Shown: positions 1-64,000 of the stretch, one piece after another | How positions within the stretch are numbered: the first letter of the stretch is position 1 | How the letters are laid out: the number at the start of each line of letters is the position of its first letter | The notes under the pieces: generated by a model | What the model saw: the letters and a program-made list of their open reading frames with translations, nothing else | What the model was told of the DNA's origin: nothing | Database searches by the model: none | Translations under genes and position numbers: made by a program | Source: an uncultured Elusimicrobia bacterium | GTDB lineage: Bacteria; Elusimicrobiota; Elusimicrobia; UBA1565; UBA9628 | Assembly (NCBI GenBank): GCA_903830945.1 | Contig: CAIKVT010000021.1 | Span: 4,519 to 68,518 of the forward strand | Direction of reading: 5' to 3' | DNA length: 64,000 nt

Positions 1-997
1 GCGTGCCCGCGTCGATAAGGGTCCCTCCGTTGTATGAGTTGGTCCCGGTCAGAAATAGGGCGCCGGTCCCGACCTTGGTCAGGCTGCCGGCTCCGCTGAA
101 GACGCCGGTGAACGTCGAGCTATTCACGCCGGTGTCGATCGTGCCGCCGCCGGAGTCGAGTGTCACCGCGCGCGAGTCGTTCAGCCCTGACGCCATCTGC
201 AGGGTGCCGCCGTTAAATGTGATGCTGCTGGCGGCGTTGCCCAGGGCGGAGTCCAGGCTGATGCTGAGCGTCCCCGTGTTGATGAAGGTCCCACCGCTAT
301 AGGAGTTGGTCCCGGTCATCAAAAGGGTGCCAGCCCCGACTTTGGTCACGGAGCTGCCGGCGACCCCCTCGCTGATGACACCCGAAAGAGTCGCATTGTT
401 GCCCGCGGTGTCGAATGCGGCGCCGGCGTTGAGCTGGATGTCGTTGGCGGCATTGATGCCCGAGCCGAGCTGCAGGACGCCGCCGTTGTAGGTGAGCGTG
501 CCGGAGCCCAGGGCGAAGTCGCTCTCAACGCCCAGGGTCCCGGCATTGAGGGTGGTGCCCCCGCTGTAAGAATTCGCCCCGCGTAAGTCTAGTTCGCCAG
601 TTCCGGTTTTGGTCAAAGATCCGCCGCCGATAATGAAGGATGTGATGCTCCAGATCTGGGGGCTGCCGTTGTTGAACGTGACCGCGCCGCCGAGGGAGAT
701 GGAGCTGCTTGAGATGGTCACTGCGGAAGGGGCGCCGGTGACATCAAGAGTGGTGTCGTTGTTGATGCTGGGGAGGCCGCTGCTGAGGGCGATCGTCCCT
801 CCACTCCCGGTTCCCCAGGCGATTGTGTTGGTCCCGCCGGCATTATTGGAGTCGGTGACCGCTTTCAGAAGGCTGCCGTTGCCAGAGGCGGAATCATTCA
901 AAACGCTCCAGGTGGCGGCGGCTTGGCCCTGCTGCGCTAGGAAGGCCAGGAAGCAAAGTGCGGCAAGAGGCCGGTTGAGTCTCCGGGGCATGATCAT
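1..997 (-). CDS. Autotransporter-associated beta-strand (PATR-type) repeat protein, N-terminal part; the C-terminus lies beyond the window edge
   Basis: The reverse strand translates without stops from an ATG at 997-995 (MIMPRRLNRPLAALCFLAFLAQQGQAAA, a signal-peptide-like start). Degenerate ~30-aa repeats follow (..TKxGxGxLxLTGTNSYSGGTxxNAGTLxxxxDxALG..). The DNA-level repeat ggtcccggtc is visible. It is absent from the ORF track because it runs off the window. Confidence 0.7.
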   Translation of the reverse strand, partial: MIMPRRLNRPLAALCFLAFLAQQGQAAATWSVLNDSASGNGSLLKAVTDSNNAGGTNTIAWGTGSGGTIALSSGLPSINNDTTLDVTGAPSAVTISSSSISLGGAVTFNNGSPQIWSITSFIIGGGSLTKTGTGELDLRGANSYSGGTTLNAGTLGVESDFALGSGTLTYNGGVLQLGSGINAANDIQLNAGAAFDTAGNNATLSGVISEGVAGSSVTKVGAGTLLMTGTNSYSGGTFINTGTLSISLDSALGNAASSITFNGGTLQMASGLNDSRAVTLDSGGGTIDTGVNSSTFTGVFSGAGSLTKVGTGALFLTGTNSYNGGTLIDAGT

Positions 998-1066
998 GCG
1001 GCGATTATTCTACAAAAAGTGAGGGCGTCATATGGGCGTTGGGCGGCCAAGAACTGTGAGTCCGGG

Positions 1067-2248
1067 CTAGAAAGATCCCAGGCCGGAGAGTACCTGGCGT
1101 GCCGGCCGGGGTCTGCCGAAGAGATAGCCTTGCGCTAGATCGAAGCCGCAGTCGCGCACGCGCTTGAGCTGCTCCGCGGTCTCCACGCCTTCCGCCAGAG
1201 GCTCGGCTTTGGCCCGCCGGATGCGTCCTACCACGTCCTTGATGGCGCGCAGCGGGGCGGCGCCGGCTTCGATGCGGCGGATGACCGCGACGCAGAGCTT
1301 GACGATGTGGGGGGAGAGCGCTTCCACCATCCCCATGTTGAGGTAGCCGCAACCCGCGTCATCGAGAGCCACCCGCGCGCCGCGGCGGCGCAGGGGGTGG
1401 GAAGCGGCGGCGAGCTTGTGGGGCGAGCGGATAGGCAGATGCTCCGTGAGTTCGAAGACCCGGAGCCGCAGGTCTCTCGGATCGCGTACCAGGCGTCTTA
1501 AGGCCGGCGCGTGGAAGAGGTCCGGCCCCAGGTTGACCGATAGCCAATAGGGGGCGGGCAGGCCCGCGGCCTGTTTCCAGGCCCCGGCCACGCAGGCCAG
1601 CTCCAACTCTTGGTGGAGGCCGTGGTAGGCCGCGGCCGCGAAGAGCTTATCGGCCCGCTCAACCGGGCCGCCGACCGGGCCGCGGACCAGGGCCTCGAAT
1701 CCCACGGGCTTGAGGTCGTGCAGGCTCACGATGGGCTGCAGGTGAAAGTCGAGGCGGCCGCAGCGCAGGATATCATGCAAGTGCGCCAGCGAGACGCCAG
1801 GCGCGGTCGTGTTGAACTCGGGGATGCGGTCGGCCAGTGCTTTCCAGAGCGGCTCCGGCTCGGTCAGGCCAGAAGGCACTCGGAGCACGCCGAAGCGGAA
1901 TTCCACGTGCATGGCCGCGGCGCGGCCCAACTCCGCGTCGAGCATCTCGCGTATCAGATCCATGCCGGTTTCGGTCATGGCCGAGATTTGGTCTTCAACG
2001 TCGAAGCCGACGGCCCAGGTCTTCATGCGAAAGGGAGCCATCCAGACGCCGAACTGGGGAGTGAATGGCGCGCAGAGCGGTGCGTGGCGGCTGAGCACGC
2101 GGTGGGCGATGCGGCCGAAGCGCCGGGTGATGTCCCGGTGCACGACCTCGCTGATCCGGTTGCCGTGCATGAACTGCATCTCGGCAGGGTCGTGGAAGCG
2201 GAAAGCTAGTACGTAGGTGGGCTGTCTTCGGGAGGCCGCTTTCTCCAT
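1067..2248 (-). CDS. EAL-domain cyclic-di-GMP phosphodiesterase with an N-terminal domain of unknown type
   Basis: 393-aa ORF. EAL-family motifs are present: QPIVSL, ELTE, DDAGCGY, KLCV, EGVET. Confidence 0.8.
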   Translation of the reverse strand: MEKAASRRQPTYVLAFRFHDPAEMQFMHGNRISEVVHRDITRRFGRIAHRVLSRHAPLCAPFTPQFGVWMAPFRMKTWAVGFDVEDQISAMTETGMDLIREMLDAELGRAAAMHVEFRFGVLRVPSGLTEPEPLWKALADRIPEFNTTAPGVSLAHLHDILRCGRLDFHLQPIVSLHDLKPVGFEALVRGPVGGPVERADKLFAAAAYHGLHQELELACVAGAWKQAAGLPAPYWLSVNLGPDLFHAPALRRLVRDPRDLRLRVFELTEHLPIRSPHKLAAASHPLRRRGARVALDDAGCGYLNMGMVEALSPHIVKLCVAVIRRIEAGAAPLRAIKDVVGRIRRAKAEPLAEGVETAEQLKRVRDCGFDLAQGYLFGRPRPARQVLSGLGSF

Positions 2249-2331
2249 GGCCGAGGCTCCTAAGCGTGTAGTATAGCTAATTCGCCGCCAGACTTTTGTA
2301 GAATGAACATCGTCGCATCAAGTGCCTTCAG

Positions 2332-2937
2332 ATGAGAGAGAACATAGGCCTGCTGTCCTGCATCTCCATCCTGTTCTTCGTGATGGATCCTTTAGGCAAC
2401 ATCCCGGTCTTCGTCGGGTTGCTTAAGGACCTTTCCGCGGAGAGGATGCGCCGCATCATCCTGCGCGAGCATTTGTTCGCCTTAGGTCTGCTGTTCTTCT
2501 TCCTTTTCTTTGGGCAGTTCTTCCTGCAGGTCCTCGGTATCCAGGACCCGGCTCTGGGCATCTCCGGCGGCATCGTGCTCTTCCTCATCGCCATCAAGAT
2601 GGTCTTCCCAATGAAGGAGGGAGTGTTCGGCGACATGCCCGGCGGCGAGCCCTACTTCGTGCCTATCGCGACACCGCTCATCGTCGGGCCTTCGATGATG
2701 AGCACCGTGCTCATCCTCGCCTCCAAGAGCGACGTGGGCTTCTGGCACCTTTGCGCTGCCGTGGTCGTGGCCTGGTCCGCCTCTTTGCTCATCTTGAGCA
2801 ATGCCTTGCGGTTGGCGGGGCTGCTGGGCGAACGGGGTGTGACCGCGATCTCGCGCCTCATGGGCATGATACTGACCACCATCGCGGTGCAGATGTTGCT
2901 CACCGGCCTGGCTCAGTTCTTCGGCAAGTCGGGCTGA
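2332..2937 (+). CDS. MarC family (UPF0056) integral membrane protein
   Basis: 201-aa hydrophobic ORF with the MDPLGNIPVF motif typical of the MarC family. Confidence 0.75.
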   Translation: MRENIGLLSCISILFFVMDPLGNIPVFVGLLKDLSAERMRRIILREHLFALGLLFFFLFFGQFFLQVLGIQDPALGISGGIVLFLIAIKMVFPMKEGVFGDMPGGEPYFVPIATPLIVGPSMMSTVLILASKSDVGFWHLCAAVVVAWSASLLILSNALRLAGLLGERGVTAISRLMGMILTTIAVQMLLTGLAQFFGKSG

Positions 2938-2944
2938 GGCCAGG

Positions 2945-4435
2945 ATGAGACCATATCGATTCTGGTCGCAATGGCTGGCCGTTTACCTGTTCTGCTGCGC
3001 GGTCTGCGCCTACTTTCAATTCCAATCTCCGTACCTTCCTGAGCCGGATTCTTATTTCCATGTCAAGGCCGCGCTCCTGATGCGTCAGCATGGGCTCTTC
3101 TTGAAGGGTTTCCCTTGGGCGCATTTCAGCCTCTGGCGGGACGGTTACAGCGACGGCTGTCTGCTCTATCATCTGCTTCTGATCCCATTCACCTTCGGCG
3201 GCCTCGTTTTCGGCGCCAAGGCCGCCGCAGTGCTTTTCTCCGCGTTCGCGCTCTCCAGTTTCTTTATGATCCTCACGCTCAATCGCATTCCTCATCGGAT
3301 CTATTGGTTCTGGCTGCTCTTGATGGGGGGGGGCTTCTTCTGGTGGCGCTTGCTGGCTGTGCGACCCCAGGTGCTGTCCATCTCGCTGCTGATGTGGAGT
3401 CTTCATTTCCTCCTCAATGACAGGAAGAGACCCTTCGCTCTGCTCTGTTTCCTGTACCCCTTCGCTTATGTCGCGGCGTTTCTTCCCGTGGTCTTCGCGG
3501 CCCTGCGCTGGGCCTATCTCAAGGTCGTCGAGCGTCGCAGCGAGCACCGCATCCTATTGGCCGGGTCGGGGGCTTATGTGCTGGCCATGCTGCTGCATCC
3601 TTATTTCCCGAAGAACCTCCGGTTCTTCTATGTCCAGAATCTTGTGAGCATGTTTTACTCCGTGACGCGGAAAGTCGAGCTGTTCCAGGGCGGCGAGATC
3701 CGTCCGATGGACACGCTGCAGCTGCTCTCGGCGCACTGGCCTCTCATTTTGCATCTGCTGGTCGTGCTGAGTGTGTTCATGCACCGCCGCCCGCCTCTCT
3801 CGCAGCGCACGCGCGTCCTGTTCCCGATCACGGTCGCGGTGGTCGCCCTGACGCTGGTCTCCAAGCGGTTTATCGAGTATTCTCTCCCGGTAGCGACCCT
3901 GTTCTGCGCCTGCGCGTTCACCGATGTTTTCGCGGGCTGTGCGGCGCGGGCATTCCTGCCGGAACGCCGCGTGCTGGCCGGGGCTCTGGTGGCGGCCTGG
4001 CTCGGTTTGGTGGCGGCCGCCAGCGGCTCTTGGTTCGCGACGATGCGCGGCCAGTTTGCCCACCTCCCGCCGCCGCATTTCGAGCGTCTGGCGCGTACGC
4101 TGGCGGCCCAGGCCCCGCCAGGTTCCCTGATCTACACTTGCGATTGGGACGAGCCGCCGGAATTGCTGTACTTCAATGACCAGCATCGTTATATGGTCAT
4201 GATGGATCCCGTGTTCATGTATTATCAAGATCCCGCGCTTTGGGAGCTTTGGCACGGCACCGCTAACGCGATTTTGCCGCCGGATGATATCCATCGGGCT
4301 CTCCAGGAGCGTTTTGGGGTCCGTTTCGGGCTCTGCTCTCGGAAATTCCAGCCCTTCCGCGATCTGGTCGGCCGCGACCGGCGCTATAAGATAATAGACG
4401 AGGACGACGAGGGCTTTGTCTTTAAGGTTCTTTGA
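2945..4435 (+). CDS. Polytopic membrane protein of unknown function (multi-TM N-terminal region, ~190-aa soluble C-terminal domain; possibly glycosyltransferase-like)
   Basis: 496-aa ORF with many hydrophobic segments. It contains a 9-G homopolymer at 3326-3334. No family motif is recognised with confidence. Confidence 0.55.
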   Translation: MRPYRFWSQWLAVYLFCCAVCAYFQFQSPYLPEPDSYFHVKAALLMRQHGLFLKGFPWAHFSLWRDGYSDGCLLYHLLLIPFTFGGLVFGAKAAAVLFSAFALSSFFMILTLNRIPHRIYWFWLLLMGGGFFWWRLLAVRPQVLSISLLMWSLHFLLNDRKRPFALLCFLYPFAYVAAFLPVVFAALRWAYLKVVERRSEHRILLAGSGAYVLAMLLHPYFPKNLRFFYVQNLVSMFYSVTRKVELFQGGEIRPMDTLQLLSAHWPLILHLLVVLSVFMHRRPPLSQRTRVLFPITVAVVALTLVSKRFIEYSLPVATLFCACAFTDVFAGCAARAFLPERRVLAGALVAAWLGLVAAASGSWFATMRGQFAHLPPPHFERLARTLAAQAPPGSLIYTCDWDEPPELLYFNDQHRYMVMMDPVFMYYQDPALWELWHGTANAILPPDDIHRALQERFGVRFGLCSRKFQPFRDLVGRDRRYKIIDEDDEGFVFKVL

Positions 4436-4461
4436 TATCATATACATGATGAGGCGCGCCG

Positions 4462-4851
4462 ATGGCTGAACCCCCCCGCATCGTGATCCTGGATGACGAT
4501 GATGCAATCTGTGCTATGTTGACCGCGACCTTGGATGGAAGCTACGAGTGCGTGGTCGGGAAGACAGGACGCGAGGGCCTAAAGATATGCGGCAGCAACC
4601 GCGTGGACCTGGTCCTCACGGACATCGGCATGCCCGAACTCGACGGGATACAGATGCTCGAGGAGTTTCAGAAGGACCCCTGCCTTGCTGCCATACCGGT
4701 CCTGGTCCTCACGGCTACGCATTTCTCGCAGCGCTCCCGTTCGCAAGTGTCTTGCTTCCCCCAGGTGCGCGGCATCCTGCTCAAGCCTTGTTCCGTTGAG
4801 GAGATCACGGGGGCCATCGCCCGCGTCTTGAAAGAGCGCCTGGCAAGTTGA
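4462..4851 (+). CDS. Single-domain response regulator receiver (CheY-like)
   Basis: 129-aa ORF with receiver signatures: ILDDDD, DLVLTDIGMPELDG and a conserved Lys region (PVLVLTA). Confidence 0.8.
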   Translation: MAEPPRIVILDDDDAICAMLTATLDGSYECVVGKTGREGLKICGSNRVDLVLTDIGMPELDGIQMLEEFQKDPCLAAIPVLVLTATHFSQRSRSQVSCFPQVRGILLKPCSVEEITGAIARVLKERLAS

Positions 4852-4865
4852 TCCTGCAGGAGAGA

Positions 4866-7502
4866 TCAGAGCAGTCCGGATAGACTTGCCACCAGTTGGT
4901 CCCAGTCCGCCTCGGGCAGCCCGCCCTGCGCGAAATCGGCCCGACCCCCGGCTGAACCCCCGTGCGCCGCCGCGAATTTTTTTGCCAGGGAGCCAGCGTC
5001 AAAGCCCTTGCCGGCCAAGTCCGGGGTCGCGGCCAGCACGAACGAGATCTTGCCTGCATGCGGCGCGGCTAAGAACACCGCGCCCGAGCCCAGCTCGGAT
5101 TTCAGCTTGTCCGATATGCCGCGCAAAGATTTCGGGTCCGCGCCATCGAGCTTCTGCACGCAGAGCTTGATCCCCTTGGCTTCCAGGACCTGGCGCCCCT
5201 CGGTCGTGCCTGCGAGCCTCTTGGCCTTGAGGCCTATCAGAGCGTTCTCCAGGCTCTTCAAGTGCGTGCGCAGAGACGCTTCCTCGCGCATCGCGCAGGG
5301 AGCGGCTTGCCCGTCCAGCGAGCGGATATCCTTGAGTAAGGCGTCCTGTTTTGCCACGAGTTGCGCCATCGCGGCCTTGTGCGCCTCCGCCTTCTTCACC
5401 ACCCATTCGCTGGCCGCCGGCCCAGCCACCGCCTCGATGCGTCGGATTCCCGCGGCCACCGACGACTCCTTCACGATCTTGAAAGTCTCGATCTCCGCGC
5501 TGTTGGACACGTGCGTGCCCCCGCAGAGCTCCAGGCTGAAGCGGTTATGCGGCTCCTGCCAGCCTTTGGCGCTCACCAGCACCGCGCGTGCCTTCTGTCC
5601 GTAGTCTTCTCCCAATAAGGTGATGGCCCCATGCCTCGCCGCCTCGGCCGGAGGCATCTCCTGGGTGTCCACGGGCAATGCCTTGCGGATGGCATCGTTG
5701 ACGATCTGCTCGATGAGCCTGATCTCTTCTGCGGTCACGGCCTTTGGATGTGTGAAGTCGAAACGCAGACGTTTGTCGTCAACATAGGAGCCCGCCTGGC
5801 GCACGTGCGCTCCCAGCAGCTCGCGTAAGGCCTGGTTCAAGAGATGCGTGGCCGTGTGGTGCGCCGTGGTGCGGCGGCGGCGCTGGGCATCGACTTCGGC
5901 GAGTACCTCGTCGCCGGGCTTGAGCGGAACCATGGCAGAAGCCGCCTTGACCATGAGCACCGTGGAAGCCTCGTACTTCTGAGTGTCCAGGACCTCGGCT
6001 AAGAGCGTGCGGCCGTCCGCGGAGAGGAGCTCTCCCGTGTCGCCGACCTGACCGCCGCTCTCCGCGTAGAATGGCGTGCGCTCTAGGACCACGATGCCCT
6101 CGGCCCCTTGGAAGCGCGCGTCTAAGACTTTGGTCTTTTCGGAGAGACTTTTATAGCCCATAAAAACTGTCGCGTGGGCTGCCAGGCCCTGGGAGAGCAT
6201 GTTTTTCTCCCCGGAGCCCTTCCATGAGGATCGGGCCACTTCGGCCGCGGCCTCTGTGGCCTTCTGGAAGCCCTCTTCGTCGACCTGGATGTGGCGCTGG
6301 AGGCAGATCTCCTTGGTGAGCTCGAGCGGGAATCCGAACGTGTCGTAGAGCTTGAAGGCCTGGTCTCCGGGAAAGGTCCCGGAAGTCTTTTCCAACAGGG
6401 TCATAAGTTCGCGCTCGCCCGCGGCCAGGGTCTCGATGAATCGGCTCTCTTCCATCTTCAAGCCGGTGACCACCTGGGCTTCGGCTGGGACGATCTCGGG
6501 ATAAGTGTTTCGAAAGATCTCCAGCACTGCGGGCAGGAGCTTGTAGAGGAACGGCTCCTGACAGTCCAAGAGTTGCCCGTAGCGCACCGCGCGGCGGATA
6601 AGCCGGCGCAGGACGTAGCCGCGCTCCACGTTGGAGGGGATCACTCCCTCGCTCATCAGCATGGCCGCGGCTCGGGCGTGGTCCGAGATGACCCGGAAGG
6701 CTAGATCCGTATCAGGAGAACGATCAGGATCCACCCCGAGTATGTCCGCGGCCTTGCTCACGATAGGAGTGAAGAGGTCCGTGTCGAAGGGGGAGAGCTT
6801 GCCCTGCGCCACGAAAGCCAGCCGCTCCAAGCCCATGCCCGTGTCGATGTTCTGGCGCGGCAGGGGCTTGAGGCTCCCGTCGCCCTGCCGGTCGAACTGC
6901 GTGAAGACCAGGTTCCAGATCTCGATGTAGCGGTCGCAGTCGCAGCCCGGCGCGCAGGAGGGGCTCGCGCAGGCGAAACGCGCGCCGCGGTCGAAGTATA
7001 TCTCGGAGCACGGCCCGCAGGGCCCCGTCGGTCCCATGGCCCAGAAATTGGTGTCCTCGCCCAATCGCCCGACCGGGTTCTTCAAGGCGAGCTTGCCCCA
7101 GAGAGCGGCGGCCTCTTCGTCGTCTTTGAACACCGTGGGATGCAGCAGCTTCGCATCGAGGCCCATGTCTTGGGTCAGGAATTCCCAGGCCCAGGGGATG
7201 GCTTCGGACTTGAAATAGTCGCCGAAGGAGAAATTGCCCAGCATCTCGAAGAAGGTCAGGTGCCGCAAGGTTTGGCCTACGCGGTCGATGTCCGTGGTGC
7301 GGAAGCACTTCTGGCAGCTCGCGGCGCGGGTGAGGTCCTTTTTGATGCCCAGGAAGTAGGGCTTGAAAGGAACCATGCCTGCGGAGTTGAACATCAGCGT
7401 CGGATCGCCCTGCGGGATGAGGGGAGTCGAAGGGCGCACTATGTGGCCCCGGCTCGTGAAAAAATCAAGGTATTGCTGTCTTAATTGAATTCCAGTTTTC
7501 AT
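4866..7502 (-). CDS. alaS: Alanine--tRNA ligase
   Basis: 878-aa ORF. The N-terminus RPSTPLIPQGDPTLMFNSAGMVPFKPYF is the class II AlaRS signature. The editing and C-terminal domains are of the expected length. Confidence 0.95.
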   Translation of the reverse strand: MKTGIQLRQQYLDFFTSRGHIVRPSTPLIPQGDPTLMFNSAGMVPFKPYFLGIKKDLTRAASCQKCFRTTDIDRVGQTLRHLTFFEMLGNFSFGDYFKSEAIPWAWEFLTQDMGLDAKLLHPTVFKDDEEAAALWGKLALKNPVGRLGEDTNFWAMGPTGPCGPCSEIYFDRGARFACASPSCAPGCDCDRYIEIWNLVFTQFDRQGDGSLKPLPRQNIDTGMGLERLAFVAQGKLSPFDTDLFTPIVSKAADILGVDPDRSPDTDLAFRVISDHARAAAMLMSEGVIPSNVERGYVLRRLIRRAVRYGQLLDCQEPFLYKLLPAVLEIFRNTYPEIVPAEAQVVTGLKMEESRFIETLAAGERELMTLLEKTSGTFPGDQAFKLYDTFGFPLELTKEICLQRHIQVDEEGFQKATEAAAEVARSSWKGSGEKNMLSQGLAAHATVFMGYKSLSEKTKVLDARFQGAEGIVVLERTPFYAESGGQVGDTGELLSADGRTLLAEVLDTQKYEASTVLMVKAASAMVPLKPGDEVLAEVDAQRRRRTTAHHTATHLLNQALRELLGAHVRQAGSYVDDKRLRFDFTHPKAVTAEEIRLIEQIVNDAIRKALPVDTQEMPPAEAARHGAITLLGEDYGQKARAVLVSAKGWQEPHNRFSLELCGGTHVSNSAEIETFKIVKESSVAAGIRRIEAVAGPAASEWVVKKAEAHKAAMAQLVAKQDALLKDIRSLDGQAAPCAMREEASLRTHLKSLENALIGLKAKRLAGTTEGRQVLEAKGIKLCVQKLDGADPKSLRGISDKLKSELGSGAVFLAAPHAGKISFVLAATPDLAGKGFDAGSLAKKFAAAHGGSAGGRADFAQGGLPEADWDQLVASLSGLL

Positions 7503-7553
7503 AAAAATGATGAGGAATTATACAACAATTGGAAATGGCTGAATGCTCTGGGG

Positions 7554-8810
7554 CTACTGGGAGATGATGTCGGCGCTCGGCACGTCGCCTAGGGTGAGCC
7601 AATGCTGGAAAGCTTTTACAAACAAGGAATCCGCGCCGCCCTGCCATTCGTGGCCGTAGTTCTGGCGGTACACGTTGATGCGCCACTTGTTGTCTTCGAA
7701 GCGCACATAGAAAATGACATTGGGGGATGATAGGTCCGGGTCGCGGCCTGCGCTCGCGTGGGTCAGACTGCGGCCGTTGAAATCGGCGTAGACGAAGACG
7801 CCGTCACGGGAGATCTCCTCGATGGATTTTCCCGACCGGCTCAGCATGTTGTTGGCCACGTCGCGCATCAGGTCGCCCTGCTGGTTGCGGGGATAGCGCG
7901 CCAGGAGGAGGTCAAAACGTTCCTGGGTCAGTACGGAATCGAGGATGCGGTCAGCCTGCTCCTTGGAATTCGTACCCGCCAGAATCCTGGTCAGACCGCG
8001 CTTCTTGACCGTTTCCTCGATATGGGCCGGGGACGCCCCATATTTTTTGGCAGCCTCCAGGATGGATGGCCCCGAACTGCGCAGCCGGGGGTCCAGCTGT
8101 GCGACCGCCTCCTCCTGGGCCTTGAGCATGGAGGCCAGCAACTCGAGCCGCAGGGCTCGGCCCCTTTTTGAAGCGGGCGCGATGCCTTTCGCGGACATGT
8201 AATCTTCGAGCAGGGCTGCGGTCTCGGCATCGGTCGGCGTTTGGGAGCCCATGATGCCTCGGATGTAGTGCCGCGCTCCTTTGGCATCCGGAGTCTGGAT
8301 CACCGCTCCGGCCTGCCCAGTCAGGCTGGCGGCGGTGGCTTTAGCGCGCTCGATCAGCTCTGGTCCCGGCGGGCTGCGTGGCTGCTCTGTGTACTCCGCT
8401 GTGGGCTGTCCAGCTGGTGACTTTTCGCTGGAAATCGTTGTCACAGGCGCGCTCGGAGTATTCAGCGCGGACTGCGGCAAGGAGAGAGGCGCCAGAACGC
8501 TTGGCGCGCAGGGGTGTTGGGCGACCTCGAGCGGCAGAGGGGCAATCGCAAAAATCGGGCCTTGGATTATCGGCACGCTGATCGGAGTTTGGATTGGAGG
8601 CAGCAGGCCGGGGGCGGTCATCCCCGTGCTTGGCGGGGCGATGTGGGCGTTGCTGCCGGAAAGCGGATTACCTACGGATACGGCTTCGCTTGCGGAGTTT
8701 GCCGTGGTCTTGGCCTCTGCCGCCCAGCCCGGCGCCGTGAAGATAAAAAGTGCCGTCGCCAGCGGGGGAATCCTCCTGGTCCGCACCATGTTTGAAGTGT
8801 AGGCGGACAT
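7554..8810 (-). CDS. Secreted Pro/Ala-rich hypothetical protein
   Basis: 418-aa ORF with a signal-peptide-like N-terminus and a low-complexity Pro-rich linker. The C-terminal globular region has no recognised motif. Confidence 0.5.
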   Translation of the reverse strand: MSAYTSNMVRTRRIPPLATALFIFTAPGWAAEAKTTANSASEAVSVGNPLSGSNAHIAPPSTGMTAPGLLPPIQTPISVPIIQGPIFAIAPLPLEVAQHPCAPSVLAPLSLPQSALNTPSAPVTTISSEKSPAGQPTAEYTEQPRSPPGPELIERAKATAASLTGQAGAVIQTPDAKGARHYIRGIMGSQTPTDAETAALLEDYMSAKGIAPASKRGRALRLELLASMLKAQEEAVAQLDPRLRSSGPSILEAAKKYGASPAHIEETVKKRGLTRILAGTNSKEQADRILDSVLTQERFDLLLARYPRNQQGDLMRDVANNMLSRSGKSIEEISRDGVFVYADFNGRSLTHASAGRDPDLSSPNVIFYVRFEDNKWRINVYRQNYGHEWQGGADSLFVKAFQHWLTLGDVPSADIISQ

Positions 8811-8914
8811 ATTTCTGATGTCAAGGGTCCTGGGGACCCCGATCCTCGGTCAGCAATGACATCATTGACTAGAGAATGCGACTTCTGTTATAACATCATG
8901 CGTCTCGCTTCTCG

Positions 8915-9895
8915 ATGAACCTGAAAAAAAGTCTCAAGGAGCTTCTGAACCGCAAGATCACCGTGATAGTGATCCCGACTGCGGCTTTCAGGCCCTGGCG
9001 CTGGCAGTGTACCATCGCGTTTGGGATGTTCTGCCTGGTGCTCTGGTCCGGCGTCACCATCTGGGCCGGGTTCATCGCGGGCCGCCATGTCGACTACTGG
9101 ATCACTAAGGCCGACAACCGCGTGATGCTGGCGAAGATGGGCTATCTCGCAGGAGAGATGGAGAAGGCGCGCGACACCCTTGATGTCGCTAAGGCCACGG
9201 ACCGCCAAATGCGGGTCCTTCTTGGCTTGGCCCATCGCGAGGACCTCCTCGGCAATAATACGGCGGTGGGCGGCCCTACGGCTGCGGACCGCATCAGCCT
9301 GCGCCGCTTGCTGGCCATCGACCCGGCCAGCGTCCGGCAGACCGACTGGCACCGCCAGATCGAGGCACTACGCCAGGAGTCCATGAAGCGTCTGGCCAGC
9401 TTCCAGGAGATCGGCTGGTACATCGGCAACCAGCGCAGCCTTCTGCACGCCACACCCTCCATGTGGCCGACGTCGGGGCAGATCACTTCCTTGTTCGGCT
9501 ATCGGCTTTCTCCCATACAACGTGCGGAGGGTGATCAGGGAGAGTGCCACTCCGGAGTGGACATCGCCAACCGGCCCGACACCTTGATCTACGCCACGGC
9601 CAACGGGACCGTGCGCCTCGCGGGCTGGACTTCCGGCTACGGCCAGGCCATCGTCATCGACCACGGCTACGGTATCTCCACGCTCTATGGCCATACTTCC
9701 AAGTCTTTGGTCCAAGCCGGCGATCGTGTGACCCGTGGACAGGTCATTGCGTACATGGGCACCACCGGGCGCTCCACCGGCGCGCACCTGCATTATGAGA
9801 TCCGGCGCAGCGGCCAGCCGGTCAACCCTATGATCTTCCTTAAGGTCCGTTCCGCCGAGGACCTCCTGGGCTACGCCCAGGCCGCGGGGCGCTGA
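8915..9895 (+). CDS. M23 family metallopeptidase (peptidoglycan DD-endopeptidase-like)
   Basis: 326-aa ORF with an N-terminal TM segment. M23 motifs are present: HSGVDIA, GHTS and HLHYEIR. Confidence 0.9.
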   Translation: MNLKKSLKELLNRKITVIVIPTAAFRPWRWQCTIAFGMFCLVLWSGVTIWAGFIAGRHVDYWITKADNRVMLAKMGYLAGEMEKARDTLDVAKATDRQMRVLLGLAHREDLLGNNTAVGGPTAADRISLRRLLAIDPASVRQTDWHRQIEALRQESMKRLASFQEIGWYIGNQRSLLHATPSMWPTSGQITSLFGYRLSPIQRAEGDQGECHSGVDIANRPDTLIYATANGTVRLAGWTSGYGQAIVIDHGYGISTLYGHTSKSLVQAGDRVTRGQVIAYMGTTGRSTGAHLHYEIRRSGQPVNPMIFLKVRSAEDLLGYAQAAGR

Positions 9896-9899
9896 GGCT

Positions 9900-10295
9900 A
9901 TGTTCGACGCCAAGGAAGGCCGGTTCGACAGCAACGAGTCCATGACTCTGATCGGCGAGGAAGCCTACGTCCACGGCCAGCTCGCGGCCAAGGGCTCCTT
10001 GCGCGTGGAGGGATCCGTGGAGGGCGACATCACGGATGCGGTGTCCGTGGAGATCGGCAAGAAAGGCCGGGTGAAGGGCAATGTCGCCGCGGAGACGGTC
10101 TCCATCGCGGGCGAGTTGGAGGGAGATGTCGTCGCTTCTCGGACCGTGGAGATTCTGGCTCAGGCGCGCCTACACGGCAATGTCCGCGCGCCGAACCTGC
10201 GCGTCGAGGACGGGGCTTTCTTCGAGGGGACTTGCACTATGCGCGGCGGGGATGAACCCGTGGCCGCGTCGGTTAAGGGGAGGAACGCCGCGTGA
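9900..10295 (+). CDS. Bactofilin (DUF583 polymer-forming cytoskeletal protein)
   Basis: 131-aa ORF with beta-helical bactofilin repeats (GSLRVEGSVEGDI..VEIGKKGRVKGNV..VSIAGELEGDV). It starts 5 nt after the M23 gene and overlaps the next gene by 4 nt. Confidence 0.85.
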   Translation: MFDAKEGRFDSNESMTLIGEEAYVHGQLAAKGSLRVEGSVEGDITDAVSVEIGKKGRVKGNVAAETVSIAGELEGDVVASRTVEILAQARLHGNVRAPNLRVEDGAFFEGTCTMRGGDEPVAASVKGRNAA

Positions 10296-11074
10296 TATCT
10301 TTTTTGAACCGTTACCGTAAGACCCTGTTCATCGCGATCGTGGTTGTGTTCCTCCTTGGCACATTCGTTGGCCTGGGCGGATATCTTTTCACCAGCCGGG
10401 ATACGACCCAGGCCGTGGCCTCGGTGGGCTCCGTGAAGATCCTCTATCAGACCTACCGGTCCCGGGTCGACCAGTACGTAGACGCCTTGCGCAACCGCAA
10501 CGGGGAGGTCTCGGACGCCGCGGTCAAAGAGATCAAGGTCAATATGCTGCGGGAGATGATCACCGACGAGATGCTCTTGGTCAAGGCCGAAGAGATGGGC
10601 ATCAGGGTCACCGATGCTGAGTTGGCGCGCGACATCCGCGGCACGCCCGCCTTCCAGTCTGGTGGGGAATTCAGCTCCGAGGCTTACTTCCGCGCCGTGC
10701 GCGCCGCGTTTCGCGACACACCGCAGGGCTATGAGGAGATGCGGCGGCGCAGCTTGGTGGCCGGCCGCCTTAAGCAGCTCATCTTTCAAGCCGCTAAACT
10801 GACCCCCGGCGAGTTGGCGGTGTTCTCCGCCAAGGATCGCGACGCGGCCGAGAAGGATTTCAAGAAGGCCATGGCGCTGCGCCACAAGGATGCCGCGGCC
10901 GCGAAGCTCACCCCCGCCGAGTTCAAGGAGCGCTTCTTCCAGCAGCGCAAGGAATCCGTCGCGGCCCAGGCTCAGCAGATGCGCGCGCAGGAGCTTTTCA
11001 TTTCCTTGCTGCGCCAGGTGAGCTCCCAGGTCGAGATCAAGTCTTTCCTGGAACAGAGGGAGAGCGGTACGTGA
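10292..11074 (+). CDS. SurA N-terminal-domain-like periplasmic chaperone (PpiD/SurA-N family, no PPIase domain)
   Basis: 260-aa ORF with an N-terminal TM/signal anchor and a helical chaperone-like domain (MLREMITDEMLLVKAEEMGIRVTDAE). Confidence 0.5.
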   Translation: MISFLNRYRKTLFIAIVVVFLLGTFVGLGGYLFTSRDTTQAVASVGSVKILYQTYRSRVDQYVDALRNRNGEVSDAAVKEIKVNMLREMITDEMLLVKAEEMGIRVTDAELARDIRGTPAFQSGGEFSSEAYFRAVRAAFRDTPQGYEEMRRRSLVAGRLKQLIFQAAKLTPGELAVFSAKDRDAAEKDFKKAMALRHKDAAAAKLTPAEFKERFFQQRKESVAAQAQQMRAQELFISLLRQVSSQVEIKSFLEQRESGT

Positions 11075-11166
11075 GCCGACGCCTGCGGGATCGGGAGTTC
11101 CGCTGCTGGCGGCCGGACGGATTTCCTCGCGGCCGGCGCGGATAGACCCTCCGGAGCTGATGAGAG

Positions 11167-12123
11167 ATGGATTCCATCGTGGTGGTAGGCTCGGTCGCGC
11201 TCGATTCGGTGAAGACCCTGTGCGGGGAGAGCCAGGAGGCTTTGGGCGGTTCGGCCGTGTACTTCTCCCTGGCCGCCCGGCATTTCGCGCGAGTGACGGT
11301 CGTCGGCGTCATAGGTAAGGATTTCCCTAAGGAGCACCGCCGCATGTTGGCCGAGAAGGGCATCGACCTCTCGGGCCTCAAGGAACTTCCGGGCAAGACA
11401 TTTCGCTGGGTTGGAAAGTTCGGCCGCGACCTCTCCGATGCCAAGACTTTGGCCACGCACCTCAATGTCTTCGCCAAGTTCAAGCCCAAGCTCACGCCGG
11501 CACAGAAGAGATCTCGGGTCGTGTTCCTGGCCAATATCGATCCCGACCTGCAGGCCAGCGTCCTCGACCAGATGCAGAACCCGGATTTGGTCGCTTGCGA
11601 CACCATGAACTACTGGATCATGTCCAAGCCCGACGCCCTGCGGCGCTTGCTGGCACGGGTGCACATCTTTTTCGTCAACGATGCTGAGGCCAAGCTCCTC
11701 TCCCGCCAGTCCACGGCCTTGCATGCCGCGCGTGTCATCTCGCAATGGGGGCCTCAGGTGGTGGTGGTCAAGAAGGGCGAGCACGGCGCTCTCATGAAGG
11801 TGGGCGAGCGCTCTTACGCCTTTCCGGCCTACCCCGTGGAGTCGGTCAAGGACCCTACGGGCGCGGGCGACACCTTTGCGGGAGGCTTCATGGGCTATCT
11901 GACCTCGACCCGCGACTACGACGACATCGGAAACCTCAAGCGCGCCATGCTCTACGGCACGACCTTGGCCTCTTTCAACGTGGAGGATTTCAGCACCCGG
12001 CGCCTGGAGAACCTCCAGCGCACGGCCCTGCAGGCGCGTTTCGACGAGTCCGTTGACTCGCTGCATGTGCCCCACGGGCCTTTCTCGACCCGCGGTCCGT
12101 TGTTGCGCGAAGCGCGCCGCTAA
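11167..12123 (+). CDS. PfkB family carbohydrate kinase
   Basis: 318-aa ORF with the ribokinase-family motif DPTGAGDTFAGGF and an N-terminal GG motif. The 393-aa minus-strand ORF over the same DNA is a shadow. Confidence 0.8.
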   Translation: MDSIVVVGSVALDSVKTLCGESQEALGGSAVYFSLAARHFARVTVVGVIGKDFPKEHRRMLAEKGIDLSGLKELPGKTFRWVGKFGRDLSDAKTLATHLNVFAKFKPKLTPAQKRSRVVFLANIDPDLQASVLDQMQNPDLVACDTMNYWIMSKPDALRRLLARVHIFFVNDAEAKLLSRQSTALHAARVISQWGPQVVVVKKGEHGALMKVGERSYAFPAYPVESVKDPTGAGDTFAGGFMGYLTSTRDYDDIGNLKRAMLYGTTLASFNVEDFSTRRLENLQRTALQARFDESVDSLHVPHGPFSTRGPLLREARR

Positions 12124-12218
12124 AGCCTTGCTCGTGATTAAGGGGCTGGTCAAGCGCTTCGGCGACGCCGTGGCCTGCGTCGTACCCTGGATTCTGGGTC
12201 AGCGGACCTTGGGGGGAT

Positions 12219-13019
12219 ATGAGCCATAAGATTGGACTTCTGCTGTGCGTCCTCATCGCGCCCGTCTCCCTTTCGGCGAGGGGAGGACAGCCTACGCCTT
12301 CAGGGACGGCGCTTCCCGGCGCGTCGAAGCCAAAGATCGCCGTGGTCCTGGATGATTTCGGGCTGACCTATAAACCTAACGTCAAGGACGAGGCATGGAT
12401 GGCCGTGACTTGGCCGGTGACCTTCGCGGTGATGCCTACTTATAAGAAGAATAAGTATGGGATGAATACTGTGACTGCGGCACGGACGGCGAAAGCCGCC
12501 GGGCACGAAATCATCATCCACTTTCCCTTCGACCCATTCCTGAAGCTGGACTTGCCCAAGGATAGGGTCTCGCCGGGGGATTTGGACGCGGTGCGCAAAT
12601 TGTTGAGTGAAAGCCTGCGCGACATGCCTGGCGCAACGGGCATCAATAACCACCGGTCCTATCAGGCGACCATGAACCGGCCGTTGATGGTCGCCTTCAT
12701 GCGGGAGCTCAAAGGCAAGGGGTTGTACTTTTTGGACAGCCACGTCTCGCCCAAAAGCGTGGCCGGTCCGGAGGCGCGCCAGGCGGGACTGAAGGTGGCA
12801 GTCAACGATATCTTTCTGGAGTCGCCGCCGCACTACAACAATATGCCTTTCTGCCAGAAAGTGATGCGTCAGGTCGCGGCCATGGCGCGCAAGCGGGGCT
12901 CGGTCGTGGTCATCGGGCATCATTATTTCCCCGGCACTTATGAGTGCCTTAAGAAAGAGGTACCGAGGCTGCAGGCCGAGGGCTTCGAGTTCGTCTTCGC
13001 CTCAGACCTGGCGAAATAA
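12219..13019 (+). CDS. Divergent polysaccharide deacetylase family protein (YibQ-like)
   Basis: 266-aa ORF with a signal peptide and the KIAVVLDDFG motif of the divergent polysaccharide deacetylase family. Confidence 0.7.
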   Translation: MSHKIGLLLCVLIAPVSLSARGGQPTPSGTALPGASKPKIAVVLDDFGLTYKPNVKDEAWMAVTWPVTFAVMPTYKKNKYGMNTVTAARTAKAAGHEIIIHFPFDPFLKLDLPKDRVSPGDLDAVRKLLSESLRDMPGATGINNHRSYQATMNRPLMVAFMRELKGKGLYFLDSHVSPKSVAGPEARQAGLKVAVNDIFLESPPHYNNMPFCQKVMRQVAAMARKRGSVVVIGHHYFPGTYECLKKEVPRLQAEGFEFVFASDLAK

Positions 13020-13102
13020 AATTCGGGGTAAAATTCGGGGACACAATAAAATTCGGGGACACAATACCTAACCCCGCAGGAATTAAGTATTGTGTCCCCG
13101 AA
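13018..13102. terminator. Tandem repeat plus a 15-bp perfect inverted repeat, likely a bidirectional terminator between convergent genes
   Basis: The unit aaaattcggggacacaat occurs in tandem, about 2.5 copies across 13018-13066. An inverted copy tattgtgtccccgaa sits at 13088-13102. Stem 13052-13066 pairs with 13088-13102 with a 21-nt loop. Confidence 0.5.
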
Positions 13103-13110
13103 CTAAAACC

Positions 13111-13194
13111 TGCCCAGGGAGGGAATCGAACCCACACGGCCTTGCGGCCACTGGATTTTGAGTCCAGCGCGTCTGCCAGTTCCGCCACCTGGGC
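13111..13194 (-). tRNA. tRNA-Leu (anticodon CAA)
   Basis: The reverse complement reads gcccaggtggcggaactggcagacgcg..ctggaCTCAAAAtccag..long variable arm..gtgggttcgattccctccctgggca. The anticodon loop is ctCAAaa and the long variable arm is typical of Leu. Confidence 0.85.
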
Positions 13195-13253
13195 GCCGGG
13201 CGATTGTAGCAATCTTGTACCGCCCTCGCAAAGGTCATAAAATAGAATCTCAT

Positions 13254-14141
13254 ATGCACATCCCTGACGGGTTCTTGGACGCTAAGACCGTTCTGGTCAC
13301 GGCTGGCCTTTCCGCCGTGGGCCTGGGAACGGCTTTGCGCCAAGCCCGGCTGCACATGCCGCGGCGCAGCGTGCCCATGATGGGTCTGGCCGCGGCCTTC
13401 GTCTTCGTCGCGCAGATGCTCAACTTCCCCGTGGCCGCGGGCACCTCCGGCCACCTCGTCGGCGCGGCCCTGGTGGCCGTGCTGCTGGGCCCCGCCGCCG
13501 CCGTCATAGTGATATCGGCCGTGCTCATCGTTCAATGTCTGCTCTTTGCCGACGGCGGTCTCTCAGCCTTAGGCGCCAATATATTCAACATGGCGCTGGT
13601 CGGTTCCGTCGCCGGCTATGCCATCTATGCGGTTATGCATAAGGTCTTCCCGAGCCCCCGTGGGCGGCTGGCCGCCGTGGCCTTTTCCTCCTGGTGCGCC
13701 ACGGTCTTGGCCGCGGTCTGCTGCGCCGGGGAGCTGGCCTGGTCTGGGACCGTCCCTTGGGCGGCGGTCTTGCCGGCCATGACCGGGGTGCATATGCTCA
13801 TCGGACTTGGCGAGGCCGTGATCACGGCCATGGTCATCGCGGCTCTCGACAGAATCGGCTTCGCGGAACTTCCTACAGGGCTCGCGGCCCGTCCCGGCGG
13901 CTTTTTGGTCTACGGATTGCTGCTCGCGCTAGGGTTGGCGCTCTTCGTGGCTCCTTTCGCCTCGCCCTGGCCTGATGGGCTTGAGAAGGTGGCCTTCATG
14001 TTGGGCTTCGCGCATAAGGCCGCTTCACATTCGACCGCTGTGGCATGGGCCGGTGGCCTATCGACGGCGGCGGCCTTCGTGTGTTCCTGGGGGCTAGCCG
14101 GATGGCTCGTGCCGGCCCAACGGGCCGAGGGCAAGAGATGA
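13254..14141 (+). CDS. cbiM: ECF-transporter substrate-specific component CbiM/NikM with a fused CbiN-like C-terminal TM extension
   Basis: The protein starts MHIPDGF, the canonical CbiM N-terminus, at the ATG 13254. The track ORF start at 13158 would overlap the tRNA. At 295 aa it is longer than standalone CbiM, with extra C-terminal TM segments. Confidence 0.8.
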   Translation: MHIPDGFLDAKTVLVTAGLSAVGLGTALRQARLHMPRRSVPMMGLAAAFVFVAQMLNFPVAAGTSGHLVGAALVAVLLGPAAAVIVISAVLIVQCLLFADGGLSALGANIFNMALVGSVAGYAIYAVMHKVFPSPRGRLAAVAFSSWCATVLAAVCCAGELAWSGTVPWAAVLPAMTGVHMLIGLGEAVITAMVIAALDRIGFAELPTGLAARPGGFLVYGLLLALGLALFVAPFASPWPDGLEKVAFMLGFAHKAASHSTAVAWAGGLSTAAAFVCSWGLAGWLVPAQRAEGKR

Positions 14142-14758
14142 GCCTGTTCCACGGTCTCTTGGAGCACCATTGTCGGATGGAGAGCCCCATCCATAGGCTG
14201 TCCGCGGGTCTTAAGCTCATCGTCGGCCTTGGCGTCGTTATCGCAGCCCTGGTCTCGCCTTTGCCCCGGGCTTGGCCCATCCTGGCCGCTTTGGCGGCCC
14301 TTCTGTTGCTGGTCGCCGTGCTGGGCAGGCTGCCATGGGACTTCCTGGCGCGCCGGCTGTTGTTTCTGGAGCCCTTCGTGCTGGGCGTGGCCGCGCTTTC
14401 CCTTCTACGGCCTAACGGTGCCGCGGACTTCGCGGCCTTGGTCGCCAAGAGCTCCCTCTGTCTATTGGCTATGATCGTGATGGCCGCCACGACCCCGTTC
14501 GCGGATATCCTCGCGACCTTGGGCCGGGTGGGGTTGCCCTCCCTGCTCGTCACGGTGCTGACGCTGATGTATCGTTACCTCTTTGTCCTCCTCGACGAGA
14601 CCGAGCGCATGTCGCTGGCCAAATCGAGTCGGACCTTCAGTTCGGGCCGTGTGTGGACCTGGCAGTCCTCGGCCGCCATCGCCGGGGGGCTTTTCATGCG
14701 CTCCAGCCTCAGGGCCCAGAGGGTCTACGACGCCATGTGCGCGCGGGGGTGGCGATGA
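14138..14758 (+). CDS. cbiQ: ECF transporter transmembrane (T) component CbiQ
   Basis: The start ATG overlaps the cbiM stop (ATGA). It is a hydrophobic 206-aa protein in the expected operon position. Confidence 0.75.
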   Translation: MSLFHGLLEHHCRMESPIHRLSAGLKLIVGLGVVIAALVSPLPRAWPILAALAALLLLVAVLGRLPWDFLARRLLFLEPFVLGVAALSLLRPNGAADFAALVAKSSLCLLAMIVMAATTPFADILATLGRVGLPSLLVTVLTLMYRYLFVLLDETERMSLAKSSRTFSSGRVWTWQSSAAIAGGLFMRSSLRAQRVYDAMCARGWR

Positions 14759-15510
14759 CGCCGGCCATAGAGGTGCGCGGCCTGAGTTTCCGTTATCATG
14801 ACGGCAAGGAGGCCCTGCGCGATGTCAGTTTCAGCGTGCAGGAAGGCGAGTGCGTGGGGCTCATCGGGCCCAACGGCGCTGGGAAATCCACATTGCTGCG
14901 GCATCTCAACGGCCTTCTGCCCGAGCAGGCGGGGCCCGGCAGCGCGGTCTCCGTTTTCGGCCGATTGGTCACGAGAGAGAACCTGGATGAGGTCCACCGC
15001 CGGGTCGGTTTTCTATTCCAGGATCCGGATGATCAGCTCTTCTGCCCTACGGTGTTCGAGGACGTGGCCTTCGGCCCCCGACAGTTCGGCTTGGACGCTG
15101 CAGGCCTGGACGCGGTCGTCGCGGAAGCCCTAGGGTTGGTGGGGTTGGAAGGATTCGCGGACCGGGCTCCGCATCACTTGAGCGACGGTGAGAAGCAGAG
15201 GGTCTGTCTGGCCGGTGTGCTGGCCTGCAAGCCGGACATGCTCGTCCTCGACGAGCCGACCAGCGACCTCGACCCTCGCGGCCGCCGGGCTCTGGTGGTT
15301 TTGCTCGAGAGTCTGCCCGTGACCAAGGTCATCGCCTCTCATGATCTGGAATTGATCCTTAGGCTGGCTCCGCGGGCGCTTCTTTTAGACGGCGGCCGGC
15401 TGGTCGCAGATGGCCACACCCGTACGCTTCTGGGAAACGAGGAGTTGATGCTCGCCCGCGGTCTGGAGAAGCCTCATGGCCTGCTCCATGTCCACCCTCA
15501 CGGAGGTTGA
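14755..15510 (+). CDS. cbiO: ECF transporter ATPase CbiO (ABC ATP-binding protein)
   Basis: Walker A (GPNGAGKST), ABC signature (LSDGEKQRV) and Walker B (LVLDEPTSDLD) are present. The start overlaps the cbiQ stop. Confidence 0.85.
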   Translation: MTPAIEVRGLSFRYHDGKEALRDVSFSVQEGECVGLIGPNGAGKSTLLRHLNGLLPEQAGPGSAVSVFGRLVTRENLDEVHRRVGFLFQDPDDQLFCPTVFEDVAFGPRQFGLDAAGLDAVVAEALGLVGLEGFADRAPHHLSDGEKQRVCLAGVLACKPDMLVLDEPTSDLDPRGRRALVVLLESLPVTKVIASHDLELILRLAPRALLLDGGRLVADGHTRTLLGNEELMLARGLEKPHGLLHVHPHGG

Positions 15511-15523
15511 CGGCGGCGATCTT

Positions 15524-16738
15524 TCAGGTGGAGTATTCCGCGTTGATGCGGATGTACTCCTCGGTGAGGTCGCATGTCAAAAAATCCAAGGCCGCCCGGC
15601 CGCGGCCCAGTCGCACGCGGATGGTGTACTCCGGTCCTTTCATGAGTTCGTGCGCGGCTTTTCGGTCGAAGGGCAGGGCCCGGCCGTTGGCATAGACCCG
15701 GTGCGGGCCGAGGTCGATGCTCGCCCGGGCCGGGTCGAAAGGGTAGCCGGAATTTCCCAGCATGGCGAAGAGGCGTCCCCAATTCGGGTCGCAGCCGGCC
15801 CAGGCGGTCTTGACCAGCGGCGAATTGGCGATGGAGCACGCCACGGCGCGAGCCTCGGCCGGTGAGCTCGCGGCCTCGATGCGCAGGCGCACGAGATGCC
15901 TGGCGCCTTCGCCGTCGCGCACGATCTGTTCGGCCAGGGAAGCGCAGATTCCGCGCAGGGCGTCTGCAAAGGGTGTCTCAACGCCGGCAGCGGCGAGCTT
16001 GACGCCGCTGGCGCCGGAGGCCAAGAGCAAAGCCGTGTCGTTGGTCGAAGTGTCGCCGTCGACCGAGATGGCGTTGAAGCTCACGTCAACGGCGGCTTGC
16101 AGTTGCCGGCGCAGGGCCGCGGGTGAGGCCTTGATGTCGGAGAAGATGTAGACCAGCATGGTGGCCATGTTCGGGTGGATCATGCCTGCGCCCTTGGCTA
16201 CACCGGCTACGGAAACGATCTCGCCGCGGATGGAAAATTCAGCGGATGCGAGTTTGGGCCGCAGGTCCGTGGTCATGATGGCCCGGCCGAAGGCGCGTAG
16301 AGCTTTCTCACCGGAGGCTAGACTGCGGGCCAAGATCGGTATCGCGGTCACGATCTTCCCGGCCGGCAGCGGCACGCCGATGATACCCGTGGAGGACGGC
16401 AGTACGCTGCCCGGCGTGATTTTCAGGTCGCGCGCCAGGGCCGAGCAGCAGGCTGCGGCCGCGCGCAGGCCGCAGTCGCCGGTGCCGCAGTTGGCGTTTC
16501 CGGAGTTGACCAGGACGGCCCGCAGACAGCCCCGGGTCTCCTGGAGATGCGCGCGTCCGATGATGATGGGCGCCGCGGCGGCGCGATTGCGCGTGAACAT
16601 GGCTGCGGCCGCTGTGCCGCCGGGAGCCACGGCCAGGGCCAAGTCGGTTTTTCTGCTGGCCTTGATGCCGGCTTGGGCGCAGGAGAAGCGGAAGCCTTGC
16701 GGCAGGCAGACCGGTTCTTCCGGGCCGCGGATGGTCAT
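15524..16738 (-). CDS. argJ: Bifunctional glutamate N-acetyltransferase / amino-acid acetyltransferase ArgJ
   Basis: 404-aa ORF with the ATML autoproteolysis motif (ATMLVYIFSD) and the ArgJ fold length. Confidence 0.9.
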   Translation of the reverse strand: MTIRGPEEPVCLPQGFRFSCAQAGIKASRKTDLALAVAPGGTAAAAMFTRNRAAAAPIIIGRAHLQETRGCLRAVLVNSGNANCGTGDCGLRAAAACCSALARDLKITPGSVLPSSTGIIGVPLPAGKIVTAIPILARSLASGEKALRAFGRAIMTTDLRPKLASAEFSIRGEIVSVAGVAKGAGMIHPNMATMLVYIFSDIKASPAALRRQLQAAVDVSFNAISVDGDTSTNDTALLLASGASGVKLAAAGVETPFADALRGICASLAEQIVRDGEGARHLVRLRIEAASSPAEARAVACSIANSPLVKTAWAGCDPNWGRLFAMLGNSGYPFDPARASIDLGPHRVYANGRALPFDRKAAHELMKGPEYTIRVRLGRGRAALDFLTCDLTEEYIRINAEYST

Positions 16739-17277
16739 ATGCGCGAGAGGCTGCGTCGCGTGCGTCGTTTTTGATTCAGTTCAAGCCGGGCGAGGTTCGG
16801 CAGCCGGCCGCGGATCATGGCGACCTCGTCGCAGTTTTCTCGGCGGCGGCATGCGAGGCAGTCCTTGTAGATCTTGTCGGGCAGGCGTTCGCGCTTGACC
16901 TCGGTAAATCCCAGATGTCCGAAGAACCCGGAGATGCGGGTGAAGAGGCAGACGCAGGCGATGCGGTGCTGGTCCGCTTCCGCCAGGAGGGCGTCCACGA
17001 TCATGCCGCCGATGCCGCGGCCTTTCAGGCGCGGCCAGACCGCGATGGAGCGGATTTCGCCGAGGTGCATGCCGTAGAAATGCAGGGCACCGCAGCCCAG
17101 GATCCCCTGGGCGTCCTCGGCCACGGTGAAGTCCCGGATGTTCTCATAGAGCTCCGGCAGGGAGCGGGCCAGCAGGATGCCGTGGCGGGCATACTCGAAG
17201 ATGAGGCCGTGTATGGCCGCGGCATCGGGAAGCGTGGCCTTGCGGATGCGGATGGTCGTCGTCTTAGAGAGCGGCAT
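16735..17277 (-). CDS. GNAT family N-acetyltransferase embedded in the arg operon (candidate short N-acetylglutamate synthase)
   Basis: The 270-aa track ORF, read from the internal Met ([16 protein letters not shown]..), gives a ~180-aa GNAT fold (acetyl-CoA motif RLKGRGIGGMIVDALL). The 5' ORF extension is a shadow overlapping argD. The C-terminus is Cys-rich (CLACRRRENC). Confidence 0.6.
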   Translation of the reverse strand: MPLSKTTTIRIRKATLPDAAAIHGLIFEYARHGILLARSLPELYENIRDFTVAEDAQGILGCGALHFYGMHLGEIRSIAVWPRLKGRGIGGMIVDALLAEADQHRIACVCLFTRISGFFGHLGFTEVKRERLPDKIYKDCLACRRRENCDEVAMIRGRLPNLARLELNQKRRTRRSLSRI

Positions 17278-18451
17278 CGAGAGCCTCCACCACTTCGTCG
17301 ATCTGGCTGCGCGTGATGATGTATGGCGGCAGGAAGCGCAAGGTGGTCTCGTGGGTCCGGTTGATGATGAATCCGCGCGCCAGCAGACGCTTCTGCACGG
17401 CCTTGGCTGCGTTCGCGGACTTGAGCTCCAGGGCCAGCATGAGGCCCAGTCCGCGCGCTTCTTTGACTTCGCCATGCCGGGCGGCCAGGTCGTCGAGCCG
17501 GGATAGGAAATAGGAGCCCAGCTCTTCAACGCGCGCGAGGAGCCCATCGCGCGCGATCACGTCGAGGACTTCGAGCGCCACGGCACAGGCCAGCGGGCCG
17601 CCTCCGAAGGTGGTGCCGTGCATCCCGGGCGTGATGGCCGCGGCCACGCGGTTGCTGGCCAGAACGGCTCCCAGGGGCAGACCGCAGGCCAGGGGTTTGG
17701 CCAAGGTGACCATGTCGGGCTTGATGGCGTAGCGCTGGAAGGCGAACATCCGTCCCGTGCGGCCCAATCCGCATTGGATTTCGTCGCAGATCAGCAGCGC
17801 TCCGGTCTTGCGGGTGAGGCGGCTGGCTTCGCGGAGGAACTCTCGGCTTACGGGGCGGACCCCGCCCTCACCTTGGACGGTCTCCACGCATACGGCACAG
17901 ACCCGGTCCGAGAACCTGCGGCGCAGGTCCGCGACGTCGTTGAATTTTACGAAGCTCACGCCCGGCATGACCGGGGCGAAGGGCTCACGGTACTTGGCGG
18001 TGAAGGTGGTGGCTACCGCGCCCATGGTGCGGCCGTGGAAGGAGTTCTCCAGGGCGAGGAAGAGCATCCGGTTGCTTTTGTGCCTGGCTCGGGCGAATGC
18101 GCGGGCGAACTTGAGAGCGGCTTCCCAGGCTTCGGTCCCGCTGTTGCAGAAGAAGGCGCGGTCCAGGCCGCTGAGTGTAGCGAGCCGTTTGGCCAACTCG
18201 GCTTGGAAAGGGGTATAGAAGAGGTTTGAGGCGTGCACCAGGCGCGCCGATTGTTCGCGGATGACGCGGGTGACGGCGGGATGAGAGTAGCCCAGAGCCA
18301 TGACGCCGATGCCGCTGAGGAAATCCAGATAGCGCTTGCCGCCAGGGCCGTAGAGATAGGCCCCGCGGCCATGCGTGAGGGCGGCCGGGTAGCGGTCATA
18401 GGTCTGGATCAGGTGCTTCTTCTCGGCTTTCCGCAGGGACGCCAATGTCAT
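17264..18451 (-). CDS. argD: Acetylornithine aminotransferase
   Basis: 395-aa class III PLP aminotransferase (GYSHPAV.., [11 protein letters not shown]). Confidence 0.9.
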
Positions 18452-19233
18452 GAGATCAGGACCTCCGTGCCGTCCTTGAGCCCTTCTCCGAGCAACCTGG
18501 GCAGGAGCTCAGCCCGCGCCGCGGGCAGTATGCGCACGCGGCCGACCCCGCCGCGCAGCGCGTCCTGGCAGGCTTGCAGTTTGGGGAGCATGCCGCCCTT
18601 GATGACGCCTGCCGCCACCAGGGCGGGGATCTGCGCTGACGGCAGTTCGGCGATGACCGCGCCGTCGGCGCCCTTGACGCCCGCTACATCGGTGAGGAAG
18701 ATCAGGGCGTCGGCCACGCAGCCGGCGGCCCCGGCTGCGGCCATCTGGTCCGCGTTGACGTTGTAGTATTCGTGGTCCGGCCCGAGAGCGAGAGTGCTGA
18801 TGACCGGGATGGCGCCCGCGGCCCAGAGCGCTTCGATCCAGCGCGGGTCTACGGCCGTGATCTCGCCCACGAAGCCCAGATCTGCGCCTGGGTGGGACTT
18901 GCGGCGCGCCCGGAAGGCGCCGCCGTCTCCGCCGCAGAGGCCGAGCGCGGGCCGGCCCGCGGCCAGGATGGCGGCCACCAGGCGCTTGTTGACGATCCCG
19001 GCCAGGACCATGAGGGCCGCGTCTCGGGTTTCGGCGTCGGTCACTCGCAGGCCGTCGATGAACCGAGCCTGTTTGCCCAGTCGGGTGAGCAGGCGGGTCA
19101 GGGCCGCGCCACCGCCGTGCACCACCAGGACCTGGTGCCCCTGGCTGGCCAGCGCCGCGATCGCTTGGGCGCATTTGACGAGGGTGAGAGCTTCGTCGAT
19201 CGCCGCCCCGCCGATCTTCACCACCAGCCTCAT
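18448..19233 (-). CDS. argB: Acetylglutamate kinase
   Basis: 261-aa amino-acid kinase family protein (VVKIGGAAI, VVHGGG). The start overlaps the argC stop. Confidence 0.9.
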   Translation of the reverse strand: MRLVVKIGGAAIDEALTLVKCAQAIAALASQGHQVLVVHGGGAALTRLLTRLGKQARFIDGLRVTDAETRDAALMVLAGIVNKRLVAAILAAGRPALGLCGGDGGAFRARRKSHPGADLGFVGEITAVDPRWIEALWAAGAIPVISTLALGPDHEYYNVNADQMAAAGAAGCVADALIFLTDVAGVKGADGAVIAELPSAQIPALVAAGVIKGGMLPKLQACQDALRGGVGRVRILPAARAELLPRLLGEGLKDGTEVLIS

Positions 19234-20327
19234 CGCAGCCCTGCCTCTTCATTGAAGCCGAACATGATATTCATGTTCTGCAAGGCCTGGCCCGCGGCGC
19301 CTTTCATGAGGTTGTCGATGCAGGAGACCACGATGAGCCGCCTGCCGCCCGGGGCTAGCTCGAAGCCCAGGTCGCAGTGGTTGGTGTAGAGTGAATATTG
19401 GATCTGCGGCAGGGCGCCGGAGCCGAAGCAGCGCATGAAGCTTTCGCCGGCGTATGCTTCGCGGTAGAGCCGGTCGATCTGCCGGGCCGTGGCGGGCTTC
19501 TGCAGACGGATGTGCAGGGTGGAGAGGATGCCGCGCGGGATGGGCAGCAGGTGCGGGGTGAAGACCAGCTCGTCGTGGACCAGTCCGGTCTGTTCTAGGA
19601 TCTCGCCGGTGTGGCGGTGGCCGAACACGGAGTAGGCGGAGAAGTTTCCGGCGACCTCCACGAAGTGGGTCTTGGAGGTGGGATTTTTGCCCGCTCCGCT
19701 TACGCCGCTCTTGCAGTCGCAGACCACGCCGGCCGAGCGGTCGATGAGTCCGGCTCGGGCCAGCGGCATCAGGCCCAGGATGACGGATGTGGCGTAGCAG
19801 CCGGGGTTGGCTACCAGTTGGGCACCTTTGATGTCGCGGCGGTATAGCTCGGGCAGGCCGTAGACCGAGGCCGAATCCCAGCGTGCCGCCTTGGTCGGGT
19901 CGCGGTCGGTGAGGGCGTAGACGGCGCGGTTGCCGGAGTCCTTGAGCCGCCAGGCGCCGCTCAAGTCAACCACGCGCAGGCCGCGGTCGAGCGCCTCGGG
20001 CGCCAGCTCGCGCGAGAGATCGTGCGGGGTGGCTAGGAAGAGCAGGCGCACCCTCTGCGCTTTGATTTTCTTCCATGAGAAGGGTTCCAAAGGCAGCGGC
20101 ACAGCACTGCTCAGGGCAGGGTAGAACTCATCGAGCCGTGCGGAGCCTTCGCCTTCTCGTGAGAGAAGGAGGGGGGGCTTGACCTGGGGATGGCGCAGCA
20201 GCAACCGTACCAATTCGCAGCCCGCATAGCCTGTGGCCCCGAGGACTGCGGTACTCAGCTTTCTGGTATTCATGCCCGCGGCGCCTTGACGCGCCAGGTC
20301 TGGGACGGATCGTTTCTGGGCTGTCAT
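19230..20327 (-). CDS. argC: N-acetyl-gamma-glutamyl-phosphate reductase
   Basis: 365-aa ORF with the NAD-binding motif AVLGATGYAGCELVRLL. The true start may be the internal Met at about 20273. Confidence 0.85.
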   Translation of the reverse strand: MTAQKRSVPDLARQGAAGMNTRKLSTAVLGATGYAGCELVRLLLRHPQVKPPLLLSREGEGSARLDEFYPALSSAVPLPLEPFSWKKIKAQRVRLLFLATPHDLSRELAPEALDRGLRVVDLSGAWRLKDSGNRAVYALTDRDPTKAARWDSASVYGLPELYRRDIKGAQLVANPGCYATSVILGLMPLARAGLIDRSAGVVCDCKSGVSGAGKNPTSKTHFVEVAGNFSAYSVFGHRHTGEILEQTGLVHDELVFTPHLLPIPRGILSTLHIRLQKPATARQIDRLYREAYAGESFMRCFGSGALPQIQYSLYTNHCDLGFELAPGGRRLIVVSCIDNLMKGAAGQALQNMNIMFGFNEEAGLR

Positions 20328-20394
20328 CGCGTAAGCCGTGATATTCTACTTAATTCCAGCCATGGTCCCTGCATTATCGTGCGCGCTCCAGGTT

Positions 20395-20432
20395 TTATAA
20401 AGAAAAGCCCGGATGGCGTGAGCCATCCGGGC
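20395..20432 (-). terminator. Rho-independent terminator of the S8 protease gene
   Basis: A GC hairpin gcccggatggcgtgagccatccgggc at 20407-20432 is followed, on the minus strand, by a T-rich tract (ttttctttat). Confidence 0.55.
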
Positions 20433-20450
20433 CTGGGGGTATAAGGCCGG

Positions 20451-22388
20451 TTAGAATTGCTTTTTTTTGATGGCGTCCAGGTGCGATTGGAGGTACTCGA
20501 TGGCCTTTCTGGGATCGATCACGCCGCCGGCCGAGCGTGTGTAGGGGTTTCCGTTGGCTATTGGATTGGAAGTCGCTTGCAGGATCTTCTTGACTTGGGT
20601 CGGAGTCAGCTCCACGCCGCTCTCTTTGGCCTTTTGCAGCAGGAGGGCGGTGGTAGCCGTCGTGTGCGGCGTCGCCATGGAGGTTCCGCTCATATGCTCC
20701 GAGAGATCCTCGTTGGGCTTATTGGCGTAGCCCTTGGCATTGAAGGCGGCGGCGATGACATCGACGCCGTAGGCGAAGACGTCGGGTTTTTGTTCAGTCT
20801 TTCCGGTGGCCGTGTTGATCACATTCTGGTTCGAGGAGAAGGAAGCGATCTGATTGAAGTAATCCACGGCCCCGACCGTTATGGCTTCGGGCGCGAAGCC
20901 GGGCTTTCGGGCGGTTCCCTCACCCTCATTGCCCGCGGCCACCACGACAACCACGCCTTGCTCGGAGAGCTTTTTCACCCAGGAGCTGAGCTGATCGAGG
21001 TCCCGGGGATCCCTGACCTTGGTGTTCGACGCGGAGATGCCCAGGCTCATGTTTACGATGTCGATGCGGTCGCCCTTGATCTTGCCTTCGGCTACGGCCT
21101 GGTTGTGGTCATAGACGTTTTTGAGGCCGTTGGCGATGGCCTGCGTGATCATCATCCCGTCGCGCTGCAGTTCCTTGGGGATGCGCTCCAAGACTGGCGC
21201 CTCCTCGTCAAGCACCTTGATGTTGATGATCTTGACCTTGGGGGCGTAAGCCAGCACGGTGGAGGCCACATGCGTGCCGTGCTCGCCCGTGTAGTTGGGC
21301 TTGCCGAAGGTGGCCTTGTTCTTGGGGTCTACATACCGGTCCTCGGTGATGACCTTGCCGTCCAGGCCGTCCGTAACCTGCCCTTTGAGGAATGGATGGT
21401 CCTTGTCCATGCCTACGTCGAGGATGGCCACGGTCACCCCGCTGCCGTCGATCTTCTGCCGCCAGAGCTTGTCTACGCGCTGCTGCCAGAGGCTTTGGCC
21501 CATGGGGTAGGACTCGAAGAGAGTGCGCCACTGCGCCTGGCTCAGATCCTTCTCTGGGATAGCCTTGACTAGTCGCACCAAGGTGGAAGGCACCAAGGGT
21601 CTTCCATCGGCGCCGATCTGGAGGGTCGTCATCTCGCCGTCCACTTGACGGATAAAATACGGTACGGATTTCGGGCAATCCTTGCCCTTGCATGTCTGTA
21701 GAGCGTCCATGGCGGCGCGCAGGATATCCTGTTTAGTTTTGAGCACGGCGCGCAGGGACTTGCCCTGCTTGCCCAGGCCCGCGTAATCCGCGTCGTCCGG
21801 GATATTCTTGGCCATGATCTCATCGATGCGGGACATGTAGCCGGTCAGCAGTTCGGGGTGGACCTTATACTTGGGATCATCGATGCGCTCGGCGTAGTCG
21901 CGTAAGGCTAAAATCAGGGCGGCCAGCTTCCTGTTAGTGATCCTGGCTATCTTGTCGGCGGGGGTGCGGCTCAGAAGCTCCAGGAGGGCGACCCCGACCT
22001 TGGTTGGGTTCTGGGTGGCCTTCGGTGCGGCCCTCGGCGCTGGCGCATCTTTCTTCGGCAACGCGGGGTTGTTGCCATCCTCCTCATCCACAGGCGCCGG
22101 CACCTCCGAGGGTTTGTCCTCCGCAGGAGCCGTCACCTTTAAGGGGAAACGGTAGAGTTCAACGTAGGCTTCGTCGTTGTTGAGGTTCGCAGCGTTCTGG
22201 AAGTAGATGCCCGGGGGCAGGCCGTAGTCTTGAAGCGCCATGATCTGTTTGATTGACAGGTTCGTCGCGGCCGTGTCATCTTTGTTTTCGTTCGGCGCGG
22301 GTTGGGCGGCCGTCGAAAACGGCGCTAGAGTCAGCGCGAAGAAGCCGGCCGCCAGCCACAGACGCAGCAGTTTCTTAGCCCTGTTCAT
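20451..22388 (-). CDS. Secreted subtilisin-like serine protease (peptidase S8)
   Basis: Catalytic triad motifs are present: DVGMDKDHP (Asp), HGTHVAST (His) and GTSMATPH (Ser). There is a signal peptide from MNRAKKLLRL (the track ORF starts 6 codons earlier), then a long N-terminal propeptide/linker. Confidence 0.85.
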   Translation of the reverse strand: MNRAKKLLRLWLAAGFFALTLAPFSTAAQPAPNENKDDTAATNLSIKQIMALQDYGLPPGIYFQNAANLNNDEAYVELYRFPLKVTAPAEDKPSEVPAPVDEEDGNNPALPKKDAPAPRAAPKATQNPTKVGVALLELLSRTPADKIARITNRKLAALILALRDYAERIDDPKYKVHPELLTGYMSRIDEIMAKNIPDDADYAGLGKQGKSLRAVLKTKQDILRAAMDALQTCKGKDCPKSVPYFIRQVDGEMTTLQIGADGRPLVPSTLVRLVKAIPEKDLSQAQWRTLFESYPMGQSLWQQRVDKLWRQKIDGSGVTVAILDVGMDKDHPFLKGQVTDGLDGKVITEDRYVDPKNKATFGKPNYTGEHGTHVASTVLAYAPKVKIINIKVLDEEAPVLERIPKELQRDGMMITQAIANGLKNVYDHNQAVAEGKIKGDRIDIVNMSLGISASNTKVRDPRDLDQLSSWVKKLSEQGVVVVVAAGNEGEGTARKPGFAPEAITVGAVDYFNQIASFSSNQNVINTATGKTEQKPDVFAYGVDVIAAAFNAKGYANKPNEDLSEHMSGTSMATPHTTATTALLLQKAKESGVELTPTQVKKILQATSNPIANGNPYTRSAGGVIDPRKAIEYLQSHLDAIKKKQF

Positions 22389-22550
22389 ATCGTCCCCTAT
22401 GACCATGGTGACAATAGGATAGGGGGGGAACGCGATTTCGTCAAGACCGGTCAGGCCTACGACGGGATAGGTCTCAAGGCCTAGGCATCATCTCCGGCGC
22501 GATCGTTGCCTTGGACCGAGGACCTGGAATGTGGTAGTCTAGTGATCGCG

Positions 22551-23450
22551 ATGTCCAAGACCATCCTCATCATCGACGACGACCAGACCTTGGTTGCGCC
22601 TCTTAAAGAAGGGCTCGAGGCCATGGGCTATCGGGTGGCGGCGGCCTTCGACGGCCAGCAGGGCATCCACTTGGCCCAGCAGGTCAAGCCGGACCTTGTC
22701 ATCCTGGATTTTTATATGCCCGGGGGCGGGGGGGCCATAGTCTACGAGCGCCTGCGCCAGGGCCAGGAGACGGCCCAGACGCCCATCGTGTTCTCGACGG
22801 TCGTCTCGATGGAGGAGGTCAAGGGCCGTATCCATCCCAGCGCCAACACCTATTTCCTGAGGAAGCCAGTGGGCCTGGGCCAGCTTGCGGCTCTCATTCG
22901 ATCGGTCCTGGGCGAGCAGCAATCGTCGGTGACGGCAGAGGGGCCGCATCTGAGCGCCCAAACACCCGCTGAGGACGCTCAGTGCGGCGGCGCGGTCATG
23001 CTGTCGTCGTCGCGGGTGCATGATCTGGCGGTGCGCGTGACTTACGCGGACACAGACCGGATGGGCGTGGTCTACTACGCCAACTATTTGCGGTTCTTCG
23101 AGCAGGGCCGTACGGAGCTCCTGCGCAGTCTGGGCTCGCGTTACCGTGACCTGGAACTCCATCGAAAGCTTTATCTTCCTGTGGCCGCGGCCTTATGCCG
23201 GTATGTATCGCCGGGTCGATATGACGACCTGCTGCTGGTGCGGACCTGGGTCTCTGCGCTGGGCAAGGCCAGCCTGAGCTTCGCCTACGAGATCCTCGAC
23301 GCGGAGAGCGCCGGTCGCCGCCTCGTCGTGGGCTGTACCCGCCACGCCCTGGTCGATGAGCTTTGGAAGCCCGCTCGGCTGCCGGACGACCTACGCACGG
23401 CGTTGTCGAATTTTTTAGGGCCGGAGCCTGTCGGTTTCAAGACCAAATAG
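22551..23450 (+). CDS. Fusion protein: response-regulator receiver domain plus YbgC/4HBT-type acyl-CoA thioesterase
   Basis: The N-terminus has a receiver domain (ILIIDDDQ.., DLVILDFYMPGGGG). The C-terminal ~130 aa has a hotdog thioesterase signature (VTYADTDRMGVVYYANYLRFFEQGRTELL). The start is taken at the MSKTILII Met. Confidence 0.75.
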   Translation: MSKTILIIDDDQTLVAPLKEGLEAMGYRVAAAFDGQQGIHLAQQVKPDLVILDFYMPGGGGAIVYERLRQGQETAQTPIVFSTVVSMEEVKGRIHPSANTYFLRKPVGLGQLAALIRSVLGEQQSSVTAEGPHLSAQTPAEDAQCGGAVMLSSSRVHDLAVRVTYADTDRMGVVYYANYLRFFEQGRTELLRSLGSRYRDLELHRKLYLPVAAALCRYVSPGRYDDLLLVRTWVSALGKASLSFAYEILDAESAGRRLVVGCTRHALVDELWKPARLPDDLRTALSNFLGPEPVGFKTK

Positions 23451-23528
23451 GATGCCTTCAGGCACATGGCCGTCAACTTATTCCCTTCAGGACGCTCAGT
23501 GCCATCGCGCTACGGGCAGGTGACGCGC

Positions 23529-24608
23529 TCAGGTGTAGGGGACGGCGATGCAGGATCGCGTGTCATGCCCGCGCAGGCGGGCCTCGCTGACGTACCATTC
23601 CCACGCGACATTCAGCAGGACCTTGATGATGCAGGCGGCAGGTACCGCGAAGACGAGTCCTAGGAAGCCGAAGATCTCGCCTCCGATCATCATGGAGAGT
23701 AAAAAGAGGAGCGGGTGCAGGTGCACGGAGTACTTGGCGATGAAAGGCTGAAACAACATCTCGTCGCCTAATCGGATGCCGACGAAGAGAGCGACCACCT
23801 GCAGGCCGGCCTTCGGGGTTCCGAACTGGACGGCGGCCGCGATGCCTCCAACGAGAGCCCCCATGACGGCGCCCAAATAGGGCACGAAGCTGGACACCCC
23901 GGAGAGGACGGCGATGGAGAGCGCTGCGTTGATCCCGAGGGCCAGAAGACCCAGGTAAGAGACCACAGTGATGGCTAGGGCCACGATGAGGATGCCGCGC
24001 AGGTAATGGCCCAGGGATGCGTCGATCTCGTTGAGCAGATGGAGGGCTTGCTCCGCATAGCGGCTCGGGGCCGCTTGGATCAAAGTCGAGATGATGAGCG
24101 GCCCGTCAAGGAGGAGAAAGAAGGTGATGAAGGGCACCAGGAAGAATAGGGAGATCAGCGGGAATAGTCTTAGAATATAGGAAGGCGCGAGCTGGAGCTG
24201 CTCCATGGCCGAGGCGTAGGCGCGGCTGGCGAGCTGCCCGATGGGCAGTCCGCTGCGCGGCAGACGTCTGGCGGCATGGGACTGGAAATCGGCCGCGAAC
24301 TTCTGCGCTCTGGCGAGATAGGCCGGGGCGTCAACCTGTAGACGTGAGGTCTCCGCGCTCACCAGAGGGAGGAGATACTGCGCCAGTAGGAAGAGCAGGA
24401 ATGCGGCCAGAAGGTAGAAGGCTAGAACGATATGGAACCGTCGCAGGCCCCGCGTCTCGACCGCGTCGATGAGCGGGTTGACCACGTAGGCTAAGGCGAA
24501 GCTTAGCACGAAAGGCATCAGGGCTTGGCGTGCCAGATAGGCGCAGTAGAGCCCCCCGGCGCAGACCATGATGGCCGGCAAGAGGGGGGCGACTCGGCGT
24601 TCGGTCAT
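23529..24608 (-). CDS. AI-2E family transporter (PerM/YhhT-like)
   Basis: 359-aa protein with 7-8 TM segments and AI-2E family conservation (FVLSFALAYVVNPLID..). Confidence 0.75.
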   Translation of the reverse strand: MTERRVAPLLPAIMVCAGGLYCAYLARQALMPFVLSFALAYVVNPLIDAVETRGLRRFHIVLAFYLLAAFLLFLLAQYLLPLVSAETSRLQVDAPAYLARAQKFAADFQSHAARRLPRSGLPIGQLASRAYASAMEQLQLAPSYILRLFPLISLFFLVPFITFFLLLDGPLIISTLIQAAPSRYAEQALHLLNEIDASLGHYLRGILIVALAITVVSYLGLLALGINAALSIAVLSGVSSFVPYLGAVMGALVGGIAAAVQFGTPKAGLQVVALFVGIRLGDEMLFQPFIAKYSVHLHPLLFLLSMMIGGEIFGFLGLVFAVPAACIIKVLLNVAWEWYVSEARLRGHDTRSCIAVPYT

Positions 24609-25141
24609 GAGGCGGGCATGCCCCCGGGCGCCGAAGAGATGCGGCGCAGACGCGCTGAGAGGAGCTGGGCGAGATGTGTCATGATCTGCACGCCGATTCG
24701 GGGGTGGTAGTTGAGGATGGACTCCAACTTGGAGCGATAAAGCAGGAATATCTGGGATTTCTCCAGGGCTGTGGCCGTGGCCGTGCGCGGCAGTTGCTCC
24801 AGCAGCGCCATCTCTCCGAAGAATTCTCCGGACTGTATGGTGTATATTTTCTGGGATTTTCCGTCAGGCCCGGTTTTGGTGAGCTCGACTTGGCCCGACT
24901 CCAGGATGAAGAGGGCCCGGCCGATGTCGCCTTCCATGAAAAGGACCTCACCTTCATGATAGGTCCGGCTGTGCATGTTCTCGACGAGATATCCCAGTTC
25001 CACGAAGCCCAGGTCTCGGAAGAGGTCCAGGGATTTGAGGAAGGCCCGCTTGCGCGAAGAGGCGGGGTCGCCGAATATCCGTTTTAAGATGCGCGGCAGA
25101 GGCATTGGGCTAAGAGCTCTTGCCGAGGAATCGGCCGGCAA
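24605..25141 (-). CDS. Cyclic-nucleotide-binding domain protein (standalone cNMP-binding, no HTH)
   Basis: cNMP-binding motifs are present: GEVLFMEGDIGRALFILESGQVEL..FGEMALL. The start may be the internal Met at about 25105. Confidence 0.75.
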   Translation of the reverse strand: MPADSSARALSPMPLPRILKRIFGDPASSRKRAFLKSLDLFRDLGFVELGYLVENMHSRTYHEGEVLFMEGDIGRALFILESGQVELTKTGPDGKSQKIYTIQSGEFFGEMALLEQLPRTATATALEKSQIFLLYRSKLESILNYHPRIGVQIMTHLAQLLSARLRRISSAPGGMPAS

Positions 25142-25355
25142 GATTGAATACCGAGCTGAAGAGATGCAGCCAGCCGGAGCGGACGGCTTGACCGAAGGAG
25201 GCGACTTGATGGTCGACTCGGTAGGTCAGGACCTCCACGGCCTGGGCTGCTTTCTTGATCTTCAGGAGGGTGATGATCATGATGACTACAAGGATGCTGA
25301 GTTCCAAGACGATGATGGCGAGGCAGGCGGCGATGAATGTCTCCATAGTAGGCAC
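25110..25355 (-). CDS. Small membrane protein (DUF948-like), tentative
   Basis: 81-aa ORF with one strongly hydrophobic TM (IAACLAIIVLELSILVVIMIITLL) followed by an amphipathic helix. It occupies an otherwise gene-free gap. Confidence 0.4.
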   Translation of the reverse strand: MPTMETFIAACLAIIVLELSILVVIMIITLLKIKKAAQAVEVLTYRVDHQVASFGQAVRSGWLHLFSSVFNLAGRFLGKSS

Positions 25356-25408
25356 TATAACTAATCGCGCCGAGCGTCGTCAATTGTGGAAATGCTACCA
25401 TCACGAGG

Positions 25409-25903
25409 ATGAATCCCTCGGCTTTTCTTCCCGCCGAGCGCAAGCGCGCTTTGTTGGTCCGCCCGGCCGTTCTGCTGGGCGTCTTCTTCGCGGACCGGCT
25501 GACCAAGTTGTGGGCCATGGAGCGCCTCGCGCCGCGGGCCGGTCTGCCGCTGCTGCCATTCTTCCATCTGACTTATGTGGAGAACACGGGCGCGGCCTTC
25601 GGTATCGGCCGCAGCCGCAACGGGTTCTTCGTGGTCTTGACGCTGACGCTGCTGGGCGCGCTTTGCTTTCTGCGCCGTCACTGGCCTCGCGAGGACCGTT
25701 GGCTGGAGAGCGGATTCCTGCTCGTGGCCGGCGGCGCTCTGGGTAATCTTTACGACCGTCTGGCCTACGGATTCGTGGTGGATTTTCTGGATTTCCGTGT
25801 ATGGCCGGTCTTTAACGTCGCGGATTCCTGCGTGACCGTGGGGGCCTGCTGCCTGGCCTGGGGTCTTTCTCGTTTGGAAAAGACGCCGCTCGGACACACC
25901 TGA
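25409..25903 (+). CDS. lspA: Lipoprotein signal peptidase (signal peptidase II)
   Basis: 164-aa ORF with the LspA motifs NTGAAFG and FNVADSCVTVGA. Confidence 0.9.
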   Translation: MNPSAFLPAERKRALLVRPAVLLGVFFADRLTKLWAMERLAPRAGLPLLPFFHLTYVENTGAAFGIGRSRNGFFVVLTLTLLGALCFLRRHWPREDRWLESGFLLVAGGALGNLYDRLAYGFVVDFLDFRVWPVFNVADSCVTVGACCLAWGLSRLEKTPLGHT

Positions 25904-25940
25904 GCATTTCTGGGCGGCGTGCTTGGCGCCGTGAGAGGAT

Positions 25941-26576
25941 TCAGCTCATCTTGTGGATGAAGTAACCCGCGCCGAAACCGAGCAAGGCACAGGTCATCAG
26001 CCCGACTGGCCCGCCGAGGATGAACCCGATCAGCCCGGCCCAGATCGCCGCCTTGCCGCCCGCGATGGTGGCGTTCCATTTATTGGGGTCATCGGGATCC
26101 TTCTTCTCGCTCGGGGTATCGCCTTGGGGCGGGGGAGTCGACGCGGTCAGGTTCGCTTTTGCTCGGTTGCTGTCGGTGAGAGGGCCCGTTGCGGTCGAAG
26201 TGGTCTGCGCTACGGCAGCGGTCGAGGCGGTCTGCGTTACGGTCGCGGCTGGGGTGCAGAGGGACCCGTCGAAAAGATGGCCGTTGTCGCACGCGCCTGC
26301 AATCTTCTTCGTGGTGTCGCTTGTTTTGGTGGAATCCACATTGCGCTTCGACATCATGTGGCCCATATAGTCGGTTAGGAAAATGCGCCAGCCTTGGGCG
26401 TTTTTCTCATCGGGTTCGCCCAATTGCGCCAGGGCGGTTTTGTAGGTGACGGAGATGGAGGCATCCTCCTTGGCCATGCTGTAGAGCTTTTGATCTTCCT
26501 TGGATAGTCCTTCCGCTGCGGCGAGGAGGGCGGAAGCCAAGACGACGAAGCAGGCCAAGGCCAGAGTCTTCTTCAT
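25941..26576 (-). CDS. Hypothetical secreted protein with a C-terminal Gly-rich TM anchor
   Basis: The signal peptide starts at MKKTLALACFVVLASALLAA. The C-terminal segment is GLIGFILGGPVGLMTCALLGFGAGYFI. No family is recognised. Confidence 0.5.
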   Translation of the reverse strand: MKKTLALACFVVLASALLAAAEGLSKEDQKLYSMAKEDASISVTYKTALAQLGEPDEKNAQGWRIFLTDYMGHMMSKRNVDSTKTSDTTKKIAGACDNGHLFDGSLCTPAATVTQTASTAAVAQTTSTATGPLTDSNRAKANLTASTPPPQGDTPSEKKDPDDPNKWNATIAGGKAAIWAGLIGFILGGPVGLMTCALLGFGAGYFIHKMS

Positions 26577-26714
26577 ATGAACCTCAGGATGAGGAAATCT
26601 GTTACGAGTAGCATAACTCTCCAAGCTCGAATATTCAAGCCCTACTCACCAGCCATATGGTATCCCATGTGGCCGCGTCGGCGCAGTGCCTAAGGTCCCT
26701 GGCGGGTCTGGGTC

Positions 26715-28106
26715 TTAGGACCCAGACCGGTCCAGGAGCCCTACGAGTTCCACGTGCGAGGTCTGCGGAAAGAGATCGACGGGCTGGACCCGGGTCAGGG
26801 AGAACCCGGATCGGCTGAGGTAGCCTGCGTCGCGGGCGAAGGTCGCCGGGTCGCATGAGACGTAGACCACGCGTCGGACCGAGGGACGGGTCAGGAAGCG
26901 CAGTACCGGCACGGTGAGGCCGGCGCGCGGCGGATCCACGACTACAGCTAAGGAGCCGCCCAGGCCTTCCCTGAAAAGTCTCGGCAGGATCGCTTCCACC
27001 CGGCCTCCGGTGAACCGCACGTTGCGCACGGCGTTGCGCTCCGCGGACTTCCAGGCGTCGCGCACCGCGTCGCGATTCTCCTCCACCCCGATGATTTTCG
27101 GAGCCGACGGCGCCAGCCAGAGCGTGAGGGTCCCGACTCCGCAGTAGAGGTCCAAGACCTGGTCGAAGGGGCGCCCTCCCTCGCTGAGGGCCTGCCGGGC
27201 GCAATCATAGAGGACTGCGGCCGCCGCGGTGTTCACTTGTAGAAATGCCCCTGGAGACACCATGAAGGAAAGCTTGCCCAGACGTTCCTCCATGACTGAG
27301 GCGCCCCAGAGACGTCGCCAGTGGGGGCCCAGGATGACCGAGGTCTTGAGCGGCTGGATGTTGTGGTGTATGCCGAGGATCTCGGGGAACGCCGCGCGTA
27401 GGCGGGATACGAAGTCCTCGGCCCCAGGGAATTGCGGGCCGTGCGTGACCAAGGTGACCAAGGCCTGACCTTTTCCATTGGTGCGCACGAAGATATGGCG
27501 CAGCCAGCCCCGGCCGGAGCCCTCGTCATAGGCGCGCCAACCGAGATTTTCGGCGAGTTCCTTGACCTTTAAAACGATGCGCACGGAGATATCGGGCTGC
27601 ACCGGGCAGGTAAGGGCATCTACGATCTGGTGGGAGCTTGCGGCGTAGAAGCCCGCGATGAGGCCCTGGCCTCCGGGGCGCTCTCCGAAAGGGACCATGA
27701 CTTTGTTGCGGTAGGTCCATTGCTGTGGTGAGGGCAAGGTCGGCAGGATGGAGACGTCCTTGAGTTTGCCTATGCGCTCTACGCAGTCGCGCACGAGTGC
27801 GGCCTTGTGGCGCAGTTGGGCTTGGTAATCCAGGTGCTGCCAGTCGCAGCCGCCGCAGGCCGGCCCGGGGCGGTCCGGCGCGAAGTGCAGCGGGCAGGGG
27901 GGGACTTGGCGCTCCGGCCCCGGCGAGAGAAGCCTGAGGATGCGGGCTCGAGCGAAGGATGACTTGGCCGAGATGACTTCGACTTCCAAGATATCTCCGG
28001 GTGCGCCTCCGGCCACGAAGATCACGCGCGGAGAGGCCTCGGCCTTGGCAACGGCTTGGCCTTCCGGGGCCATGCGCAGGACGCGGACCGTCAGTCTTTC
28101 AGCCAT
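26715..28106 (-). CDS. rlmD: 23S rRNA (uracil-C5)-methyltransferase, RlmD/RumA family
   Basis: 463-aa ORF with a TRAM-like N-terminus, an Fe-S cysteine cluster (CPLHF..CGGCDWQH) and a SAM motif (DLYCGVGTLTLWLA). Confidence 0.85.
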   Translation of the reverse strand: MAERLTVRVLRMAPEGQAVAKAEASPRVIFVAGGAPGDILEVEVISAKSSFARARILRLLSPGPERQVPPCPLHFAPDRPGPACGGCDWQHLDYQAQLRHKAALVRDCVERIGKLKDVSILPTLPSPQQWTYRNKVMVPFGERPGGQGLIAGFYAASSHQIVDALTCPVQPDISVRIVLKVKELAENLGWRAYDEGSGRGWLRHIFVRTNGKGQALVTLVTHGPQFPGAEDFVSRLRAAFPEILGIHHNIQPLKTSVILGPHWRRLWGASVMEERLGKLSFMVSPGAFLQVNTAAAAVLYDCARQALSEGGRPFDQVLDLYCGVGTLTLWLAPSAPKIIGVEENRDAVRDAWKSAERNAVRNVRFTGGRVEAILPRLFREGLGGSLAVVVDPPRAGLTVPVLRFLTRPSVRRVVYVSCDPATFARDAGYLSRSGFSLTRVQPVDLFPQTSHVELVGLLDRSGS

Positions 28107-28154
28107 GTTGATCTCCCTCTCATGTCGTATATTTTATCAATTTGGTAAACTCAT

Positions 28155-28983
28155 CATGATGAGAGGCTTGGCATTGTTGCTGCCGGCTGTCCTTCTTGCC
28201 GGGTGCGTCGCCGTGCCCGGCGCGATGGACGAAGACCACCTGGCGCGTCCGCAGGCCATCACCGGGGAGGCGTTTCCTGACCTGGATTCCGGTTTCAACG
28301 AGCAGCAGAGTCTGCATTTCGCGGTGCGCGCTTACGGCAACGGCAAGGCCATGCAGACCGCTGATCTTGCTGAGACCGCGTACCAGCGCATCATGGTGGA
28401 CACCGGCCTTTCCTCCTTTCAGCCTTTGGGCGGGCGCTGCAAGATCATGATCTACGCTAACGCCGACGAGTATCGCAAGAAGACCGGACAACCCGGATGG
28501 TCGAACAGTGTGGTCGTGAGTGGTTCCATCTATTCCTACGAGGGTGGGCACCTCGACAGGATGCTCTCGCATGAGTTGACGCGTCTTATCTTCTATGATT
28601 ACATGGGTCATACCAATATAGACCACCGTTGGGTCAGCGAAGGTCTGGCGATTTATGAGGAAGACAAGGCCGGCCAACCCGCCTCGGGCGGCGTGGCTTC
28701 GCCCATGCCGGCTTGGCCTCAAGGCTGGCAGCCTTTGCCCATGGACTCTATCATCCACATGGTGCCGGCCTCGGACCGGGATCGCACGATCAGCGCCTGG
28801 CATCTTCAGGTGGAGAGCCTGGTGCGCTTTATGATCGAACGCGGCGGCCGTATTGGATTCGGCCAGTTCTTGGGCGATCTGCGTCAGGACGCCGTTTTCG
28901 ACAAGGCCGTGGCCGACGCTTTTTCGGGGACCTGGCGGGACCTCCCGGACCTCTACTCCGCCTGGGTCAGGGCTCAGCAGTGA
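28155..28983 (+). CDS. Hypothetical lipoprotein (possible HExxH-like metallopeptidase fold; uncertain)
   Basis: The lipobox signal is [17 protein letters not shown]. There is a [14 protein letters not shown] segment. The 5' part of the track ORF (27940-) is a shadow overlapping rlmD. Confidence 0.5.
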
Positions 28984-28988
28984 CGGAG

Positions 28989-31277
28989 ATGGGAGATCCT
29001 GGCGATGGTCAGCTGAGCGCCGCCCCCTCCGGGGAAGGAGAACTGCCGCCCTCCGGGGGCCGTGTGCCCATGCGCACGGTGGTCTTGCCCGTGCGCGGCA
29101 TGCACTGCGCCTCCTGCGTGGCGAAGATGGAGTCCGTGGTGGGAGCGCTGAGCGGGGTCCATTCCGTGAGCGTGGACTTGCCCTCCCGTACGGTCGCCGT
29201 TGCCTATGCGCCGCTCCCCGGCCGCTTCGGCGTGCGGGAACTGCGCCGCGCGATAGAGGGCGCCGGTTACGACGTGCTGGGAGAATCCGAGTCCCGGGCC
29301 CAGGCCGAACAGCTGAGCCTGCTGGCCCAGCAGAGCGAGCAGCGCGTGCTCATGACGCGTCTGCAATGGAGCATGCTCTTCGCCGTGCCGCTGTTCTTGT
29401 CGGACTGGCTCAACCTCTCACCCTATACTGAGTTCTTGCTGGCCATACCGTTGCAGGTCTGGGGCGGCTGGCATTTCCACGAGGGGCTCGTGCGCAGCCT
29501 GCGGCGGCGCAGCGCGGACATGAATACCTTGGTGTCCTTGAGCACCTGGGCGGCCTTTTTGCTCAGCGCTTATGTGAGCATGTTCCCCGAAAGCCTGCCG
29601 GCGGCGGCGCGTCATCCGCAATGGGACGCGGTCGCGGGCCTGGTGACGATGATCACCTTGGGCCGTTGGCTCGAGGCCAAGACCCGGGGCAAGACAAATG
29701 AGGCCGTGGCCAAGCTCATGCGCATCGCGCCTAAGACAGTCCGGGTCTTGCGCGCGGGGCCTGGGCATTCCGCCCAGGCCGAGACCGTGCCCATCTCAGA
29801 GGTCGAGGTGGGGGAGATCATCCAGGTGCGGCCCGGGGAGCAGATCGGGCTCGACGGAGCGGTCCTTTCCGGCTCCTCCACAGTGGACGAATCGCTCTTG
29901 ACCGGGGAGAGCCTGCCGGTCGAGAAATCCCTGGGTTCGCGCGTTTGGGGCGGTTCCATCAATAAGACCGGAGCCTTGGATGTCCGTGTAGCAAAGCCGG
30001 GATCGGAATCGGCCTTGGCCCGCATCGTGGAAGCGGTCCGTTTCAGCCAGGCGACCAAGCCCCGCATCCAGCGTTTCGTGGATCGTGTGACGGGTTGGTT
30101 CGTGCCGGGCGTGATTCTCGCGGGCGTCGCCTGTGCCGTGCTTTGGGCGCTTTACGGCCCGGAGCCTAAGGTCGTCTTTGCCCTGACTTCCATGGTCTCG
30201 GTCTTCGCTGTGGCCTGCCCTTGCGCCCTGGGCCTGGCCACGCCGCTGGCCATCGTGGCCGGGGTGGGCCGGGCCGCGGAGATGGGCGTCTTCATCCGCA
30301 ACGCGGACGTCCTGGAGGCCGTGGGCCGCCTGGACGTGGTTCTCTTTGATAAGACAGGGACTTTGACCGAGGGCCGTCCGCGCGTGGTGGAAGCGGTGAT
30401 CGTTGCGGGCGGGCGCGACGAGATGCTCTCCTACGCTTTCGCCGCGGAGCAGCGCTCGGAGCATCCGTTCGCGGCCGCGGTGGTGGCTTACGCCAAGGGC
30501 GCGGGAGTGTCTGCGGCGAAGGTCGACTCTTTCGAGGCTTTTCCCGGTCGCGGAGTCCTGGCCACCAGCGGCGGACGCACCGTGCGCGTGGGCAGTCTGG
30601 GCTGGCTTAAGGAGAACGGCGCTCCGATCCCGCTGGAGCATGCCAGGCGGTTTCAGGAAGAGGCGGGCTCGCTGCTTGGCGTGGTCGTGGACGGCCGCTT
30701 CCTGGGAGTCTTCCTGTTGGCCGACACATTGCGTCCTTCCGCCAAGTCCGCGGTGAGCGCGCTCAAGGACATGGGCCTGGAGGTCTACCTGGTCTCCGGC
30801 GACCGTAACGCGGCCTCCTACCGGGTCGCGGAGGCCGTGGGCATATCGACTGTTTTCGCCGAGGTGCTGCCCGAGGAAAAGGTCAAGACCGTGGCACGGC
30901 TCCAGGCGGAAGGAAAGCGGGTGGCCATGGTAGGCGAAGGGTTCAACGACGCCCCGGCCCTGAGTGCGGCGGATATCGGAATTTCCCTGGCCTCCGGCAC
31001 GGACATCGCTATCGAGGCCGCGGACATCACGCTCGTCAATCCGGACCTGGAGACCTTGGCCCTGGCAATCCGTTTGAGCCAGAAGATCCGCAAGGTCATC
31101 TGGGAGAACCTGGTGCTCTCCTTCGCATACAACCTGTTGCTCATCCCGGTGGCGGCTGGGGCGCTCTATGCGCCTTTCGGGATATTGCTCAAGCCCCAGT
31201 ATGCGGGAGCGGCCATGGCGCTTTCGTCGATCTCAGTCGCCTTGAATTCCCTGCGTTTGCGGAGGAAGAAGATATGA
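28989..31277 (+). CDS. copA: Copper-translocating P1B-type ATPase
   Basis: Present are an HMA metal-binding motif (GMHCASCV), a CPC transmembrane motif ([11 protein letters not shown]), the phosphorylation site DKTGTLT and the hinge [10 protein letters not shown]. The start is taken at the ATG 28989; the upstream part of the track ORF overlaps the lipoprotein gene. Confidence 0.9.
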
Positions 31278-31690
31278 AGAAAAGACTGTTCTATGGATAT
31301 CGTCCGGAGCTGGCTCTTTGCGGGGCGGATGCTCCTTTGCCGCCCATCGAGACCTGGCCGAACCAGCATCGGGGTTATGAGATACGCATCGAGCATCCTG
31401 AATTCACGTCGGTGTGCCCGAAGACGAAGCTGCCGGATTTTGGGACCTTGACGTTGAGCTACGAGCCGGCCCGGCGGTGCATCGAGCTGAAGTCCTTCAA
31501 GTATTACCTGCTGGGGTACCGCAATATGGGGATATTCTACGAGAACGCGGTCAACCGCATCCTTCAGGACATGGTCAGGGCCACGAAGCCCGTCTGGGCG
31601 GAGTTGGCGGGGTCGTTTACCACGCGCGGCGGCATGCGGTCGACCATCGTGGCCCGATATGGGACGAGGCGGATTTCGCACCGCCATTGA
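31274..31690 (+). CDS. queF: NADPH-dependent 7-cyano-7-deazaguanine reductase (type I QueF)
   Basis: 138-aa ORF with the [12 protein letters not shown] catalytic Cys motif and the ELKSFKYYL motif. It overlaps the copA stop. Confidence 0.85.
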
Positions 31691-31770
31691 ATCTCTAGAT
31701 GCATTTTGGTATCTTCTCCTTGCTTCTTTTGCTCTTTTATTAAAAATCTGTGGCGTTCCGATTGTCGCGC

Positions 31771-31795
31771 CCAGTCGGCGCAGTGATAGCGCCCT
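31771..31795 (+). other. Degenerate duplicate of the 5' ~25 nt of tRNA-Val (pseudo-tRNA fragment)
   Basis: gcccagtcggcgcagtgatagcgcc matches gcccagttggcgcagtggtagcgcg of the intact tRNA-Val 55 nt downstream at 23 of 25 positions. It then diverges and cannot be folded into a cloverleaf. Confidence 0.5.
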
Positions 31796-31825
31796 GGGGA
31801 AGTATGGCACTGGATCGGTTTAAGT

Positions 31826-31897
31826 GCCCAGTTGGCGCAGTGGTAGCGCGTTCCCTTGACATGGGAAAGGTCATAGGTTCAAATCCTATACTGGGCA
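31826..31897 (+). tRNA. tRNA-Val (anticodon GAC)
   Basis: The cloverleaf has acceptor gcccagt/actgggc, D-arm gcgcagtggtagcgc, anticodon stem ttccc/gggaa with loop ttGACat, T-arm ataggttcaaatcctat and discriminator a. Confidence 0.85.
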
Positions 31898-31932
31898 CAT
31901 CGTTAACGAGAATGAGAACGGAGTCCTCAAAA

Positions 31933-33690
31933 ATGGCTGAAGTCGCCGTCGACATCGCGACCGTTCGGCACTCCTGCGCTCACGTGCTGGCGCAGGCCGT
32001 GCAGGACCTTTTCCCGGGAACCAAGCTCGGCATCGGCCCGGCCATCGAGAACGGTTTCTACTACGACTTCGATACCCAGCACCACTTCGTCCCGGAGGAC
32101 CTGCCCCGCATCGAGGCGCGCATGCGTGAGATAGCGGAGGCGCGTCAGGCCTTCGTGCGCGCCGAGTGCACGAAGGACGAGGCCAGCGAGTTCCTCAAAA
32201 AGTCGGACGAGAAGCTTAAGATCGAGCTCCTGGGGGACCTTAAGGATGCGACGGTCAGCTTCTATACCAACGGCCCCTTCACCGATATGTGCCGCGGCCC
32301 CCATGTCGCCGACACCGGGGAGATCCGTCATTTTAAGCTGACCTCCATCGCCGGCGCCTACTGGCGCGGCGATGAGAAGCGGCCGATGCTGCAGCGTATC
32401 TACGGCACGGTTTGGACGACCCAGGATCAATTGGACGGTCACCTTAAGATGCTGGAGGAGGCCAAGGCGCGGGACCATCGCAAGTTGGGTCAGGCTCTGG
32501 AGCTTTTCAGCATCGACGAGGCGGCCGGCCCCGGTCTCATCCTGTGGCATCCCAAGGGCGCGCGCATACGCATGGCCATAGAGGAGTGGCTCAAGGGCGA
32601 GGCTCTCCGGCGCGGCTACGAATGGATATACACCCCGCATATCGCGCAACTTTCTCTCTGGCAGACCTCGGGGCATGCCAGTTTTTTCCGGGAGAGCATG
32701 TTCCAGCCGCTGGAGGTGGAAAAGGCGCAGTATCAGCTCAAGCCGATGAACTGCCCTTTTCATATCCTCATCTATAAAAGCCGGCTGCACAGTTATCGCG
32801 AGCTTCCGCTGCGCTTCGCCGAATTGGGCACGGTTTACCGCTACGAGCGCTCAGGGGTTCTGCATGGCCTCTTGCGGGTTCGGGGCTTCACGCAGGACGA
32901 TGCCCATATTTTTTGCGCGCCGGAGAGCATCGAGTCCGAGATCGACGGCTGCATCGATTTCGCGTTGGCGGTGCTCAAGACCTTCGGCTTTGAGAAATAC
33001 ACCGTCGACCTGTCCACTTGGGATCCGGACAAGCGTTCCGACTACAGCGGCGAGGCCGAAGATTGGAAGCGCGCCCAGGGCGCCCTTGAGACCGTGCTCA
33101 AGCGTCGGGGCATCGATTTCCGCCTGATCCCGGGCGAGGCCGCCTTCTATGGTCCGAAGATTGATTTTAAGCTCATCGACGCCATCGGGCGCTCCTGGCA
33201 GTTGACTACTATCCAGTTCGATTTCAATCTTCCCGAGAAGTTCGGCCTGGAGTACGTGGCCGAGGACGGGCAGCGGCGCCGGCCGTTTATGGTGCACCGG
33301 GCTTTGCTGGGTTCCCTGGAGCGTTTTTTCGGGATCCTCATTGAACACTACGCCGGGAAATTCCCGCTGTGGCTCTCGCCGGTGCAGGTCAAGATCCTCA
33401 CCATCACGGACGCCCAGGCCGACGCCGCGCAAGGCTTGGCGCGCCGTCTGGAGGACGCCGGCCTGCGCACGGCTCTGGATCTGCGTCCGGAGAAGGTCGG
33501 CGCCAAGGTGCGCGACGCCACGCTGGAGAAGATCCCTTACATGGTTGTCCTGGGCCCCAAGGACCTCGCGGCCGGCGTGCTTTCCGTGCGCCTGCGTGAC
33601 GGCCGGCAGGTCGGCGGACTCAAAGAGGAGGATTTCATGACCAAGCTCAAGGCCGAGATCGCCGGCAAGACGGCGACCCTATCGCTATGA
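31933..33690 (+). CDS. thrS: Threonine--tRNA ligase lacking the N-terminal TGS (N1) domain
   Basis: 585-aa protein that begins directly at the editing-domain motif (RHSCAHVLAQAV). Class II catalytic and anticodon-binding regions follow (FRESMFQPLEVEK.., YRYERSGVLHGLLRVRGFTQDDAHIF). The track ORF start at 31750 would run through the tRNA. Confidence 0.9.
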   Translation: MAEVAVDIATVRHSCAHVLAQAVQDLFPGTKLGIGPAIENGFYYDFDTQHHFVPEDLPRIEARMREIAEARQAFVRAECTKDEASEFLKKSDEKLKIELLGDLKDATVSFYTNGPFTDMCRGPHVADTGEIRHFKLTSIAGAYWRGDEKRPMLQRIYGTVWTTQDQLDGHLKMLEEAKARDHRKLGQALELFSIDEAAGPGLILWHPKGARIRMAIEEWLKGEALRRGYEWIYTPHIAQLSLWQTSGHASFFRESMFQPLEVEKAQYQLKPMNCPFHILIYKSRLHSYRELPLRFAELGTVYRYERSGVLHGLLRVRGFTQDDAHIFCAPESIESEIDGCIDFALAVLKTFGFEKYTVDLSTWDPDKRSDYSGEAEDWKRAQGALETVLKRRGIDFRLIPGEAAFYGPKIDFKLIDAIGRSWQLTTIQFDFNLPEKFGLEYVAEDGQRRRPFMVHRALLGSLERFFGILIEHYAGKFPLWLSPVQVKILTITDAQADAAQGLARRLEDAGLRTALDLRPEKVGAKVRDATLEKIPYMVVLGPKDLAAGVLSVRLRDGRQVGGLKEEDFMTKLKAEIAGKTATLSL

Positions 33691-33701
33691 GGCGGTTCAA
33701 C

Positions 33702-36700
33702 ATGTCCAAGCATACCAGATTCCTGGCGCACGGCAGTGCGCTGGCCGTTCTGCTCGTGCTGGCTCCGGCCTTCGCCTCCGCTCGCGCCATCACGCAGACC
33801 ACGGCGGAGGAGGAAGCCTTCGGCGCTGGCGCGCAGATGTACCAGGAGACGGGGCGCGATAAGATGGCCGTGGTTCAGGCTTTCGAGAATTTTATGAGCC
33901 AGTTCCCGCAGAGCCCGCGCGTGGCCGATGCCAACTTCATGATCGGCGAGGCCTACCTCGATCAGGCCTTGAGCATCCTCAAGGCCGAAGCCACCGCCAA
34001 GAAGAACTCGGCGGCGCGGCTCCTGGCGCCCAAGAACCCGGCCGCAGCCGTGGCCCTGGAGAATGCCGCCAAGGCCTTTCAGGCCGTCGCCGGCGATAAG
34101 AAATCCGGGCTTGCGCCCTCGGCCCTGTATCGCCTGGGCGAGGTCTATTATAATGAAAAGGATTGGAGCCGGGCCGTCGACGACTTCCGCGACGTGGAGA
34201 AGAACTTCTCCAAGTCCTATATCGTGCCGGAGGCGCTGTTGGGGGTCATCTACGCGGACCTAGCCCTGGAGCAGTTCTCTCAGGCCGAGGCTAACCTCTT
34301 CCTTCTTGGCGAGACCGACCCTGTATTCCTTAAAGAGCCATTGGTGCTCTACGCACAGGGAATCGTGAGCTTGCATAAGGGCGACTATTCGGCGGCCGAG
34401 GCCACCTTGAAAGCGGTGAAAACCGCCGAGGCCCAGTATTACCTGGGTAAGACTTACCTGCTCTCCAAGCGAGCCTACTTGGCCGCGGCCGCTTTCGAGA
34501 ACCTCATCCGCGACTATCCGGACTCCGACTTAAAGGAAGAGGCTCAGTTCTTCATTGGTGATTCCTTCTTTTTGGCCGAGGATTTTGACGGCGCCATCTC
34601 CAAGTACCAGAAGTTCCTCTCGTTCTACCCGGACTCCCCCTTGCGCGTCTCGGCTATGTTCCGCATCGGATCCTCCTACTTTCAAAAGAAGGATTTTGTG
34701 GAGGCGCGCGCCAACTTCCAGTCCGTTCTGGACCGCTATCCTAAGGACTTCTTCGCTCCGCTGGCCCAGTACTTCATCGCCGAGTCCTATCTCGTGGCCG
34801 GGCAAGTGCGCGAGGCCATGTTCGCCTACACCAAGGTCATCACCCAGTATCCGGAGACCGCCAAGGTCTCTCCACTGGCGCACTTCAAGCTGGCTTGGAC
34901 GGGCTATCAGGTGGGGGATTACACTCAGGCCTTGCAGACCTGCAACAACTTCGTGGCTCTCTATCCCACAAACGCCTTGGCCAAGAACGTCTACCTCGTC
35001 ATGGGCAATGCCCTCATCAAGCTCAAGCGCTATCAGGAAGCTACGGCCGCCCTCCAGCGCATCATCGACCTGGCACCATCATCGGACGTCGCGGAGCAGG
35101 CCCTCTTCACCATTCTGAAGAACCAGTTCGATCAGAAGGCTTATAATTCAATCCTTACTTCCTATCAGTTCATCTTCCGACACCTGCCGCCTTCCAAATC
35201 CAAGTGGCGCAGCATGAGCTATCTTTACGCGGCCGAGGCTTATTTAACCCTCAATCAGACGGAGGAAGCCAGGGTCATCTATGAGATGATCCTCAAGGTC
35301 TATCCTGACGACCCGGCCGCCTTCTACGCGCAGGACGGCCTGGCCTGGGCTTATTCCTATCAGGGCCAGGACGACCAGGCCCTGGTGGAGCGCCAGAAGC
35401 TTAAGGCCATGCTCTCGGCCGAGACCTCGACCTTCACCTTCTCGGGATTGAACGAGTTGGGCATCGCGGATAGCCTCTATAACCAGAAGTCCTATGACGA
35501 CGCCTTCCAGCTCTATAATAAGTTCGTCGACGGCAATCCCAAAGCGTCGGAGGCGCCGTCCGCCCTCTATCGCGCGGGCATGAGCCTCTACCACCAGCGC
35601 TACTACACCCAGGCCATCGAGACCTGGCGCAAGCTTCAGGCCAACTATCCACAGGCCAAGGAGACGGTCCAGGCCGTGGTCCAGATCGCCGACACTTTGT
35701 TCCGCGCCCAGAAATACGACGAGTCCATTGCCGCCTACAGAGGCATCATCACCAACTATCCACAGAGTGAACAGCTGCCCATGGCCTACCTGCGCATCGC
35801 CCAGGCGGCCTTCAATAGCAACAATGATGATGCTGCGGTCAAGCAGGTCCGGGAGCTGGTGGCGAAGTTTCCCAAGGCTCCTGAGTCGACGGACGGCATG
35901 GATCTCCTGGAGGCTATTTTCGACCGCAATAAGTCCGTCAATTATAAGACTTTTCTGCGCGAGTTGGTCGCGGCCAACCCAGCCAGCCCCATCGCCGCGG
36001 AAGCGCAGTTCCGCCTGGCGCGGCGCTGCTTCGAGGCCAAGGACTTCGCCACGGCTGCCGTGGAGTTTCAGAAATTCAGCGTGGACTTCACCAACAATTC
36101 TCAGCTGGTCAAGGCCCAGTTCTACCTGGGGGAGAGCTACTTGAGCCAGAATGATTACGCTAACGCCATCCCCGCTTATGAGCGCCTGCTTAATAACTTT
36201 GATAAGGACGAAGACACGCCGCTGACGTTGTTCCACTTGGCCAGCGCCAATTACGCCCTCAAGAAGTACGATGAGGCGGTGAAGTACTACACCCGCCTGG
36301 GGGAGGAGTATCCCAAGGCGTCCTACGCTAAGGAGACCCAGTTCAATTTGGCCCTGGCCTACAAGGCACTGGGCAAGGCTGACTTGGCCCAATACGCTTA
36401 TCAGAAGTATATCGAGCTGGTCGGCGACACTGACCCTCTGGCCCAGTCGGCGCTCTGGGAGATCTTCAGTCTGCAGAAGGACCGCCGGGATTACGATGGG
36501 GCGCTGTCGACTCTCCAGCAGATACAAGGCCACGCCCAACCGGGTTCGGATACGCCGTTTGAAGCGACCTACCGCATGGGCGAGATTGACTTGGCCATTA
36601 ACCGGCCGGACGAGGCCATGAACATATGGGTGAAGCTTCAGGGCATGAAGCCCGCCAACAATCCTTTCCGCCTCGACGCCTTGATCAAGCTCGGCGAGGC

Positions 36701-37013
36701 CTACGAGAAGGCTTCGGACAATGAGCGGGCCGTCATCGTCTATGAGGACTTGGCCCACAACGCGGGTCGGGAGATCGCCCAGTCGGCCGCGGCCAGGGCC
36801 GCGGCCCTGCGCCGACAAGGCGGGGGGGGCAAGGCCTCCGGTGAGCCGGATCAGAAGTGGGCAGCTCCGGCGTCGCGCAAGGGTGCCATCCGTAACAAGA
36901 AGGTCCCGGCCAGCGCGCCGGCGACGGTCCCGCAGGCGGCGCCCGCTGCGGCCCCCGTGGAGAAGGCCGGGTCGCTCAATCTGCCCGGGATGACAGGCGG
37001 CGAAGGGCAATAG
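33702..37013 (+). CDS. Giant secreted tetratricopeptide-repeat protein (CpoB/YbgF-like TPR repeats many times over)
   Basis: 1108 aa with a signal peptide (LAHGSALAVLLVLAPAFASA). TPR-like ~34-aa repeats recur throughout (..EAxxxYxxxxxxYPxSxxxxxAxFxLGxxY..). The C-terminus is Ala/Pro-rich. It lies directly upstream of the tolQ-like gene. Confidence 0.8.
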   Translation: MSKHTRFLAHGSALAVLLVLAPAFASARAITQTTAEEEAFGAGAQMYQETGRDKMAVVQAFENFMSQFPQSPRVADANFMIGEAYLDQALSILKAEATAKKNSAARLLAPKNPAAAVALENAAKAFQAVAGDKKSGLAPSALYRLGEVYYNEKDWSRAVDDFRDVEKNFSKSYIVPEALLGVIYADLALEQFSQAEANLFLLGETDPVFLKEPLVLYAQGIVSLHKGDYSAAEATLKAVKTAEAQYYLGKTYLLSKRAYLAAAAFENLIRDYPDSDLKEEAQFFIGDSFFLAEDFDGAISKYQKFLSFYPDSPLRVSAMFRIGSSYFQKKDFVEARANFQSVLDRYPKDFFAPLAQYFIAESYLVAGQVREAMFAYTKVITQYPETAKVSPLAHFKLAWTGYQVGDYTQALQTCNNFVALYPTNALAKNVYLVMGNALIKLKRYQEATAALQRIIDLAPSSDVAEQALFTILKNQFDQKAYNSILTSYQFIFRHLPPSKSKWRSMSYLYAAEAYLTLNQTEEARVIYEMILKVYPDDPAAFYAQDGLAWAYSYQGQDDQALVERQKLKAMLSAETSTFTFSGLNELGIADSLYNQKSYDDAFQLYNKFVDGNPKASEAPSALYRAGMSLYHQRYYTQAIETWRKLQANYPQAKETVQAVVQIADTLFRAQKYDESIAAYRGIITNYPQSEQLPMAYLRIAQAAFNSNNDDAAVKQVRELVAKFPKAPESTDGMDLLEAIFDRNKSVNYKTFLRELVAANPASPIAAEAQFRLARRCFEAKDFATAAVEFQKFSVDFTNNSQLVKAQFYLGESYLSQNDYANAIPAYERLLNNFDKDEDTPLTLFHLASANYALKKYDEAVKYYTRLGEEYPKASYAKETQFNLALAYKALGKADLAQYAYQKYIELVGDTDPLAQSALWEIFSLQKDRRDYDGALSTLQQIQGHAQPGSDTPFEATYRMGEIDLAINRPDEAMNIWVKLQGMKPANNPFRLDALIKLGEAYEKASDNERAVIVYEDLAHNAGREIAQSAAARAAALRRQGGGGKASGEPDQKWAAPASRKGAIRNKKVPASAPATVPQAAPAAAPVEKAGSLNLPGMTGGEGQ

Positions 37014-37034
37014 GCGGCGCCCAAGGAGAACCTG

Positions 37035-37652
37035 ATGCTCGGCGACAATAGCGTGCTGGTGATGCTCAAAGACAGTTTTACCCTCATCATCCTCGGTTTC
37101 TGCTCCGTGCTCAACATCACGTTTATGATCGAGCGCTGGTGGACCATCCGCAGGGCGCAGGGCAGTGGAGACGCCATCTTGACCCACGTGCATAAGTTCC
37201 TGCAGGAGGGCAAGGCCGAGGCGGCCCAGCAGTACTGCCACAAGCATCCCTCCGCGGTCGGCCAGGTCATCTATTACGGCCTGCTGCACGCCTCGCGGCC
37301 GCGCAAGGACCTCGATGAGCTGCTCGCGAGCAAGCGTTTGGAGGAGCGACTCAAGCTCGAGCGCTATCTGGGCGTGCTGGGCACGCTTGGCAACATCGCG
37401 CCTTTCATCGGCCTTTTCGGCACGGTCGTGGGCATAATCAAGGCCTTCCGCGATCTGGCTCTCTCGGGTGGGGGCGGCCCGGCGGTGGTGGCTAGGGGTA
37501 TCGCCGAAGCGCTGGTGGCGACTGCGGGGGGCCTCGTGGTGGCCATTCCGGCGGTCATCATCTATAATTATTTCATGCGTAAGGTGAAGACCATCTCGGT
37601 AGAGATGGAGGTGGCATCGATCCGGCTGATGGTCATGCTGGGGTCCAAGTAG
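37035..37652 (+). CDS. MotA/TolQ/ExbB proton-channel family protein
   Basis: 205-aa protein with 3 TM segments and conserved C-terminal TM helices (LGTLGNIAPFIGLFGTVVGII). Confidence 0.85.
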   Translation: MLGDNSVLVMLKDSFTLIILGFCSVLNITFMIERWWTIRRAQGSGDAILTHVHKFLQEGKAEAAQQYCHKHPSAVGQVIYYGLLHASRPRKDLDELLASKRLEERLKLERYLGVLGTLGNIAPFIGLFGTVVGIIKAFRDLALSGGGGPAVVARGIAEALVATAGGLVVAIPAVIIYNYFMRKVKTISVEMEVASIRLMVMLGSK

Positions 37653-37659
37653 AGGGAGC

Positions 37660-38091
37660 ATGGCTGGAGCGAGCCAGAAGGCCGACGAGCCAATCGTCGA
37701 CATCAACGTCACACCTCTGGTGGACGTGTGTCTGGTCCTGGTCATTATCTTCATGGCCGTAGCACCCATGGCCATGACCTGGGGCATCACCGTGCTCCAT
37801 TCCAAGGCCAAGACCGCCGAAGGCAAGGCCTCCATCGAGGAGAACGTCCAGGTCAAGCTTACGGTCGACGGCAAGCTCACGGTCAATGGCGCGGCCGTTC
37901 CTGCCGGCGGGCTGGCGGGCAAGATCTCGGAGGCCCTCGTGCGCAGCAAGGACAAGATGGTCACGGTCACGGCTGACGAGGGCAACCATGTGGGCGATGT
38001 GGTGGAAATCCTGGACACGGCCAAGCAGGCTGGCGCGGCCAAGGTCGCGATCTTGAAGAACGAGACCGCGCCTCCGGCTCCTAAGGGATGA
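37660..38091 (+). CDS. ExbD/TolR biopolymer transport protein (copy 1)
   Basis: 143 aa with the INVTPLVDVCLVLVIIFM TM signature. Confidence 0.85.
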   Translation: MAGASQKADEPIVDINVTPLVDVCLVLVIIFMAVAPMAMTWGITVLHSKAKTAEGKASIEENVQVKLTVDGKLTVNGAAVPAGGLAGKISEALVRSKDKMVTVTADEGNHVGDVVEILDTAKQAGAAKVAILKNETAPPAPKG

Positions 38092-38510
38092 GAATGTCAC
38101 GCACCGAATCCTCATTGGATGGCGACGATATCGTCTCGGGCATCAATGTGACGCCCTTGGTGGATGTTTGCCTGGTTCTGGTCATTATCTTCATGGTGAC
38201 CGCACCCATGCTTTCGGATCCGGTCATCAAAGTCGACTTGCCAAAGGCTCATACTAAGGAAGGAGAAGAGAAGGAAAAGATCACCATCACCCTGGGTAAG
38301 GACGGCCGCATGGCCTTGGATTATAAGGAATACAAGACCTTTGAAGCCATGGAGCCGGAACTCAAGGATAAGCTGGCCGGCAGCGAGTCCAAACTCATCA
38401 TCCTCAAGGCGGATGAGAACGCTTTACACGGCAGATTGGTGGACCTCATGGCCAAGGCCAAGGACGCGGGGGCCCAGTCGTTGACCATAGCCACGGAACG
38501 AAAGAAATAG
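38088..38510 (+). CDS. ExbD/TolR biopolymer transport protein (copy 2)
   Basis: 140 aa with the same INVTPLVDVCLVLVIIFM signature. The start overlaps the previous stop. Confidence 0.85.
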   Translation: MRMSRTESSLDGDDIVSGINVTPLVDVCLVLVIIFMVTAPMLSDPVIKVDLPKAHTKEGEEKEKITITLGKDGRMALDYKEYKTFEAMEPELKDKLAGSESKLIILKADENALHGRLVDLMAKAKDAGAQSLTIATERKK

Positions 38511-38528
38511 CGAGGTGTCGAAAGAATC

Positions 38529-39578
38529 GTGACGCAGGCGCGCTTGCCAATGTCGGTGACGGCCTCCATGGCCCTGCATGTCGGGGGAATCTTCCTTTTC
38601 GTGCATATCTCGCAGATCGGGATCAAGGCGAAGTCCGTCGACATCCAGAATGTCGATATCATTCGTGTGTTTAAGCCCACTCCCGCGCCGCAGGTCAAGG
38701 TCAAGGCTCCGCCGCCGACCATCAAGGATTTCTTGAAGATGGCCCTACCGGCCGTGCATAGGCCCCAGCTCATGACCATGCAGGCCAAGCTCCCGGATAT
38801 CCGCCGGCCCCTGCTGCAGGCCACGCCCAAGCTCGAGGATAGGCACATGCAGCAACTGGCGAAGCTGGACGCCCTCGACCTCAATAAGCGCCGCGTGGAC
38901 GAGGCCCGGATCGATACGAAACTTGAAGAGCGCCATACGACGGCCTTAGCCGCCCTGCCGCGCCTGGAAGATGTGGGCCGGCGGCAGGTGCGAAACCTCC
39001 CCGCCGCCATCAAGCTTGAAGAGCAGCGTCAAGACGCCGTGGCTCTTAAGTCCATCCAGGGCATGGCGGTCTCGCCGACGCGCCGCGGCGTGGCCCCGGC
39101 GGAGGTGCTCCAGGAGGCCACTCCCCAACAGAGTTCGCGGTTGGCAAGGATCACCAGCTTCCTGCCGACGGCTTCCGAGTCTGTCCAGCTTCAGCCGCGG
39201 GCCGCGGAGCCTCCGCCTATGATGAAGAAGATCGAGATTGCGCCTCCCTCGCCCAAACGCACGGCCTCCGTCCAGCAGGAGAAGAAGAGAACCGTGGAGA
39301 TCGAGGGTCCCTTGGCCAATCGAAGGGTGCTGTCCTACGATGTGCCTCAGTTTCCGGATTGGGCCAAACAGCGCAACATCATCGAGGCCGAGGTCGTGAT
39401 CCTCTTCTATGTGGACTCGGAAGGCAACGTCCTCTCGGACATGCGCGTCGAACACACTTCCGGTTACGGCCAGCTCGACCGCCTGTCCATGGACAGCCTG
39501 CGTAACTGGAAGTTCGTTCCCATCAGCAGCAGTGAAAGGCAATGGGGAAAAATCACATTCCGTTTTATTCTGGAGTGA
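38529..39578 (+). CDS. TonB/TolA-like energy-transducer protein (TonB C-terminal domain)
   Basis: 349 aa with an N-terminal TM, a long Pro/Lys-rich periplasmic linker and a C-terminal TonB-C fold (AEVVILFYVDSEGNVLSDMRVEHTSGYGQLDRLSMDSLRNWKFVP). Confidence 0.75.
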   Translation: MTQARLPMSVTASMALHVGGIFLFVHISQIGIKAKSVDIQNVDIIRVFKPTPAPQVKVKAPPPTIKDFLKMALPAVHRPQLMTMQAKLPDIRRPLLQATPKLEDRHMQQLAKLDALDLNKRRVDEARIDTKLEERHTTALAALPRLEDVGRRQVRNLPAAIKLEEQRQDAVALKSIQGMAVSPTRRGVAPAEVLQEATPQQSSRLARITSFLPTASESVQLQPRAAEPPPMMKKIEIAPPSPKRTASVQQEKKRTVEIEGPLANRRVLSYDVPQFPDWAKQRNIIEAEVVILFYVDSEGNVLSDMRVEHTSGYGQLDRLSMDSLRNWKFVPISSSERQWGKITFRFILE

Positions 39579-39580
39579 CA

Positions 39581-40531
39581 ATGAAGAGCACGAAACAAGT
39601 CCTCTGTTTTTCGGCGGGTCTTTTGGCCGCGTTATGGGCCCTCCCGGCGGCAGCCGCCACGGCCGGGGGTGAGACCGGCTTCCCCGCTGAGGTTGAGATC
39701 AAGGCCGCGAGCGGGGCGAACAAGCTCAACGTGGTCAAGCCGCCATTGAGCATCGAGGTGGACTCCTTCGAGACCATCCGCCCCTCTTTGGAGCCCGACC
39801 AGTCGTTGCTTTTAGCCGTCTCGCCCCTGACCGTTTCTTGGCGCCGCACCCATCCCGAGTATCTGCATAATCGGCGCGTCATTGAGCCCTGGCTCATGAC
39901 CTTCAGCCAGAGGCCGGGCATAGCGCTGCGGGTGCGCGACCAGCTTTTCGCTTTCCTGGGGCGCAAGCTCGACCCTAAGGAGGCTAAAGGTTACGCCTGG
40001 AATCTGACCATCGCCGACGAGGAAGGCCGGGTATTCCATCACTATGAGAGCTCCAGCGACCCGCCGGAGGAGCTCGTCTGGAGCGGCCAGAACGACCAAG
40101 GCGAGTGGATCAAGGCCGGCCGCTCTTATTCGGCCGTCTACACTTTCACAGACTCGCTCGGATCCCCGCATACCACCGTTGGCAAGCCGATCTTGTTCAA
40201 AGGCATCGTGCATCAGGAAGATACGGGCCTGCATGTGACTCTCGATTCCTCGGTCCTCTTCGGCACCACCAAGGCGGCAACCGAGATCGTTCACCCCGGA
40301 GGCGTGGATCTGCTGCGCTCCGCGGCCGACCTCATCAAGCGGCGCTCTACGGGTATCCCCATATCGGTGCGCGTCTTCGCCAACACTAAAGAGCTCGCTG
40401 ATGCTCAGGGCACCGTGGTCCAGAGTGTGCTCATCCACGAACTCATGACCATGAGCAAGAATGTGGCCGTGGAAGGGGCCCGGGCCGCCTTCTCCGATCA
40501 GAGGGTGGAAATCGTCCTCCTAAATCGGTAG
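39581..40531 (+). CDS. Secreted hypothetical protein, possibly with a degenerate OmpA/Pal-like C-terminal domain
   Basis: There is a signal peptide (MKSTKQVLCFSAGLLAALWALPAAAA). The C-terminus (VTLDSSVLFGTTKAATEI..ISVRVFANTK..RVEIVLL) resembles the OmpA-like peptidoglycan-binding fold in spacing but lacks the GHTD motif. It sits in the Pal position of a Tol-Pal-like cluster. Confidence 0.4.
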   Translation: MKSTKQVLCFSAGLLAALWALPAAAATAGGETGFPAEVEIKAASGANKLNVVKPPLSIEVDSFETIRPSLEPDQSLLLAVSPLTVSWRRTHPEYLHNRRVIEPWLMTFSQRPGIALRVRDQLFAFLGRKLDPKEAKGYAWNLTIADEEGRVFHHYESSSDPPEELVWSGQNDQGEWIKAGRSYSAVYTFTDSLGSPHTTVGKPILFKGIVHQEDTGLHVTLDSSVLFGTTKAATEIVHPGGVDLLRSAADLIKRRSTGIPISVRVFANTKELADAQGTVVQSVLIHELMTMSKNVAVEGARAAFSDQRVEIVLLNR

Positions 40532-42873
<2,342 letters not shown>

Positions 42874-42905
42874 ATGCCCGAGGAATATTGCTATAATTTG
42901 ACACT

Positions 42906-43247
42906 ATGATTTTATATGGATTTCTGAAGGTCGTGCATGTCTCCTCTTGCGCGCTTATGATCATCGTGGTGCTTCTGCAGACCGGTCGGGGAGCGGGTTT
43001 GTCCGTGTTCGGTGGTGGGGGGGACTCCCTGATCAATACGCCTTCCGGATCGGATTTCATGAAGAAGTTCACCGCGGTGTTGGCTGGGACTTTTGCTTTC
43101 ACTTCTCTGTTTTTGACCTTGCTCTCGAGCCGCGCCGGAATGTCGAGTGTCATGAGCCGGGTCCATCCGCCCGCCCCGCCTCCGTTGGAGGCTCCGGCTG
43201 TACCGGCTCCCGCGGCGCCGGCCGTGCCTGCGGGACAGGGCAAGTGA
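42906..43247 (+). CDS. secG: Preprotein translocase subunit SecG
   Basis: 113 aa with the SecG motif LLQTGRGAGLSVFGGGG and two TM segments. Confidence 0.8.
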   Translation: MILYGFLKVVHVSSCALMIIVVLLQTGRGAGLSVFGGGGDSLINTPSGSDFMKKFTAVLAGTFAFTSLFLTLLSSRAGMSSVMSRVHPPAPPPLEAPAVPAPAAPAVPAGQGK

Positions 43248-43254
43248 CGATTTA

Positions 43255-43336
43255 GCGCGGGTGGCGGAACTGGCAGACGCGTACGTTTGAGGGGCGTATG
43301 GGGAAACCCGTGGGGGTTCAAGTCCCCCCCCGCGCA
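43255..43336 (+). tRNA. tRNA-Leu (anticodon GAG)
   Basis: The sequence reads gcgcgggtggcggaactggcagacgcg, then stem tacgt/gcgta with loop ttGAGgg, a long variable arm and T-arm gggggttcaagtccccc. The acceptor is gcgcggg/cccgcgc with discriminator a. Confidence 0.8.
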
Positions 43337-43427
43337 TTTTAAGGTGAAGTTTCGGGCCGCTAGGCCCGGAGTATTAATTTGTGCCCTCATTTGTGCTATC
43401 TTTTCCTCATGTTAAGGGGGTCTTGAA

Positions 43428-44429
43428 ATGAAACATCATGCTATTATTCTGCTGGCCTGCGCCTTCGCGCTGGGCGGCTGCGTCTCCGCGTCCAAGTTTA
43501 AGGACCAGCAGTCGCAGACCTTGTCTCAGCAGAAGCGCGCCGACGCGCTGCAGAAGGACCTAGACGCCGCCAAGGCCTCTTTAGCCGTGGCCAACGACGG
43601 GCTCAAGAAGGCCGCGGATATCGAGACTGGCTCGCGCATCCAATTGAAGGCTAACGCCGACCAGTTGGCTTCTCTCAATGTCCAGATGTCCTCTCTCAAT
43701 ACTCAGATGGCTTCGGTCCAGCAATCCAATAAGGACCTCAAAGAGTCTCTCGACGCCAAGAAGGGCGAGCTGGCCAAGAAGGCCTTCGACCTCATCAAGG
43801 AAAAAGATGCTCTCTCGCAGAAGCTCGCCGCCGCTTCCAACGACCTGGCCGCCGCGACGGTCCGGGCGACCGCGGCTGAGGCGACCTTAGCCGCGCGGGA
43901 GAAGGAGCTGGCCCAGGCCCGCGACGAGAAGGCGGCCCTGGAGAAGGCCAAGTCCGAGGAGCTGGCTAAGGTCAAGCAGAACTATGACAGCCTGACCGCC
44001 GGCCTCAAGTCTGAGATCTCGGCGGGTGAAGTCACCATCACCCAGCTCAAGGGCAAGTTGACCGTCAATATGGTGGACCGTATCCTCTTCGACTCAGGCC
44101 AAGCGGATGTGCGTGCCGACGGCAAGAAGGTGCTGGAAAAGGTCGGCAAGATCCTCACCACGGTCGCGGATAAGGACATCCGTATCGAGGGGCATACGGA
44201 CAACAAGCCCATCGTCGGCGACCTTAAGAACAAGTATGCCACCAACTGGGAGCTTTCCACGGCTCGCGCCACCGCGGTGTTGCGTTACCTGCAGGACATC
44301 GCCAAGGTCGACGCCAAGCACCTGGTCGCGGCTGGCTACGGCGAGTTCCGCCCTGTCGCTCCTAACGATACGCCGGAGCAGCGGGCTTTGAACCGCCGCA
44401 TCGAGATCGTGCTGGTGCCGCGCGACTAG
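43428..44429 (+). CDS. OmpA-family lipoprotein with a long coiled-coil N-terminal region
   Basis: The lipobox is LLACAFALGGC. About 200 aa of Ala/Lys/Glu-rich coiled coil follow. The C-terminal OmpA-like domain has IRIEGHTDNKP and NRRIEIVL. Confidence 0.8.
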   Translation: MKHHAIILLACAFALGGCVSASKFKDQQSQTLSQQKRADALQKDLDAAKASLAVANDGLKKAADIETGSRIQLKANADQLASLNVQMSSLNTQMASVQQSNKDLKESLDAKKGELAKKAFDLIKEKDALSQKLAAASNDLAAATVRATAAEATLAAREKELAQARDEKAALEKAKSEELAKVKQNYDSLTAGLKSEISAGEVTITQLKGKLTVNMVDRILFDSGQADVRADGKKVLEKVGKILTTVADKDIRIEGHTDNKPIVGDLKNKYATNWELSTARATAVLRYLQDIAKVDAKHLVAAGYGEFRPVAPNDTPEQRALNRRIEIVLVPRD

Positions 44430-44442
44430 CCGCGATCGCGAC

Positions 44443-46341
44443 GTGCTTTCAGAGACCAGCCGGGCGGGCCGCATCGCCGTCCGGCTGGTTCCTTTTCTGG
44501 CGGTCCTGGCGACCCTCCTGGCGTTCCTGCCGGCTTTGCGTTGCGGTTTCGTGGACTGGGACGATCCCATGAATTTCCTCAACAACGAACACTACCGGGG
44601 CTTGGGCTTGGATAATCTGCGTTGGATGTTTACGACCTTGGTGCCCGGCAATTATCAGCCGCTCTCCTGGCTTACTTGGGCCGTGGACTATAAGTTATGG
44701 GGGATGAGCCCGCATGGATATCACCTGAGCAATGTCGTCATTCATGCGGCGAATGCGGGGCTGTTGTGCTTGGTTTGTATGGTATTGCTGGCATGGATAC
44801 CCCCCAAGACGGCCACTCCAAAGCAATTCTACGGCTGGCCGCTTGCCGTATCGGCTTTGTTCGGCGCTCTGTTCTGGTCTCTTCATCCTTTAAGAGTGGA
44901 GTCCGTGGCCTGGGTCACGGAGCGCCGCGACGTGCTCTCGACGGCTTTCTATCTGGCCACGGTCCTATGTTACCTGCGCTGGACCCAGCACGAAAGTCGG
45001 CGCTGGTGGTGGGCGGCGCTGACGGCCTACGTTCTCTCATTGCTGTCCAAGGCCATGGGCATGACCTTGCCTGTCGCGCTGCTCATCCTCGATATCTATC
45101 CCCTGCGGCGCTTGCCAGCGAGACCTCGGGCGTGGCTGCTCCCGCAGTGGCGCGGCCGGCTGTTGGAGAAGCTGCCCTTCGCGGCGCTGGGCACGGCCGC
45201 TGCGGGGCTCGGTTACGCGGCCCAGGTCGAGACCAAGGCCACCAACAGCATGGCGGCCTTCGGCCTGCCGGAGAGACTGGCTCATGCCGCCTATGACCTG
45301 GTTTTCTACCTGAGCAAGACGCTGTTCCCAATTAAGCTCGCGCCTTTCTACGAGATGGTTCTGCCCTTCAATCCGTATGCGCCATGTTTCCTATTCAGCG
45401 CCCTGGCGGCTTGCGCCATCGCCGCTTTGGTCTGGCTGGGGCGCAAGAGCCTGCCTGGTCTGGCCGCGGCCATGGGCTTCTACGCTGTCACGGTCTCGCC
45501 GGTCTTGGGCCTGGTTGCGATCGGGAGTTTCCTGGCCGCGGACCGCTATACCTATGTGCCGACTTTGGGATTCTCGGTTCTGGCCGCGGGTGCCTTATGG
45601 GGTTTGCTGACGAGGCCGATGGTACGCATCCGGGCCCCGGTCCTTGCCATCTGCATGGGACTAGTGCTGACCCTAGCCGGGCTTTCCTGGCGGCAGTGCG
45701 GATTCTGGCGCGACAGCGATGCGCTCTGGGGACGCGTTCTGGCGCTGGACCCTTCTTCGCCTTCGGCTCATCACAACTTGGGCGTCGAGCTCGCGGCGCA
45801 GGGGAATTACGCGGCCGCGCTCCGCATGTACCAGTCAGCCCTGATCATGAGGCCGCATTCGCCTTTGGTCCAAGAGGCGTTCGTGCAAGCCGCTTACAAC
45901 GTGGCCAATGCGGCTCTGCACTCAGGACGTCGGCAAGAGGCTCTGCGGCTCTACCGGAAGGTCCTGAACCTCTCTCCGACTTTCGCCGAGGCGCACAATA
46001 ACCTGGGTCTGGCCTTGACTGAGGCCGGCCAGAAGGCCGAGGCTCGTCGTCATTATGAGCAAGCGCTGGGGCTCAAGCCTGGTTTCGCAGCGGCTCATTA
46101 CAACCTGGGCAATGCCTTTGCTGAGGAAGGGCGGCTGGCGCAGGCAGAGGCGGAGTTCCGCCGGGCCGCGGCGTTGGACGAGACTTTGCTGGACGCCCGG
46201 TTCAATTTGGCCAATACTTTGGCCCGTCAAGGCCGCTATGGGAAAGCAACGGACCAATATCGCGCGGTCTTGAGAAAATCCCCTGATTTTCCTCAGGCGC
46301 GGGAAAACCTTGGGAAAGTCAGGCGCTTGGGCGGCTTGTGA
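44443..46341 (+). CDS. TMTC-like membrane protein: N-terminal multi-TM (PMT/DUF1736-like) region fused to C-terminal TPR repeats
   Basis: 632 aa. The N-terminus has about 10 hydrophobic helices with a conserved GxVDWDD-like loop. The C-terminal ~250 aa are TPR repeats (AHHNLGVELAAQGNYAAALRMYQSAL.. repeated). Confidence 0.7.
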   Translation: MLSETSRAGRIAVRLVPFLAVLATLLAFLPALRCGFVDWDDPMNFLNNEHYRGLGLDNLRWMFTTLVPGNYQPLSWLTWAVDYKLWGMSPHGYHLSNVVIHAANAGLLCLVCMVLLAWIPPKTATPKQFYGWPLAVSALFGALFWSLHPLRVESVAWVTERRDVLSTAFYLATVLCYLRWTQHESRRWWWAALTAYVLSLLSKAMGMTLPVALLILDIYPLRRLPARPRAWLLPQWRGRLLEKLPFAALGTAAAGLGYAAQVETKATNSMAAFGLPERLAHAAYDLVFYLSKTLFPIKLAPFYEMVLPFNPYAPCFLFSALAACAIAALVWLGRKSLPGLAAAMGFYAVTVSPVLGLVAIGSFLAADRYTYVPTLGFSVLAAGALWGLLTRPMVRIRAPVLAICMGLVLTLAGLSWRQCGFWRDSDALWGRVLALDPSSPSAHHNLGVELAAQGNYAAALRMYQSALIMRPHSPLVQEAFVQAAYNVANAALHSGRRQEALRLYRKVLNLSPTFAEAHNNLGLALTEAGQKAEARRHYEQALGLKPGFAAAHYNLGNAFAEEGRLAQAEAEFRRAAALDETLLDARFNLANTLARQGRYGKATDQYRAVLRKSPDFPQARENLGKVRRLGGL

Positions 46342-46353
46342 CCGGCCGGTTCA

Positions 46354-47718
46354 TTAGTTTACGATGGATGATCCAGAGAAGGCAGGGGCAGGGGTGAACG
46401 GGGCTATGGCTGAGCCTGTGGCTTGGTAAGACGAGCCCGAAAACGAGGTAACGTATTTGAGGTCGACCTTCATGTCCTGGGCAGCCACTCCACCGCGGTT
46501 CATGAACGATAGTGTCGTGGGTCCGTCGGGGTGTGAGTAGAAGCCGGAGTCACCGACGCTGTTGCCTGCGGAGAGAGGGATGCTCGCAGGTCCCGATGAG
46601 CCGAATGGGATTTGGTTTGGGCCGCTGGCGCCGTACGCGATTAATGTTGATGCGGTCCCTATAGGCATGTTGGCGATAGATACGTGGCCGCTCGTGATGG
46701 CCCGCGCGCCGAAATCAACAGAGATATTGAAATTCATGCCGTCGGGCACCGTGGTACCGCTACCGCAGGACCCTCCAGTGCAGGAGCAGTAGGAGTAGTC
46801 GCCGGTCCCGCTGTAAGTCCCCAGCAAGCCGGATTGTGCGTTGGTCACCTGCTCCCATGAGGAAAGACCATCTGCGATGCCGCTTCCTGTCTGAGAGGCC
46901 CAGGTTTGGAGGTTGTTTTGGCTGCCAGAGAAGTCGCCCACGACTTCCGCGCTCCCGGCGTTTCCGCCGCCCGCGGCCGTATCCTGCCCCGACTGTTGGC
47001 CGGGCAGCGCGTCGTCCCACAAGTGGCCGGACCCCGCCCCCTGCGGCGGCGTCGGGTCCAGGGCGTTCAGGATCTGTTGTGCCTGTTGGCTCAGGTCCGT
47101 CACGCCGGCCGGAGGCTGCCCGGGGGCGATCGTGGTTCCAAATCCGGACTGGGTGATGACCACTTCTCCGTCTTCGTTGTACACAGTCACGCTGCCCGGA
47201 TTTTCGTCGGCGTTGTTCTGCCCGCCGGGGCCGAAGAGGACGACGATCGAGCCGTTCTCTGAGACCTGCCCGCCCGCGATGGTGCCCCGGATGCCGATGG
47301 TCCCTACCGGGAGCTTGACCTTCATGCTGGCCGGGTCCTTGCGCGCCACCTTGCCCGTGACGAAGCGGAACACGCCCTTGGTCACTCGCGCCGTGACCTT
47401 GCCAGCGCTGGTGGCCGGGTCGTAGACGAACTCGTCGAGGACCATGTCGCTGTTGGCGCCAACGGTGAAGACGGTCTCGTCGAGCAGCATGACCTGCAGA
47501 CGGCCCGCCGCGTCGGTGGTGACGTGGTCGTTGAGGAAGAGGGGCTTGCCGCTCTCCATGACCCGGCCTACGGCCGCGTTGGGGGCCTGGGCCATGACCA
47601 CGCCCTTGACTGCGGCCGCGGCGCCGATGCGCGTGAGGCCGGCGGCCGGGATCTGTGCCGGAGCGGTCGTCACGAAGGCGAGCAGCAGAGCGAGAAGGGT
47701 CATAGGCCGACCTCCCAT
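46354..47718 (-). CDS. FecR-domain-containing secreted protein with a Gly/Ser-rich C-terminal region
   Basis: 454 aa with a signal peptide. The N-terminal beta-rich segment (RLQVMLLDETVFTVGANSDMVLDEFVY..VFRFVTGKV) resembles the FecR fold. The C-terminal ~200 aa are low-complexity G/S/T. Confidence 0.5.
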   Translation of the reverse strand: MGGRPMTLLALLLAFVTTAPAQIPAAGLTRIGAAAAVKGVVMAQAPNAAVGRVMESGKPLFLNDHVTTDAAGRLQVMLLDETVFTVGANSDMVLDEFVYDPATSAGKVTARVTKGVFRFVTGKVARKDPASMKVKLPVGTIGIRGTIAGGQVSENGSIVVLFGPGGQNNADENPGSVTVYNEDGEVVITQSGFGTTIAPGQPPAGVTDLSQQAQQILNALDPTPPQGAGSGHLWDDALPGQQSGQDTAAGGGNAGSAEVVGDFSGSQNNLQTWASQTGSGIADGLSSWEQVTNAQSGLLGTYSGTGDYSYCSCTGGSCGSGTTVPDGMNFNISVDFGARAITSGHVSIANMPIGTASTLIAYGASGPNQIPFGSSGPASIPLSAGNSVGDSGFYSHPDGPTTLSFMNRGGVAAQDMKVDLKYVTSFSGSSYQATGSAIAPFTPAPAFSGSSIVN

Positions 47719-49076
47719 CTATAAGTGATCATGGCGGCGATCTTGTTGTTGGTGTAGGCGTAGTTCTTTATGGTGGATAGGGCGTGATAGTACTCGTAGG
47801 TCAGGGTAGCGAGCAGATCCTTGAGCTTGGGGTGGAGCACTCCCAGCGGAGCGCCCAGCGTGCCGCTGGCGCGCATGGTCGAATCGTGGCGGTAGCCGCC
47901 GAGGATTGTGGGGTCCTCGGCCTTATATTTATCGTAGTTGGCGTTGATTGAGGAGATCAGGAATGTCCCGCGGCCCATCAGCCAGGCGCAGTTTATGCCC
48001 GCGGTGAGGCGGTCGAAGCCCCAGTATTGCTCGGCGGCGTTCTTGAAGCCGTAGCCGATGACCGTGCCGAATTTCAGGGACGGGTTCAAGATGTGCTCGG
48101 TCCCGGCGGTGAAGTCCGTCTGTACGCCGGTGCGCTCCGCGGCGGCGCCAACCTGGGGGGTGGCCACGAAATCCTGGTACATGTCTCGGCCTTCGAGGAA
48201 GAGGTTCGTCGTCGGGCTGAAGCGGTAGTCGAGCCGCAGGTCACCGCCGCGGTCGCGCAGGAAGGTGCTCTGCGCCAGCTCGACATGGTCGAAGAGCAGG
48301 CTCGGGGTGAGCTTGACGTGGTTGGCCCGATAGACCCCTCCTATCTGCACCGAGTAGGCTTTGAGGTTGATGTTCTTGGCGAGGGTCTGCTCGGCCTGAT
48401 AATAGTTGAAGGAGCCGAACACCTCGGGCACGGACTGGTAGGGCAGGTCGCGCTTGACGCCGACGTTGCCCATGAGGATCAGGCTGGTGTCGTCGCGTCG
48501 GTCAGAGATGGGAATCGGTGTCCCCAGAAAGAGCGCCTGGCCTGAGGCCGGGGCCGCGTTGCGGTTCGTGTCATACTCGAAGCCCGCGCCGAGCAGGCCG
48601 CTGATGTGGGTCTTCTTCAGGCGCTTGGCCACGGCCGCGGCGTACTTGCCGGACTCCTCGCGCAGCAGCGGGGGCAAAGTGAGTTTCTGCAGGACGTCGA
48701 GCTCCCGCTGGGCCTCCACGATGTTGTCCAAGCGGTAGAGGACGATGGCGTAGAAGAGCCGGACCTCGGTCTGGTTCTGGTCTACTAGGAGGATGCGCTC
48801 CAAAGTGGCGGCCGCGCTCTTCACGTCTCCCCGGCGCACCTGGGCGCGGGCATAACGGTAGTTGAGCTCTACGTTGTCCGGATCAGCGAGGATAGCCTCG
48901 TAGGTGACGTCCTCACCCGGCGCGGAGCGCTTGAGCGCCTCGGATGCGAGGCGCTCGGCGCGTTGTTGCTGCGTCTCTTCGTGGGTCGGTTTCTGGACAT
49001 CCTTGTAAATGTCCTGCGCGGAAAGCCCGGCAGTGACGAGGATAAGAGTTGCCAGAATGATCAATGCGCGTATCAT
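47700..49076 (-). CDS. Putative outer-membrane beta-barrel protein with an N-terminal TPR-like helical region
   Basis: 458 aa with a signal peptide (MIRALIILATLILVTAGLSAQ) and helical TPR-like repeats in the N-terminal ~150 aa. The C-terminal part shows the alternating hydrophobic pattern of beta-barrel strands. Confidence 0.45.
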   Translation of the reverse strand: MIRALIILATLILVTAGLSAQDIYKDVQKPTHEETQQQRAERLASEALKRSAPGEDVTYEAILADPDNVELNYRYARAQVRRGDVKSAAATLERILLVDQNQTEVRLFYAIVLYRLDNIVEAQRELDVLQKLTLPPLLREESGKYAAAVAKRLKKTHISGLLGAGFEYDTNRNAAPASGQALFLGTPIPISDRRDDTSLILMGNVGVKRDLPYQSVPEVFGSFNYYQAEQTLAKNINLKAYSVQIGGVYRANHVKLTPSLLFDHVELAQSTFLRDRGGDLRLDYRFSPTTNLFLEGRDMYQDFVATPQVGAAAERTGVQTDFTAGTEHILNPSLKFGTVIGYGFKNAAEQYWGFDRLTAGINCAWLMGRGTFLISSINANYDKYKAEDPTILGGYRHDSTMRASGTLGAPLGVLHPKLKDLLATLTYEYYHALSTIKNYAYTNNKIAAMITYRWEVGL

Positions 49077-49180
49077 AGTGCCGATATGTTGGCAAAGATT
49101 TCATCGCTCGTCAATGGTCCTGGCCGGTCTGGATATCCCGAAATTGTTGAAAACTCGAGCAAAATTGGCGAGAATGACTT

Positions 49181-51457
49181 ATGGCCCAAAGAGAGGGGAG
49201 CGCTAAGGTCGCGGCCGCAATCCGGTGGTACAAGGCGCGGCGCAGCACCTTTCAAGGCTGGGCGCAGGTCGTGGTCCCGGCGGTGCTTTTTTTGGGGTTG
49301 GTTTCGGTCCGGGTCGCGGAGCCGGGCTGGGTCGAACAGATCCAGCATAAGGCCTTCGATGCCTTCCAGCGGGCCAAGCCCCGCCCTTATGAGCCGGTCC
49401 CGGTCCGCATCATAGACATCGACGACGAGAGTCTCAGGCGCCTTGGGCAGTGGCCCTGGCCGCGGACGCAAGTGGCCCAGTTGGTCCGGCGTCTCAGCGA
49501 CCTGGGCGCCGCGGTCGTGGCCTTCGACGCCGTTTTTGCTGAGCCGGACCGGACCTCTCCGTCCCGGGTCGCGGAGCTCTGGCCCAAGTCCGCGGAGACC
49601 GAAAACTTGCGCCGCCAGTTGACGCGACTGCCGGACCATGACCGGGTCCTGGCCCAGGCCATCAGCCAGGCCGCGGTGGTCCTTGGCTTCGCTCTCGTGG
49701 CAGAGCCCAACGATGTCGTGCCCGCGGTCAAGGCGCCTTTCTCATACGGCGGCGACGGACCGCTGCTCTACCTGGATGATTTTCGGGGCGCGGTCACGGA
49801 CCTTCCCGCTCTGGAGGAAGCGGCCGCGGGCAACGGCTGCTTCAGCTTCCTGCCGGAGCTTGACGGCATGGCGCGTCGGGCGCCGCTCATTTTCAGGCGA
49901 GGCCAGACTCTGCTGCCCGCCCTCTCGGCTGAGGTTTTGCGCGTAGCACAGGGCGCGTCCAATTACGCGGTCAAGTCTTCAGGAGCCAGCGGCGAGGGGG
50001 GCTACGGCCAGCACACCGGCATCAGCAAGATCAAGATCGGCCGCTACGTCATCCCCACGGACAGCAAGGGGCGGGTCTGGGTCTATTTTACGGAGGACGC
50101 GCCGGAGCGTACGGTCTCGGCGTGGAGGGTTTTCAATAAAGGTTTCGACAAGTCCATCATCGAAGGCGGGATGGTCTTCGTGGGCACGAGTGCTGCGGGC
50201 CTCAAGGACATGCGCGCCACGCCTCTTAACCCGGCCCTGCCCGGGGTGGAGATGCACGCCAACGTGGTGGAGCAGGTCTTGCTGGGCCGGTTCTTGCAGA
50301 GGCCGGATTGGGCGACAGGCGCGGAACTCATCTATATGGTCCTGCTCGGCTGCCTGCTCTTGGTCCTGCTGCCTAGGCTCGGCGCGGCTTGGTGCGCGTT
50401 GGTGGGCGGCGCGGGCATGGCGGCGGCCGTGGGATTCTCCTGGCGCATGTTCGCGGACAGGGGCTTGCTCATCGACCCGGTCTTCCCGTGCTTGACCATA
50501 CTCGTGGTCTATATGTCTTCCTCGCTCATCAATTACCTTAAAAGCGAGACCGAGCGCCGACAGGTGCGCAACGCCTTCTCGCGCTATATGCACCCCAAGC
50601 TCGTCGCGGAGCTCGCCAAGCATCCGGAGAAGCTGCGCCTAGGCGGCGAGACGCGGGACATGACCATCCTCTTCTGCGACATCCGGGGATTCACCACCAT
50701 CTCCGAGCAGTTCGACGCCCACGGCCTTACCCAGATGATCAATAAGTTCCTCACCCCCATGACCGGCATCATCATGGACCGGTCGGGTTACATCGACAAG
50801 TACATCGGCGACTGTATCATGGCGTTTTGGAACGCGCCCTTGGACGACCCGGAGCATGCGCGCAACGCCTGCCAGGCGGCCCTGGCCATGCATCAACGGC
50901 TTGCGGAGCTCGAAGGCGTATGGAAGGCGGAGGCAGCGGCCGAGGGCCGCAAGTTCGTGCCTATCCACATCGGCGTGGGCCTTAACACCGGGCTTTGCTG
51001 CGTGGGTAATATGGGCTCTGATCAGCGCTTTAATTACTCGGTGCTGGGCGATGATGTGAACCTGGCCTCGCGCTTGGAAGGACAGTCCAAGCCTTACGGG
51101 GTGAACACGATCATCGGGCCGCGCACTCGCGAGCTGGTCGCGGAGTTCGCGGCGCTGGAGCTCGATCTTATCCGGGTCAAGGGCAAGACCAAGCCCGTGC
51201 GCATATTCACTCTGCTGGGCGACGCCCGGAAAGCCCAGGAGCCCGGCTTCCAGCGGCATGTGCAGGTCCATGACCGGATGCTGGCCGCCTACCGGGCCCA
51301 GAAGTGGGATGAGGCTTTGGCCTTGCTGGCTGAGTGCCGAGGGGGGGGGCTGCCGCTGGAGAAGCTCCACGACTGCTATGAGGAACGCATCCTGGATTTT
51401 CAGCTTCATCCGCCGGCCGCGGGTTGGGACGGCACGTTCACTGCGACGAGCAAATGA
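49181..51457 (+). CDS. CHASE2 sensor domain-containing class III adenylate/guanylate cyclase
   Basis: 758 aa with an N-terminal TM, an extracytoplasmic CHASE2-like region and 3 TM segments. The C-terminal cyclase domain has FCDIRGFTTISEQ, GDCIMAFWNAP and the LGDDVNLASRLE motif. Confidence 0.85.
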   Translation: MAQREGSAKVAAAIRWYKARRSTFQGWAQVVVPAVLFLGLVSVRVAEPGWVEQIQHKAFDAFQRAKPRPYEPVPVRIIDIDDESLRRLGQWPWPRTQVAQLVRRLSDLGAAVVAFDAVFAEPDRTSPSRVAELWPKSAETENLRRQLTRLPDHDRVLAQAISQAAVVLGFALVAEPNDVVPAVKAPFSYGGDGPLLYLDDFRGAVTDLPALEEAAAGNGCFSFLPELDGMARRAPLIFRRGQTLLPALSAEVLRVAQGASNYAVKSSGASGEGGYGQHTGISKIKIGRYVIPTDSKGRVWVYFTEDAPERTVSAWRVFNKGFDKSIIEGGMVFVGTSAAGLKDMRATPLNPALPGVEMHANVVEQVLLGRFLQRPDWATGAELIYMVLLGCLLLVLLPRLGAAWCALVGGAGMAAAVGFSWRMFADRGLLIDPVFPCLTILVVYMSSSLINYLKSETERRQVRNAFSRYMHPKLVAELAKHPEKLRLGGETRDMTILFCDIRGFTTISEQFDAHGLTQMINKFLTPMTGIIMDRSGYIDKYIGDCIMAFWNAPLDDPEHARNACQAALAMHQRLAELEGVWKAEAAAEGRKFVPIHIGVGLNTGLCCVGNMGSDQRFNYSVLGDDVNLASRLEGQSKPYGVNTIIGPRTRELVAEFAALELDLIRVKGKTKPVRIFTLLGDARKAQEPGFQRHVQVHDRMLAAYRAQKWDEALALLAECRGGGLPLEKLHDCYEERILDFQLHPPAAGWDGTFTATSK

Positions 51458-51466
51458 GGGGCCCTC

Positions 51467-52105
51467 ATGGATGAGCATCTCCAAGTCGGAACATTGAATA
51501 TCCTGATGAATGCGGCAGAGGCCCTGAGGAAGAATGGCTTTGAGACCGAGGTGTTCGCGGACGGGGCGTCCGCGGTTGCGTACATCCTCAAGCTGATAGG
51601 CTTGGGCAAGACCGTGGGAATTGGCGGGACTATGAGCGTCGTGGAGCTCGGGCTTGCCGAGCGGCTGGTCGCGGCCCGCAACGAGATCGTCACCCATCAG
51701 CCTGGCATGGGGCCGGAGGAGCGCCGGCGCGTCTTCCGTCAGGCCCAGGCCGCTGATTTCTATATCGCTTCGCCCCAGGCCGTGACGCGGGACGGCAAGA
51801 TGATCTTCGTCGACGGATTTGGGAATCGCGTGTCCGCCATCAGCTATGGCCCGGGGCGGGTCATTCTGCTGGCCGGGCGCAACAAGCTGGTCCGAGATAT
51901 CGATGAGGGGCTCTGGCGGATGCGGAACATCGCCGCGTTGGCCAACAACATAAGGCTCAAGAAGAATAACCCTTGCGTGAAGGCCGGGCTTTGCGTGGAC
52001 TGCTCGAGCCCGGAGCGCATCTGCAATGTGGTGACCATGCTTTGGAAGAAGCCGCGTGGCACGGAGTACAGCGTGGTCCTAGTCAATGAGGAGCTCGGAT
52101 ATTGA
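51467..52105 (+). CDS. LUD-domain (DUF162, LutC/YkgG-like) protein
   Basis: 212 aa, with conservation of the LUD fold (GIGGTMSVVELGL.., ASPQAVTRDGKMIFVDG). Confidence 0.6.
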   Translation: MDEHLQVGTLNILMNAAEALRKNGFETEVFADGASAVAYILKLIGLGKTVGIGGTMSVVELGLAERLVAARNEIVTHQPGMGPEERRRVFRQAQAADFYIASPQAVTRDGKMIFVDGFGNRVSAISYGPGRVILLAGRNKLVRDIDEGLWRMRNIAALANNIRLKKNNPCVKAGLCVDCSSPERICNVVTMLWKKPRGTEYSVVLVNEELGY

Positions 52106-52141
52106 CCGGGCCTGCATTTTGGGCTAAAATATAATTACTTC

Positions 52142-52217
<76 letters not shown>

Positions 52218-52230
52218 ATCTCTGTGAAAA

Positions 52231-52260
52231 AAGCCCTCTGGCAAGAGGGCTTTTTTATTT
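52231..52260 (+). terminator. Rho-independent terminator downstream of tRNA-Ala
   Basis: The hairpin gccctct-ggca-agagggc at 52233-52250 is followed by tttttt. Confidence 0.75.
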
Positions 52261-52416
52261 TGTGCCGACGCGCGATGCTCAGGCTGGTTAGATAAACGGA
52301 ATACAAGTGTTCAACCGTTCCAATTTCTCAGACGGTTGTTTTCATCTTAAAATATCAGCCAGATTTTTTAGGCAAGTTCATCCCGGTATCTGTCTGTCTT
52401 GAAAAATGACCTCGAC

Positions 52417-52436
52417 ATGGACACTTTTTGGACACC
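52417..52436 (+). repeat. 20-nt direct repeat, copy 1 (atggacactttttggacacc; internal GGACAC-T5-GGACAC)
   Basis: It is identical to 63591-63610. It lies in the AT-rich spacer between the tRNA-Ala terminator and the ECF sigma gene. Confidence 0.8.
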
Positions 52437-52469
52437 AATAGCCGTCCCCGGCATTGATGCTTCTGGGAA

Positions 52470-53192
52470 ATGCGCATAGCCCGTGTATTGATTAATCATT
52501 TGGTTCATCGTCTTGATAATGCCATTATTTACACACTGTGCGAGTCTCGGAACATTGACTGCAATGACCGACCGCAGGCACTAAACCTTCGGGGACTTCC
52601 AGAGTCTATATTATCAGCAGGCATCTTGAACGGCCAGAACGTCGACATTGAACTCGTCGAGAGGGCGCGCAAAGGCGATGCCGATGCCTTTGGGATCCTG
52701 GTCATGCATTATCAACGCCTGCTCACAGTTATCGCATTTGAGATTCTGGGAGACACGGGGAGAACGGAGGATGTCGTGCAGGAAGCGTTCCTGTCCGCAT
52801 GGAAATCCCTCCCCCAATATAGGGGAGACGCCAGCTTCAAGAACTGGCTGTGCCGCATCCTGCTTAATAAGACCTATTCCGCGCTTCGTTGGGGACGCCT
52901 GCGCCGATGGCTCAGCCTCGACCAGCCATCCGGGGTTCCCTGGACCGAGACCTTGGAGGATACCGCGCCCGACGCGGACCCGGAACGCATCCGTCTGCGG
53001 GAGGAGCATTCGACCGCGGTGCGGCAGGCCGTGTCCGGTTTGCCGCTCCAGCAGAAGACCGCGGTCATATTGCGCTCCAACGGTCTTGACGTGGCCGAAG
53101 TGGCGCGGACCATGGGCGTCGCGGAGGGGACGGTCAAGGCGCATCTGCACCAGGCCCGCGCTCGACTCTCCTCGGTGATGGGGGGTACATGA
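52470..53192 (+). CDS. ECF (group 4) sigma-70 family RNA polymerase sigma factor
   Basis: Region 2 (LVERARKGDADAFGILVMHYQRLL..VQEAFLSAWKSL..FKNWLCRILLN) and region 4 (LRSNGLDVAEVARTMGVAEGTVKAHLHQARARL) are present. The ATG at 52470 gives 240 aa. A TTG at 52626 would give a more typical ~189 aa, so the start is uncertain. Confidence 0.8.
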   Translation: MRIARVLINHLVHRLDNAIIYTLCESRNIDCNDRPQALNLRGLPESILSAGILNGQNVDIELVERARKGDADAFGILVMHYQRLLTVIAFEILGDTGRTEDVVQEAFLSAWKSLPQYRGDASFKNWLCRILLNKTYSALRWGRLRRWLSLDQPSGVPWTETLEDTAPDADPERIRLREEHSTAVRQAVSGLPLQQKTAVILRSNGLDVAEVARTMGVAEGTVKAHLHQARARLSSVMGGT

Positions 53193-53536
53193 AACAAGAA
53201 GAAGACGACGCATTCTGGTCTGGAGTCGGGGACACGCTCCGGCCCCGCCTCAGCGAAGCTCATTGGACGGCTCAGCGCAACCGCATCCTTTCGCGGTTGG
53301 CCCCGGAGGAATCCGTGTCCGCATTCGCCGGCTGGTGGAAAGTCCCGGCGTTGACGCTGGCCTCGTGCGCTGTCTATGTGCTGTGCGTGGAGACATCCCT
53401 GCTCCCCCAGCCCACATCCGAACCGCCGGCCGCGGCGTCCTCGTCCGCCGGCGTCGTGACCCTGTCGACCATCCTGTCTGACGGGCAGGAGCCGAGCGAA
53501 GGGCATCTTTTGACCATGATCCTTGAAGGGGACTAA
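53189..53536 (+). CDS. Putative membrane-anchored anti-sigma factor
   Basis: 115 aa, translationally coupled to the ECF sigma gene (ATGA overlap), with a single TM (WWKVPALTLASCAVYVLCV). It is assigned by position and topology only. Confidence 0.5.
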   Translation: MKQEEDDAFWSGVGDTLRPRLSEAHWTAQRNRILSRLAPEESVSAFAGWWKVPALTLASCAVYVLCVETSLLPQPTSEPPAAASSSAGVVTLSTILSDGQEPSEGHLLTMILEGD

Positions 53537-53960
53537 AATGAACATGCGCTGGAATCAGATCGCCATATCGGTCGCGGTGGGCTTCCTTGCGGGAGCCTTG
53601 TTCTCCGATTTCTATCACATGCATATCAAGCGCAGGCCGCCCAAGGCCGTCCCGGAGGAAGGGGCGATAGAGAGGTGCACGCGCGAGTTGGACCTTTCCA
53701 AGCAGCAGCAGGACCAGGTGGCCGCCATCTTCAAGGAATATCGTCCAAAAGTGCGCGGTGTGAAGGATTCGATCCGGCCCGCATTGGAAGGCCTGCGCCT
53801 CAAGATCAAATCCGAATTGAGATCGGTCCTTACGCAGATGCAATACTCCAAGCTCGAAAAGCTCGACGATGAGTCCCGGCGGACCGAGGGTCCTCCGCCA
53901 ATGCGGGAGGGTCCAGGAGATTCCCGGCTACACGGCCAGGACCCGCCCCCCCGCCGCTAA
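53523..53960 (+). CDS. Periplasmic LTXXQ-motif protein (Spy/CpxP/ZraP-like)
   Basis: 145 aa with a signal/TM sequence, then helical repeats (LDLSKQQQDQVAAIFKEY.., LRLKIKSELRSVLTQMQYSKL) and a Pro-rich tail. The true start may be MNMRW at 53538. Confidence 0.5.
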   Translation: MKGTKMNMRWNQIAISVAVGFLAGALFSDFYHMHIKRRPPKAVPEEGAIERCTRELDLSKQQQDQVAAIFKEYRPKVRGVKDSIRPALEGLRLKIKSELRSVLTQMQYSKLEKLDDESRRTEGPPPMREGPGDSRLHGQDPPPRR

Positions 53961-54129
53961 GCCAGCGCCCTCCGGCGCAGACTCATCCGTTCCCACCCCC
54001 TAAATCCTCCTGCAGGGTCAACCGGGCCAGAATGCGTGTATTTTACAGGCATTTCCCCAAGTAAACCAAAATCCTTCCTGGGCGTCTCCATTGATGCAGG
54101 GGCTTTAGCCGGGCCGTCACAGAGGGTAT

Positions 54130-54687
54130 ATGCAAAAATCGATGGCCGCGATCTGCAACGCCGCGATCAGCGTGTGCCTTGGGACGATGATCCTGGGCGG
54201 CCGCGTGCAGGCTGCGGACTTCGGATCGGATGTGGGGCAAGGCACTTTCGGCGTCGGGCTGAACTACCCGGGGCTGGGCATGAGATATTTCCCGAGCGAT
54301 CAGCTGGCCTTGGAAGTCAAAGGCGAAGTAGACAAGGACGTGGTGGTCGGAGGCCTGCGGGGGTATTGCTATTTGACGCGCGTTTCCCGAGGAGCGCTTT
54401 TTCTGGGCGCGGAAGCCGACTACATACATTTCAAGGGAGCGGTCAGCCGGGGTTCCGGGGCTGTAGGCCAGGTGTTCGGCGGGTTCGAGTATTTTATATT
54501 GCAGGCTGTCGCTTTGCAGGCTGATTTTGGGCCGGCCTACATCTACCTTAAGAACCAGCAGGGCGGCCTTTCAGTCAGCGGCGTGGAGTACACGGCCAAT
54601 TTCGGGTTCAATTTCTATTGGGGAGGCAGAATGGCGCAAGAATCTCGGCCTTATACGCGGGATGAGGCTTCATGGTTGAGATATTGA
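54130..54687 (+). CDS. Small outer-membrane beta-barrel protein (OmpW/OmpA-barrel-like)
   Basis: 185 aa with a signal peptide, alternating hydrophobic beta-strand pattern and an aromatic-rich terminal strand (ANFGFNFYWGG). Confidence 0.5.
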   Translation: MQKSMAAICNAAISVCLGTMILGGRVQAADFGSDVGQGTFGVGLNYPGLGMRYFPSDQLALEVKGEVDKDVVVGGLRGYCYLTRVSRGALFLGAEADYIHFKGAVSRGSGAVGQVFGGFEYFILQAVALQADFGPAYIYLKNQQGGLSVSGVEYTANFGFNFYWGGRMAQESRPYTRDEASWLRY

Positions 54688-54688
54688 T

Positions 54689-57600
54689 ATGAAACGAATA
54701 TCCTGCTTGATCCTATTGGCGATCTTATCGATCACGGTCGATCTTTCAGCCGGATTCGACATCGGAATCACCAAAGCCATCAAGCGCAAGGTGGATTTGC
54801 TGGACAATAAAGTCACGGACAGCAGGAAGCCCGTGGTCTCGTTCGGATTCTCGCCGAGCGCACCCACCCCGGGCCAGACGGTAAGCTTCATCGACGTCTC
54901 CACGAATACGCTTACGTCATGGTCATGGGCATTCGGGGATGGTGCGACCAGCACCTCCCAAAACCCGGCCCACGCCTACAGCTTCGCGGGAACCTACGCA
55001 GTGACGCTCACAGGCACGAATGCCTGGGGCTCCAGCACCGCCAGGAAGACCGTGACCGTGACGGCCGCGGCGGTCGCGCCGGTCGCGGCCTTCAGCTTCT
55101 CGCCGTCCTCGCCGACCGCCGACCAGACGGTCACTTTCACGGACGTCTCCACCCACACGCCCACTTCCTGGTCTTGGACCTTCGGGGACGGGGGGACCAG
55201 CACTTCGCAAAACCCGACCCACGCCTACACTCCCTCCGGGACCTACATGGCCACGCTGACGGCCTCCAATTCAGCCGGCTCCAACGCCGTCAGCCGCACC
55301 GTGACCGTGAACCCGAGCTCTTTTTCCCTCGCTAGCTCCGCCTTCGCCGAGGGCGGAACCCTGCCGTACGACTACGCCTGCGACGGAGGAGGCGCCTCGC
55401 CCGACCTGTCCTGGAATAATAAGCCGTCCGGCACGCAGGAATTCGCGCTGACGATGAAGACTATAACTGCAGACGGGACGCCTAAATGGAACTGGGTGAT
55501 GTACAGCATCCCCGGGACGACTACGGGCTTGGCCAAGAACACTTCCGGGGTAGGCGTTACCGGGCTTGGCAGCGACCTGTCAGCCCTGGTCTATAATCCG
55601 CCCTGCTCGCTGGGGCCCGGACCCAGGACTTACACCCTGACCTTGTACGCGCTGTCGGAGTCGCCGACCCTGCCCGCCGCCGACCAGGTCACCGGCGCCG
55701 TGCTTATCAGCGCCATTTCGTCCATCACGATCAGTTCGACTTCCCTGGACATGACCTACAGCCGGCCCGCCCCCACGGCCGCTTTCACCTTCTCCCCGTC
55801 CTCTCCGTCTACTGGCACGATCGTTGCTTTTATGGATACCTCCACCCGCACGCCCACCGGCTGGTACTGGGACTTCGGGGATGGGGCGACCAGCAGTTCG
55901 CGGAACTCCACACACGCCTACAGCTCTGCGGGTACGTACACCGCATCGCTGACGGCCTCCAATCCGTACGGCTCCTCCAGCTCAAGCCAGGCCGTGACAG
56001 TCAGCGCGACTGGGATCCTACCCACGGCCGCGTTCAGCTTCTATCCGAGCAGTCCGACCACCTATAACACGGTAAGCTTCACCGACTTCTCGCTGAGCAC
56101 CCCGACGGCCTGGGCCTGGAATTTCGGCGACAGCGCCGTCAGCACGGCACAGTACCCGACGCACGTATACGGCTCCGCGGGCACCTACACCGTGACGCTC
56201 ACGGCGACTAATTCCTCCGGCTCGTCCACCTCGACCCATTCCGTGACCGTGGCCGTGCCGGCCTATAACATCGCGCAGGGCGTTTCCGACCAGGCCCAGG
56301 GCACCACTTTGGCCTTTGACGCCCTCGGCCTGATGAACGCCAACCTGGGCGCCGAATCCTATTTCCCGCCGGGCAAGGTGGCCGACTACACAGGCTTCCA
56401 GTTCCTACGCGACAGCGACCCCAGCAATATGGGCCACAACCCGGATTTCACGGGCCTGACCTCCAACAGCGTCATCCGTATACTCACCGACAGCCAACTG
56501 GCGCAACTGGCTGCCCTGGCCGTGAGCCAGGCGGACCTGGTCAACCAGTACGCATATCACCGCTTCACGCTGATAAAGGCGTTCCGGCGTCTTATGGACG
56601 GGGATATGCCCTCCGGCACCGCCGGTCTGAGCATGAGCGCGGTGACGGGCGTGTCGCAGAACCTCTACGCTATGGACGGCCAGATCGCCTTCGACCGGGC
56701 CCTGCTCTACGCCAACATCTACAAGTCCATGACGCGCGCCCAGCTGGCCGCCCTGGATGCCATGAAAGGGGTGGGCGCCTCCTCCTGGACCGTAACCGAC
56801 GCCAATTTCATGAAGGCCAGGGTAGAGTCCGCGCTGGGTCTCACCTATGCTTCCAACGCGACGATGAACACCCTGGTGCAGACCTACGCCGGCGACCTCT
56901 ACAGCTGGTATTCCGGCACGGTGGAGGCGGACGTCTACTTCTGCCCGGAGCGCCACGGCACCTACTACGGCGGGTTCTACATCAAGGACGCGCCGGCCAT
57001 GAACGCGCCGCAGGGCGTCAGTTACACCATTGACTCGGCTCTGACCGGGAACGCCGGGGCCAGCCTTCTCGACAGCTCGCTGGGCTACGTCACACCCACG
57101 CAGGCCGCCATCATGACTAACCTCATGAACACCCAGAAGAGCAACATGAACGGCATAGTCCAGGTGCGCACGCAGATAGCGGCTCTGCTGCGCACCCTGC
57201 TTGTCTCTACCGCTGCCAGCGACTCCGTCAGGGCGCAGGTGCTCGCGCTGTCCTCCGGCACCTACGGCACGCTGGACGGCCGGAACAACTACTACTACGC
57301 CACCGCCTTCAAGCAGGTCCATGACGCGCTGAGCGCTAGCCAGCGGGCCAAGCTGAAAACGGATTTCTGGGATGGGCTGCTTATCAGCACCTACACCAAC
57401 GGAAAAACTTACGACTATTCGGTCTGCAAATCCACTTATCTCTATTCGGACACCACCACCGACCCGAGCGTGCTGGCCCAGATACAGACTTACATAGACA
57501 ACACCGACTCCCTGTTCTCCACCGACCCGCCCTCGGCCGCGTTCTCATTCTCGCCGAGCACGCCCACGGTCGGGCAGACGATCACGTTCACGGACGCCTC

Positions 57601-58225
57601 CGACGGCCCCCCAACCTCATGGTCGTGGGATTTTGGTGACGGCGGCACCAGCGCGTCGCAGAACCCGACGCACTCTTACGATTCCTCCGGCACCTACACT
57701 GTCTCGCTGACGGCCACCAATGCCATCGGCTCGAGCTCCATAAGCCATACCCTCAGCGTCAGCCAGGGAAGTTTTACCCTGGTGAGCGGCGCGGGGGCCA
57801 GCGGCGGGGCCATGACGCTGGAATATTCCTGTTCCGGCGCCGGGTCTTCGCCGGCGATGTCCTGGACCAACGCGCCCTCCGGGACGCAACAGTTCGCTCT
57901 GACCATGTCTGAAGTCACTCCCCAGTTGGAGACCAAATATAACTGGGTCCTCTACGGCATACCAAGCGGCAGTTCCGGCTTTGCCAAGAACACTACCGGC
58001 GGTGGAACGCTGGGCGAGAGCGACGGAACGGCGGGAACGGCTTACAGCCCGCCCTGCGGCCCCGGTAACAGGCTTTATACGTACAGACTCTACGCCCTGT
58101 CCGGAGCCCCATCGCTCTCGTCCAATCCGGCGCAGGTAACAGGTTCCGTTCTTGCGACCGCGCTCGCGGGCATCACCATCAGTTCCGCGACCATGACGCT
58201 GACCTATACGGCGCCATCGCCATGA
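54689..58225 (+). CDS. Giant secreted multidomain protein: five PKD domains, two PEBP (YbhB/YbcL) domains and a central ~400-aa domain of unknown family
   Basis: 1178 aa. PKD signatures WxWxFGDGxTSxxQNPxHxY occur at about aa 77, 166, 392, 476 and 976. PEBP-like segments lie at about aa 215-335 and 1032-1150 (..YACDGGGASPDLSW.., ..YTLTLYAL..). The central region (about aa 527-955) is paralogous to the protein at 58992-60626. Confidence 0.8.
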   Translation: MKRISCLILLAILSITVDLSAGFDIGITKAIKRKVDLLDNKVTDSRKPVVSFGFSPSAPTPGQTVSFIDVSTNTLTSWSWAFGDGATSTSQNPAHAYSFAGTYAVTLTGTNAWGSSTARKTVTVTAAAVAPVAAFSFSPSSPTADQTVTFTDVSTHTPTSWSWTFGDGGTSTSQNPTHAYTPSGTYMATLTASNSAGSNAVSRTVTVNPSSFSLASSAFAEGGTLPYDYACDGGGASPDLSWNNKPSGTQEFALTMKTITADGTPKWNWVMYSIPGTTTGLAKNTSGVGVTGLGSDLSALVYNPPCSLGPGPRTYTLTLYALSESPTLPAADQVTGAVLISAISSITISSTSLDMTYSRPAPTAAFTFSPSSPSTGTIVAFMDTSTRTPTGWYWDFGDGATSSSRNSTHAYSSAGTYTASLTASNPYGSSSSSQAVTVSATGILPTAAFSFYPSSPTTYNTVSFTDFSLSTPTAWAWNFGDSAVSTAQYPTHVYGSAGTYTVTLTATNSSGSSTSTHSVTVAVPAYNIAQGVSDQAQGTTLAFDALGLMNANLGAESYFPPGKVADYTGFQFLRDSDPSNMGHNPDFTGLTSNSVIRILTDSQLAQLAALAVSQADLVNQYAYHRFTLIKAFRRLMDGDMPSGTAGLSMSAVTGVSQNLYAMDGQIAFDRALLYANIYKSMTRAQLAALDAMKGVGASSWTVTDANFMKARVESALGLTYASNATMNTLVQTYAGDLYSWYSGTVEADVYFCPERHGTYYGGFYIKDAPAMNAPQGVSYTIDSALTGNAGASLLDSSLGYVTPTQAAIMTNLMNTQKSNMNGIVQVRTQIAALLRTLLVSTAASDSVRAQVLALSSGTYGTLDGRNNYYYATAFKQVHDALSASQRAKLKTDFWDGLLISTYTNGKTYDYSVCKSTYLYSDTTTDPSVLAQIQTYIDNTDSLFSTDPPSAAFSFSPSTPTVGQTITFTDASDGPPTSWSWDFGDGGTSASQNPTHSYDSSGTYTVSLTATNAIGSSSISHTLSVSQGSFTLVSGAGASGGAMTLEYSCSGAGSSPAMSWTNAPSGTQQFALTMSEVTPQLETKYNWVLYGIPSGSSGFAKNTTGGGTLGESDGTAGTAYSPPCGPGNRLYTYRLYALSGAPSLSSNPAQVTGSVLATALAGITISSATMTLTYTAPSP

Positions 58226-58295
58226 TGAAAGATCCAGGCGCCGCCAGGCTGGACTTCTTGCCGGCAAAACAGTTTAAACTATGTCTGGAGGAATT

Positions 58296-58910
58296 ATGAA
58301 ACGGCTGACATTTTTAGAGCTTGGCTTGATGCTAGTGCTTTCCCTTCCGGGCGGAGCCGCCCTGGCGCAGTCGGAGCAAGGCGCGGTGAGGAAAAGTCCC
58401 GCACTCCACTTCATCCTGCGTAGCCCGGCGGTGGATGGCGGCGGACAGCTCCCGAAAGACTACACCGGCGACGGAACCAGTTCCACGCTGCCGCTCGAAT
58501 GGAACGGAGCCCCAAAGGAGACAAAGAGTTTCGCAATCATCATGCATCATGTGGCGCCTGACATGATCAAGTGGTACTGGATCCTCTACGACATTCCGGC
58601 CAAAGTCAGGCGCCTGCCCAAGAACGTGAAAGGCGTGGGCAAGCTTGGCAACAACAGCGTCAACGGCCGGGTGGAGTACGCCCCGCCGCATTCCAAGGGC
58701 CCGGGACCCAAGACCTACATCTACACCCTCTACGCCCTATCCGCGCCGCCCAAGCTGGCTGTGCCACCGATTGAAGTCAACCGCGACGCCTTGCTCGCCG
58801 CCATGAAGGGCCTCGTCATCGACAGCGCCCAGCTAAGCGTGGTTTACGAACGGTTTCCCGCACCGGACGGCCGCGAGGGGAATGCGCCGCCCCCAAACGA
58901 CCGGCCATAA
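58296..58910 (+). CDS. Secreted PEBP family protein (YbhB/YbcL, Raf-kinase-inhibitor-like)
   Basis: Signal peptide, then PEBP motifs (LPLEWNGAPKETKSFAIIMHH..DMIKWYWILYDIP..GPKTYIYTLYAL). Confidence 0.8.
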   Translation: MKRLTFLELGLMLVLSLPGGAALAQSEQGAVRKSPALHFILRSPAVDGGGQLPKDYTGDGTSSTLPLEWNGAPKETKSFAIIMHHVAPDMIKWYWILYDIPAKVRRLPKNVKGVGKLGNNSVNGRVEYAPPHSKGPGPKTYIYTLYALSAPPKLAVPPIEVNRDALLAAMKGLVIDSAQLSVVYERFPAPDGREGNAPPPNDRP

Positions 58911-58991
58911 TGCAAGGAATTATATGAGGGCTGACCTAAACCAAAATCATGTTCGGGCGTCTGTATATATGAGGGGTCTTGAGGAGGACTT

Positions 58992-60626
58992 ATGAAAATG
59001 AGAGCGTTCTTGATAGCCGCAATTTTCTCCCTATTGGCTTGGTCAGCTGGGAATTCTTATGCCCAGGAAGAGAATGGCGGGGGTGGAAGAGGCCCGCGCA
59101 GAGGATCGCAGTCTGTCTCCGCAGAGCAAAAGGCCTCCGCCAAGAATGCCCTTTCGGGCTACAACGCCTCGAGCCTCTCAGCCGACGATGCCAAGGCCAT
59201 CCACAGGGCCATGCGGGAGATCGGCATCCACGGGGGGCCTGCGGAGGACGAGCTTCTCAGCTCCATCGGGTTCGACCCCGAAACGCTTAAGAAACTCGAT
59301 CCGCCGCCGGCCAGGCGCGGCGGCCAAGAGAGAGGGGGCAATAGCGGAGGGAGCTCACGGGAGGACCGCGGCGGAGGGATGCGCGGGGACCAGGGCCAAG
59401 ACAGAGGCGGCGAGAGAGCTGGGGCGAGGCCGGGCCCATCGGGGAAGCGCGGCCCGGGCGGCAGCCAATATAGCCTCGAGCAGGCGCTCTCGGACAACGC
59501 CCAGCTGCACACCATCGCATTCAATGGACTGGCGTTTCTGACCGGCGATTTCGGTGCAGCCACCTTCATCCCGCCGGGCAAGGTGTGCGACTTCTTTGGG
59601 TTCCAATACATGCGCGACATCGACGCGGCGAAGAAGGGGCATAACCCCATCTTCCTCAACCGCGTCGTGGGAAACGTCCTTCATATCCTCACAGCCGATC
59701 AAAAGCAGCTGTTTCTGGACCTGGCGGCGGAGCAGGGGCCGCAGCTTACGGCCCTGGCGAAGCTGCGGCTGCCGGTCATCAAGGCTTTCCACCTACAGAG
59801 GGACAACCAGCTGCCTGCGGGCAGTTCCGGGCTGAACAAGGCAGCCGTCATGCGCGGCGTCGGCGAGATCTTCGCCATGGACGCCGAACTCAGCCGCCGT
59901 CGGGCGGAGGTCATGGCGCAGGTGTATTTATCCCTGACGCCTGACCAGAAGGCTTCCTTCGCCAGGATGAAGTTCGGCGATTTCAACACCTGGGCGGACC
60001 TCGACGAGAGCGAAGGCAAGGAAGCCGGCCGCGGCAAGCCCAAGATGTTCAACGTGGCCTATATGACCTACGCCAGCGAGTTCTTCAGCTGGACCGCCGG
60101 CTCGGTGGAAGCGGACGTCTATTTCTGCCCGGAGCGTCACGGCACGTACTTCGGCGGATTCTACATGAAGGACATGCCCGCCATGGGCAAGCGCAATTAC
60201 GACATCAGCACCTCGGTCACCGGCGACAGCGGCAAGGCGTTCCTTGACGACGCGCTCACCCCCGCCCAGCGCCAGAACGTCACAGCGATCCCCGCCCTCC
60301 AGCGGCAGGCCATGGACAAGATCGTGACGGTGCGCCGGGCGATGTCCCAGGAGCTGCGCAAATACCTCAAAGGCCAGACGCCGGACAAGAAAAGGATAAT
60401 AGCGTTGGGCCGCCAATACGGCGAACTGGACGGTGAGGTGTCCTGGTACTATGCCACGGCCTTCGCCCGCGTCAACCGCACGCTCACCGCTCAGCAGCGC
60501 GCTGCATTGGTCAAGCTGCGCAACTTGGACGGCTACACGAGCGCGCCCTATTACATCTATTCGGATGGTGCGCGGGAGGAGCCGGAATTGGGAGACGTCG
60601 ATGCCTTCTTCTTTGCGCCTAAATAA
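58992..60626 (+). CDS. Secreted protein: Gly/Arg-rich low-complexity N-terminal segment plus a ~400-aa domain of unknown family shared with the giant PKD protein
   Basis: 544 aa with a signal peptide. About aa 28-160 are RGG/GGR-rich. About aa 165-544 align with the giant-protein centre (shared blocks FIPPGKVxDFxGFQ..RD.D....GHNP.F and SVEADVYFCPERHGTYFGGFY.KD.PAM). Confidence 0.7.
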   Translation: MKMRAFLIAAIFSLLAWSAGNSYAQEENGGGGRGPRRGSQSVSAEQKASAKNALSGYNASSLSADDAKAIHRAMREIGIHGGPAEDELLSSIGFDPETLKKLDPPPARRGGQERGGNSGGSSREDRGGGMRGDQGQDRGGERAGARPGPSGKRGPGGSQYSLEQALSDNAQLHTIAFNGLAFLTGDFGAATFIPPGKVCDFFGFQYMRDIDAAKKGHNPIFLNRVVGNVLHILTADQKQLFLDLAAEQGPQLTALAKLRLPVIKAFHLQRDNQLPAGSSGLNKAAVMRGVGEIFAMDAELSRRRAEVMAQVYLSLTPDQKASFARMKFGDFNTWADLDESEGKEAGRGKPKMFNVAYMTYASEFFSWTAGSVEADVYFCPERHGTYFGGFYMKDMPAMGKRNYDISTSVTGDSGKAFLDDALTPAQRQNVTAIPALQRQAMDKIVTVRRAMSQELRKYLKGQTPDKKRIIALGRQYGELDGEVSWYYATAFARVNRTLTAQQRAALVKLRNLDGYTSAPYYIYSDGAREEPELGDVDAFFFAPK

Positions 60627-60632
60627 GGAAGA

Positions 60633-62051
60633 ATGCTGATGATCCGCATACCGGTCATCGGAATCATCCTCGCCCTGGCCGCAGGCCCGGCTTGCGCAGC
60701 GCCGGATGCCGAGGGGCGGGGTCGCGGCGGGCGTCACGGTCCGGAGCACCAGGCCAAGGTCGAAGTGCCTGCGCGTCCTCTGGATGTCGTTCTCGGCAGA
60801 CCCACGGCGACCTCGGTCACGGCCAGCGTCCTTTTGTACGCAGGCGGACGCGGAAGCGTCGAGTATGGAGTGCGCCAGGGAGAGTACCCGGACCATACTC
60901 CCGTGACCGAGTTCGGCAAAGGAACCCCGGTCCACATGGTGATCGGACCCCTTAAGGCCGACACGCGCTATTATTATCGGTTCCGTCACGAGACCGCCGG
61001 CGCGCAGGGCGCGGTCGCAGGCACATTCCACACCCAGCGCGCGCCCGGCAGCGCTTTCGTGTTCACTGTGCAGGCTGATTCTCACCTGGATCAGAACACA
61101 AGCACCGAGCTCTACGAGCGGACGCTGCGCAACGCCCTGGCCGACAGGCCGGATTTCCATATCGACCTGGGCGACACGTTCATGACCGGGAAGTATCGGG
61201 GCCAGGATCCATCGAGGCTTTACCTGGCGCAGCGCTACTATTTCGGCTTGCTTTGCCATTCCGCGCCTCTTTTTTTCGTGCTCGGCAATCACGACGGGGA
61301 ACCAGGCGGCGGCCGCGGACAGCCAGCCGACGCGATCCTGCTGCGCAAGAAGTACTTCCCCAACCCTGTCCAGGACGGGTTCTACACGGGAGAGGACCGT
61401 GGCGCCCTGGAGAACTATTACGCGTGGCAATGGGGCGACGCGCTGTTCGTCGTGCTCGACCCGTTCCGATATTCCGGTCGGCCTCGTGGCGAGCCGGAGG
61501 ACAACTGGAACATGACTTTGGGGGCGGAGCAATATCATTGGCTGAAGCGGACTCTGGAAAACAGCAAGGCCGCGTTCAAATTCGTGTTCATCCATCATCT
61601 GGTCGGTGGTGTAAACCGCGACGGCCGCAACCGCGGCGGGGCCGAGGCCGCGGCGTTCTATGAGTGGGGGGGGCGCAACGCGGACGGCAGCGATGGTTTC
61701 GCGGAGCAACGCCCCGGCTGGGAGATGCCCATCCAGCAGCTCCTTGTGCGCAACGGCGTGCAGATCGTTTTTCACGGTCACGACCATTTTTTCGCGAAGC
61801 AGGACCTGGGCGGCATCGTCTACCAGCTTGTGCCGCAGCCCGGAGCACAGGAGCGCCGCAGCGTGCGAGAAGCCGAACGCTATGGATATGAGAAAGGCGA
61901 ATTCCTGAGCAGCCCCGGCCACCTGCGCGTCCGCGTGTCCCCGAACAGCGCTGTTGTGGAGTGCGTCCGGTCACGCTTGCCGGAAGATGAGGGGATGCGG
62001 AAAGAGAAAGACGCGGTCGCCTACACCTATACGATCCCGGCTGCGCCATAA
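60633..62051 (+). CDS. Secreted calcineurin-like metallophosphoesterase with a purple-acid-phosphatase-type N-terminal domain
   Basis: Signal peptide, then an FN3-like N-domain (..VTASVLLYAGGRGSVEYGV..ADTRYYYRFRH). Phosphoesterase motifs are present: GDTFMTGKY, VLGNHDGE and FHGHDHFF. Confidence 0.8.
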   Translation: MLMIRIPVIGIILALAAGPACAAPDAEGRGRGGRHGPEHQAKVEVPARPLDVVLGRPTATSVTASVLLYAGGRGSVEYGVRQGEYPDHTPVTEFGKGTPVHMVIGPLKADTRYYYRFRHETAGAQGAVAGTFHTQRAPGSAFVFTVQADSHLDQNTSTELYERTLRNALADRPDFHIDLGDTFMTGKYRGQDPSRLYLAQRYYFGLLCHSAPLFFVLGNHDGEPGGGRGQPADAILLRKKYFPNPVQDGFYTGEDRGALENYYAWQWGDALFVVLDPFRYSGRPRGEPEDNWNMTLGAEQYHWLKRTLENSKAAFKFVFIHHLVGGVNRDGRNRGGAEAAAFYEWGGRNADGSDGFAEQRPGWEMPIQQLLVRNGVQIVFHGHDHFFAKQDLGGIVYQLVPQPGAQERRSVREAERYGYEKGEFLSSPGHLRVRVSPNSAVVECVRSRLPEDEGMRKEKDAVAYTYTIPAAP

Positions 62052-62065
62052 TCGGATTAGCGCGA

Positions 62066-62251
62066 TCAGGGTGTAGGTGCGGGCCGGAAGACTTTCTTGC
62101 AAAGCCGCCAAATCACGACGCCGACATGCCGCACGACAATCTTATCTCGGCTCGCCTTCATCCCTTTTTTGGCCAGGGCGATCAGCCGCCGCTCAGCTGC
62201 CAGAGGCAGCCTCGGATACTGCCGGACCACCTCGCGATAAGCTTCCCACAT
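62066..62251 (-). pseudogene. Possible truncated remnant of a sigma-70 family gene (regions 1.2-2.1 only)
   Basis: The 61-aa ORF YREVVRQYPRLPLAAERRLIALAKKG..SRDKIVVRHVGVVIWRLCKK resembles sigma-70 region 1.2 (YLREIGRVPLLTxEEEIxLAKR) and the start of region 2 (KxKLIEANLRLVVSIAKKY). It ends abruptly 15 nt from the phosphoesterase stop codon. Confidence 0.3.
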
Positions 62252-62409
62252 ACGGCATATGATGACGAATGCGGATGCGGCTTACACACTCGGCCGAGAG
62301 AGGCGGTCGGGGCCGTGGAGTTTGAGGCCGTAGGCTCATTCTTCGGGGTTGGGGCCGATATTATAATTGACATATAACATGGCGTTTATTATGATAATAG
62401 CCGCTATAT

Positions 62410-63564
62410 ATGGTAACCAATATGCCTGAAAACATCACACGGATACTCGACATCCGTAAAGAAGTCGAGAAAAAGTCGTGTTTCCTATTCGGCCCCAGGC
62501 TGACAGGGAAGACTTGGCTTCTGCGGCATACTCTTAAAAATATCCGGACCTACAACTTGTTGGACCACGACACCTTTCTGCGTCTCAGCCGCTCTGCCAG
62601 CCTCATAGGTGAGGAATGTACGGCTCGGGACTCCATCGTCGTCATCGATGAGGTCCAGAAGCTCCCTTCGCTGCTTGATGCGGTCCACATGCTCATCGAG
62701 GAGCGAGGGATCCATTTTCTTTTGACCGGATCCAGCGCCCGAAAGCTGCGCCGCGGCGGCGTCAACTTGTTGGGGGGCAGGGCCCGGATCAGGAATCTCT
62801 ACCCCTTGAGTTTCTCCGAACTACAGAAGTCCTTCAATCTTGAGCGTGCCGTCAACCACGGACTGCTCCCGGCTATTTACTCGTCGCAGGAGCCGGACGA
62901 GGACTTGAAGGCCTATGTGGGCACGTACCTTCAAGAGGAAGTGGCCGCCGAAGGATTGACGCGAAATATCCCGGCCTTCAGCCGATTCCTGGAAGTGGCC
63001 GCCTTGTGCAACGGCAAGATGATTAATTTCGCCAACATCGCCAACGACGCACAGGTGGCGCGCAGCACCGTTCAGGAATACTTCCAAATACTCAAAGACA
63101 CATTGCTCGCTCATGAGGTGCCGGCTTGGCGCAAATCCGTAAGGCGTAAGCCCATCACAACCTCGAAATTCTATCTGTTCGATTCAGGGGTCGCCCGGAT
63201 CCTTCAGCACCGTGGCCGCATCAATCCTGGCTCTCCGGAATTCGGAGAAGCCTTCGAACACTTCATATTCCATGAATTGTTGACCTACGCCGACTATTGC
63301 CGGGCAGGAGAGATCCGCTACTGGCGGTCGCTCTCCGGTTTTGAGGTCGACTTCGTCCTGGGAGACACTGCAGCCATCGAAGTGAAAGCTGGCAAGAACG
63401 TGTCTCCGCAGGACCTCAAGGGTCTGCGCGCCTTACGCGAAGAGGGGGGCCTCAAGCACTATCTAATGGTGTCCGGCGAGAGAACCGCGCGGGTCATCGA
63501 CGGCATACGCATTCTTCCCTGGAAGGAATTCCTCCAACAGCTTTGGGATGGACGATTCAGCTGA
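62410..63564 (+). CDS. AAA-family ATPase of the AAA_14/DUF4143 type
   Basis: 384 aa with Walker A FLFGPRLTGKTWLL and Walker B VVIDEVQKL. The C-terminal ~150 aa have the conservation typical of DUF4143. An AT-rich promoter-like region lies upstream. Confidence 0.7.
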   Translation: MVTNMPENITRILDIRKEVEKKSCFLFGPRLTGKTWLLRHTLKNIRTYNLLDHDTFLRLSRSASLIGEECTARDSIVVIDEVQKLPSLLDAVHMLIEERGIHFLLTGSSARKLRRGGVNLLGGRARIRNLYPLSFSELQKSFNLERAVNHGLLPAIYSSQEPDEDLKAYVGTYLQEEVAAEGLTRNIPAFSRFLEVAALCNGKMINFANIANDAQVARSTVQEYFQILKDTLLAHEVPAWRKSVRRKPITTSKFYLFDSGVARILQHRGRINPGSPEFGEAFEHFIFHELLTYADYCRAGEIRYWRSLSGFEVDFVLGDTAAIEVKAGKNVSPQDLKGLRALREEGGLKHYLMVSGERTARVIDGIRILPWKEFLQQLWDGRFS

Positions 63565-63590
63565 CGGGACGTCCTCAAACCATAGGAAAG

Positions 63591-63610
63591 ATGGACACTT
63601 TTTGGACACC
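63591..63610 (+). repeat. 20-nt direct repeat, copy 2 (atggacactttttggacacc)
   Basis: It is a perfect match to 52417-52436, and lies 26 nt after the ATPase stop and 85 nt before the tRNA-Ala fragment. Confidence 0.8.
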
Positions 63611-63695
63611 GGGGAAGTCCTGAAGAGTGCTGTCAGTATCGAATAGCGCATGCGCCATCAGCAATTTTAGCCACTGAGCGGCATCCGTGATTGGC

Positions 63696-63743
63696 TGCAT
63701 GGCATGCAAGAGGTCGTCAGTTCGATCCTGACTAGGTCCACCA
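63696..63743 (+). other. Direct repeat of the 3' 48 nt of tRNA-Ala (46/48 identical, includes CCA): candidate att site / island boundary
   Basis: tgcatggcatgcaagaggtcgtcAgttcgatccTgactaggtccacca matches 52170-52217 with two mismatches. The sequence upstream (gccactgagcggcatccgtgattggc) is not tRNA-like. Confidence 0.8.
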
Positions 63744-63764
63744 TTTCAAGCAGCGTCAGTGGCA

Positions 63765-63812
63765 AGAAATCGGCCGGAGCACTTTTGAGTGCTTCGGCCG
63801 ATTTCTTCTTGG
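63765..63812 (+). terminator. Terminator-like long imperfect hairpin followed by a T-rich tract
   Basis: aaatcggccggagcac at 63767-63782 pairs with gtgcttcggccgattt at 63789-63804, followed by cttcttggtg. Confidence 0.45.
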
Positions 63813-63930
63813 TGCGATACTATCATGAGAGAGTTCATGTGTCTCTCAATGGGCGAGTGTCCGCAGAAAGGCTAGAATAAAAAGAACAATATTGTGCGAA
63901 GCTGAATCGGAGCACCGGCTTGCCGACCTC

Positions 63931-64000
63931 ATGACATCCTCAAGCATCCGCGTCATCCTCCATGTCGATATGGATGCATACTTCGCTTCGGTCGAGCAGA
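63931..64000 (+). CDS. dinB: DNA polymerase IV (Y-family), N-terminal 23 codons only
   Basis: It translates to MTSSSIRVILHVDMDAYFASVEQ. The HVDMDAFFASVE segment is the conserved Pol IV N-terminus containing the catalytic Asp residues. It runs off the window. Confidence 0.7.
   Translation, partial: MTSSSIRVILHVDMDAYFASVEQ

Follow-up and report, generated by a model that had tools for sequence, protein, structure and literature searches.

It was found that three neighboring genes in the DNA of an uncultured Elusimicrobia bacterium probably constitute a conserved envelope-morphogenesis operon, in which a bactofilin/LmdC-type M23 module is accompanied by a co-translated, module-associated chaperone of the SurA/PpiD type, named mini-PpiD here. 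Bactofilin-M23 modules are a widespread bacterial means of wall sculpting, and no periplasmic-side control of the hydrolase in these modules is known. A chaperone gene that has been kept with the module through extensive rearrangement is a concrete candidate for a control or biogenesis factor. It would also provide a first functional handle on many short proteins annotated as 'SurA N-terminal domain-containing' in uncultured diderm lineages. The locus was analyzed in a 64-kb window, which is the whole stretch of DNA under study, and the ORFs were checked at the coordinates listed below. The ORF listing has the M23 peptidase, bactofilin, and SurA_N/PpiD-like ORFs in this order, all on the + strand.

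7554..8810, - strand: divergently transcribed Pro-rich secreted protein (ORF listing), an occasional neighbor
8811..8914, 104 nt, no strand assigned: divergent intergenic region, presumed from its position only to be the operon promoter region
8915..9895, + strand: LmdC-type bitopic M23 endopeptidase, 326 aa, Pfam PF01551
9900..10295, + strand: canonical bactofilin, 131 aa, Pfam PF04519
10292..11074, + strand: membrane-anchored SurA/PpiD-like chaperone core (mini-PpiD), 260 aa, GTG start
11167..12123, + strand: PfkB-family sugar kinase, a frequent fourth gene, Pfam PF00294 (2e-28)
12219..13019, + strand: divergent polysaccharide deacetylase of the YibQ family, a frequent downstream gene, Pfam PF04748 (1.5e-44)

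The stop codon of the M23 gene (TGA, 9893-9895) is followed by the spacer GGCT (9896-9899) and the ATG of the bactofilin gene at 9900. The stop codon of the bactofilin gene (TGA, 10293-10295) overlaps with the GTG start codon of the mini-PpiD gene (10292-10294) in the tetranucleotide GTGA, and a GGAGG sequence lies at 10279-10283, 8 nt 5′ of this GTG. Thus, of the tight operon reported in the preliminary description, the 4-nt overlap stands, while the spacer is 4 nt rather than 5 nt in length. The intergenic region upstream of the operon contains no ORF. A consensus scan of this region found no sigma-70-like site on the + strand; its sole match is on the - strand (8824-8796). Terminator-like sites at 11643-11662 and 12898-12918 were dismissed, as both fall within coding sequences and such sites are no more numerous than the shuffled expectation. 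Genes for OmpA, TonB_C, and a TPR protein resembling YfiO/BamD lie in the window as well, which indicates that the organism is a diderm with a periplasm.

The M23 protein carries a Peptidase_M23 domain (PF01551, 1.2e-34) at residues 212-305 of 326. It is predicted to have a cytoplasmic tail with a beta-hairpin (residues about 14-33), a membrane helix (about 34-57), a periplasmic helical region, and the M23 domain (about 183-310). H212 and D216 are in an HSGVD motif, H291 and H293 are in an HLH motif, and H260 is also present. The preliminary description had noted that the catalytic His/Asp residues appear intact, and the alignment bears this out for the full set of five residues, all of which are invariant across 23 M23 orthologues. 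In a PDB comparison, the closest solved relative of the domain is Helicobacter pylori Csd1 (5j1l_A, 7.7e-28), with whose motifs the catalytic residues line up. The AlphaFold2 model has a pLDDT of 58.5 overall and of 72-82 over the N-terminal 50 residues; since confidence is low everywhere but at the N-terminus and in the M23 domain core, only residues 1-50 were used. In this part, the model has strands at 14-19 and 28-33 and then a long helix that begins at residue 34. The putative coiled-coil stretch was modeled as helices 34-107, 123-134, and 142-179, with a pLDDT mostly below 60. Seven K/R residues precede the membrane helix, and a [KR]-h-T-h-h-h-h-P motif in the tail is common to divergent full-length relatives. 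Taken together, the alignment and the model show a protein with a predicted N-in membrane anchor and a complete zinc-binding and catalytic site. It is the only M23 protein encoded in the cluster and in the 64-kb window.

The bactofilin matches PF04519, the beta-helical bactofilin domain (DUF583), at 7.7e-29 with residues 16-112 of 131, which cover profile positions 1-97 of 98. The membrane-targeting consensus of bactofilin N-termini is MFSKKKK (PMC12448750). The N-terminus found here, MFDAKEGRF, agrees with it in M, F, and a lysine and deviates in its acidic residues; it is a putative membrane-targeting sequence. The N-termini of the orthologues are mostly MF-x-x-K/G-like. No other bactofilin gene was found within the 64-kb window.

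The third protein matches Pfam SurA_N_3 (5.8e-29) from residue 1 to 159 of 260, covering profile positions 1-160 of 162, and has a second Pfam match to SurA_N_2 (3.4e-22). The NCBIfam PpiD model aligns with it only over model positions 15-234 of 626 (7.6e-12) and gives 44.7 bits, the cutoff being 493. No parvulin domain was found, as no Rotamase family of Pfam matches the protein. A profile of the mini-PpiD family had no match at E <= 0.01 among the PDB sequences, the SurA and PpiD entries being marginal (about 0.015-0.03). Information came from the fold comparison alone. The AlphaFold2 model (pLDDT 84.3) has a helix at residues 9-35, and a Foldseek search with it returned the SurA core (9hg9_F, 2e-5) and PpiD (8zht_A, 3.8e-5). 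The top matches are SurA chains resolved without their parvulin domains, with a target-normalized TM-score of 0.65 for 9hg9_F. As in SurA, a C-terminal strand (249-251) packs against an N-terminal hairpin (41-51) in the model. These comparisons show mini-PpiD, as modeled, to be a single-pass membrane protein with a periplasmic SurA/PpiD chaperone core lacking the prolyl-isomerase domain. The preliminary description had called it a SurA-N-type chaperone; the SurA_N match holds, but the protein comprises the whole core, the N-terminal as well as the C-terminal part, mounted on a membrane anchor, rather than just a SurA N domain. Conservation is highest in its N-terminal tail and in the membrane helix, which is rich in glycine; block 21-30 is the top one among 65 sequences. 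The conservation of the helix was considered as a sign of contact with the anchor of the M23 protein. This idea was rejected; since the PpiD-type model of Pfam already spans the segment, its conservation is a trait of the family.

Is the arrangement a peculiarity of this genome? Profiling of the triad across genomes, on which the preliminary description had made its proposal depend, showed that it is not. Among 67 species-representative loci of Elusimicrobia, the order M23-bactofilin-SurA_N on the same strand was found in all 64 assessable ones, the remaining three being cut by a contig end. The triad was also found in five of the eight much more divergent lineages sampled (L074, L075, L076/L077, L078, and L080), in which the M23 identity is 30-39%, the flanking genes are unrelated, and the GC content ranges from 30% to 67%. 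The taxonomy of these divergent loci is that of the submitters' labels, one of the triad carriers being labeled Bacteroidetes. Only 23 proteins came up when four divergent chaperones were used for a profile search, and they are from lineages that are thinly sampled and of uncertain taxonomy. In L076, an unrelated gene has been inserted and the chaperone gene still adjoins. Intergenic distances in the triad loci are mostly from -4 to about +15 nt; the 4-nt overlap, indicating translational coupling, exists in this window and, among 65 loci measured, in 26. Some lineages do without the chaperone, which is missing beside the LmdC-like pair or M23 gene in L073, L079, and L081; the last of these is an M23-bactofilin pair in a Firmicute-like context. 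Thus, the chaperone is not obligatory for the module. In summary, the triad order is kept across lineages while the flanks change, and this recurrence goes far beyond what chance would give.

In most cases, a fourth gene, that of the PfkB kinase, belongs to the conserved unit as well; among the 63 loci that could be assessed, it directly follows the mini-PpiD gene in 48. The substrate of this kinase was not revealed by NCBIfam, every match being far below its cutoff. In 39 of the 67 loci, the YibQ-family deacetylase gene follows downstream in the same orientation, and AlaS is upstream of the triad in 28 of the 72 loci compared.

The M23-bactofilin pair has a precedent. Pohl et al. (2024, PMC10945521) listed 226 species with such a pair, including Elusimicrobium minutum and Endomicrobium proavitum, and their analysis covered only the M23 and bactofilin genes. 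In the LmdC-BacA systems of Hyphomonas neptunium and Rhodospirillum rubrum, the binding of BacA depends on the hairpin of LmdC (PMC10945521). The pair described here resembles these systems in that the M23 gene adjoins the bactofilin gene and the bactofilin has a putatively membrane-targeting N-terminus. It also shares the predicted layout of a bitopic LmdC: a short cytoplasmic beta-hairpin tail and a membrane helix, then a putative coiled coil and an M23 domain with its catalytic set complete. Judging from sequence and model, it is an already published module of the LmdC-BacA type. It differs in its third gene: this gene, for a membrane-anchored chaperone core, is coupled in translation to that of the bactofilin and is conserved along with the pair.

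The Csd1-Csd2-CcmA-Csd7 system of H. pylori likewise has contiguous M23 and bactofilin genes, and its Csd1 is the nearest solved relative. Together with the LmdC-like layout, this supports the link to cell-shape systems that was drawn in the preliminary description. In H. pylori, CcmA does not bind Csd1 directly, and the membrane protein Csd7 stabilizes the hydrolase and connects it with the bactofilin. The role of Csd7 is a functional analogy for what mini-PpiD might do. However, Csd7 is polytopic and unrelated to SurA/PpiD, and the cluster described here has no Csd2-like inactive M23 paralogue. [quoted passage not shown] The likeness to this operon consists in an M23 gene, a bactofilin gene, and a co-transcribed third gene in the same order, the last being compared by position only.

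Among the chaperones, Escherichia coli PpiD, which works with YfgM and SecYEG, likewise begins with a single N-in membrane anchor, behind which comes a chaperone domain like the N-terminal one of SurA, and the fold of mini-PpiD agrees with the PpiD-YfgM structure (8zht_A). On the other hand, PpiD exceeds 600 aa (about 620) and has a central parvulin-like domain and a large C-terminal domain, whereas mini-PpiD has 260 aa with a short C-terminal helical part and is encoded inside a bactofilin-M23 operon. E. coli ppiD is not known to lie in such an operon. Neither secY nor yfgM was found in the scanned parts of the window. The core of SurA (N and C domains) shares the fold and the packing of the C-terminal strand on the N-terminal hairpin. 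SurA, LIC12922, and Cj1289/PEB4, the latter two being parvulin-poor, carry signal peptides and are soluble in the periplasm, in contrast to the membrane-anchored mini-PpiD. The sequence similarity of mini-PpiD to these SurA-like chaperones is marginal (E about 0.015 for the profile against PDB). A full-text search of a paper library found no paper that has bactofilin together with PpiD, and co-mentions of bactofilin and SurA were in two papers only, both unrelated, in agreement with the earlier remark that a chaperone as third member had not been seen described. I read the M23-bactofilin pair of Elusimicrobia as already published and the accessory chaperone as undescribed as a partner.

By analogy with the LmdC-BacA systems of H. 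neptunium and R. rubrum, the bactofilin would form polymers along the inner side of the cytoplasmic membrane, and these would bind the hairpin of the M23 protein. The bound M23 protein may then cleave peptidoglycan cross-links as a DD-endopeptidase within defined zones, and cleavage confined in this way would shape the cell. The operon coupling suggests that mini-PpiD might be anchored next to both of these proteins, its chaperone domain facing the periplasm. There, on the same ground, it might aid the long periplasmic coiled-coil/M23 part of the hydrolase in its exit from the Sec translocon, its folding, its stability, or its restraint. I infer such a dedicated role of mini-PpiD in the bactofilin-M23 module. 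More tentatively, and with some doubt, mini-PpiD may be a dedicated third subunit that binds the coiled-coil/M23 part and gates the activity or stability of the endopeptidase. If this is true, wall cleavage would be controlled from both sides of the membrane, by the bactofilin inside and by the chaperone outside, and mini-PpiD would be the first chaperone of the PpiD/SurA type with a peptidoglycan hydrolase as its specific client.

The main alternative is that the third gene is simply the general, Sec-associated PpiD of the lineage, which has lost its dispensable parvulin domain and merely shares the transcript with other envelope genes. I consider this possible but rather doubtful. Mini-PpiD agrees with PpiD from residue 1 in its anchor and SurA_N_3 domain, its fold agrees with PpiD as well as SurA, and its top-conserved block is the PpiD-type membrane helix. 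Since these conserved features are general traits of the PpiD family, they fit a general Sec-associated role equally well. No second PpiD-like gene was found in the 64-kb window or in any compared locus. The cluster also holds the apparently unrelated genes of the PfkB kinase and the YibQ-like deacetylase, and the M23-bactofilin pair works without such a chaperone gene in other bacteria. If mini-PpiD is only a general PpiD, the finding shrinks to a lineage-specific operon layout. However, the adjacency outlasts full turnover of the flanks in at least six contexts with GC contents of 30-67%, which would be unusual for an unrelated housekeeping gene, and the 4-nt overlap couples the translation of the gene to that of the bactofilin in the window and in the 26 loci mentioned above. 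That the gene order is nothing but inherited synteny without functional meaning is very unlikely. The loci are mostly from one phylum and their flanks are partly kept (AlaS upstream in 28/72, PfkB downstream in 48/63), but the triad (64/64) is more conserved than either flank and recurs where all flanking genes differ, and the chaperone gene remains adjacent despite the insertion in L076.

Could the M23 protein be an EnvC-like, inert activator of amidases that acts with FtsEX, in which case the cluster would serve division rather than shape? It has a putative coiled coil and a LytM/M23 domain as EnvC does, and it matches the NCBIfam EnvC model at 2.2e-24, a score far below the cutoff of that model. 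The downstream YibQ-family deacetylase gene also has a parallel in enterobacteria, where such a gene comes after envC, directly so in Klebsiella. However, EnvC has lost its zinc-binding and catalytic residues, and those of the M23 protein are intact and invariant. Moreover, the M23 protein has a predicted membrane anchor and cytoplasmic hairpin instead of a cleaved signal peptide, no FtsE or FtsX gene exists in the cluster, and the immediate partner is a bactofilin. The EnvC-like reading is thus scarcely credible, and a shape-related bactofilin-M23 module accompanied by mini-PpiD is preferred.

The divergent Pro-rich secreted ORF (7554-8810) that had been reported beside the operon does exist; its start resembles a signal peptide, and it contains a Pro-rich stretch. 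Its protein is rich in Pro in the N-terminal half and has a conserved domain at the C-terminus, and no Pfam, NCBIfam, or PDB sequence match was found for any part of it, the C-terminal domain included. The public gene call of 411 aa starts at M8, which gives the signal-like sequence MVRTRRIPPLATALFIFTAPGWA. The C-terminal residues, about 240 in number, recur upstream of the triad on the - strand in 16 related loci with 32-53% identity.

Three ORFs lie on the + strand of the window, at the coordinates that the preliminary description had assigned to an M23 peptidase, a bactofilin, and a SurA-N-like chaperone (hereafter the triad; the first two genes are the pair).

8915-9895, + strand, M23 gene (Pfam Peptidase_M23, 1.2e-34)
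9900-10295, + strand, bactofilin gene (Pfam Bactofilin, 7.7e-29)
10292-11074, + strand, third gene (Pfam SurA_N_3, 5.8e-29; SurA_N_2, 3.4e-22)

Direct reading of the sequence places the stop codon of the M23 gene (TGA) at 9893-9895 and the ATG of the bactofilin gene at 9900. The spacing is as tight as had been described, while the spacer, GGCT, is 4 nt rather than 5 nt long. The 4-nt overlap of the next two genes was found as described; GTGA at 10292-10295 joins the bactofilin stop codon with the GTG start codon of the third gene, and GGAGG lies 8 nt 5′ of this start (10279-10283).

Is the triad conserved outside this genome, as it had been proposed to check? I scanned species-representative genomes with the third protein as a seed, and 67 loci were recovered, all labelled Elusimicrobia or 'bacterium'. 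HMMs made from the window and three metagenomic loci were run over every ORF of these loci. The order M23, bactofilin, chaperone on one strand was found in 64 of the 67 loci, the contigs of the other three ending just upstream; with the divergent lineages below, the triad is clearly conserved outside the window genome. The lowest identity of a chaperone to the window copy is 30%. Between M23 and bactofilin the distance is mainly -11 to +10 nt; between bactofilin and chaperone, 26 of the 65 loci measured have -4 nt, and most of the others have 5-43 nt. The flanks are less stable than the triad itself: AlaS is encoded upstream in 28 of 72 loci, and the C-terminal domain of the Pro-rich protein in 16; a PfkB kinase gene comes directly after the triad in 48 of 63 assessable loci, and 39 of 67 loci have a YibQ-type deacetylase gene somewhere downstream.

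To leave the Elusimicrobia clade, the M23 protein was searched against 50%-identity cluster representatives. This gave numerous full-length relatives (300-335 aa, roughly 30-48% identity), and the genomic context of eight divergent ones was read. The triad occurs in five of the eight with wholly different neighbours, the pair only in two, and M23 alone in one.

Gene content and flanks at the divergent loci (L-numbers)
L074: triad; upstream Ser/Thr kinase, PP2C, and FHA
L075: triad; upstream TGT, downstream ApeI-like/ACP/KS cluster; 30% GC; submitter's label 'Bacteroidetes bacterium'
L076/L077: triad with one unrelated gene between bactofilin and chaperone; labels Omnitrophota or Elusimicrobia
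L078: triad; upstream sigma-54
L080: triad; downstream ABC transporter
L073: pair only
L081: pair only; Firmicute-like flanks
L079: M23 gene alone; Gemmatimonadota genome

The divergent chaperones match the Elusimicrobia-derived HMM at 1e-21 to 1e-32 and are therefore members of one family with the chaperones of that clade. The association of the chaperone with the pair is thus old, outlasts rearrangement, and is not obligatory. The triad may cross phylum boundaries, judging from the submitters' labels and the aryl-polyene-like neighbours of L075. The inserted gene in L076/L077 (6305-6895, - strand) is small (165-196 aa), on the opposite strand, with a faint HEAT repeat match; the chaperone gene is still the next + strand gene after bactofilin.

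The M23 protein is strongly conserved, with at least 60% identity across the best 120 database matches. Its catalytic residues, which had appeared intact, are invariant in a 23-sequence alignment (H212 and D216 of HSGVD, H260, and H291 and H293 of HLH). The best solved relative of the M23 domain is Helicobacter pylori Csd1 (5j1l_A, 7.7e-28), with which the catalytic motifs align. The AlphaFold model is weak as a whole (pLDDT 58.5) and reaches 72-82 in the first 50 residues, where a short helix is followed by a beta-hairpin (strands 14-19 and 28-33) and a long helix from residue 34 that takes in the membrane segment. With seven basic residues ahead of it, the hydrophobic segment fits an N-in, C-out topology. 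Full-length relatives of other lineages (30-39% identity) share a tail motif, [KR]-h-T-h-h-h-h-P. Because the catalytic site is intact and the protein has a membrane anchor, an EnvC/FtsEX-like reading was excluded.

In the LmdC-BacA module of Hyphomonas neptunium and Rhodospirillum rubrum, the conserved beta-hairpin through which LmdC binds BacA lies in a short cytoplasmic region; the protein continues with a membrane helix and a coiled coil in the periplasm, and its M23 domain is active and cleaves DD-cross-links (Pohl et al. 2024, PMC10945521). The M23 protein agrees with this in its predicted hairpin and membrane helix and in its M23 domain, with a possible coiled coil. The window bactofilin begins with MFDAKEGRF, and most orthologues with MF-x-x-K/G, near the published membrane-targeting consensus MFSKKKK (PMC12448750) but more acidic. 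By every feature tested, the pair belongs to the modules of the LmdC-BacA type; the suggested link to bactofilin/M23 systems thus holds, in the LmdC-like architecture and in Csd1 as the nearest solved M23 domain. The pairing is correct but not new, as bactofilin and M23 genes travel together in 226 species, and Elusimicrobium minutum Pei191 and Endomicrobium proavitum are already in the supplementary table (PMC10945521).

The third protein (260 aa, hereafter mini-PpiD) has a basic N-terminus and a single hydrophobic helix (residues 9-35 in the AF2 model, pLDDT 84.3). In this model the periplasmic body is mainly helical, with a small hairpin near its N-terminus (41-51) that is joined by a strand from the C-terminal end (249-251). 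The top Foldseek matches in the PDB are SurA and PpiD only: the SurA core 9hg9_F (2e-5, TM-score 0.65 normalised to target), PpiD-YfgM 8zht_A (3.8e-5), and 2pv3_A, SurA without one parvulin domain (5.8e-5). Leptospira LIC12922, Campylobacter Cj1289, and trigger factor come next. Since the Pfam search gave no Rotamase match and the NCBIfam PpiD model aligns over its first 234 positions only, the protein is, as modelled, a SurA/PpiD chaperone core on a membrane anchor, with no parvulin domain. The window copy has an insertion of about 26 residues relative to the usual 234-aa form.

By analogy with LmdC-BacA, and from the architecture, a bactofilin polymer on the cytoplasmic membrane would capture the hairpin of the M23 protein, which would localise cross-link cleavage and hence wall remodelling. 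The most likely target of mini-PpiD would be the periplasmic part of the hydrolase, in Sec release, folding, stabilisation, or restraint, a role that would be analogous to that of Csd7, the stabiliser of Csd1 in H. pylori. In the chief competing reading, mini-PpiD is simply the ordinary PpiD of this lineage. It does share the anchor and the chaperone fold with PpiD, but at 260 aa and without a parvulin domain it falls outside the full definition. The evidence on its role is genomic, namely translational coupling and persistent adjacency. Conservation of mini-PpiD is highest in the glycine-rich membrane helix; I dropped this as a sign of a specific intramembrane partner, because the PpiD-type Pfam model already spans the segment, and the helix is therefore uninformative about M23.

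In a full-text literature search, bactofilin and PpiD were not found together, the two co-mentions of bactofilin with SurA were unrelated, and the single co-mention of Elusimicrobia with bactofilin was irrelevant. Borrelia has an M23 gene, bbbB, and co-transcribed bb0244 (bioRxiv 10.1101/2025.04.09.647816), a likeness to the triad in gene layout. The triad is real and well conserved and extends a known module; its mechanism is putative, and it is of moderate interest.

The names carried by near-identical public proteins assign the host to the Elusimicrobia. The host cell is a diderm with a periplasm, since OmpA, TonB_C, and a BamD/YfiO-like TPR protein are also encoded within the window. The envelope-gene run at 33687-46341 (+) consists of genes for a TPR protein of 1108 aa that has a YfiO/BamD-like segment, a TonB_C protein, an OmpA-family protein, and a second TPR protein, with gap and pgk in between. 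The run resembles a Tol-Pal/Bam-related neighbourhood and bears out the diderm envelope.

The PfkB-family sugar kinase gene at 11167-12123 (+) is the usual fourth gene, often with a 4-nt overlap with the chaperone gene; its scores against the NCBIfam kinase models are all far under the respective cutoffs. A YibQ-type divergent polysaccharide deacetylase (PF04748) is encoded at 12219-13019 (+). In Klebsiella pneumoniae (CP125156.1, 2154-4385), a PF04748 gene lies 3 nt after envC, which encodes a coiled-coil LytM protein; with the downstream PF04748 genes of the triad loci, the M23/LytM and YibQ-type linkage thus recurs in very distant bacteria. An ABC_tran and ABC_tran_2 (553 aa) pair lies downstream of the triad in two otherwise unrelated contexts (L005, 9095-11505; L080, 6049-8422), followed by a polysaccharide deacetylase, PF04748 in L005 and PF01522 in L080.

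The divergent gene at 7554-8810 (-) encodes a secreted protein whose N-terminal half is Pro-rich. For its C-terminal domain (about 240 aa) no family or structure match was found; the domain recurs upstream in 16 related loci at 32-53% identity. The public gene call starts at M8, giving a cleaner signal peptide. A tRNA gene at 13111-13194 (-) is followed by a terminator-like hairpin (20-bp stem and T-run, 13100-13054). Since the longest-ORF start of CbiM (13158) runs into this tRNA gene, the true start probably lies near 13254, where the public gene call has it. The gene at 54689-58225 (+) encodes a 1178-aa protein with two phosphatidylethanolamine-binding (PBP) and five PKD domains, which is an uncommon pairing among bacterial surface proteins.

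Follow-up and report, generated by a model that had tools for sequence, protein, structure and literature searches.

A receiver–thioesterase fusion in uncultured Elusimicrobiota: a putative response regulator with a YbgC/FadM-type hotdog output

Response regulators with an enzymatic output include the methylesterase CheB, the diguanylate cyclases PleD and WspR, the HD-GYP protein RpfG and the RssB/PP2C types, and such proteins reveal which activities come under direct phosphorylation control. Placement of the receiver (REC) domain N-terminal to the effector is the standard layout of a response regulator. The fusion of REC domains to ordinary metabolic enzymes is a recognized trend (PMC5847659). 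Among the hotdog thioesterases, enzymes of the YbgC family span nearly all phyla, independently of Tol-Pal (PMC8871954), and a conserved placement of ybgC ahead of tol-pal is reported for the gamma-, beta- and alpha-proteobacteria and for Acidithiobacillia (PMC12204202). In YbgC enzymes a Tyr and an Asp are named as essential and an Asp-to-Asn exchange as inactivating; the catalytic Asp is Asp18 in YbgC and Asp15 in Shewanella, and a His seven residues later is also called crucial (PMC5479800).

Here a REC domain and a YbgC/FadM-type thioesterase were found in one gene (22551..23450, + strand) of a 64-kb stretch of Elusimicrobiota DNA, referred to below as the window. The encoded protein has the same order as the CheB, PleD, WspR, RpfG and RssB/PP2C-type regulators, namely a canonical REC, a linker and a C-terminal enzyme, and differs from them in its putative output, a hotdog thioesterase for acyl thioesters, and in the unusual length and disorder of its linker. 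With the YbgC proteins of E. coli (1S5U/5T06), P. aeruginosa (5V10), H. influenzae and H. pylori (HP0496) it shares the hotdog fold at 32–40% identity and the Y-x3-D active-site core within a DTD motif, and it passes the YbgC/FadM model. The solved YbgC proteins have neither REC nor linker, whereas the fusion carries both at its N-terminus, lies outside a tol operon, scores below the tol-pal equivalog cut-off and, like 5V10, has a Tyr in the position of the crucial His. The preliminary description of this DNA had called the thioesterase an uncommon output domain, in line with a literature search that returned no publication on a response regulator of this kind. If the stronger form of the reading given below is true, in which a phosphorelay switches the enzyme directly, the protein would be the first regulator whose output is a hotdog thioesterase, adding acyl-thioester/lipid metabolism to the activities under direct phosphorylation control. 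The hard-wiring of a YbgC enzyme to a signaling domain in one lineage suggests that its activity is conditionally needed. On the stronger reading the fusion would also offer a natural way into the physiological role of YbgC enzymes, since regulation of the activity is then evidently something that the cell requires.

The fusion gene and its two domains

The open reading frame at 22551–23450 starts with ATG and runs for 299 codons to its stop, uninterrupted by any earlier stop or by a frameshift. On the one polypeptide, Pfam matches were obtained to Response_reg (residues 5–116, E 6e-19), 4HBT (171–252, 3.6e-13) and 4HBT_2 (163–285, 7.8e-12). The gene is therefore complete and, together with the recurrence of both domains in homologues, bears out the proposal in the preliminary description that a REC domain and a YbgC-type thioesterase form one protein. 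An identical protein (P0001, 100% identity) is present on 10–11 public contigs from different samples, the two-domain architecture of about 300 aa recurs in 120 of 120 homologue clusters among the matches listed, at identities down to 49%, and the fusion lies in one frame across 54 GTDB species representatives. A split into two genes through a missed stop or frameshift, which the preliminary description had itself raised, was checked and rejected, as the frame is unbroken in the window and the same single frame is kept in the 54 species. Since the fusion recurs in the 120 listed clusters and the 54 species, a chance ORF, an assembly chimera and a missed stop can be ruled out. The broader idea that an overlooked stop, or an error in sequencing or assembly, artefactually joined neighboring genes has a negligible probability: no supporting evidence was found, and it would have to account for a single frame shared by 54 independent genomes at species level and by each of the 120 protein clusters listed, for the identical protein on contigs of different samples and for a linker that contains no stop codon in the window.

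The REC domain (residues 1–121; 22551..22913, + strand) matches PF00072 with 68.7 bits (cut-off 30.2; E 6e-19), and AlphaFold2 predicts the (beta-alpha)5 fold, with five strand-helix units at a pLDDT of about 84–98. Its key residues are the acidic pocket D10/D11, the phospho-acceptor D53 (codon 22707–22709), S82/T83, F102 and K105-P106, all of them invariant both in an alignment of 24 homologues (51–76% identity) and across the 54 species, where the mean pairwise identity of the domain is 61%. In CheY-like receivers the acceptor Asp closes beta3, an acidic pair follows beta1, a Thr or Ser ends beta4 and a Lys, usually as Lys-Pro, comes after beta5; we take D10/D11, D53, S82/T83 and K105-P106 to be the counterparts of CheY D12/D13/D57/T87/K109. 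By these signatures the REC is canonical and looks phosphorylatable. No histidine kinase gene was found in the 64-kb window by phmmer with 60 hybrid kinases as queries, nor was a cognate kinase conserved beside the fusion gene among the homologue loci inspected. Because neither the window nor the conserved neighbors supply a kinase, phosphorylation of Asp53 is assumed from residue conservation alone.

The hotdog domain (residues 157–290; 23019..23420, + strand) was assigned to the YbgC/FadM type by 4HBT/4HBT_2, TIGR00051, phmmer and Foldseek. Scores were 50.1 bits for PF03061 (cut-off 20.6), 46.2 bits for PF13279 (cut-off 25.5) and 83.0 bits for the YbgC/FadM subfamily model TIGR00051 (cut-off 68.7). 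The best matches by phmmer and Foldseek were 5V10, 3HM0, 1S5U and 5T06, the nearest solved structures being the tol-pal YbgC of P. aeruginosa (5V10; 40% identity, rmsd 1.2 Å) and E. coli YbgC; membership in the YbgC subgroup, as first described, thus finds support in both model and structures. The tol-pal models stayed below their cut-offs: TIGR02799, the tol-pal YbgC equivalog, is the top NCBIfam match, yet its 93.2 bits fall short of the 141.35 required, and NF008065 reaches 66.1 bits against 185. The predicted fold superposes on YbgC structures, including the acyl-CoA complexes 5T06 and 5T07, with an rmsd of 1.2–1.5 Å and a TM of about 0.9. The catalytic D169 (codon 23055–23057) and Y165 lie within a YADTD motif that every one of the 54 fused orthologues carries, and both residues are also invariant in the 24-homologue alignment; mean identity of the domain across the 54 species is 67%. 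The position of the crucial YbgC His is occupied by Tyr176, a point that counts against the reading favored below; P. aeruginosa 5V10 has a Tyr at this position of the pairwise alignment. The motifs quoted in the preliminary description were located at residues 48–54 (DLVILDF) and 163–169 (VTYADTD), and the acceptor and catalytic Asp residues that it singled out for a conservation check proved invariant in both sets. The invariant YADTD and the match to active YbgC folds argue for catalysis being retained in the hotdog domain.

Linker, domain arrangement and putative control of the thioesterase

The two domains are joined by a low-complexity linker (residues ~122–156; 22914..23018, + strand) that is predicted to be disordered, with a pLDDT below 50 at residues 126–153. 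Orthologous linkers range from 15 to 112 aa (median 37) and contain 28% Pro and 23% Ala. For the whole protein AlphaFold2 gave two confident domains and a disordered linker with a pTM of 0.50, so that no fixed docking of the REC on the thioesterase is predicted. With a long variable linker and no predicted inter-domain interface, the models offer no structural route for regulation.

The reading favored here, with a probability of about 0.6, is that the protein is an orphan response regulator, that its output is a hotdog thioesterase of the YbgC/FadM type with acyl-CoA, or possibly acyl-ACP, as substrate, and that phosphorylation modulates acyl-thioester hydrolysis. As the REC is joined to the thioesterase in one conserved gene, the enzyme probably answers directly to a two-component signal. 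A histidine kinase encoded outside the window would phosphorylate Asp53, and the phosphorylated REC would alter thioesterase activity. In the enzymatic regulators described above, phosphorylation of one Asp gates the enzyme either by de-occlusion (CheB) or by a change in oligomerization (PleD, WspR), and a comparable logic is expected for the fusion. Hotdog active sites are built across subunit interfaces. Given this architecture and a long, floppy linker, control would most likely run through a REC-driven shift in oligomeric packing or, as in CheB, through withdrawal of a REC that occludes the enzyme, with rigid allosteric coupling ranked less likely. The outcome would be a signal-dependent shift in the acyl-thioester pool that supplies membrane-lipid metabolism. 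The stronger form of the proposal, that a phosphorelay switches a YbgC-type thioesterase directly on or off and thereby exerts post-translational control of acyl-CoA/acyl-ACP pools, and hence of membrane-lipid composition, in a large uncultured Elusimicrobiota clade, is put forward tentatively, at slightly under even odds. The organisms that carry the fusion are uncultured, and regulation and substrate are inferred. The fusion protein is small and soluble, so that the regulation idea is open to in vitro work.

The features of the linker would also suit a different role, in which the REC is not a catalytic regulator and instead serves as a phosphorylation-dependent docking or localization module or as a phosphate sink, the thioesterase being constitutively active and recruited to a partner or site, or simply serving to oligomerize a receiver of the single-domain type. 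A long, variable, disordered linker with no predicted inter-domain contact fits tethering better than allostery, REC-less orthologues survive within the clade (see below), and the best named NCBIfam match of the REC, below that family's cut-off, is to a single-domain DivK-like family. This role is nevertheless considered unlikely: the strict conservation of both domains together (40–46% minimum identity) suggests functional coupling, the conserved operon structure points to no partner, and recruitment would itself be a form of regulation, so that the idea overlaps with the favored explanation.

The opposite direction of signaling, with the hotdog domain as an acyl-CoA-sensing input that modulates phosphorylation or dephosphorylation of the REC and so feeds lipid status into a phosphorelay, is very improbable. 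The complete YADTD motif in 54 of 54 orthologues and a fold like that of active YbgC enzymes speak against it, as does the REC-first order, which matches the standard response-regulator layout, and to our knowledge a hotdog domain acting as the input of a response regulator has no precedent. In its favor, domain order does not fix the direction of signaling, no kinase is encoded near this orphan gene and cyclic-nucleotide signaling genes often adjoin the fusion.

Distribution, origin and genomic neighborhood

The REC-thioesterase fusion was detected in 54 of the best 80 GTDB species representatives, and all genuine REC-4HBT fusions with a source name among the relatives of this protein are from Elusimicrobiota; the fusion is thus present in at least 54 Elusimicrobiota species. 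The minimum identity in this fused set is 40–46% across both domains, consistent with both halves being maintained under strong constraint in these species. Three further candidates for REC-thioesterase fusions in other phyla, from an exhaustive search of representatives (P0172, P0209 and P0215), were set aside, as each proved to be a 4HBT-4HBT tandem; one is of Planctomycetota origin.

In an unbootstrapped neighbor-joining tree of thioesterase domains, the fused proteins formed one clade, in which four REC-less members (L052, L053, L057 and L059) were nested. No REC remnant was found at these four loci by tblastn (E<=10). From this tree the fusion appears to have a single origin inside Elusimicrobiota, with later loss of the REC in a few lineages. 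The persistence of REC-less orthologues within the fused clade indicates that the thioesterase can function alone, and the nested members without a REC remnant suggest that the REC is a dispensable regulatory add-on. Stand-alone Elusimicrobiota YbgC/FadM-like proteins (such as L070, L073 and L083) have an orthologous thioesterase domain with ~48–61% identity over the domain, lack a REC and form sister groups of the fused clade in the neighbor-joining tree. Their genes lie downstream of accA, a class-I aldolase and PFK and upstream of Wzy_C/TPR, tRNA U5 methyltransferase and UvrD genes. A single-domain receiver gene ~4 kb upstream of stand-alone orthologues was considered as the donor of the REC, an idea that gained no support, the identity being only 25–30%, no higher than for any REC pair.

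Downstream of the fusion, the window contains a convergent gene for an AI-2E-family transporter (PF01594; 23529..24608, − strand), which belongs to a separate transcript. This synteny is conserved, the transporter gene being convergent and downstream of the fusion in 42 of the 46 loci with enough flank, within 1.5 kb in 33 of the 46. A gene for a cNMP-binding protein (PF00027; 24605..25105, − strand; a 166-aa call on the source contig) precedes the AI-2E gene within one operon and accompanies it in nearly all loci. These best-conserved neighbors say nothing on the substrate of the thioesterase. On the other side, an S8 subtilase gene (PF00082; 20451..22406, − strand) is transcribed away from the fusion gene, with 144 bp between the two. 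It holds this divergent upstream place in 4 of 38 loci and is confined to the sub-lineage of the window. Elsewhere, 9 of 42 loci have a GT21 glycosyltransferase gene immediately upstream of the fusion on the same strand, and in 9 of 35 a FabA-like double hotdog was found upstream of it together with an ApeP-like gene. Such lipid-related neighbors lend some support to the favored reading but are confined to a minority of the fused loci, and since tblastn (E<=1e-5) finds no GT21, FabA-like or ApeP-like gene in the window, they belong to other sub-lineages only.

The Tol-Pal-like cluster and its supposed link to the fusion

The preliminary description had also noted a Tol-Pal-like cluster some 14 kb away, and the distance holds, with 13.6 kb between the end of the fusion gene at 23450 and the TolQ-like gene at 37035. 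As delimited here by Pfam and NCBIfam, with AlphaFold2 and Foldseek for the last gene, the cluster (33687..40531, + strand throughout) comprises a 1108-aa TPR protein with CpoB/YbgF-like repeats (33687–37013), a TolQ/ExbB-like gene (37035–37652), two TolR/ExbD-like genes (37660–38091 and 38088–38510), a TonB_C protein (38529–39578) and a secreted protein (39542–40531) whose C-terminal fold is OmpA/MotB-like. With the Tol-Pal system (TolQRA-TolB-Pal-CpoB) it shares CpoB-like TPR repeats, a MotA/TolQ/ExbB-family channel with TolQ as its best match, ExbD/TolR-family proteins with TolR as theirs, a TonB/TolA-type C-terminal domain and an OmpA-like fold. It differs in having two TolR paralogues and, as its TPR protein, a multi-repeat giant immediately upstream of the TolQ-like gene, in nine stretches of which TIGR02795 is matched (324 bits, cut-off 90.1). 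The best TolQ match is 123 bits against a cut-off of 221, those of the TolR proteins are 72 and 97 bits against 127, and the force transducer matches the TonB_C domain only; these scores fit a Tol motor or a Ton-type motor alike. TolB, a beta-propeller with an N-terminal domain, and a Pal lipoprotein nearby are a validation criterion for Tol-Pal (PMC12204202). No PD40 or TolB_N match was obtained among the window proteins scanned. Sequence comparison of the last cluster gene with OmpA-family proteins and the PDB was not significant and its OmpA/MotB-like domain was revealed only by fold comparison; the protein is not a Pal-type lipoprotein, because the conserved lipobox Cys is absent. The Tol-Pal likeness therefore stands for the CpoB-like repeats and the OmpA/MotB-like fold and fails for TolQ and TolR, which stay below their equivalog cut-offs, for TolB, not found among the proteins scanned, and for a Pal lipoprotein, which is absent; by sequence and predicted fold the cluster is only partly Tol-like.

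No thioesterase gene is present within 33687–40531, and it had been proposed that the cluster thereby lacks its usual ybgC. As a general rule, ybgC leading the tol-pal operon does not hold, being reported for Proteobacteria and Acidithiobacillia (PMC12204202), and the stand-alone Elusimicrobiota orthologues also lie away from tol genes; with that generalization corrected, the absence of ybgC-tol linkage outside Proteobacteria carries no meaning. What was weighed nonetheless is that the fusion gene is Tol-Pal's own YbgC, moved out of the operon, placed under phospho-control and tied through the 33687–40531 cluster to envelope/outer-membrane lipid homeostasis. The best sequence and structure matches are indeed to tol-pal YbgC (5V10, 1S5U), TIGR02799 heads the NCBIfam matches and the window's cluster has no thioesterase of its own; in one species (L012, UBA9628) the fusion gene directly follows a TPR-TolQ-TolR-TolR-TonB-like string of the same orientation. 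L012 is, however, the only one of the 54 fused loci with a TolQ gene near the fusion, none being found in the fetched flanks of the other 53. The score of 93 bits against a TIGR02799 cut-off of 141, the accA-aldolase-PFK...Wzy_C context of the sister stand-alone orthologues, the 13.6 kb of unrelated genes in between (including a P-type ATPase and ThrRS), the restriction of reported ybgC-tol linkage to Proteobacteria and Acidithiobacillia (PMC12204202) and the occurrence of YbgC-family enzymes in nearly all phyla whether or not Tol-Pal is present (PMC8871954) all point the other way. A displaced tol-pal YbgC was rejected as the main reading on the TIGR02799 score, the accA context, the linkage in 1 of 54 loci and PMC12204202, and is regarded as quite improbable; the enzyme of the favored phospho-controlled thioesterase is probably not specifically part of the Tol-Pal system. 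Beyond the cluster, the window encodes an OmpA-family protein at 43428–44429, whose best matches are MotB, MotD and TssL.

A receiver–thioesterase fusion protein

The fusion gene occupies window positions 22551–23450 (+), exactly as given in the preliminary description, as one ORF of 299 codons with an ATG start and no internal stops. Its reading there as a receiver (REC) domain joined to a YbgC/4HBT thioesterase was borne out by Pfam, which placed a Response_reg domain (residues 5–116, E 6e-19) and a 4HBT/4HBT_2 thioesterase domain (residues 163–285, E 3.6e-13 and 7.8e-12) on one protein chain, and the two motifs quoted for it were found at residues 48–54 (DLVILDF) and 163–169 (VTYADTD). The absence of an internal stop argues against two separate genes joined through a missed stop or frameshift, as does the finding of REC and thioesterase in-frame in 54 species-level loci. 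The “YbgC-type” assignment held at family level, with the protein passing TIGR00051 (YbgC/FadM; 83 bits, cut-off 68.7), but the cut-offs of the tol-pal equivalog models were missed (TIGR02799, 93 bits vs 141; NF008065, 66 vs 185).

In an AlphaFold2 model built with an alignment of 24 homologues of the fusion protein, a (beta-alpha)5 receiver (residues 1–121) and a hotdog (residues 157–290) were each predicted with confidence. In Foldseek comparisons against the PDB, the closest matches of the hotdog half included the tol-pal YbgC of P. aeruginosa (5V10; 40% identity, rmsd 1.2 Å over 130 columns, TM 0.93), Bartonella 3HM0 and E. coli YbgC (1S5U, 5T06, 5T07), and no chain spanning both REC and hotdog was present among solved structures. 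In the 24-homologue alignment (51–76% identity), the REC signature comprising D10/D11, the acceptor D53, S82/T83, the aromatic switch position F102 and K105-P106 was invariant or nearly so, and the same signature was kept across 54 species-level orthologues, in which mean pairwise identity reached 61% for REC and a higher 67% for the thioesterase domain. Residues named as crucial in YbgC are a Tyr, an Asp four residues on, whose change to Asn is inactivating, and a His seven residues past the Asp (PMC5479800). Their counterparts here are Y165, D169 and Y176, with YADTD, which holds D169, found in 54/54 fused orthologues; where the fusion protein has Y176 instead of His, the aligned P. aeruginosa 5V10 also carries a Tyr.

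The fusion is covalent and conserved: a receiver with all of the phospho-chemistry residues is tethered by a flexible linker to a YbgC-type hotdog that retains its catalytic core. Receivers change conformation and often dimerize when the Asp is phosphorylated, and they gate attached enzymes through relief of occlusion (CheB) or altered oligomerization (PleD, WspR). Hotdogs of the 4HBT/YbgC class form dimers or tetramers, and their active sites lie at subunit interfaces. An unlinked kinase would phosphorylate D53, which may alter thioesterase activity through relief of occlusion or a change in oligomerization and could thereby tune acyl-CoA or acyl-ACP pools. Such a REC-gated thioesterase is consistent with all residue-level tests and is plausible, if unproven. 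A serious alternative is that REC merely docks or localizes a constitutively active enzyme, or acts as a phosphate sink; this would fit with the disordered linker (pLDDT <50 at residues 126–153; 15–112 aa across species, median 37, with 28% Pro and 23% Ala) and with the lack of an inter-domain interface in the AlphaFold2 prediction, whose pTM of 0.50 indicates no defined inter-domain packing. Searching the window with 60 hybrid kinases as phmmer queries turned up no kinase, which makes the protein an orphan response regulator, and just two REC-bearing ORFs were matched, the fusion gene and 4462–4851 (+). The latter encodes a second, single-domain receiver of 129 aa, 24% identical to the fusion REC, and is preceded by a 496-aa protein (2945–4435) without Pfam match.

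Distribution and origin of the fusion

Proteins 100% identical to the fusion protein occurred on 10–11 public contigs, and each of the 120 best homologue clusters, the most distant at 49% identity, retained the REC + 4HBT architecture and a similar length, with every named homologue coming from Elusimicrobia/Elusimicrobiota metagenome-assembled genomes. The best 80 loci among GTDB species representatives were likewise all from Elusimicrobiota or unnamed “bacterium” MAGs, with REC and thioesterase in one frame in 54 of them. When 1.84 billion 50%-identity representatives were searched exhaustively with HMMER, just 93 proteins reached E<=1e-30. Two-domain proteins among the top 150 of this search were P0016, P0121, P0122, P0125, P0126, P0131 and probably P0124 (REC + 4HBT confirmed by Pfam for P0122, P0126 and P0131), and their source was Elusimicrobiota wherever a source name is given; P0172, P0209 and P0215 were ruled out as tandem 4HBT-4HBT proteins.

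In a neighbor-joining tree of thioesterase domains, without bootstrap support, the fused proteins formed one clade whose sister groups were stand-alone Elusimicrobiota thioesterases. Four REC-less genes (at homologous loci L052, L053, L057 and L059) were nested within this clade, with no REC remnant by tblastn at E<=10, and the first three share the AI-2E/cNMP synteny of the fused genes. The simplest reading of the tree would be a single fusion, with REC lost secondarily a few times, which suggests that the thioesterase can work without REC and that REC behaves as a regulatory add-on.

Other REC domains joined to ordinary metabolic enzymes are already known (PMC5847659). One member is labeled “CheY-like chemotaxis protein/acyl-CoA thioesterase FadM” by JGI, showing that the architecture was already visible in databases, and full-text searches of the literature yielded no paper describing a response regulator of the receiver-thioesterase type. 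The fusion is a lineage-specific response regulator with a previously undescribed thioesterase output.

Relation to the Tol-Pal-like cluster

The preliminary description took the Tol-Pal-like cluster, placed there at 37035–40531 and here at 33687–40531 (+) with the TPR gene upstream, to be missing its ybgC, on the premise that this gene normally leads tol-pal operons. The premise did not stand, since the published linkage is restricted to certain classes and stand-alone orthologues lie outside a tol context. According to a 2025 survey, in which Elusimicrobia tol-pal loci are handled separately, conservation of ybgC upstream of tol-pal is confined to Acidithiobacillia and the gamma-, beta- and alpha-proteobacteria (PMC12204202), and ybgC occurs in almost every phylum, probably with functions outside the Tol-Pal system (PMC8871954). 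The stand-alone orthologues (L070 3539–13993; L073, L077, L079, L083, L085, L086) sit in a conserved same-strand string of a single-domain receiver, an unknown gene, AccA, a class-I aldolase (DeoC/LacD-type), phosphofructokinase (PFK), the thioesterase, a Wzy_C/TPR (O-antigen-ligase-like) protein, a tRNA U5 methyltransferase and UvrD. Nor does anything tie the fusion to the cluster, a TolQ-like gene being found anywhere in the locus in just 1/54 fused loci. This sole case, L012 (183–8852, MAG UBA9628, DMMY01000032.1), carries the Tol-like string just ahead of the fusion gene, in nine same-strand genes: TPR protein, TolQ, TolR, TolR, TonB-like, OmpA-like-fold gene, a 415-aa protein whose Pfam matches (UPF0164, TraF_2, FlgD_ig) are weak and of outer-membrane-barrel type, a short unannotated ORF and REC-YbgC. 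With published linkage class-restricted, orthologues in non-tol contexts and L012 alone adjoining, a thioesterase-less cluster is not anomalous, and the Tol-Pal framing of the fusion is not supported.

The cluster itself begins, directly upstream of its TolQ-like gene, with a 1108-aa TPR protein (33687–37013, +) containing nine CpoB/YbgF-like stretches (TIGR02795, 324 bits vs a cut-off of 90) and also BamD/YfiO-like matches; it resembles an oversized, multi-repeat form of the Tol-Pal accessory protein, and its L012 counterpart has 885 aa. There follow a MotA/TolQ/ExbB-family protein (top match TolQ, 123 bits vs 221), two ExbD/TolR-family proteins (top match TolR, each under cut-off), a TonB_C protein and a secreted 329-aa protein (39542–40531, +; probable true start 39581). 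This last protein, without Pfam or NCBIfam match or a conserved lipobox Cys, is Elusimicrobiota-specific and unusually conserved (62–100% identity across >120 clusters). Its AlphaFold2 model has the first ~105 residues predicted disordered and is confident only from ~residue 110; the C-terminal ~130 residues match OmpA/MotB-type peptidoglycan-binding domains, best MotS (9LJM, E 1.5e-6), with H. pylori MotB, PA0833, YfiB and the OmpA C-terminal domain also matching, and Pal at 7.6e-4. The protein may serve this motor as a counterpart of Pal or MotB that is not a lipoprotein. No TolB was found among the window proteins scanned, and as proximal tolB and pal are required for a tol-pal locus in PMC12204202, Tol-Pal membership is not established; “Tol-Pal-like” is a fair loose description.

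Genomic neighborhood of the fusion gene

In the window the fusion gene looks monocistronic, with a divergent S8 subtilase gene 144 bp away and a convergent AI-2E transporter/cNMP-binding protein/small ORF operon (23529–25346, −) 78 bp downstream. Among fused loci with enough flank, annotated by Pfam, this operon was convergent downstream within 10 kb in 42/46 and within 1.5 kb in 33/46, and the divergent S8 protease was present upstream in 4/38. The convergence is tighter than ordinary synteny, often with 0–15 bp between convergent stop codons across the window and L003–L071, where the small ORF encodes 76–83 aa. A GT21 glycosyltransferase lay immediately upstream on the same strand in 9/42 loci and a FabA-like double hotdog upstream, mostly with an ApeP-like gene, in 9/35; none of these three genes occurs in the window, and these lipid-related neighbors, present in a minority of loci, hint at a link to acyl-lipid metabolism. 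In a crown sub-clade (L005 8285–9960, L006 8134–9788), a 388–395-aa protein with two FabA-like hotdogs and a 163-aa ApeP-like protein are divergent from the fusion gene, resembling the ApeI/ApeP dehydratase pair of aryl-polyene clusters, with no other recognizable aryl-polyene-cluster domains among the listed neighbors.

L001 and L002, whose contigs encode an identical fusion protein, carry an HTH_Tnp_1 transposase-like ORF after lspA (5423–5686 and 5402–5665, respectively), at the place taken in the window and its 148-kb source contig by an unannotated gene and a TRAM/U5 methyltransferase, suggesting strain-level rearrangement just downstream. Cyclic-nucleotide signaling genes are abundant in the window, with an EAL-domain protein (1067–2248, −), the cNMP-binding protein (24605–25105, −) that shares a transcript with the AI-2E transporter, and a CHASE2-adenylate/guanylate cyclase (49181–51457, +) divergent from the adjacent FecR-domain gene (46354–47718, −) and TPR gene (47700–49076, −), while in L003 a 1023-aa TPR/AAA_16 cyclase lies immediately upstream of the fusion gene. 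Further along the window, a 1178-aa protein (54689–58225, +) contains two PEBP (phosphatidylethanolamine-binding protein) and five PKD domains.

What the first reader, a model, noticed from the sequence alone, without database searches (positions are those of the whole stretch)
52218..63743. tRNA-Ala-associated ~11.5-kb island with a 48-nt att-like repeat but no integrase
The intact tRNA-Ala (52142-52217) has its 3' 48 nt, including CCA, duplicated at 63696-63743 with 46/48 identity. That is the classic footprint of site-specific integration into a tRNA 3' end. Both borders are conspicuously AT-rich compared with the surrounding sequence. A perfect 20-nt direct repeat lies just inside each end. 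The cargo is a self-contained set of envelope and secreted proteins.

No integrase, excisionase or transposase ORF is present in any frame. Either the element is a decayed or satellite island mobilised in trans, or the tRNA fragment has another origin.
Basis: seen in the sequence. Interest (0 to 1): 0.75.

Follow-up and report, generated by a model that had tools for sequence, protein, structure and literature searches.

The report
Integrase-less gene island at tRNA-Ala
An 11.5-kb block of foreign genes sits in the 3' half of an alanine tRNA gene of an uncultured Elusimicrobiota bacterium and has no recombinase of its own, which makes it a fairly ordinary decayed or helper-dependent genomic island.

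Summary
tRNA-Ala(GGC) lies at 52142-52217. Its last 48 nt recur at 63696-63743 (46/48), and a perfect 20-nt repeat lies just inside each end.

Comparison with relatives shows a real insertion. The distal fragment and its terminator match the tRNA 3' end and terminator of the sister genome. The working tRNA carries a different T-stem pair and a terminator seen in more distant lineages. So incoming DNA rebuilt the tRNA and pushed the native 3' half 11.5 kb downstream. No relative has these genes at tRNA-Ala.

No recombinase or remnant was found in the called ORFs or the non-coding gaps. The island is composite. It holds a 9.4-kb ECF-sigma envelope operon that occurs at unrelated sites in other genomes, and a 1.6-kb low-GC AAA+/DUF4143 ATPase module (defence candidate PDC-S01).

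No empty site or circular form was found. The right flank (dinB) is not the ancestral neighbour; relatives have a response regulator there.

Best reading: a decayed or trans-dependent integrative island (CIME-like). Rival: integrase-free "insertion with long target duplication". Relatives of the ATPase gene are flanked by 32-44-nt repeats in three unrelated loci.

This is a new member of a known kind, of modest interest.

The parts
52142..52217 (+). Intact tRNA-Ala(GGC). The 5' 28 nt are host sequence. The 3' 48 nt carry the G:C T-stem variant.
   Evidence: ARAGORN; Rfam tRNA 63.7 bits; variant table
52170..52217 (+). Proximal 48-nt repeat (attL-like core), from the anticodon stem to CCA. This is the imported copy.
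52227..52256 (+). Terminator hairpin H1. It resembles the tRNA-Ala terminators of the distant G:C-type lineages L009 and L015, not that of the sister genome.
52257..52625 (.). AT-rich non-coding left arm (GC about 0.45) with no recombinase remnant
52417..52436 (+). 20-nt motif copy 1, ATGGACACTTTTTGGACACC (two GGACAC half-sites 11 bp apart), 200 nt inside the left end
52626..53192 (+). ECF-type sigma-70 factor (188 aa; a longer ORF starts at 52470)
   Evidence: Pfam Sigma70_r2/r4_2; NCBIfam; gene call
53189..53536 (+). 115-aa ORF with no family hit. It holds the position of an anti-sigma partner (inferred). Other copies of the operon have a gene at this position (L018, 169 aa); sequence similarity was not tested.
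53538..53960 (+). 140-aa protein with weak LTXXQ/Metal_resist (Spy/CpxP-like) similarity
54130..54687 (+). 185-aa ORF with no family hit, conserved in the operon elsewhere; not a resolvase
54689..58225 (+). 1178-aa protein with five PKD domains and two PEBP (YbhB/YbcL-like) domains
58296..58910 (+). 204-aa PEBP-family protein
58992..60626 (+). 544-aa LTXXQ (Spy/CpxP-like) protein. Its family is very large and spans several phyla at 55-75% identity.
60639..62051 (+). 470-aa calcineurin-like metallophosphoesterase with a signal-peptide-like N-terminus; last gene of the operon
62052..62353 (.). Junction between the operon and the ATPase module. Non-coding, with only short ORFs without family hits.
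62354..63564 (+). AAA_14/DUF4143 ATPase module: about 56 nt of conserved promoter/operator (TTGACA-17-TATGAT) plus CDS 62410-63564. It matches PADLOC defence candidate PDC-S01 and has GC 0.556. DNA similarity to relatives ends exactly at the stop codon.
63591..63610 (+). 20-nt motif copy 2, 27 nt after the ATPase stop codon and 85 nt before the distal repeat
63696..63743 (+). Distal 48-nt tRNA-Ala 3' fragment (attR-like), A:T T-stem variant, 48/48 identical to the tRNA of the sister genome. This is the displaced native 3' half.
63764..63807 (+). Terminator hairpin H2, orthologous to the terminator after tRNA-Ala in the sister genome (L001 17529-17640 matches window 63696-63807 at 91%)
   Evidence: (I6)
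63930..64000 (+). Start of dinB (IMS family), the right flank. It is not the ancestral neighbour of tRNA-Ala in relatives.

Best explanation
The 11.5-kb segment is a horizontally acquired insertion in the 3' half of tRNA-Ala(GGC) of an Elusimicrobiota genome. A circular DNA carried its own copy of the last 48 nt of this tRNA (anticodon stem to CCA) plus a terminator. It recombined once with the chromosomal tRNA gene, somewhere in the first 23 nt of the repeat and probably in the anticodon loop. This rebuilt a working tRNA from the host 5' part and the imported 3' part (G:C variant, terminator H1). It left the native 3' half (A:T variant, terminator H2) 11.5 kb downstream. These steps are shown by comparison with relatives. 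Inferred: a tyrosine integrase catalysed the event, because the repeat has the canonical anticodon-centred extent. The integrase gene was either later deleted or was never on the element and acted in trans. What remains is a non-autonomous island that keeps both ends but has no recombination genes (CIME-like). It is composite: a 9.4-kb ECF-sigma envelope operon and a 1.6-kb PDC-S01 ATPase-nuclease defence-candidate module. The paired 20-nt motif at about -105 and +200 from the core may be arm-type binding sites for that integrase; this is speculative. The island looks fixed and currently immobile in the sampled populations.
For: The repeat is real and has the canonical extent. Islander describes the rebuilt tDNA plus displaced fragment as the island signature and describes anticodon-centred sites (PMC4383910). 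The sister genome R is 88.9-91.6% identical in flanking genes. R has one intact tRNA-Ala whose 3' half is 48/48 identical to the distal fragment here, followed by the same terminator H2. All syntenic relatives (R, L021, L022, L023) carry the A:T variant. The G:C variant and an H1-like terminator occur only in the more distant L009 and L015 (L020 also carries the G:C variant) and in the working tRNA here. No relative has the cargo after tRNA-Ala. The cargo operon occurs as an intact cassette at unrelated sites without a detected tRNA in other genomes, at 76-80% nt identity. No recombinase or remnant is present. Both junctions were assembled independently. The CIME definition fits: integration and transfer genes lost, attL and attR kept (PMC5704250).
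Against: No integrase, excisionase or any remnant of one was found, in the island or within 10 kb downstream. So integrase involvement is inference only. No empty-site allele and no circular junction turned up among the 9 metagenome and 4 genome loci that carry the 48-mer or in viral contigs. The right flank (dinB) is not syntenic with relatives, where a response regulator follows tRNA-Ala. At least one further rearrangement must be assumed. The operon's composition is nearly host-like. The imported piece includes a terminator like native tRNA-Ala terminators of other lineages. That looks more like donor chromosomal DNA than a dedicated attP. The 20-nt motif also sits just downstream of H2 in R, where there is no island, and the arm-site idea does not explain this by itself.
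Confidence: 0.55

Rival explanations
1. Integrase-free insertion. The segment entered by RecA-type Campbell recombination through the 48-nt homology, or by the poorly understood 'insertion with long target duplication' route described for restriction-modification genes. The DUF4143 ATPase-nuclease (PDC-S01) would be the selfish or defence gene that travels this way, with the ECF operon as passenger or later addition.
For: Relatives of the ATPase gene are flanked by imperfect direct repeats that duplicate the 3' end of the upstream gene or an intergenic stretch. L021: 44 nt, 95% identical, made of the last 10 nt of the same tRNA-Ala plus its terminator, spacing 1308. L026: 41 nt, 88%, the 3' end and stop codon of a peptidase gene, spacing 1290. 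L038: 32 nt, 31/32, spacing 1406. L054: about 26-55 nt, ambiguous. No recombinase gene lies between the repeats or among the genes called in these short loci. In controls, none of about 125 random intervals outside repeat genes reaches these scores. Many homologue clusters have longest contigs of 1.33-1.43 kb, about cassette size. Furuta et al. 2010 describe 46-49-bp target duplications around RM genes with no mobility genes, overlapping the 3' ends of genes (PMC2853133). DUF4143 belongs to the PD-(D/E)XK nuclease superfamily (PMC3424549; PMC12988326).
Against: In this window the ATPase has no short-range flanking repeat; its only partner is 11.5 kb away. The two repeat copies differ by a lineage-specific base pair and are followed by different terminators. 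The incoming DNA therefore carried its own copy, and the target was not simply duplicated in place. The repeat boundary matches the canonical anticodon-centred integrase site. Eight other ATPase loci have no repeat (L024, L028, L058, L027, L048, L050-L053). A ninth, L049, has only a weak 18-nt one (z 5.9). L060 and L061 carry the same protein as L058 and also show none. Homologous Campbell integration cannot be told apart from site-specific integration using the product alone.
Confidence: 0.25
2. Not a discrete element. A chunk of chromosome from another Elusimicrobiota lineage (tRNA-Ala G:C type, its terminator, the ECF operon and an ATPase islet) was incorporated by homology-facilitated illegitimate recombination anchored in the conserved tRNA. 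The fragment is a by-product of that event.
For: The imported left end (3' half plus H1) resembles the native tRNA-Ala loci of L009 and L015 over at least 90 nt. The operon's GC, GC3 and tetranucleotide use are nearly host-like, as expected for a related donor. The tRNA-Ala neighbourhood is rearranged on both sides in several relatives.
Against: The illegitimate joint would have to fall exactly at the anticodon stem of the recipient tRNA, reproducing the canonical att extent by coincidence. No genome examined has the operon next to tRNA-Ala as the supposed donor would.
Confidence: 0.12
3. Artefact or chance: a chimeric metagenome assembly joined at tRNA sequence shared between co-occurring strains, or a chance repeat.
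For: The window comes from metagenome assemblies. The sister genome R co-occurs in the same samples and shares about 50-nt exact runs at both ends. Two samples give contigs of 11,609 and 11,596 nt that hold only the island genes, so those assemblies break at both ends.
Against: Several other ENA assemblies place the island inside 50-200-kb contigs in the same context. A JGI sample reproduces both junctions at 100% identity. The repeat scores E about 1e-18.
Confidence: 0.03

Closest known systems
tRNA-integrated genomic islands as defined by Islander (Hudson, Lau & Williams 2015; Williams 2002), anticodon-centred 'A' sites
   Same: There is an intact, rebuilt tRNA gene plus a displaced 3' fragment in direct orientation. 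The repeat runs from the anticodon stem to the 3' end. The imported copy differs from the native one. The size is in the usual island range.
   Different: There is no tyrosine integrase gene, which Islander requires. There are no phage or conjugation genes. The right flank is not the ancestral neighbour.
CIMEs (cis-mobilizable elements, e.g. CIME19258 and CIME302 of Streptococcus thermophilus; definition in Guedon et al. 2017, PMC5704250)
   Same: The element keeps attL- and attR-like repeats and carries no integration or transfer genes. It could in principle be moved by an incoming related element or an integrase supplied in trans.
   Different: No recognisable remains of an ICE or IME were found, and there is no related autonomous element to pair it with. 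Cis-mobilisation is untested. The host phylum has no described ICEs.
'Insertion with long target duplication' of restriction-modification genes (Nobusato et al. 2000; Furuta, Abe & Kobayashi 2010, PMC2853133)
   Same: The insert is under 20 kb with no mobility genes. It is flanked by a repeat of more than 30 bp (48 bp) that is single-copy in the comparison genome. It carries a nuclease-type defence gene at one end, and the repeat covers the 3' end of a gene.
   Different: The defence gene is a PDC-S01 ATPase-nuclease, not an RM system. Most of the insert is a non-defence operon. The repeat copies differ in a way that shows an imported copy, not a fresh duplication.
PADLOC defence candidate PDC-S01 (AAA_14 + DUF4143, COG1373)
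   Same: The gene at 62410-63564 matches seven PDC-S01 profiles (best E = 6e-57) and has the ATPase + PD-(D/E)XK architecture.
   Different: PDC-S01 is a prediction that lacks experimental validation (PMC12988326). No mobility form has been described for it in the papers found here.

Membership tests
tRNA-integrated genomic island (Islander definition) | Intact tDNA plus a cognate 3' fragment in direct orientation on the same replicon | tested here: met
   48 nt, 46/48, same strand, and the only fragment in the window
tRNA-integrated genomic island (Islander definition) | Repeat boundary at a canonical crossover sublocation (anticodon loop, T loop, or T/acceptor junction) | tested here: met
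   The repeat starts in the 5' arm of the anticodon stem, which is the 'A' class of PMC4383910
tRNA-integrated genomic island (Islander definition) | A tyrosine integrase gene inside the island | tested here: not met
   no Phage_integrase, resolvase or transposase hit in the ORFs or in the six-frame translation of the gaps
tRNA-integrated genomic island (Islander definition) | Island absent from related genomes, with an uninterrupted target | tested here: inconclusive
   R, L009, S3, L021 and L023 have an intact tRNA-Ala without the cargo. Their downstream neighbour is a response regulator or another gene, not dinB, so no exact empty site was seen.
CIME (cis-mobilizable element) | attL and attR retained | tested here: met
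   Both 48-nt copies are intact
CIME (cis-mobilizable element) | Integration and transfer genes lost | tested here: met
CIME (cis-mobilizable element) | Derived by decay from an ICE or IME (remnants, or a related autonomous element) | tested here: not met
   There are no remnants in the gaps. No attP-form or integrase-bearing relative was found in metagenome, genome or viral scans for the 48-mer or the motif.
CIME (cis-mobilizable element) | Excision or transfer when a cognate element supplies the recombinase | not testable with these tools
   Needs reads or an experiment
Insertion with long target duplication (Furuta 2010 criteria) | Flanking direct repeat of more than 30 bp that aligns with a single copy in the comparison genome | tested here: met
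   The 48-bp repeat matches R's single tRNA at 48/48 (distal copy) and 46/48 (proximal copy)
Insertion with long target duplication (Furuta 2010 criteria) | Insert under 20 kb without mobility-related genes | tested here: met
   11.5 kb
Insertion with long target duplication (Furuta 2010 criteria) | Insert consists of R and M genes | tested here: not met
   There are no RM genes. The insert holds one nuclease-ATPase defence candidate plus an eight-gene ECF operon.
Prophage or phage satellite | Phage structural, replication or packaging genes | tested here: not met
   None found in Pfam or NCBIfam. There is no match in viral contigs.
PDC-S01 defence candidate (gene 62410-63564 only) | AAA_14 ATPase fused to a DUF4143 (PD-(D/E)XK) domain that matches the PADLOC profiles | tested here: met

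The most novel reading that the evidence does not exclude
DUF4143/PDC-S01 ATPase-nuclease genes are themselves integrase-free mobile cassettes of about 1.3 kb. They insert at the 3' ends of genes, including tRNA-Ala, and leave 26-48-nt target repeats. The island here was created or carried by such a cassette. This would extend the unexplained 'long target duplication' mobility of RM systems to one of the commonest defence candidates in prokaryotes.
Probability: 0.12. Interest if true: 0.75.

Novelty: new member of a known kind. Interest (0 to 1): 0.35.

Why it matters
The island is a clean, precisely mapped example of horizontal acquisition in Elusimicrobiota, a phylum known almost only from metagenomes and with no described integrative elements. 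It shows the tRNA-Ala(GGC) locus to be a recombination hotspot on both sides in this clade.

In itself the island is ordinary. Islands that keep their tRNA repeats and have lost, or never had, an integrase are a known category.

Two by-products may be worth more than the island. The first is that PDC-S01 ATPase genes recur as repeat-flanked single-gene insertions. The second is the eight-gene ECF / PKD-PEBP / Spy-like / phosphoesterase operon, which is conserved across phyla and has no known function.

Tried and rejected
- **Pseudogenised integrase.** I translated the three non-coding gaps in six frames and scanned all short ORFs against Pfam at E<=1. Nothing was found.
- **Integrase elsewhere in the window.** Ten candidate ORFs of 314-418 aa are all housekeeping or have no hit.
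- **An attP form or an element carrying an integrase.** The 48-mer (both variants) and the 20-nt motif gave no hits in viral contigs. Metagenome and genome contigs gave 9 and 4 loci for the 48-mer. All are chromosomal tRNA loci or this genome itself.
- **Exact empty site (tRNA-H2-dinB).** Not found.
- **A known RNA at the borders.** Rfam finds only the tRNA.
- **The 20-nt motif as part of the ATPase unit.** Rejected, because similarity to the ATPase loci L024 and L026 ends at the stop codon.
- **The ATPase as a tRNA-targeting gene in general.** Rejected. None of the other ATPase loci scanned with ARAGORN (L024-L026, L028, L038, L048-L053) holds a tRNA; only L021 has one next to the ATPase.
- **The 11.6-kb island-only contigs as excised circles.** Their lengths do not equal 11,526 plus a standard k-mer, and the two differ from each other. 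They are better explained by graph breaks at tRNA sequence shared with co-occurring relatives.
- **ATPase relatives in viral contigs.** Only one distant hit.
- **The 25-nt repeat D14 (51823 / 63641).** Judged a chance match.
- **The 61-aa ORF at 62066-62251 (minus strand).** It looked sigma-factor-like by eye, but it has no significant Pfam match (best E 0.021, an unrelated family), so no claim is made.

Full report
**1. The observation**

ARAGORN places an intact tRNA-Ala(GGC) at 52142-52217. Its last 48 nt (52170-52217) recur at 63696-63743 with 46/48 identity, on the same strand (D7). A sensitive search with the tRNA finds no other fragment in the window, and this match has E about 1e-18.

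The repeat starts in the 5' arm of the anticodon stem and ends at CCA. The two mismatches are the two partners of one T-stem pair: G:C in the working tRNA and A:T in the fragment.

The 20-nt repeat ATGGACACTTTTTGGACACC is perfect at 52417 and 63591. It has no further copy in the window even with three mismatches, and none is expected by chance.

A hairpin terminator follows each copy of the 48-mer: H1 at 52227-52256 and H2 at 63764-63807. The left border is strongly AT-rich. The right 1.7 kb is only moderately so.

**2. What is inside**

The gene calls and families give, in order:
- an ECF sigma factor;
- a 115-aa ORF and a 140-aa Spy/LTXXQ-like protein;
- a 185-aa ORF;
- a 1178-aa protein with five PKD and two PEBP domains;
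- a PEBP protein;
- a 544-aa LTXXQ protein;
- a metallophosphoesterase;
- after a 300-nt gap, an AAA_14/DUF4143 ATPase (62410-63564).

The ATPase matches PADLOC defence candidate PDC-S01. This family is an ATPase fused to a PD-(D/E)XK nuclease domain. It is very common and has not been validated experimentally (PMC3424549; PMC12988326).

No ORF and none of the three non-coding gaps shows any recombinase, resolvase or transposase similarity. The 10 kb beyond dinB also has none, and neither do ten candidate ORFs elsewhere in the window.

**3. Whose genome, and is the assembly sound**

Homologues of the flanking LUD-domain protein are named Elusimicrobia or Elusimicrobiota. The same arrangement sits inside 50-200-kb contigs in several other ENA assemblies. 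A JGI metagenome reproduces both junctions at 100% identity (L012, L010).

**4. Comparison with relatives**

This is the decisive evidence. The sister genome R (L001-L004, L011) is collinear with window 41943-52109 at 70-89% nt identity. It is clearly closer than the other relatives. For the LUD 3' end, W-R identity is 91.6% against 75.5% for W-L009. For the CHASE2 3' end, W-R is 88.9% against 77.9% for W-L021.

R has one intact tRNA-Ala. Its 3' half is 48/48 identical to the distal fragment here, and the same terminator H2 follows it (L001 17529-17640 matches window 63696-63807 at 91%). The other syntenic relatives (L021, L022/S3, L023) also carry the A:T variant.

The G:C variant and an H1-like terminator occur only in the working tRNA here and in the more distant L009 and L015; L020 shares the G:C variant. 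By parsimony the W-R ancestor had A:T plus H2. So the distal fragment is the native 3' end. The 3' half that now completes the tRNA, with H1, came in with the insert. This is the rebuilt-target-plus-displaced-fragment signature used by Islander, with an anticodon-centred site (PMC4383910).

None of the relatives has the cargo after tRNA-Ala:
- R has a response regulator about 0.6 kb downstream.
- L009 has it 171 nt downstream.
- S3 has an outer-membrane protein and then the response regulator.
- L023 has an unknown gene, a cupin gene and then a response-regulator-domain protein.
- L021 has a different DUF4143 ATPase.

**5. What does not fit a simple insertion**

No such site exists in any relative, because the conserved neighbour is a response regulator. 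Similarity between this genome and R ends about 70 nt after the fragment. A second rearrangement therefore lies just to the right.

The neighbourhood is unstable on the left too. R has a 6.8-kb efflux operon between LUD and the tRNA. L021 lacks LUD. S3 and L023 have OmpA next to the tRNA.

I found no empty-site allele and no circular junction. Two samples yield island-only contigs of 11,609 and 11,596 nt. Their lengths fit breaks at tRNA sequence shared with co-occurring R, not a circle.

**6. The island is composite**

The operon from the ECF sigma factor to the phosphoesterase is a conserved cassette. It recurs at 76-80% nt identity in other genomes, at unrelated sites and with no tRNA in the loci held. 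One copy lies between a TPR protein and the mur genes; that copy ends at the LTXXQ gene and has no phosphoesterase. Another lies between radical-SAM genes and arsR.

The family of its 544-aa protein is very large and spans several phyla at 55-75% identity. The operon's GC, GC3 and tetranucleotide use are close to host values, at the 95th percentile of control windows.

The ATPase module has lower GC (0.556). DNA similarity to its closest relatives (85% and 78% aa) runs from about 56 nt upstream of the ATG to the stop codon exactly, in quite different contexts.

**7. An unexpected pattern around the ATPase family**

In L021 a 25%-identical DUF4143 ATPase sits directly after the same tRNA-Ala. 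It is flanked by a 44-nt repeat (95% identical) made of the last 10 nt of the tRNA plus its terminator, with spacing 1308.

In L026 the 78%-identical ATPase is flanked by a 41-nt repeat that copies the 3' end and stop codon of the upstream gene (spacing 1290). In L038 a 32-nt repeat (31/32) flanks the gene (spacing 1406). L054 has a 26-55-nt repeat of the upstream kinase's 3' end, which is ambiguous because the neighbouring genes are paralogues.

Eight other loci have no such repeat, and a ninth (L049) has only a weak 18-nt one. Random 1.15-kb intervals outside repeat genes never reach these scores, in 0 of about 125 trials.

This closely resembles the 'insertion with long target duplication' reported for restriction-modification genes. 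Those cases have 46-49-bp repeats, no mobility genes, and repeats that overlap gene 3' ends (PMC2853133).

In this window, however, the ATPase has no short-range partner repeat; the partner lies 11.5 kb away. The two copies also differ in a lineage-specific way. The simple in-situ duplication model therefore does not apply here.

**8. The 20-nt motif**

The motif consists of two GGACAC half-sites 11 bp apart. In a circular form of the island they would lie about 105 nt before and about 200 nt after the 48-nt core. That is the geometry expected for arm-type integrase sites.

The same 20-mer also occurs once in R, 16 nt after H2. There it is followed by the same AGCCGTC that follows copy 1 here. 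It is absent from all other loci and from viral contigs.

Either R keeps the left end of an older related element, or the motif is a native feature downstream of tRNA-Ala in this lineage. I cannot decide between these.

**9. Mechanism and verdict**

Shown:
- A foreign DNA carrying its own tRNA-Ala 3' half recombined with the chromosomal tRNA gene by a single Campbell-type crossover within the first 23 nt of the repeat.
- It rebuilt the tRNA and displaced the native 3' half.
- The insert carries no recombinase.

Inferred: a tyrosine integrase did this, because of the canonical anticodon-centred extent, and it was later lost or acted in trans (CIME-like; PMC5704250). I put this at about 0.55.

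The main rival, at about 0.25, is an integrase-free route linked to the PDC-S01 nuclease-ATPase. Transfer of a chromosomal chunk from a related donor (about 0.12) and artefact (about 0.03) are less likely.

Integrase-less islands bounded by tRNA repeats are a known category. This is therefore a new member of a known kind, in a poorly known phylum, and its interest is modest (0.35). The recurrent repeat-flanked PDC-S01 cassettes are the lead most worth following.

Noticed in passing
L021:1074-2425; L026:2194-3524; L038:2785-4222; L054:2281-3784 (compare window 62354-63743): DUF4143/AAA_14 ATPase genes (PADLOC PDC-S01) recur as single-gene insertions of about 1.3-1.4 kb. They are flanked by imperfect 26-44-nt direct repeats that duplicate the 3' end of the upstream gene (tRNA-Ala in L021, protein genes in L026 and L054) or an intergenic stretch (L038). 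No recombinase gene lies between the repeats or among the genes called in these loci. The pattern resembles the 'long target duplication' mobility described for RM systems.
   Followed up: partly
window 52626-62051; L017, L018, L019: The eight-gene operon (ECF sigma, two small ORFs, a 185-aa ORF, a PKD-PEBP giant, a PEBP protein, a 544-aa Spy/LTXXQ protein and a metallophosphoesterase) is a conserved cassette found in different genomic contexts. Its 544-aa protein belongs to a very large family spanning Planctomycetota, Verrucomicrobiota, Lentisphaerota, Hydrogenedentota and others at 55-75% identity, often fused to PEBP. Its function is unknown.
   Followed up: partly
window 52417-52436 and 63591-63610; L001:17657-17676: The perfectly conserved 20-mer ATGGACACTTTTTGGACACC also occurs once in the sister genome, 16 nt after the tRNA-Ala terminator and outside any island. 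There is no flanking similarity apart from 7 nt (AGCCGTC) shared with copy 1. It is absent from all other loci and from viral contigs. It could be an arm-type site, an operator or something else; this is unresolved.
   Followed up: partly
L001:10644-17460 versus window 52106-52141: The sister genome has a 6.8-kb ABC/RND-type efflux operon with a TetR regulator between the LUD gene and the tRNA-Ala promoter. This operon is absent here. L021 lacks LUD, and S3 and L023 have OmpA next to tRNA-Ala. The upstream side of this tRNA is therefore also a hotspot for rearrangement.
   Followed up: partly
beyond window 64000 (gene list); L001:18156-18575; L009:97-507: Relatives have a response-regulator gene downstream of tRNA-Ala. 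This genome has instead dinB, EamA, an HTH_17-EIIA protein and an Mrp/complex-I-like cluster. A second rearrangement breakpoint lies about 70 nt after the tRNA fragment.
   Followed up: partly
ENA samples ERZ1426818 and ERZ1426660 (no DNA available): Two assemblies contain contigs of 11,609 and 11,596 nt that hold only the island genes, so they break at both tRNA-derived ends. This is probably a graph break at sequence shared with co-occurring relatives. Strain heterogeneity could not be excluded.
   Followed up: no
L028:1985-5106: In a gammaproteobacterial MAG a 64%-identical PDC-S01 ATPase sits inside the cell-division cluster between murB and ftsQ. The arrangement is the same in all 10 places shown, from different samples, and there is no flanking repeat.
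   Followed up: no
L048:625-3673 (Simkania negevensis plasmid pSn): A 38%-identical DUF4143 ATPase lies between a 201-aa and a 326-aa gene that are both annotated as site-specific integrase. I did not check whether the ATPase interrupts one integrase gene or sits between two.
   Followed up: no
L049:1150-1180 and 2740-2770 (Agrobacterium pusense plasmid): A distant DUF4143 ATPase is flanked by an 18-nt repeat, GGTTCGATTCCYTTCAAG, that looks like a tRNA T-arm. No intact tRNA is present. The signal is weak (z 5.9).
   Followed up: no
window 62367-62409; L024:9933-10000; L026:2263-2322: A conserved promoter-like stretch of about 56 nt lies upstream of the ATPase gene. It has TTGACA-17-TATGAT with an AT-rich near-palindrome, GCGTTTATTATGATAATNGCC. 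It is shared by homologues in unrelated contexts, which suggests a self-contained and possibly autoregulated expression unit.
   Followed up: no

Follow-up and report, generated by a model that had tools for sequence, protein, structure and literature searches.

The island at the tRNA-Ala(GGC) gene

The 64-kb stretch of DNA analysed here, referred to as the window, contains an island of 11.5 kb, which is bounded at its left end by an intact tRNA-Ala(GGC) gene and at its right end by a 48-nt direct repeat of the 3' part of this gene, with a length of 11,526 bp from att to att. A tRNA-integrated island is recognised by this arrangement, in which one end carries the intact tRNA and the other repeats its 3' part in direct orientation. 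The positions of all features are given in Table 1. The cargo comprises genes for an ECF sigma factor, a 115-aa protein, an LTXXQ-like protein, a 185-aa protein, a 1178-aa PKD/PEBP protein, a PEBP protein, a 544-aa LTXXQ protein, a metallophosphatase, and an AAA_14/DUF4143 ATPase. The longest open reading frame of the ECF sigma gene starts at 52470, and the start called in public assemblies corresponds to 52626. The third-position GC content (GC3) of the genes at the island ends is 0.68-0.69, compared with approximately 0.8 in the flanks. On the right, the chromosomal gene dinB follows the hairpin that lies behind the tRNA repeat; the IMS (DNA polymerase IV) domains of its product were seen in a public contig.

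Table 1. Coordinates of the features at the island and its junctions in the 64-kb window.
Feature	Position	Strand	Basis
tRNA-Ala(GGC), intact, left junction (attL)	52142..52217	+	ARAGORN; Rfam tRNA, 63.7 bits
48-nt att identity block, copy 1, tRNA positions 29-76 (within the anticodon stem to CCA)	52170..52217	+	Direct-repeat family D7, 46/48 versus 63696-63743
Intrinsic terminator directly after the rebuilt tRNA, island-borne	52227..52256	+	Terminator scan: 13-pair stem and T run
Candidate int-distal arm, two tandem P2-type sites	52417..52436	+	Exact 20-mer; tRNA-upstream class
Island cargo, nine genes	52626..63564	+	Pfam scan; gene calls in public assemblies
Candidate arm, int-proximal in intact elements, two tandem P2-type sites	63591..63610	+	Exact 20-mer; 85 nt before the att repeat
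48-nt att identity block, copy 2 (attR), displaced native tRNA-Ala 3' part	63696..63743	+	Repeat family D7
Hairpin (20-nt arms) behind the displaced tRNA 3' part	63764..63807	+	Inverted repeat I6, 95% complementary

The two copies of the att identity block differ at only two positions, which are compensatory in the T stem (GTCGG/CCGAC versus GTCAG/CTGAC, i.e., a G-C versus an A-T pair). They therefore represent two different functional alleles of tRNA-Ala, one native and one borne by the element. The functional tRNA-Ala is probably a chimera of a 5' part from the host and a 3' part with its terminator from the island; a crossover in the anticodon loop would have led to this supply of the 3' part by the island. 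The hairpin behind the displaced 3' part is probably the original terminator of the tRNA gene. The layout of tRNA fragment, terminator and arm recurs in related attP regions as well as in another Elusimicrobiota locus (L111), in which tRNA-Ala(GGC) and a terminator are followed by the identical 20-mer.

Within the cargo, a 233-nt repeat is present in five diverged copies in the region at 54829-57761, which belongs to the gene of the 1178-aa protein; the two copies of an adjacent pair are 249 nt apart, and Pfam assigns five PKD-domain stretches and PEBP domains to this protein. Additionally, a stretch of 121 nt at 56881-57001 is 84% identical to a part of the gene of the 544-aa LTXXQ protein (60065-60185).

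Copies and half-sites of the repeat

An earlier note on this DNA had described a perfect 20-nt direct repeat just inside both ends of the island, upstream of the ECF sigma gene and after the ATPase gene, and both the repeat and its placement were confirmed. The 20-mer ATGGACACTTTTTGGACACC occurs in two exact copies with 0 mismatches, both on the + strand, and no third copy was found in the window when up to three mismatches were allowed. The left copy lies 199 nt past the 3' end of tRNA-Ala(GGC). The right copy follows the stop codon of the ATPase gene (63564) after 26 nt, and a further 85 nt separate it from the 48-nt repeat of the tRNA 3' part. The repeat is not random, since 100 dinucleotide shuffles of the window yielded 0 matches to the 20-mer; according to our own arithmetic, approximately 0.002 exact direct repeats of 20 nt are expected per 64 kb.

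The earlier note had given the unit as GGACAC-T5-GGACAC. The two tandem half-sites per copy hold, but the unit is better described as TGGACAC with a period of 11 bp, or one helical turn. The half-sites are located at 52418-52424 and 52429-52435 in the left copy and at 63592-63598 and 63603-63609 in the right copy, all on the + strand, with a start-to-start distance of 11 nt and the spacer TTTT in both copies. A search for the relaxed pattern GGACAC-N5-GGACAC, which the note had proposed for the whole genome, was run on the 64-kb window and revealed nothing further above chance. With regard to additional half-sites in the arms of the island, a single inverted match of 8/10 was found at 52304, which is not above chance, and an Rfam scan of 51900-64000 identified the tRNA alone, without any match to the motif.

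The position of the left copy upstream of the ECF sigma gene, together with tandem half-sites that are compatible with a dimeric regulator, would suit an operator or promoter for a transcription factor or for the ECF sigma factor of the island, used twice to regulate island genes. However, the right copy follows the last gene of the island and has only the tRNA fragment and the hairpin beyond it, and direct inspection revealed neither an ECF-type pattern of -35 and -10 elements (GGAAC-N16/17-CGT) nor a sigma-54 pattern (GG-N10-GC). The direct orientation of the copies just inside the island ends could likewise suggest that they arose by duplication of a target site or mark the termini of another, older element lying within the tRNA island. 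Yet without such an inner element, the outer island would shrink to about 300 nt, and neither a transposase nor a second att repeat is present. Both readings can be judged further from the occurrence of the motif in other genomes.

Occurrence of the motif in other genomes

A collection of species-representative genomes (one genome per species, 596 Gb) was searched for exact matches to the 18-mer core TGGACACTTTTTGGACAC. The core was found at no fewer than 120 loci, and in addition in 17 viral contigs, compared with a chance expectation of approximately 17 for the whole 596-Gb set (own arithmetic). The occurrences represent at least 134 distinct contexts with unconserved flanks, and the part common to them consists only of the 18-mer and the pyrimidine that follows. 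The hosts belong to more than ten phyla and include Elusimicrobia, Omnitrophota, Binatia, Planctomycetota, Verrucomicrobia, Nitrospirota, Bacteroidota, Actinobacteria, and several proteobacterial genera.

Among the matches listed, an integrase ORF ends at the motif in 42 of 145 oriented occurrences. A tRNA or tmRNA gene lies within 160 nt downstream in 40 of these 145 listed matches, with a gap of 44-100 nt in all but one, and a tRNA on the + strand lies within 260 nt upstream in 13 of them, including the left copy in the window and the one in L111, with gaps of 63-226 nt. Neither a tRNA gene nor an integrase was present within the stretch examined in 64 of the 145 occurrences among the matches listed; T-loop-like fragments are threefold enriched around occurrences without a detected tRNA. 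All of the ORFs that run through the motif and were aligned (22/22) encode Phage_integrase proteins, with an average identity of 27%. In these ORFs, the motif lies 20-35 codons past the catalytic tyrosine, and its reading frame is one of two, giving xDTFWT in 12 ORFs and GHFLDT in 14, and the constraint therefore acts on the DNA and not on the protein.

Since the same 18-mer recurs in at least 134 unrelated contexts, it must be regarded as a recognition site for a protein and not as a target duplication or the terminus of an element. A target duplication cannot explain one sequence with unrelated flanks in many phyla, and the copies in the window belong to the same tRNA-integrated island and not to an older element nested within it, as the earlier note had considered; this reading is extremely improbable. 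The regulatory box recruited twice, which the same note had offered as another option, fares little better and is very improbable: a homologue of the ECF sigma factor is found in only 2 of 137 motif loci among the matches listed, and the motif instead follows the 3' ends of integrase genes and tRNA genes across phyla.

A connection with the DUF4143 ATPase gene was also considered, in which the motif would be part of a gene cassette, e.g., as an operator or recognition site. The right copy follows the ATPase stop after 26 nt, homologues of the ATPase occur in two motif loci (L063 and L060), and the ATPase is 63-85% identical across several phyla. However, the closest cassettes (L221-L224) do not contain the motif even at up to four mismatches, and their homology to the window at the DNA level extends precisely to the stop codon of the ATPase gene and no further. 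The association was thus tested and none was found, and we rejected this link, which has almost no probability left. Independently of the motif, the ATPase gene (62354-63564 in the window) and approximately 56 nt upstream of it, which contain an AT-rich near-palindrome (ATTATAATTGACAT...TTTATTATGATAAT), behave as a discrete cassette. It shows 78.6% DNA identity to an Elusimicrobia MAG, and the closest ATPase protein, from the same group, is 85% identical, while ATPase proteins with 63-70% identity are found in Omnitrophota, Planctomycetota and Gammaproteobacteria as single insertions between unrelated genes. The gene is clearly mobile.

Arm sites are usually regarded as particular to each integrase. 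Here, one exact 18-bp arm sequence is common to integrases of about 27% identity in more than ten phyla and is embedded in the 3' coding ends of their genes. A full-text literature search for the 17-mer of the motif and for the lambda arm consensus string returned no paper.

An intact example of such an element is found in a tandem array in Omnitrophota (L115), in which the integrase gene and the motif are followed by 72 nt, a core derived from tRNA-Pro, 115 nt and a second motif. This element (reverse strand; oriented positions 2880-6400) carries tRNA-Pro positions 1-41, which reach as far as the anticodon loop, and at about 17 further loci the tRNA likewise follows the motif on the same strand. 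Elements that carry the 5' half of a tRNA therefore replace the 5' part on integration and leave displaced 5' halves in a tandem array. In the textbook case, integration replaces the 3' part of the tRNA.

Attachment-site architecture in a motif-blind viral sample

The architecture was also examined in 80 viral loci with related integrases, which were chosen by the catalytic motif HxLRHxxAS and thus blind to the arm motif. In many of these loci, the final 30-85 nt of the integrase gene contain a lineage-specific tandem pair with an 11-bp period, and the same pair recurs approximately 150-185 nt past the int stop codon. Examples of such pairs are GTGGGCAAAATGTGGGCA, TGGCCCCGATTTGGCCCC, CGGTCCCCAAACGGTCCCC and TGTAGTCAAAATGTAGTCA. 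In the three of five regions read through in which a tRNA fragment could be recognised (L192, L172 and L184), the pairs bracket a tRNA 3' fragment and a terminator.

This is also the layout that results when the two ends of the island in the window are joined: the stop codon of the ATPase gene, 26 nt, an arm pair, 85 nt, the 48-nt tRNA core, the terminator, 158 nt, the second arm pair and the sigma gene. The joined ends are a complete canonical attP of the P2-like integrase family without the integrase gene.

Relationship to P2-like integrases and assignment of the repeat

A profile of the motif-linked integrases aligns with P2 Int along its entire length, with the N-terminus covered (hhalign probability 100%, E = 2e-45), and the best solved relatives are 5c6k, HP1 Int (1aih, second-best) and 5dor. 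The RefSeq features of phage P2 comprise an Int-binding P arm (TGTGGTCAATGTGTGGACG), an IHF site, a 27-bp core and an Int-binding P' arm (acTGTGGACACTGTGTGGACACtctcg). The P' arm (TGTGGACACTGTGTGGACAC) is part of the 3' end of int, and 86 nt separate it from the core. Arm sites are recognised by the N-terminal domain of the integrase, and their consensus has been described as tgTGGaCa for the P2 type and tgccGCCActt for the 186 type (Nilsson et al., 2011, PMC3448106). The half-site TGGACAC of the window is contained in the P2 sequence TGTGGACAC and fits the P2-type consensus. Moreover, the P' arm of P2 contains TGGACAC-N4-TGGACAC, and the 11-bp register is the same in both P2 arms and in the window.

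The assignment is based on the sequence identity to the P2 arms, the association of the motif with P2-like integrase genes and tRNA att sites, and the geometry of the attP. Taking these observations together, we consider it highly probable that the two 20-mers are the P and P' arm-type integrase-binding sites of an island that entered tRNA-Ala(GGC) by site-specific recombination of a tyrosine integrase. Recombinase arm sites were among the options named in the earlier note, and this option is now strongly supported by the half-site and register of P2 Int, by the linkage described above, and by the presence of the motif on both arms of the reconstructed attP. That an integrase would bind these particular copies is inferred from sequence comparison.

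Accessory recombination proteins, such as a Cox/Xis-type excisionase or directionality factor or a DNA-bending host factor, also have to be taken into account as the protein that binds the sites in place of the integrase. Tandem direct repeats are typical of Cox/Xis sites near att cores as well, and the Cox boxes of P2 are located between the core and the P' arm. However, the half-site is that of the Int-binding arms annotated in P2 and not that of the Cox region, the site is present on both arms as Int arm sites are, and a minimal element in the Omnitrophota array (L115-2) consists only of AbiE-like genes and the integrase, with no Xis-like gene. Binding by an accessory protein is accordingly improbable.

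For integrase arm sites, homology to P2 and lambda suggests the following course of recombination. The small N-terminal domain of a heterobivalent P2-like integrase would contact the tandem arm pairs that flank the core, while the catalytic and core-binding domains would hold the crossover region, presumably the quasi-palindromic anticodon stem-loop, where the identity block begins. The bridging of arm and core, together with bending proteins, would then fold attP, or attL and attR, into the complex that exchanges the strands, and in this way the island may have been inserted into tRNA-Ala(GGC).

The assignment as arm sites fixes the limits of the island and its mode of acquisition and removes a supposed regulatory element. 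In addition, the exact 18-mer provides a cheap and very specific marker for the att arms of a widespread subfamily of P2-like integrases. As a pair, it can delimit islands after the loss of int and could reveal integrase-less, possibly trans-mobilised islands that are missed by integrase-anchored finders.

Status of the integrase-less island

No integrase gene was found in the island by the Pfam scan, nor in the 64-kb window by tblastn with 22 integrases. Because the gene is absent from both, no cognate binder was identified. The presence of both att sites with arm sites and the absence of recombination genes correspond to a non-autonomous, CIME-like architecture. The island may well be a relic that has lost int; with a lower, though still appreciable, probability it may be a non-autonomous element that can still be moved by a cognate integrase encoded elsewhere.

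The cargo in the window stops 26 nt short of an arm that normally lies within int. Two public contigs, one of 11,609 bp from sample ERZ1426818 and one of 11,596 bp from sample ERZ1426660, contain exactly the genes of the island and nothing else according to their gene lists, and could represent a circular form or a strain-variable island. However, the gene lists place the island in every public contig that carries the identical neighbouring LUD-domain protein (51467-52105 in the window). A comparable structure is found in a Planctomycetia MAG (L092, CAYPYS010000004.1, positions 3100-5600), which contains an integrase-less mini-island of 2.4 kb at tRNA-Glu with a single cargo gene of 590 aa and arm pairs at both ends; its tRNA-Glu repeat starts at position 26. 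The left arm consists of two different pairs, TGGTCACTATTTGGTCAC and ATGGACACTTTTTGGACACC, and the right arm of CAGTCACTATTTGGTCAC, which contains the lambda-type arm 9-mer. The variant pair GGTCACTATTTGGTCAC had 0 matches in viral contigs. The end of the cargo 26 nt from the arm, the similar build of the mini-island and the two island-only contigs are hints at a non-autonomous status, none of which is decisive.

The mini-island, together with the exact arm sequence common to integrases of about 27% identity, suggests a shared "currency" of arm sites, with unrelated islands using each other's integrases. In a more general form, integrase-less cargo islands would keep a full attP-type architecture of core, terminator and both P2-type arm pairs, their cargo stopping no more than about 30 nt from the arm that is usually part of int, and P2-like integrases encoded at other sites of the same cell would move them in trans, which we put forward as a speculative and rather doubtful proposal.

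A metagenome scan for the motif, followed after 70-100 nt by the anticodon arm of tRNA-Ala, yielded one contig (L219) and no integrase-bearing parent of the island in the window. This contig (Ga0208373_1037434; positions 400-640 and 2116-2270) is derived from an AT-rich organism and has a complete tRNA-Ala(GGC) 62 nt downstream of the motif. Two cargo genes on the minus strand occupy the place of the integrase, and a truncated C-terminal fragment of an integrase lies 1.5 kb further upstream.

Comparison with known systems

Phage P2 shares further features with the window in addition to the half-site and its register. In both, there is one tandem pair on each side of the core, with the pairs in direct orientation, and 86 nt (P2) or 85 nt (window) separate the int-proximal pair from the core. 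In P2 and the intact relatives of the island, the 3' end of int is overlapped by one of the pairs, whereas the island in the window has no integrase gene that overlaps an arm. The systems also differ in the spacer, which is TTTT in the window and TGTG in P2, and in the core, which is a segment of a tRNA gene in the window, while P2 uses non-tRNA sites. The distal arm of the window lies behind the terminator, at approximately 200 nt from the end of the tRNA and approximately 240 nt from the anticodon loop; the corresponding distance in P2 is 35 nt. In the subfamily to which the window belongs, TGGACAC is found on the int-coding strand, whereas it is on the opposite strand in P2 and in the GTGGGCA viral group; the polarity of the half-site relative to int is thus inverted.

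Phages 186 and HP1 have integrases of the same family, integrate into tRNA genes, and possess direct-repeat arm sites on both sides of the core, but the sequence of the half-site is different (consensus tgccGCCActt). Viral relatives with the pair TGCCCAC-ATTT-TGCCCAC resemble this 186/HP1 type. The arm sites of lambda Int (P1, P2 and P'1-3) are the paradigm of a heterobivalent integrase; they are 10 bp in length (AGGTCACTAT, CAGTCACTAT), and a tandem set abuts the 3' end of int at about 46 nt from the core. The variant pair TGGTCACTATTTGGTCAC of the Planctomycetia mini-island contains the lambda 9-mer GGTCACTAT. However, lambda Int is more distant from the motif-linked integrases (E = 3e-17 versus 1e-57 for 5c6k), and its sites differ in sequence and number.

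CIMEs and other integrase-less, att-flanked islands resemble the island in the window in that both att junctions with arm sites are present and a recombination module is lacking. CIMEs were defined from ICE families of Firmicutes; for the island in the window, the searches found neither an integrase-bearing parental element in metagenomes nor a co-resident integrase within the 64 kb. Overall, the repeat belongs to a known kind, the P2-type arm sites of a tRNA-integrated island, and is less ordinary only in the integrase-less state of this island and in the sharing of the exact arm sequence across phyla.
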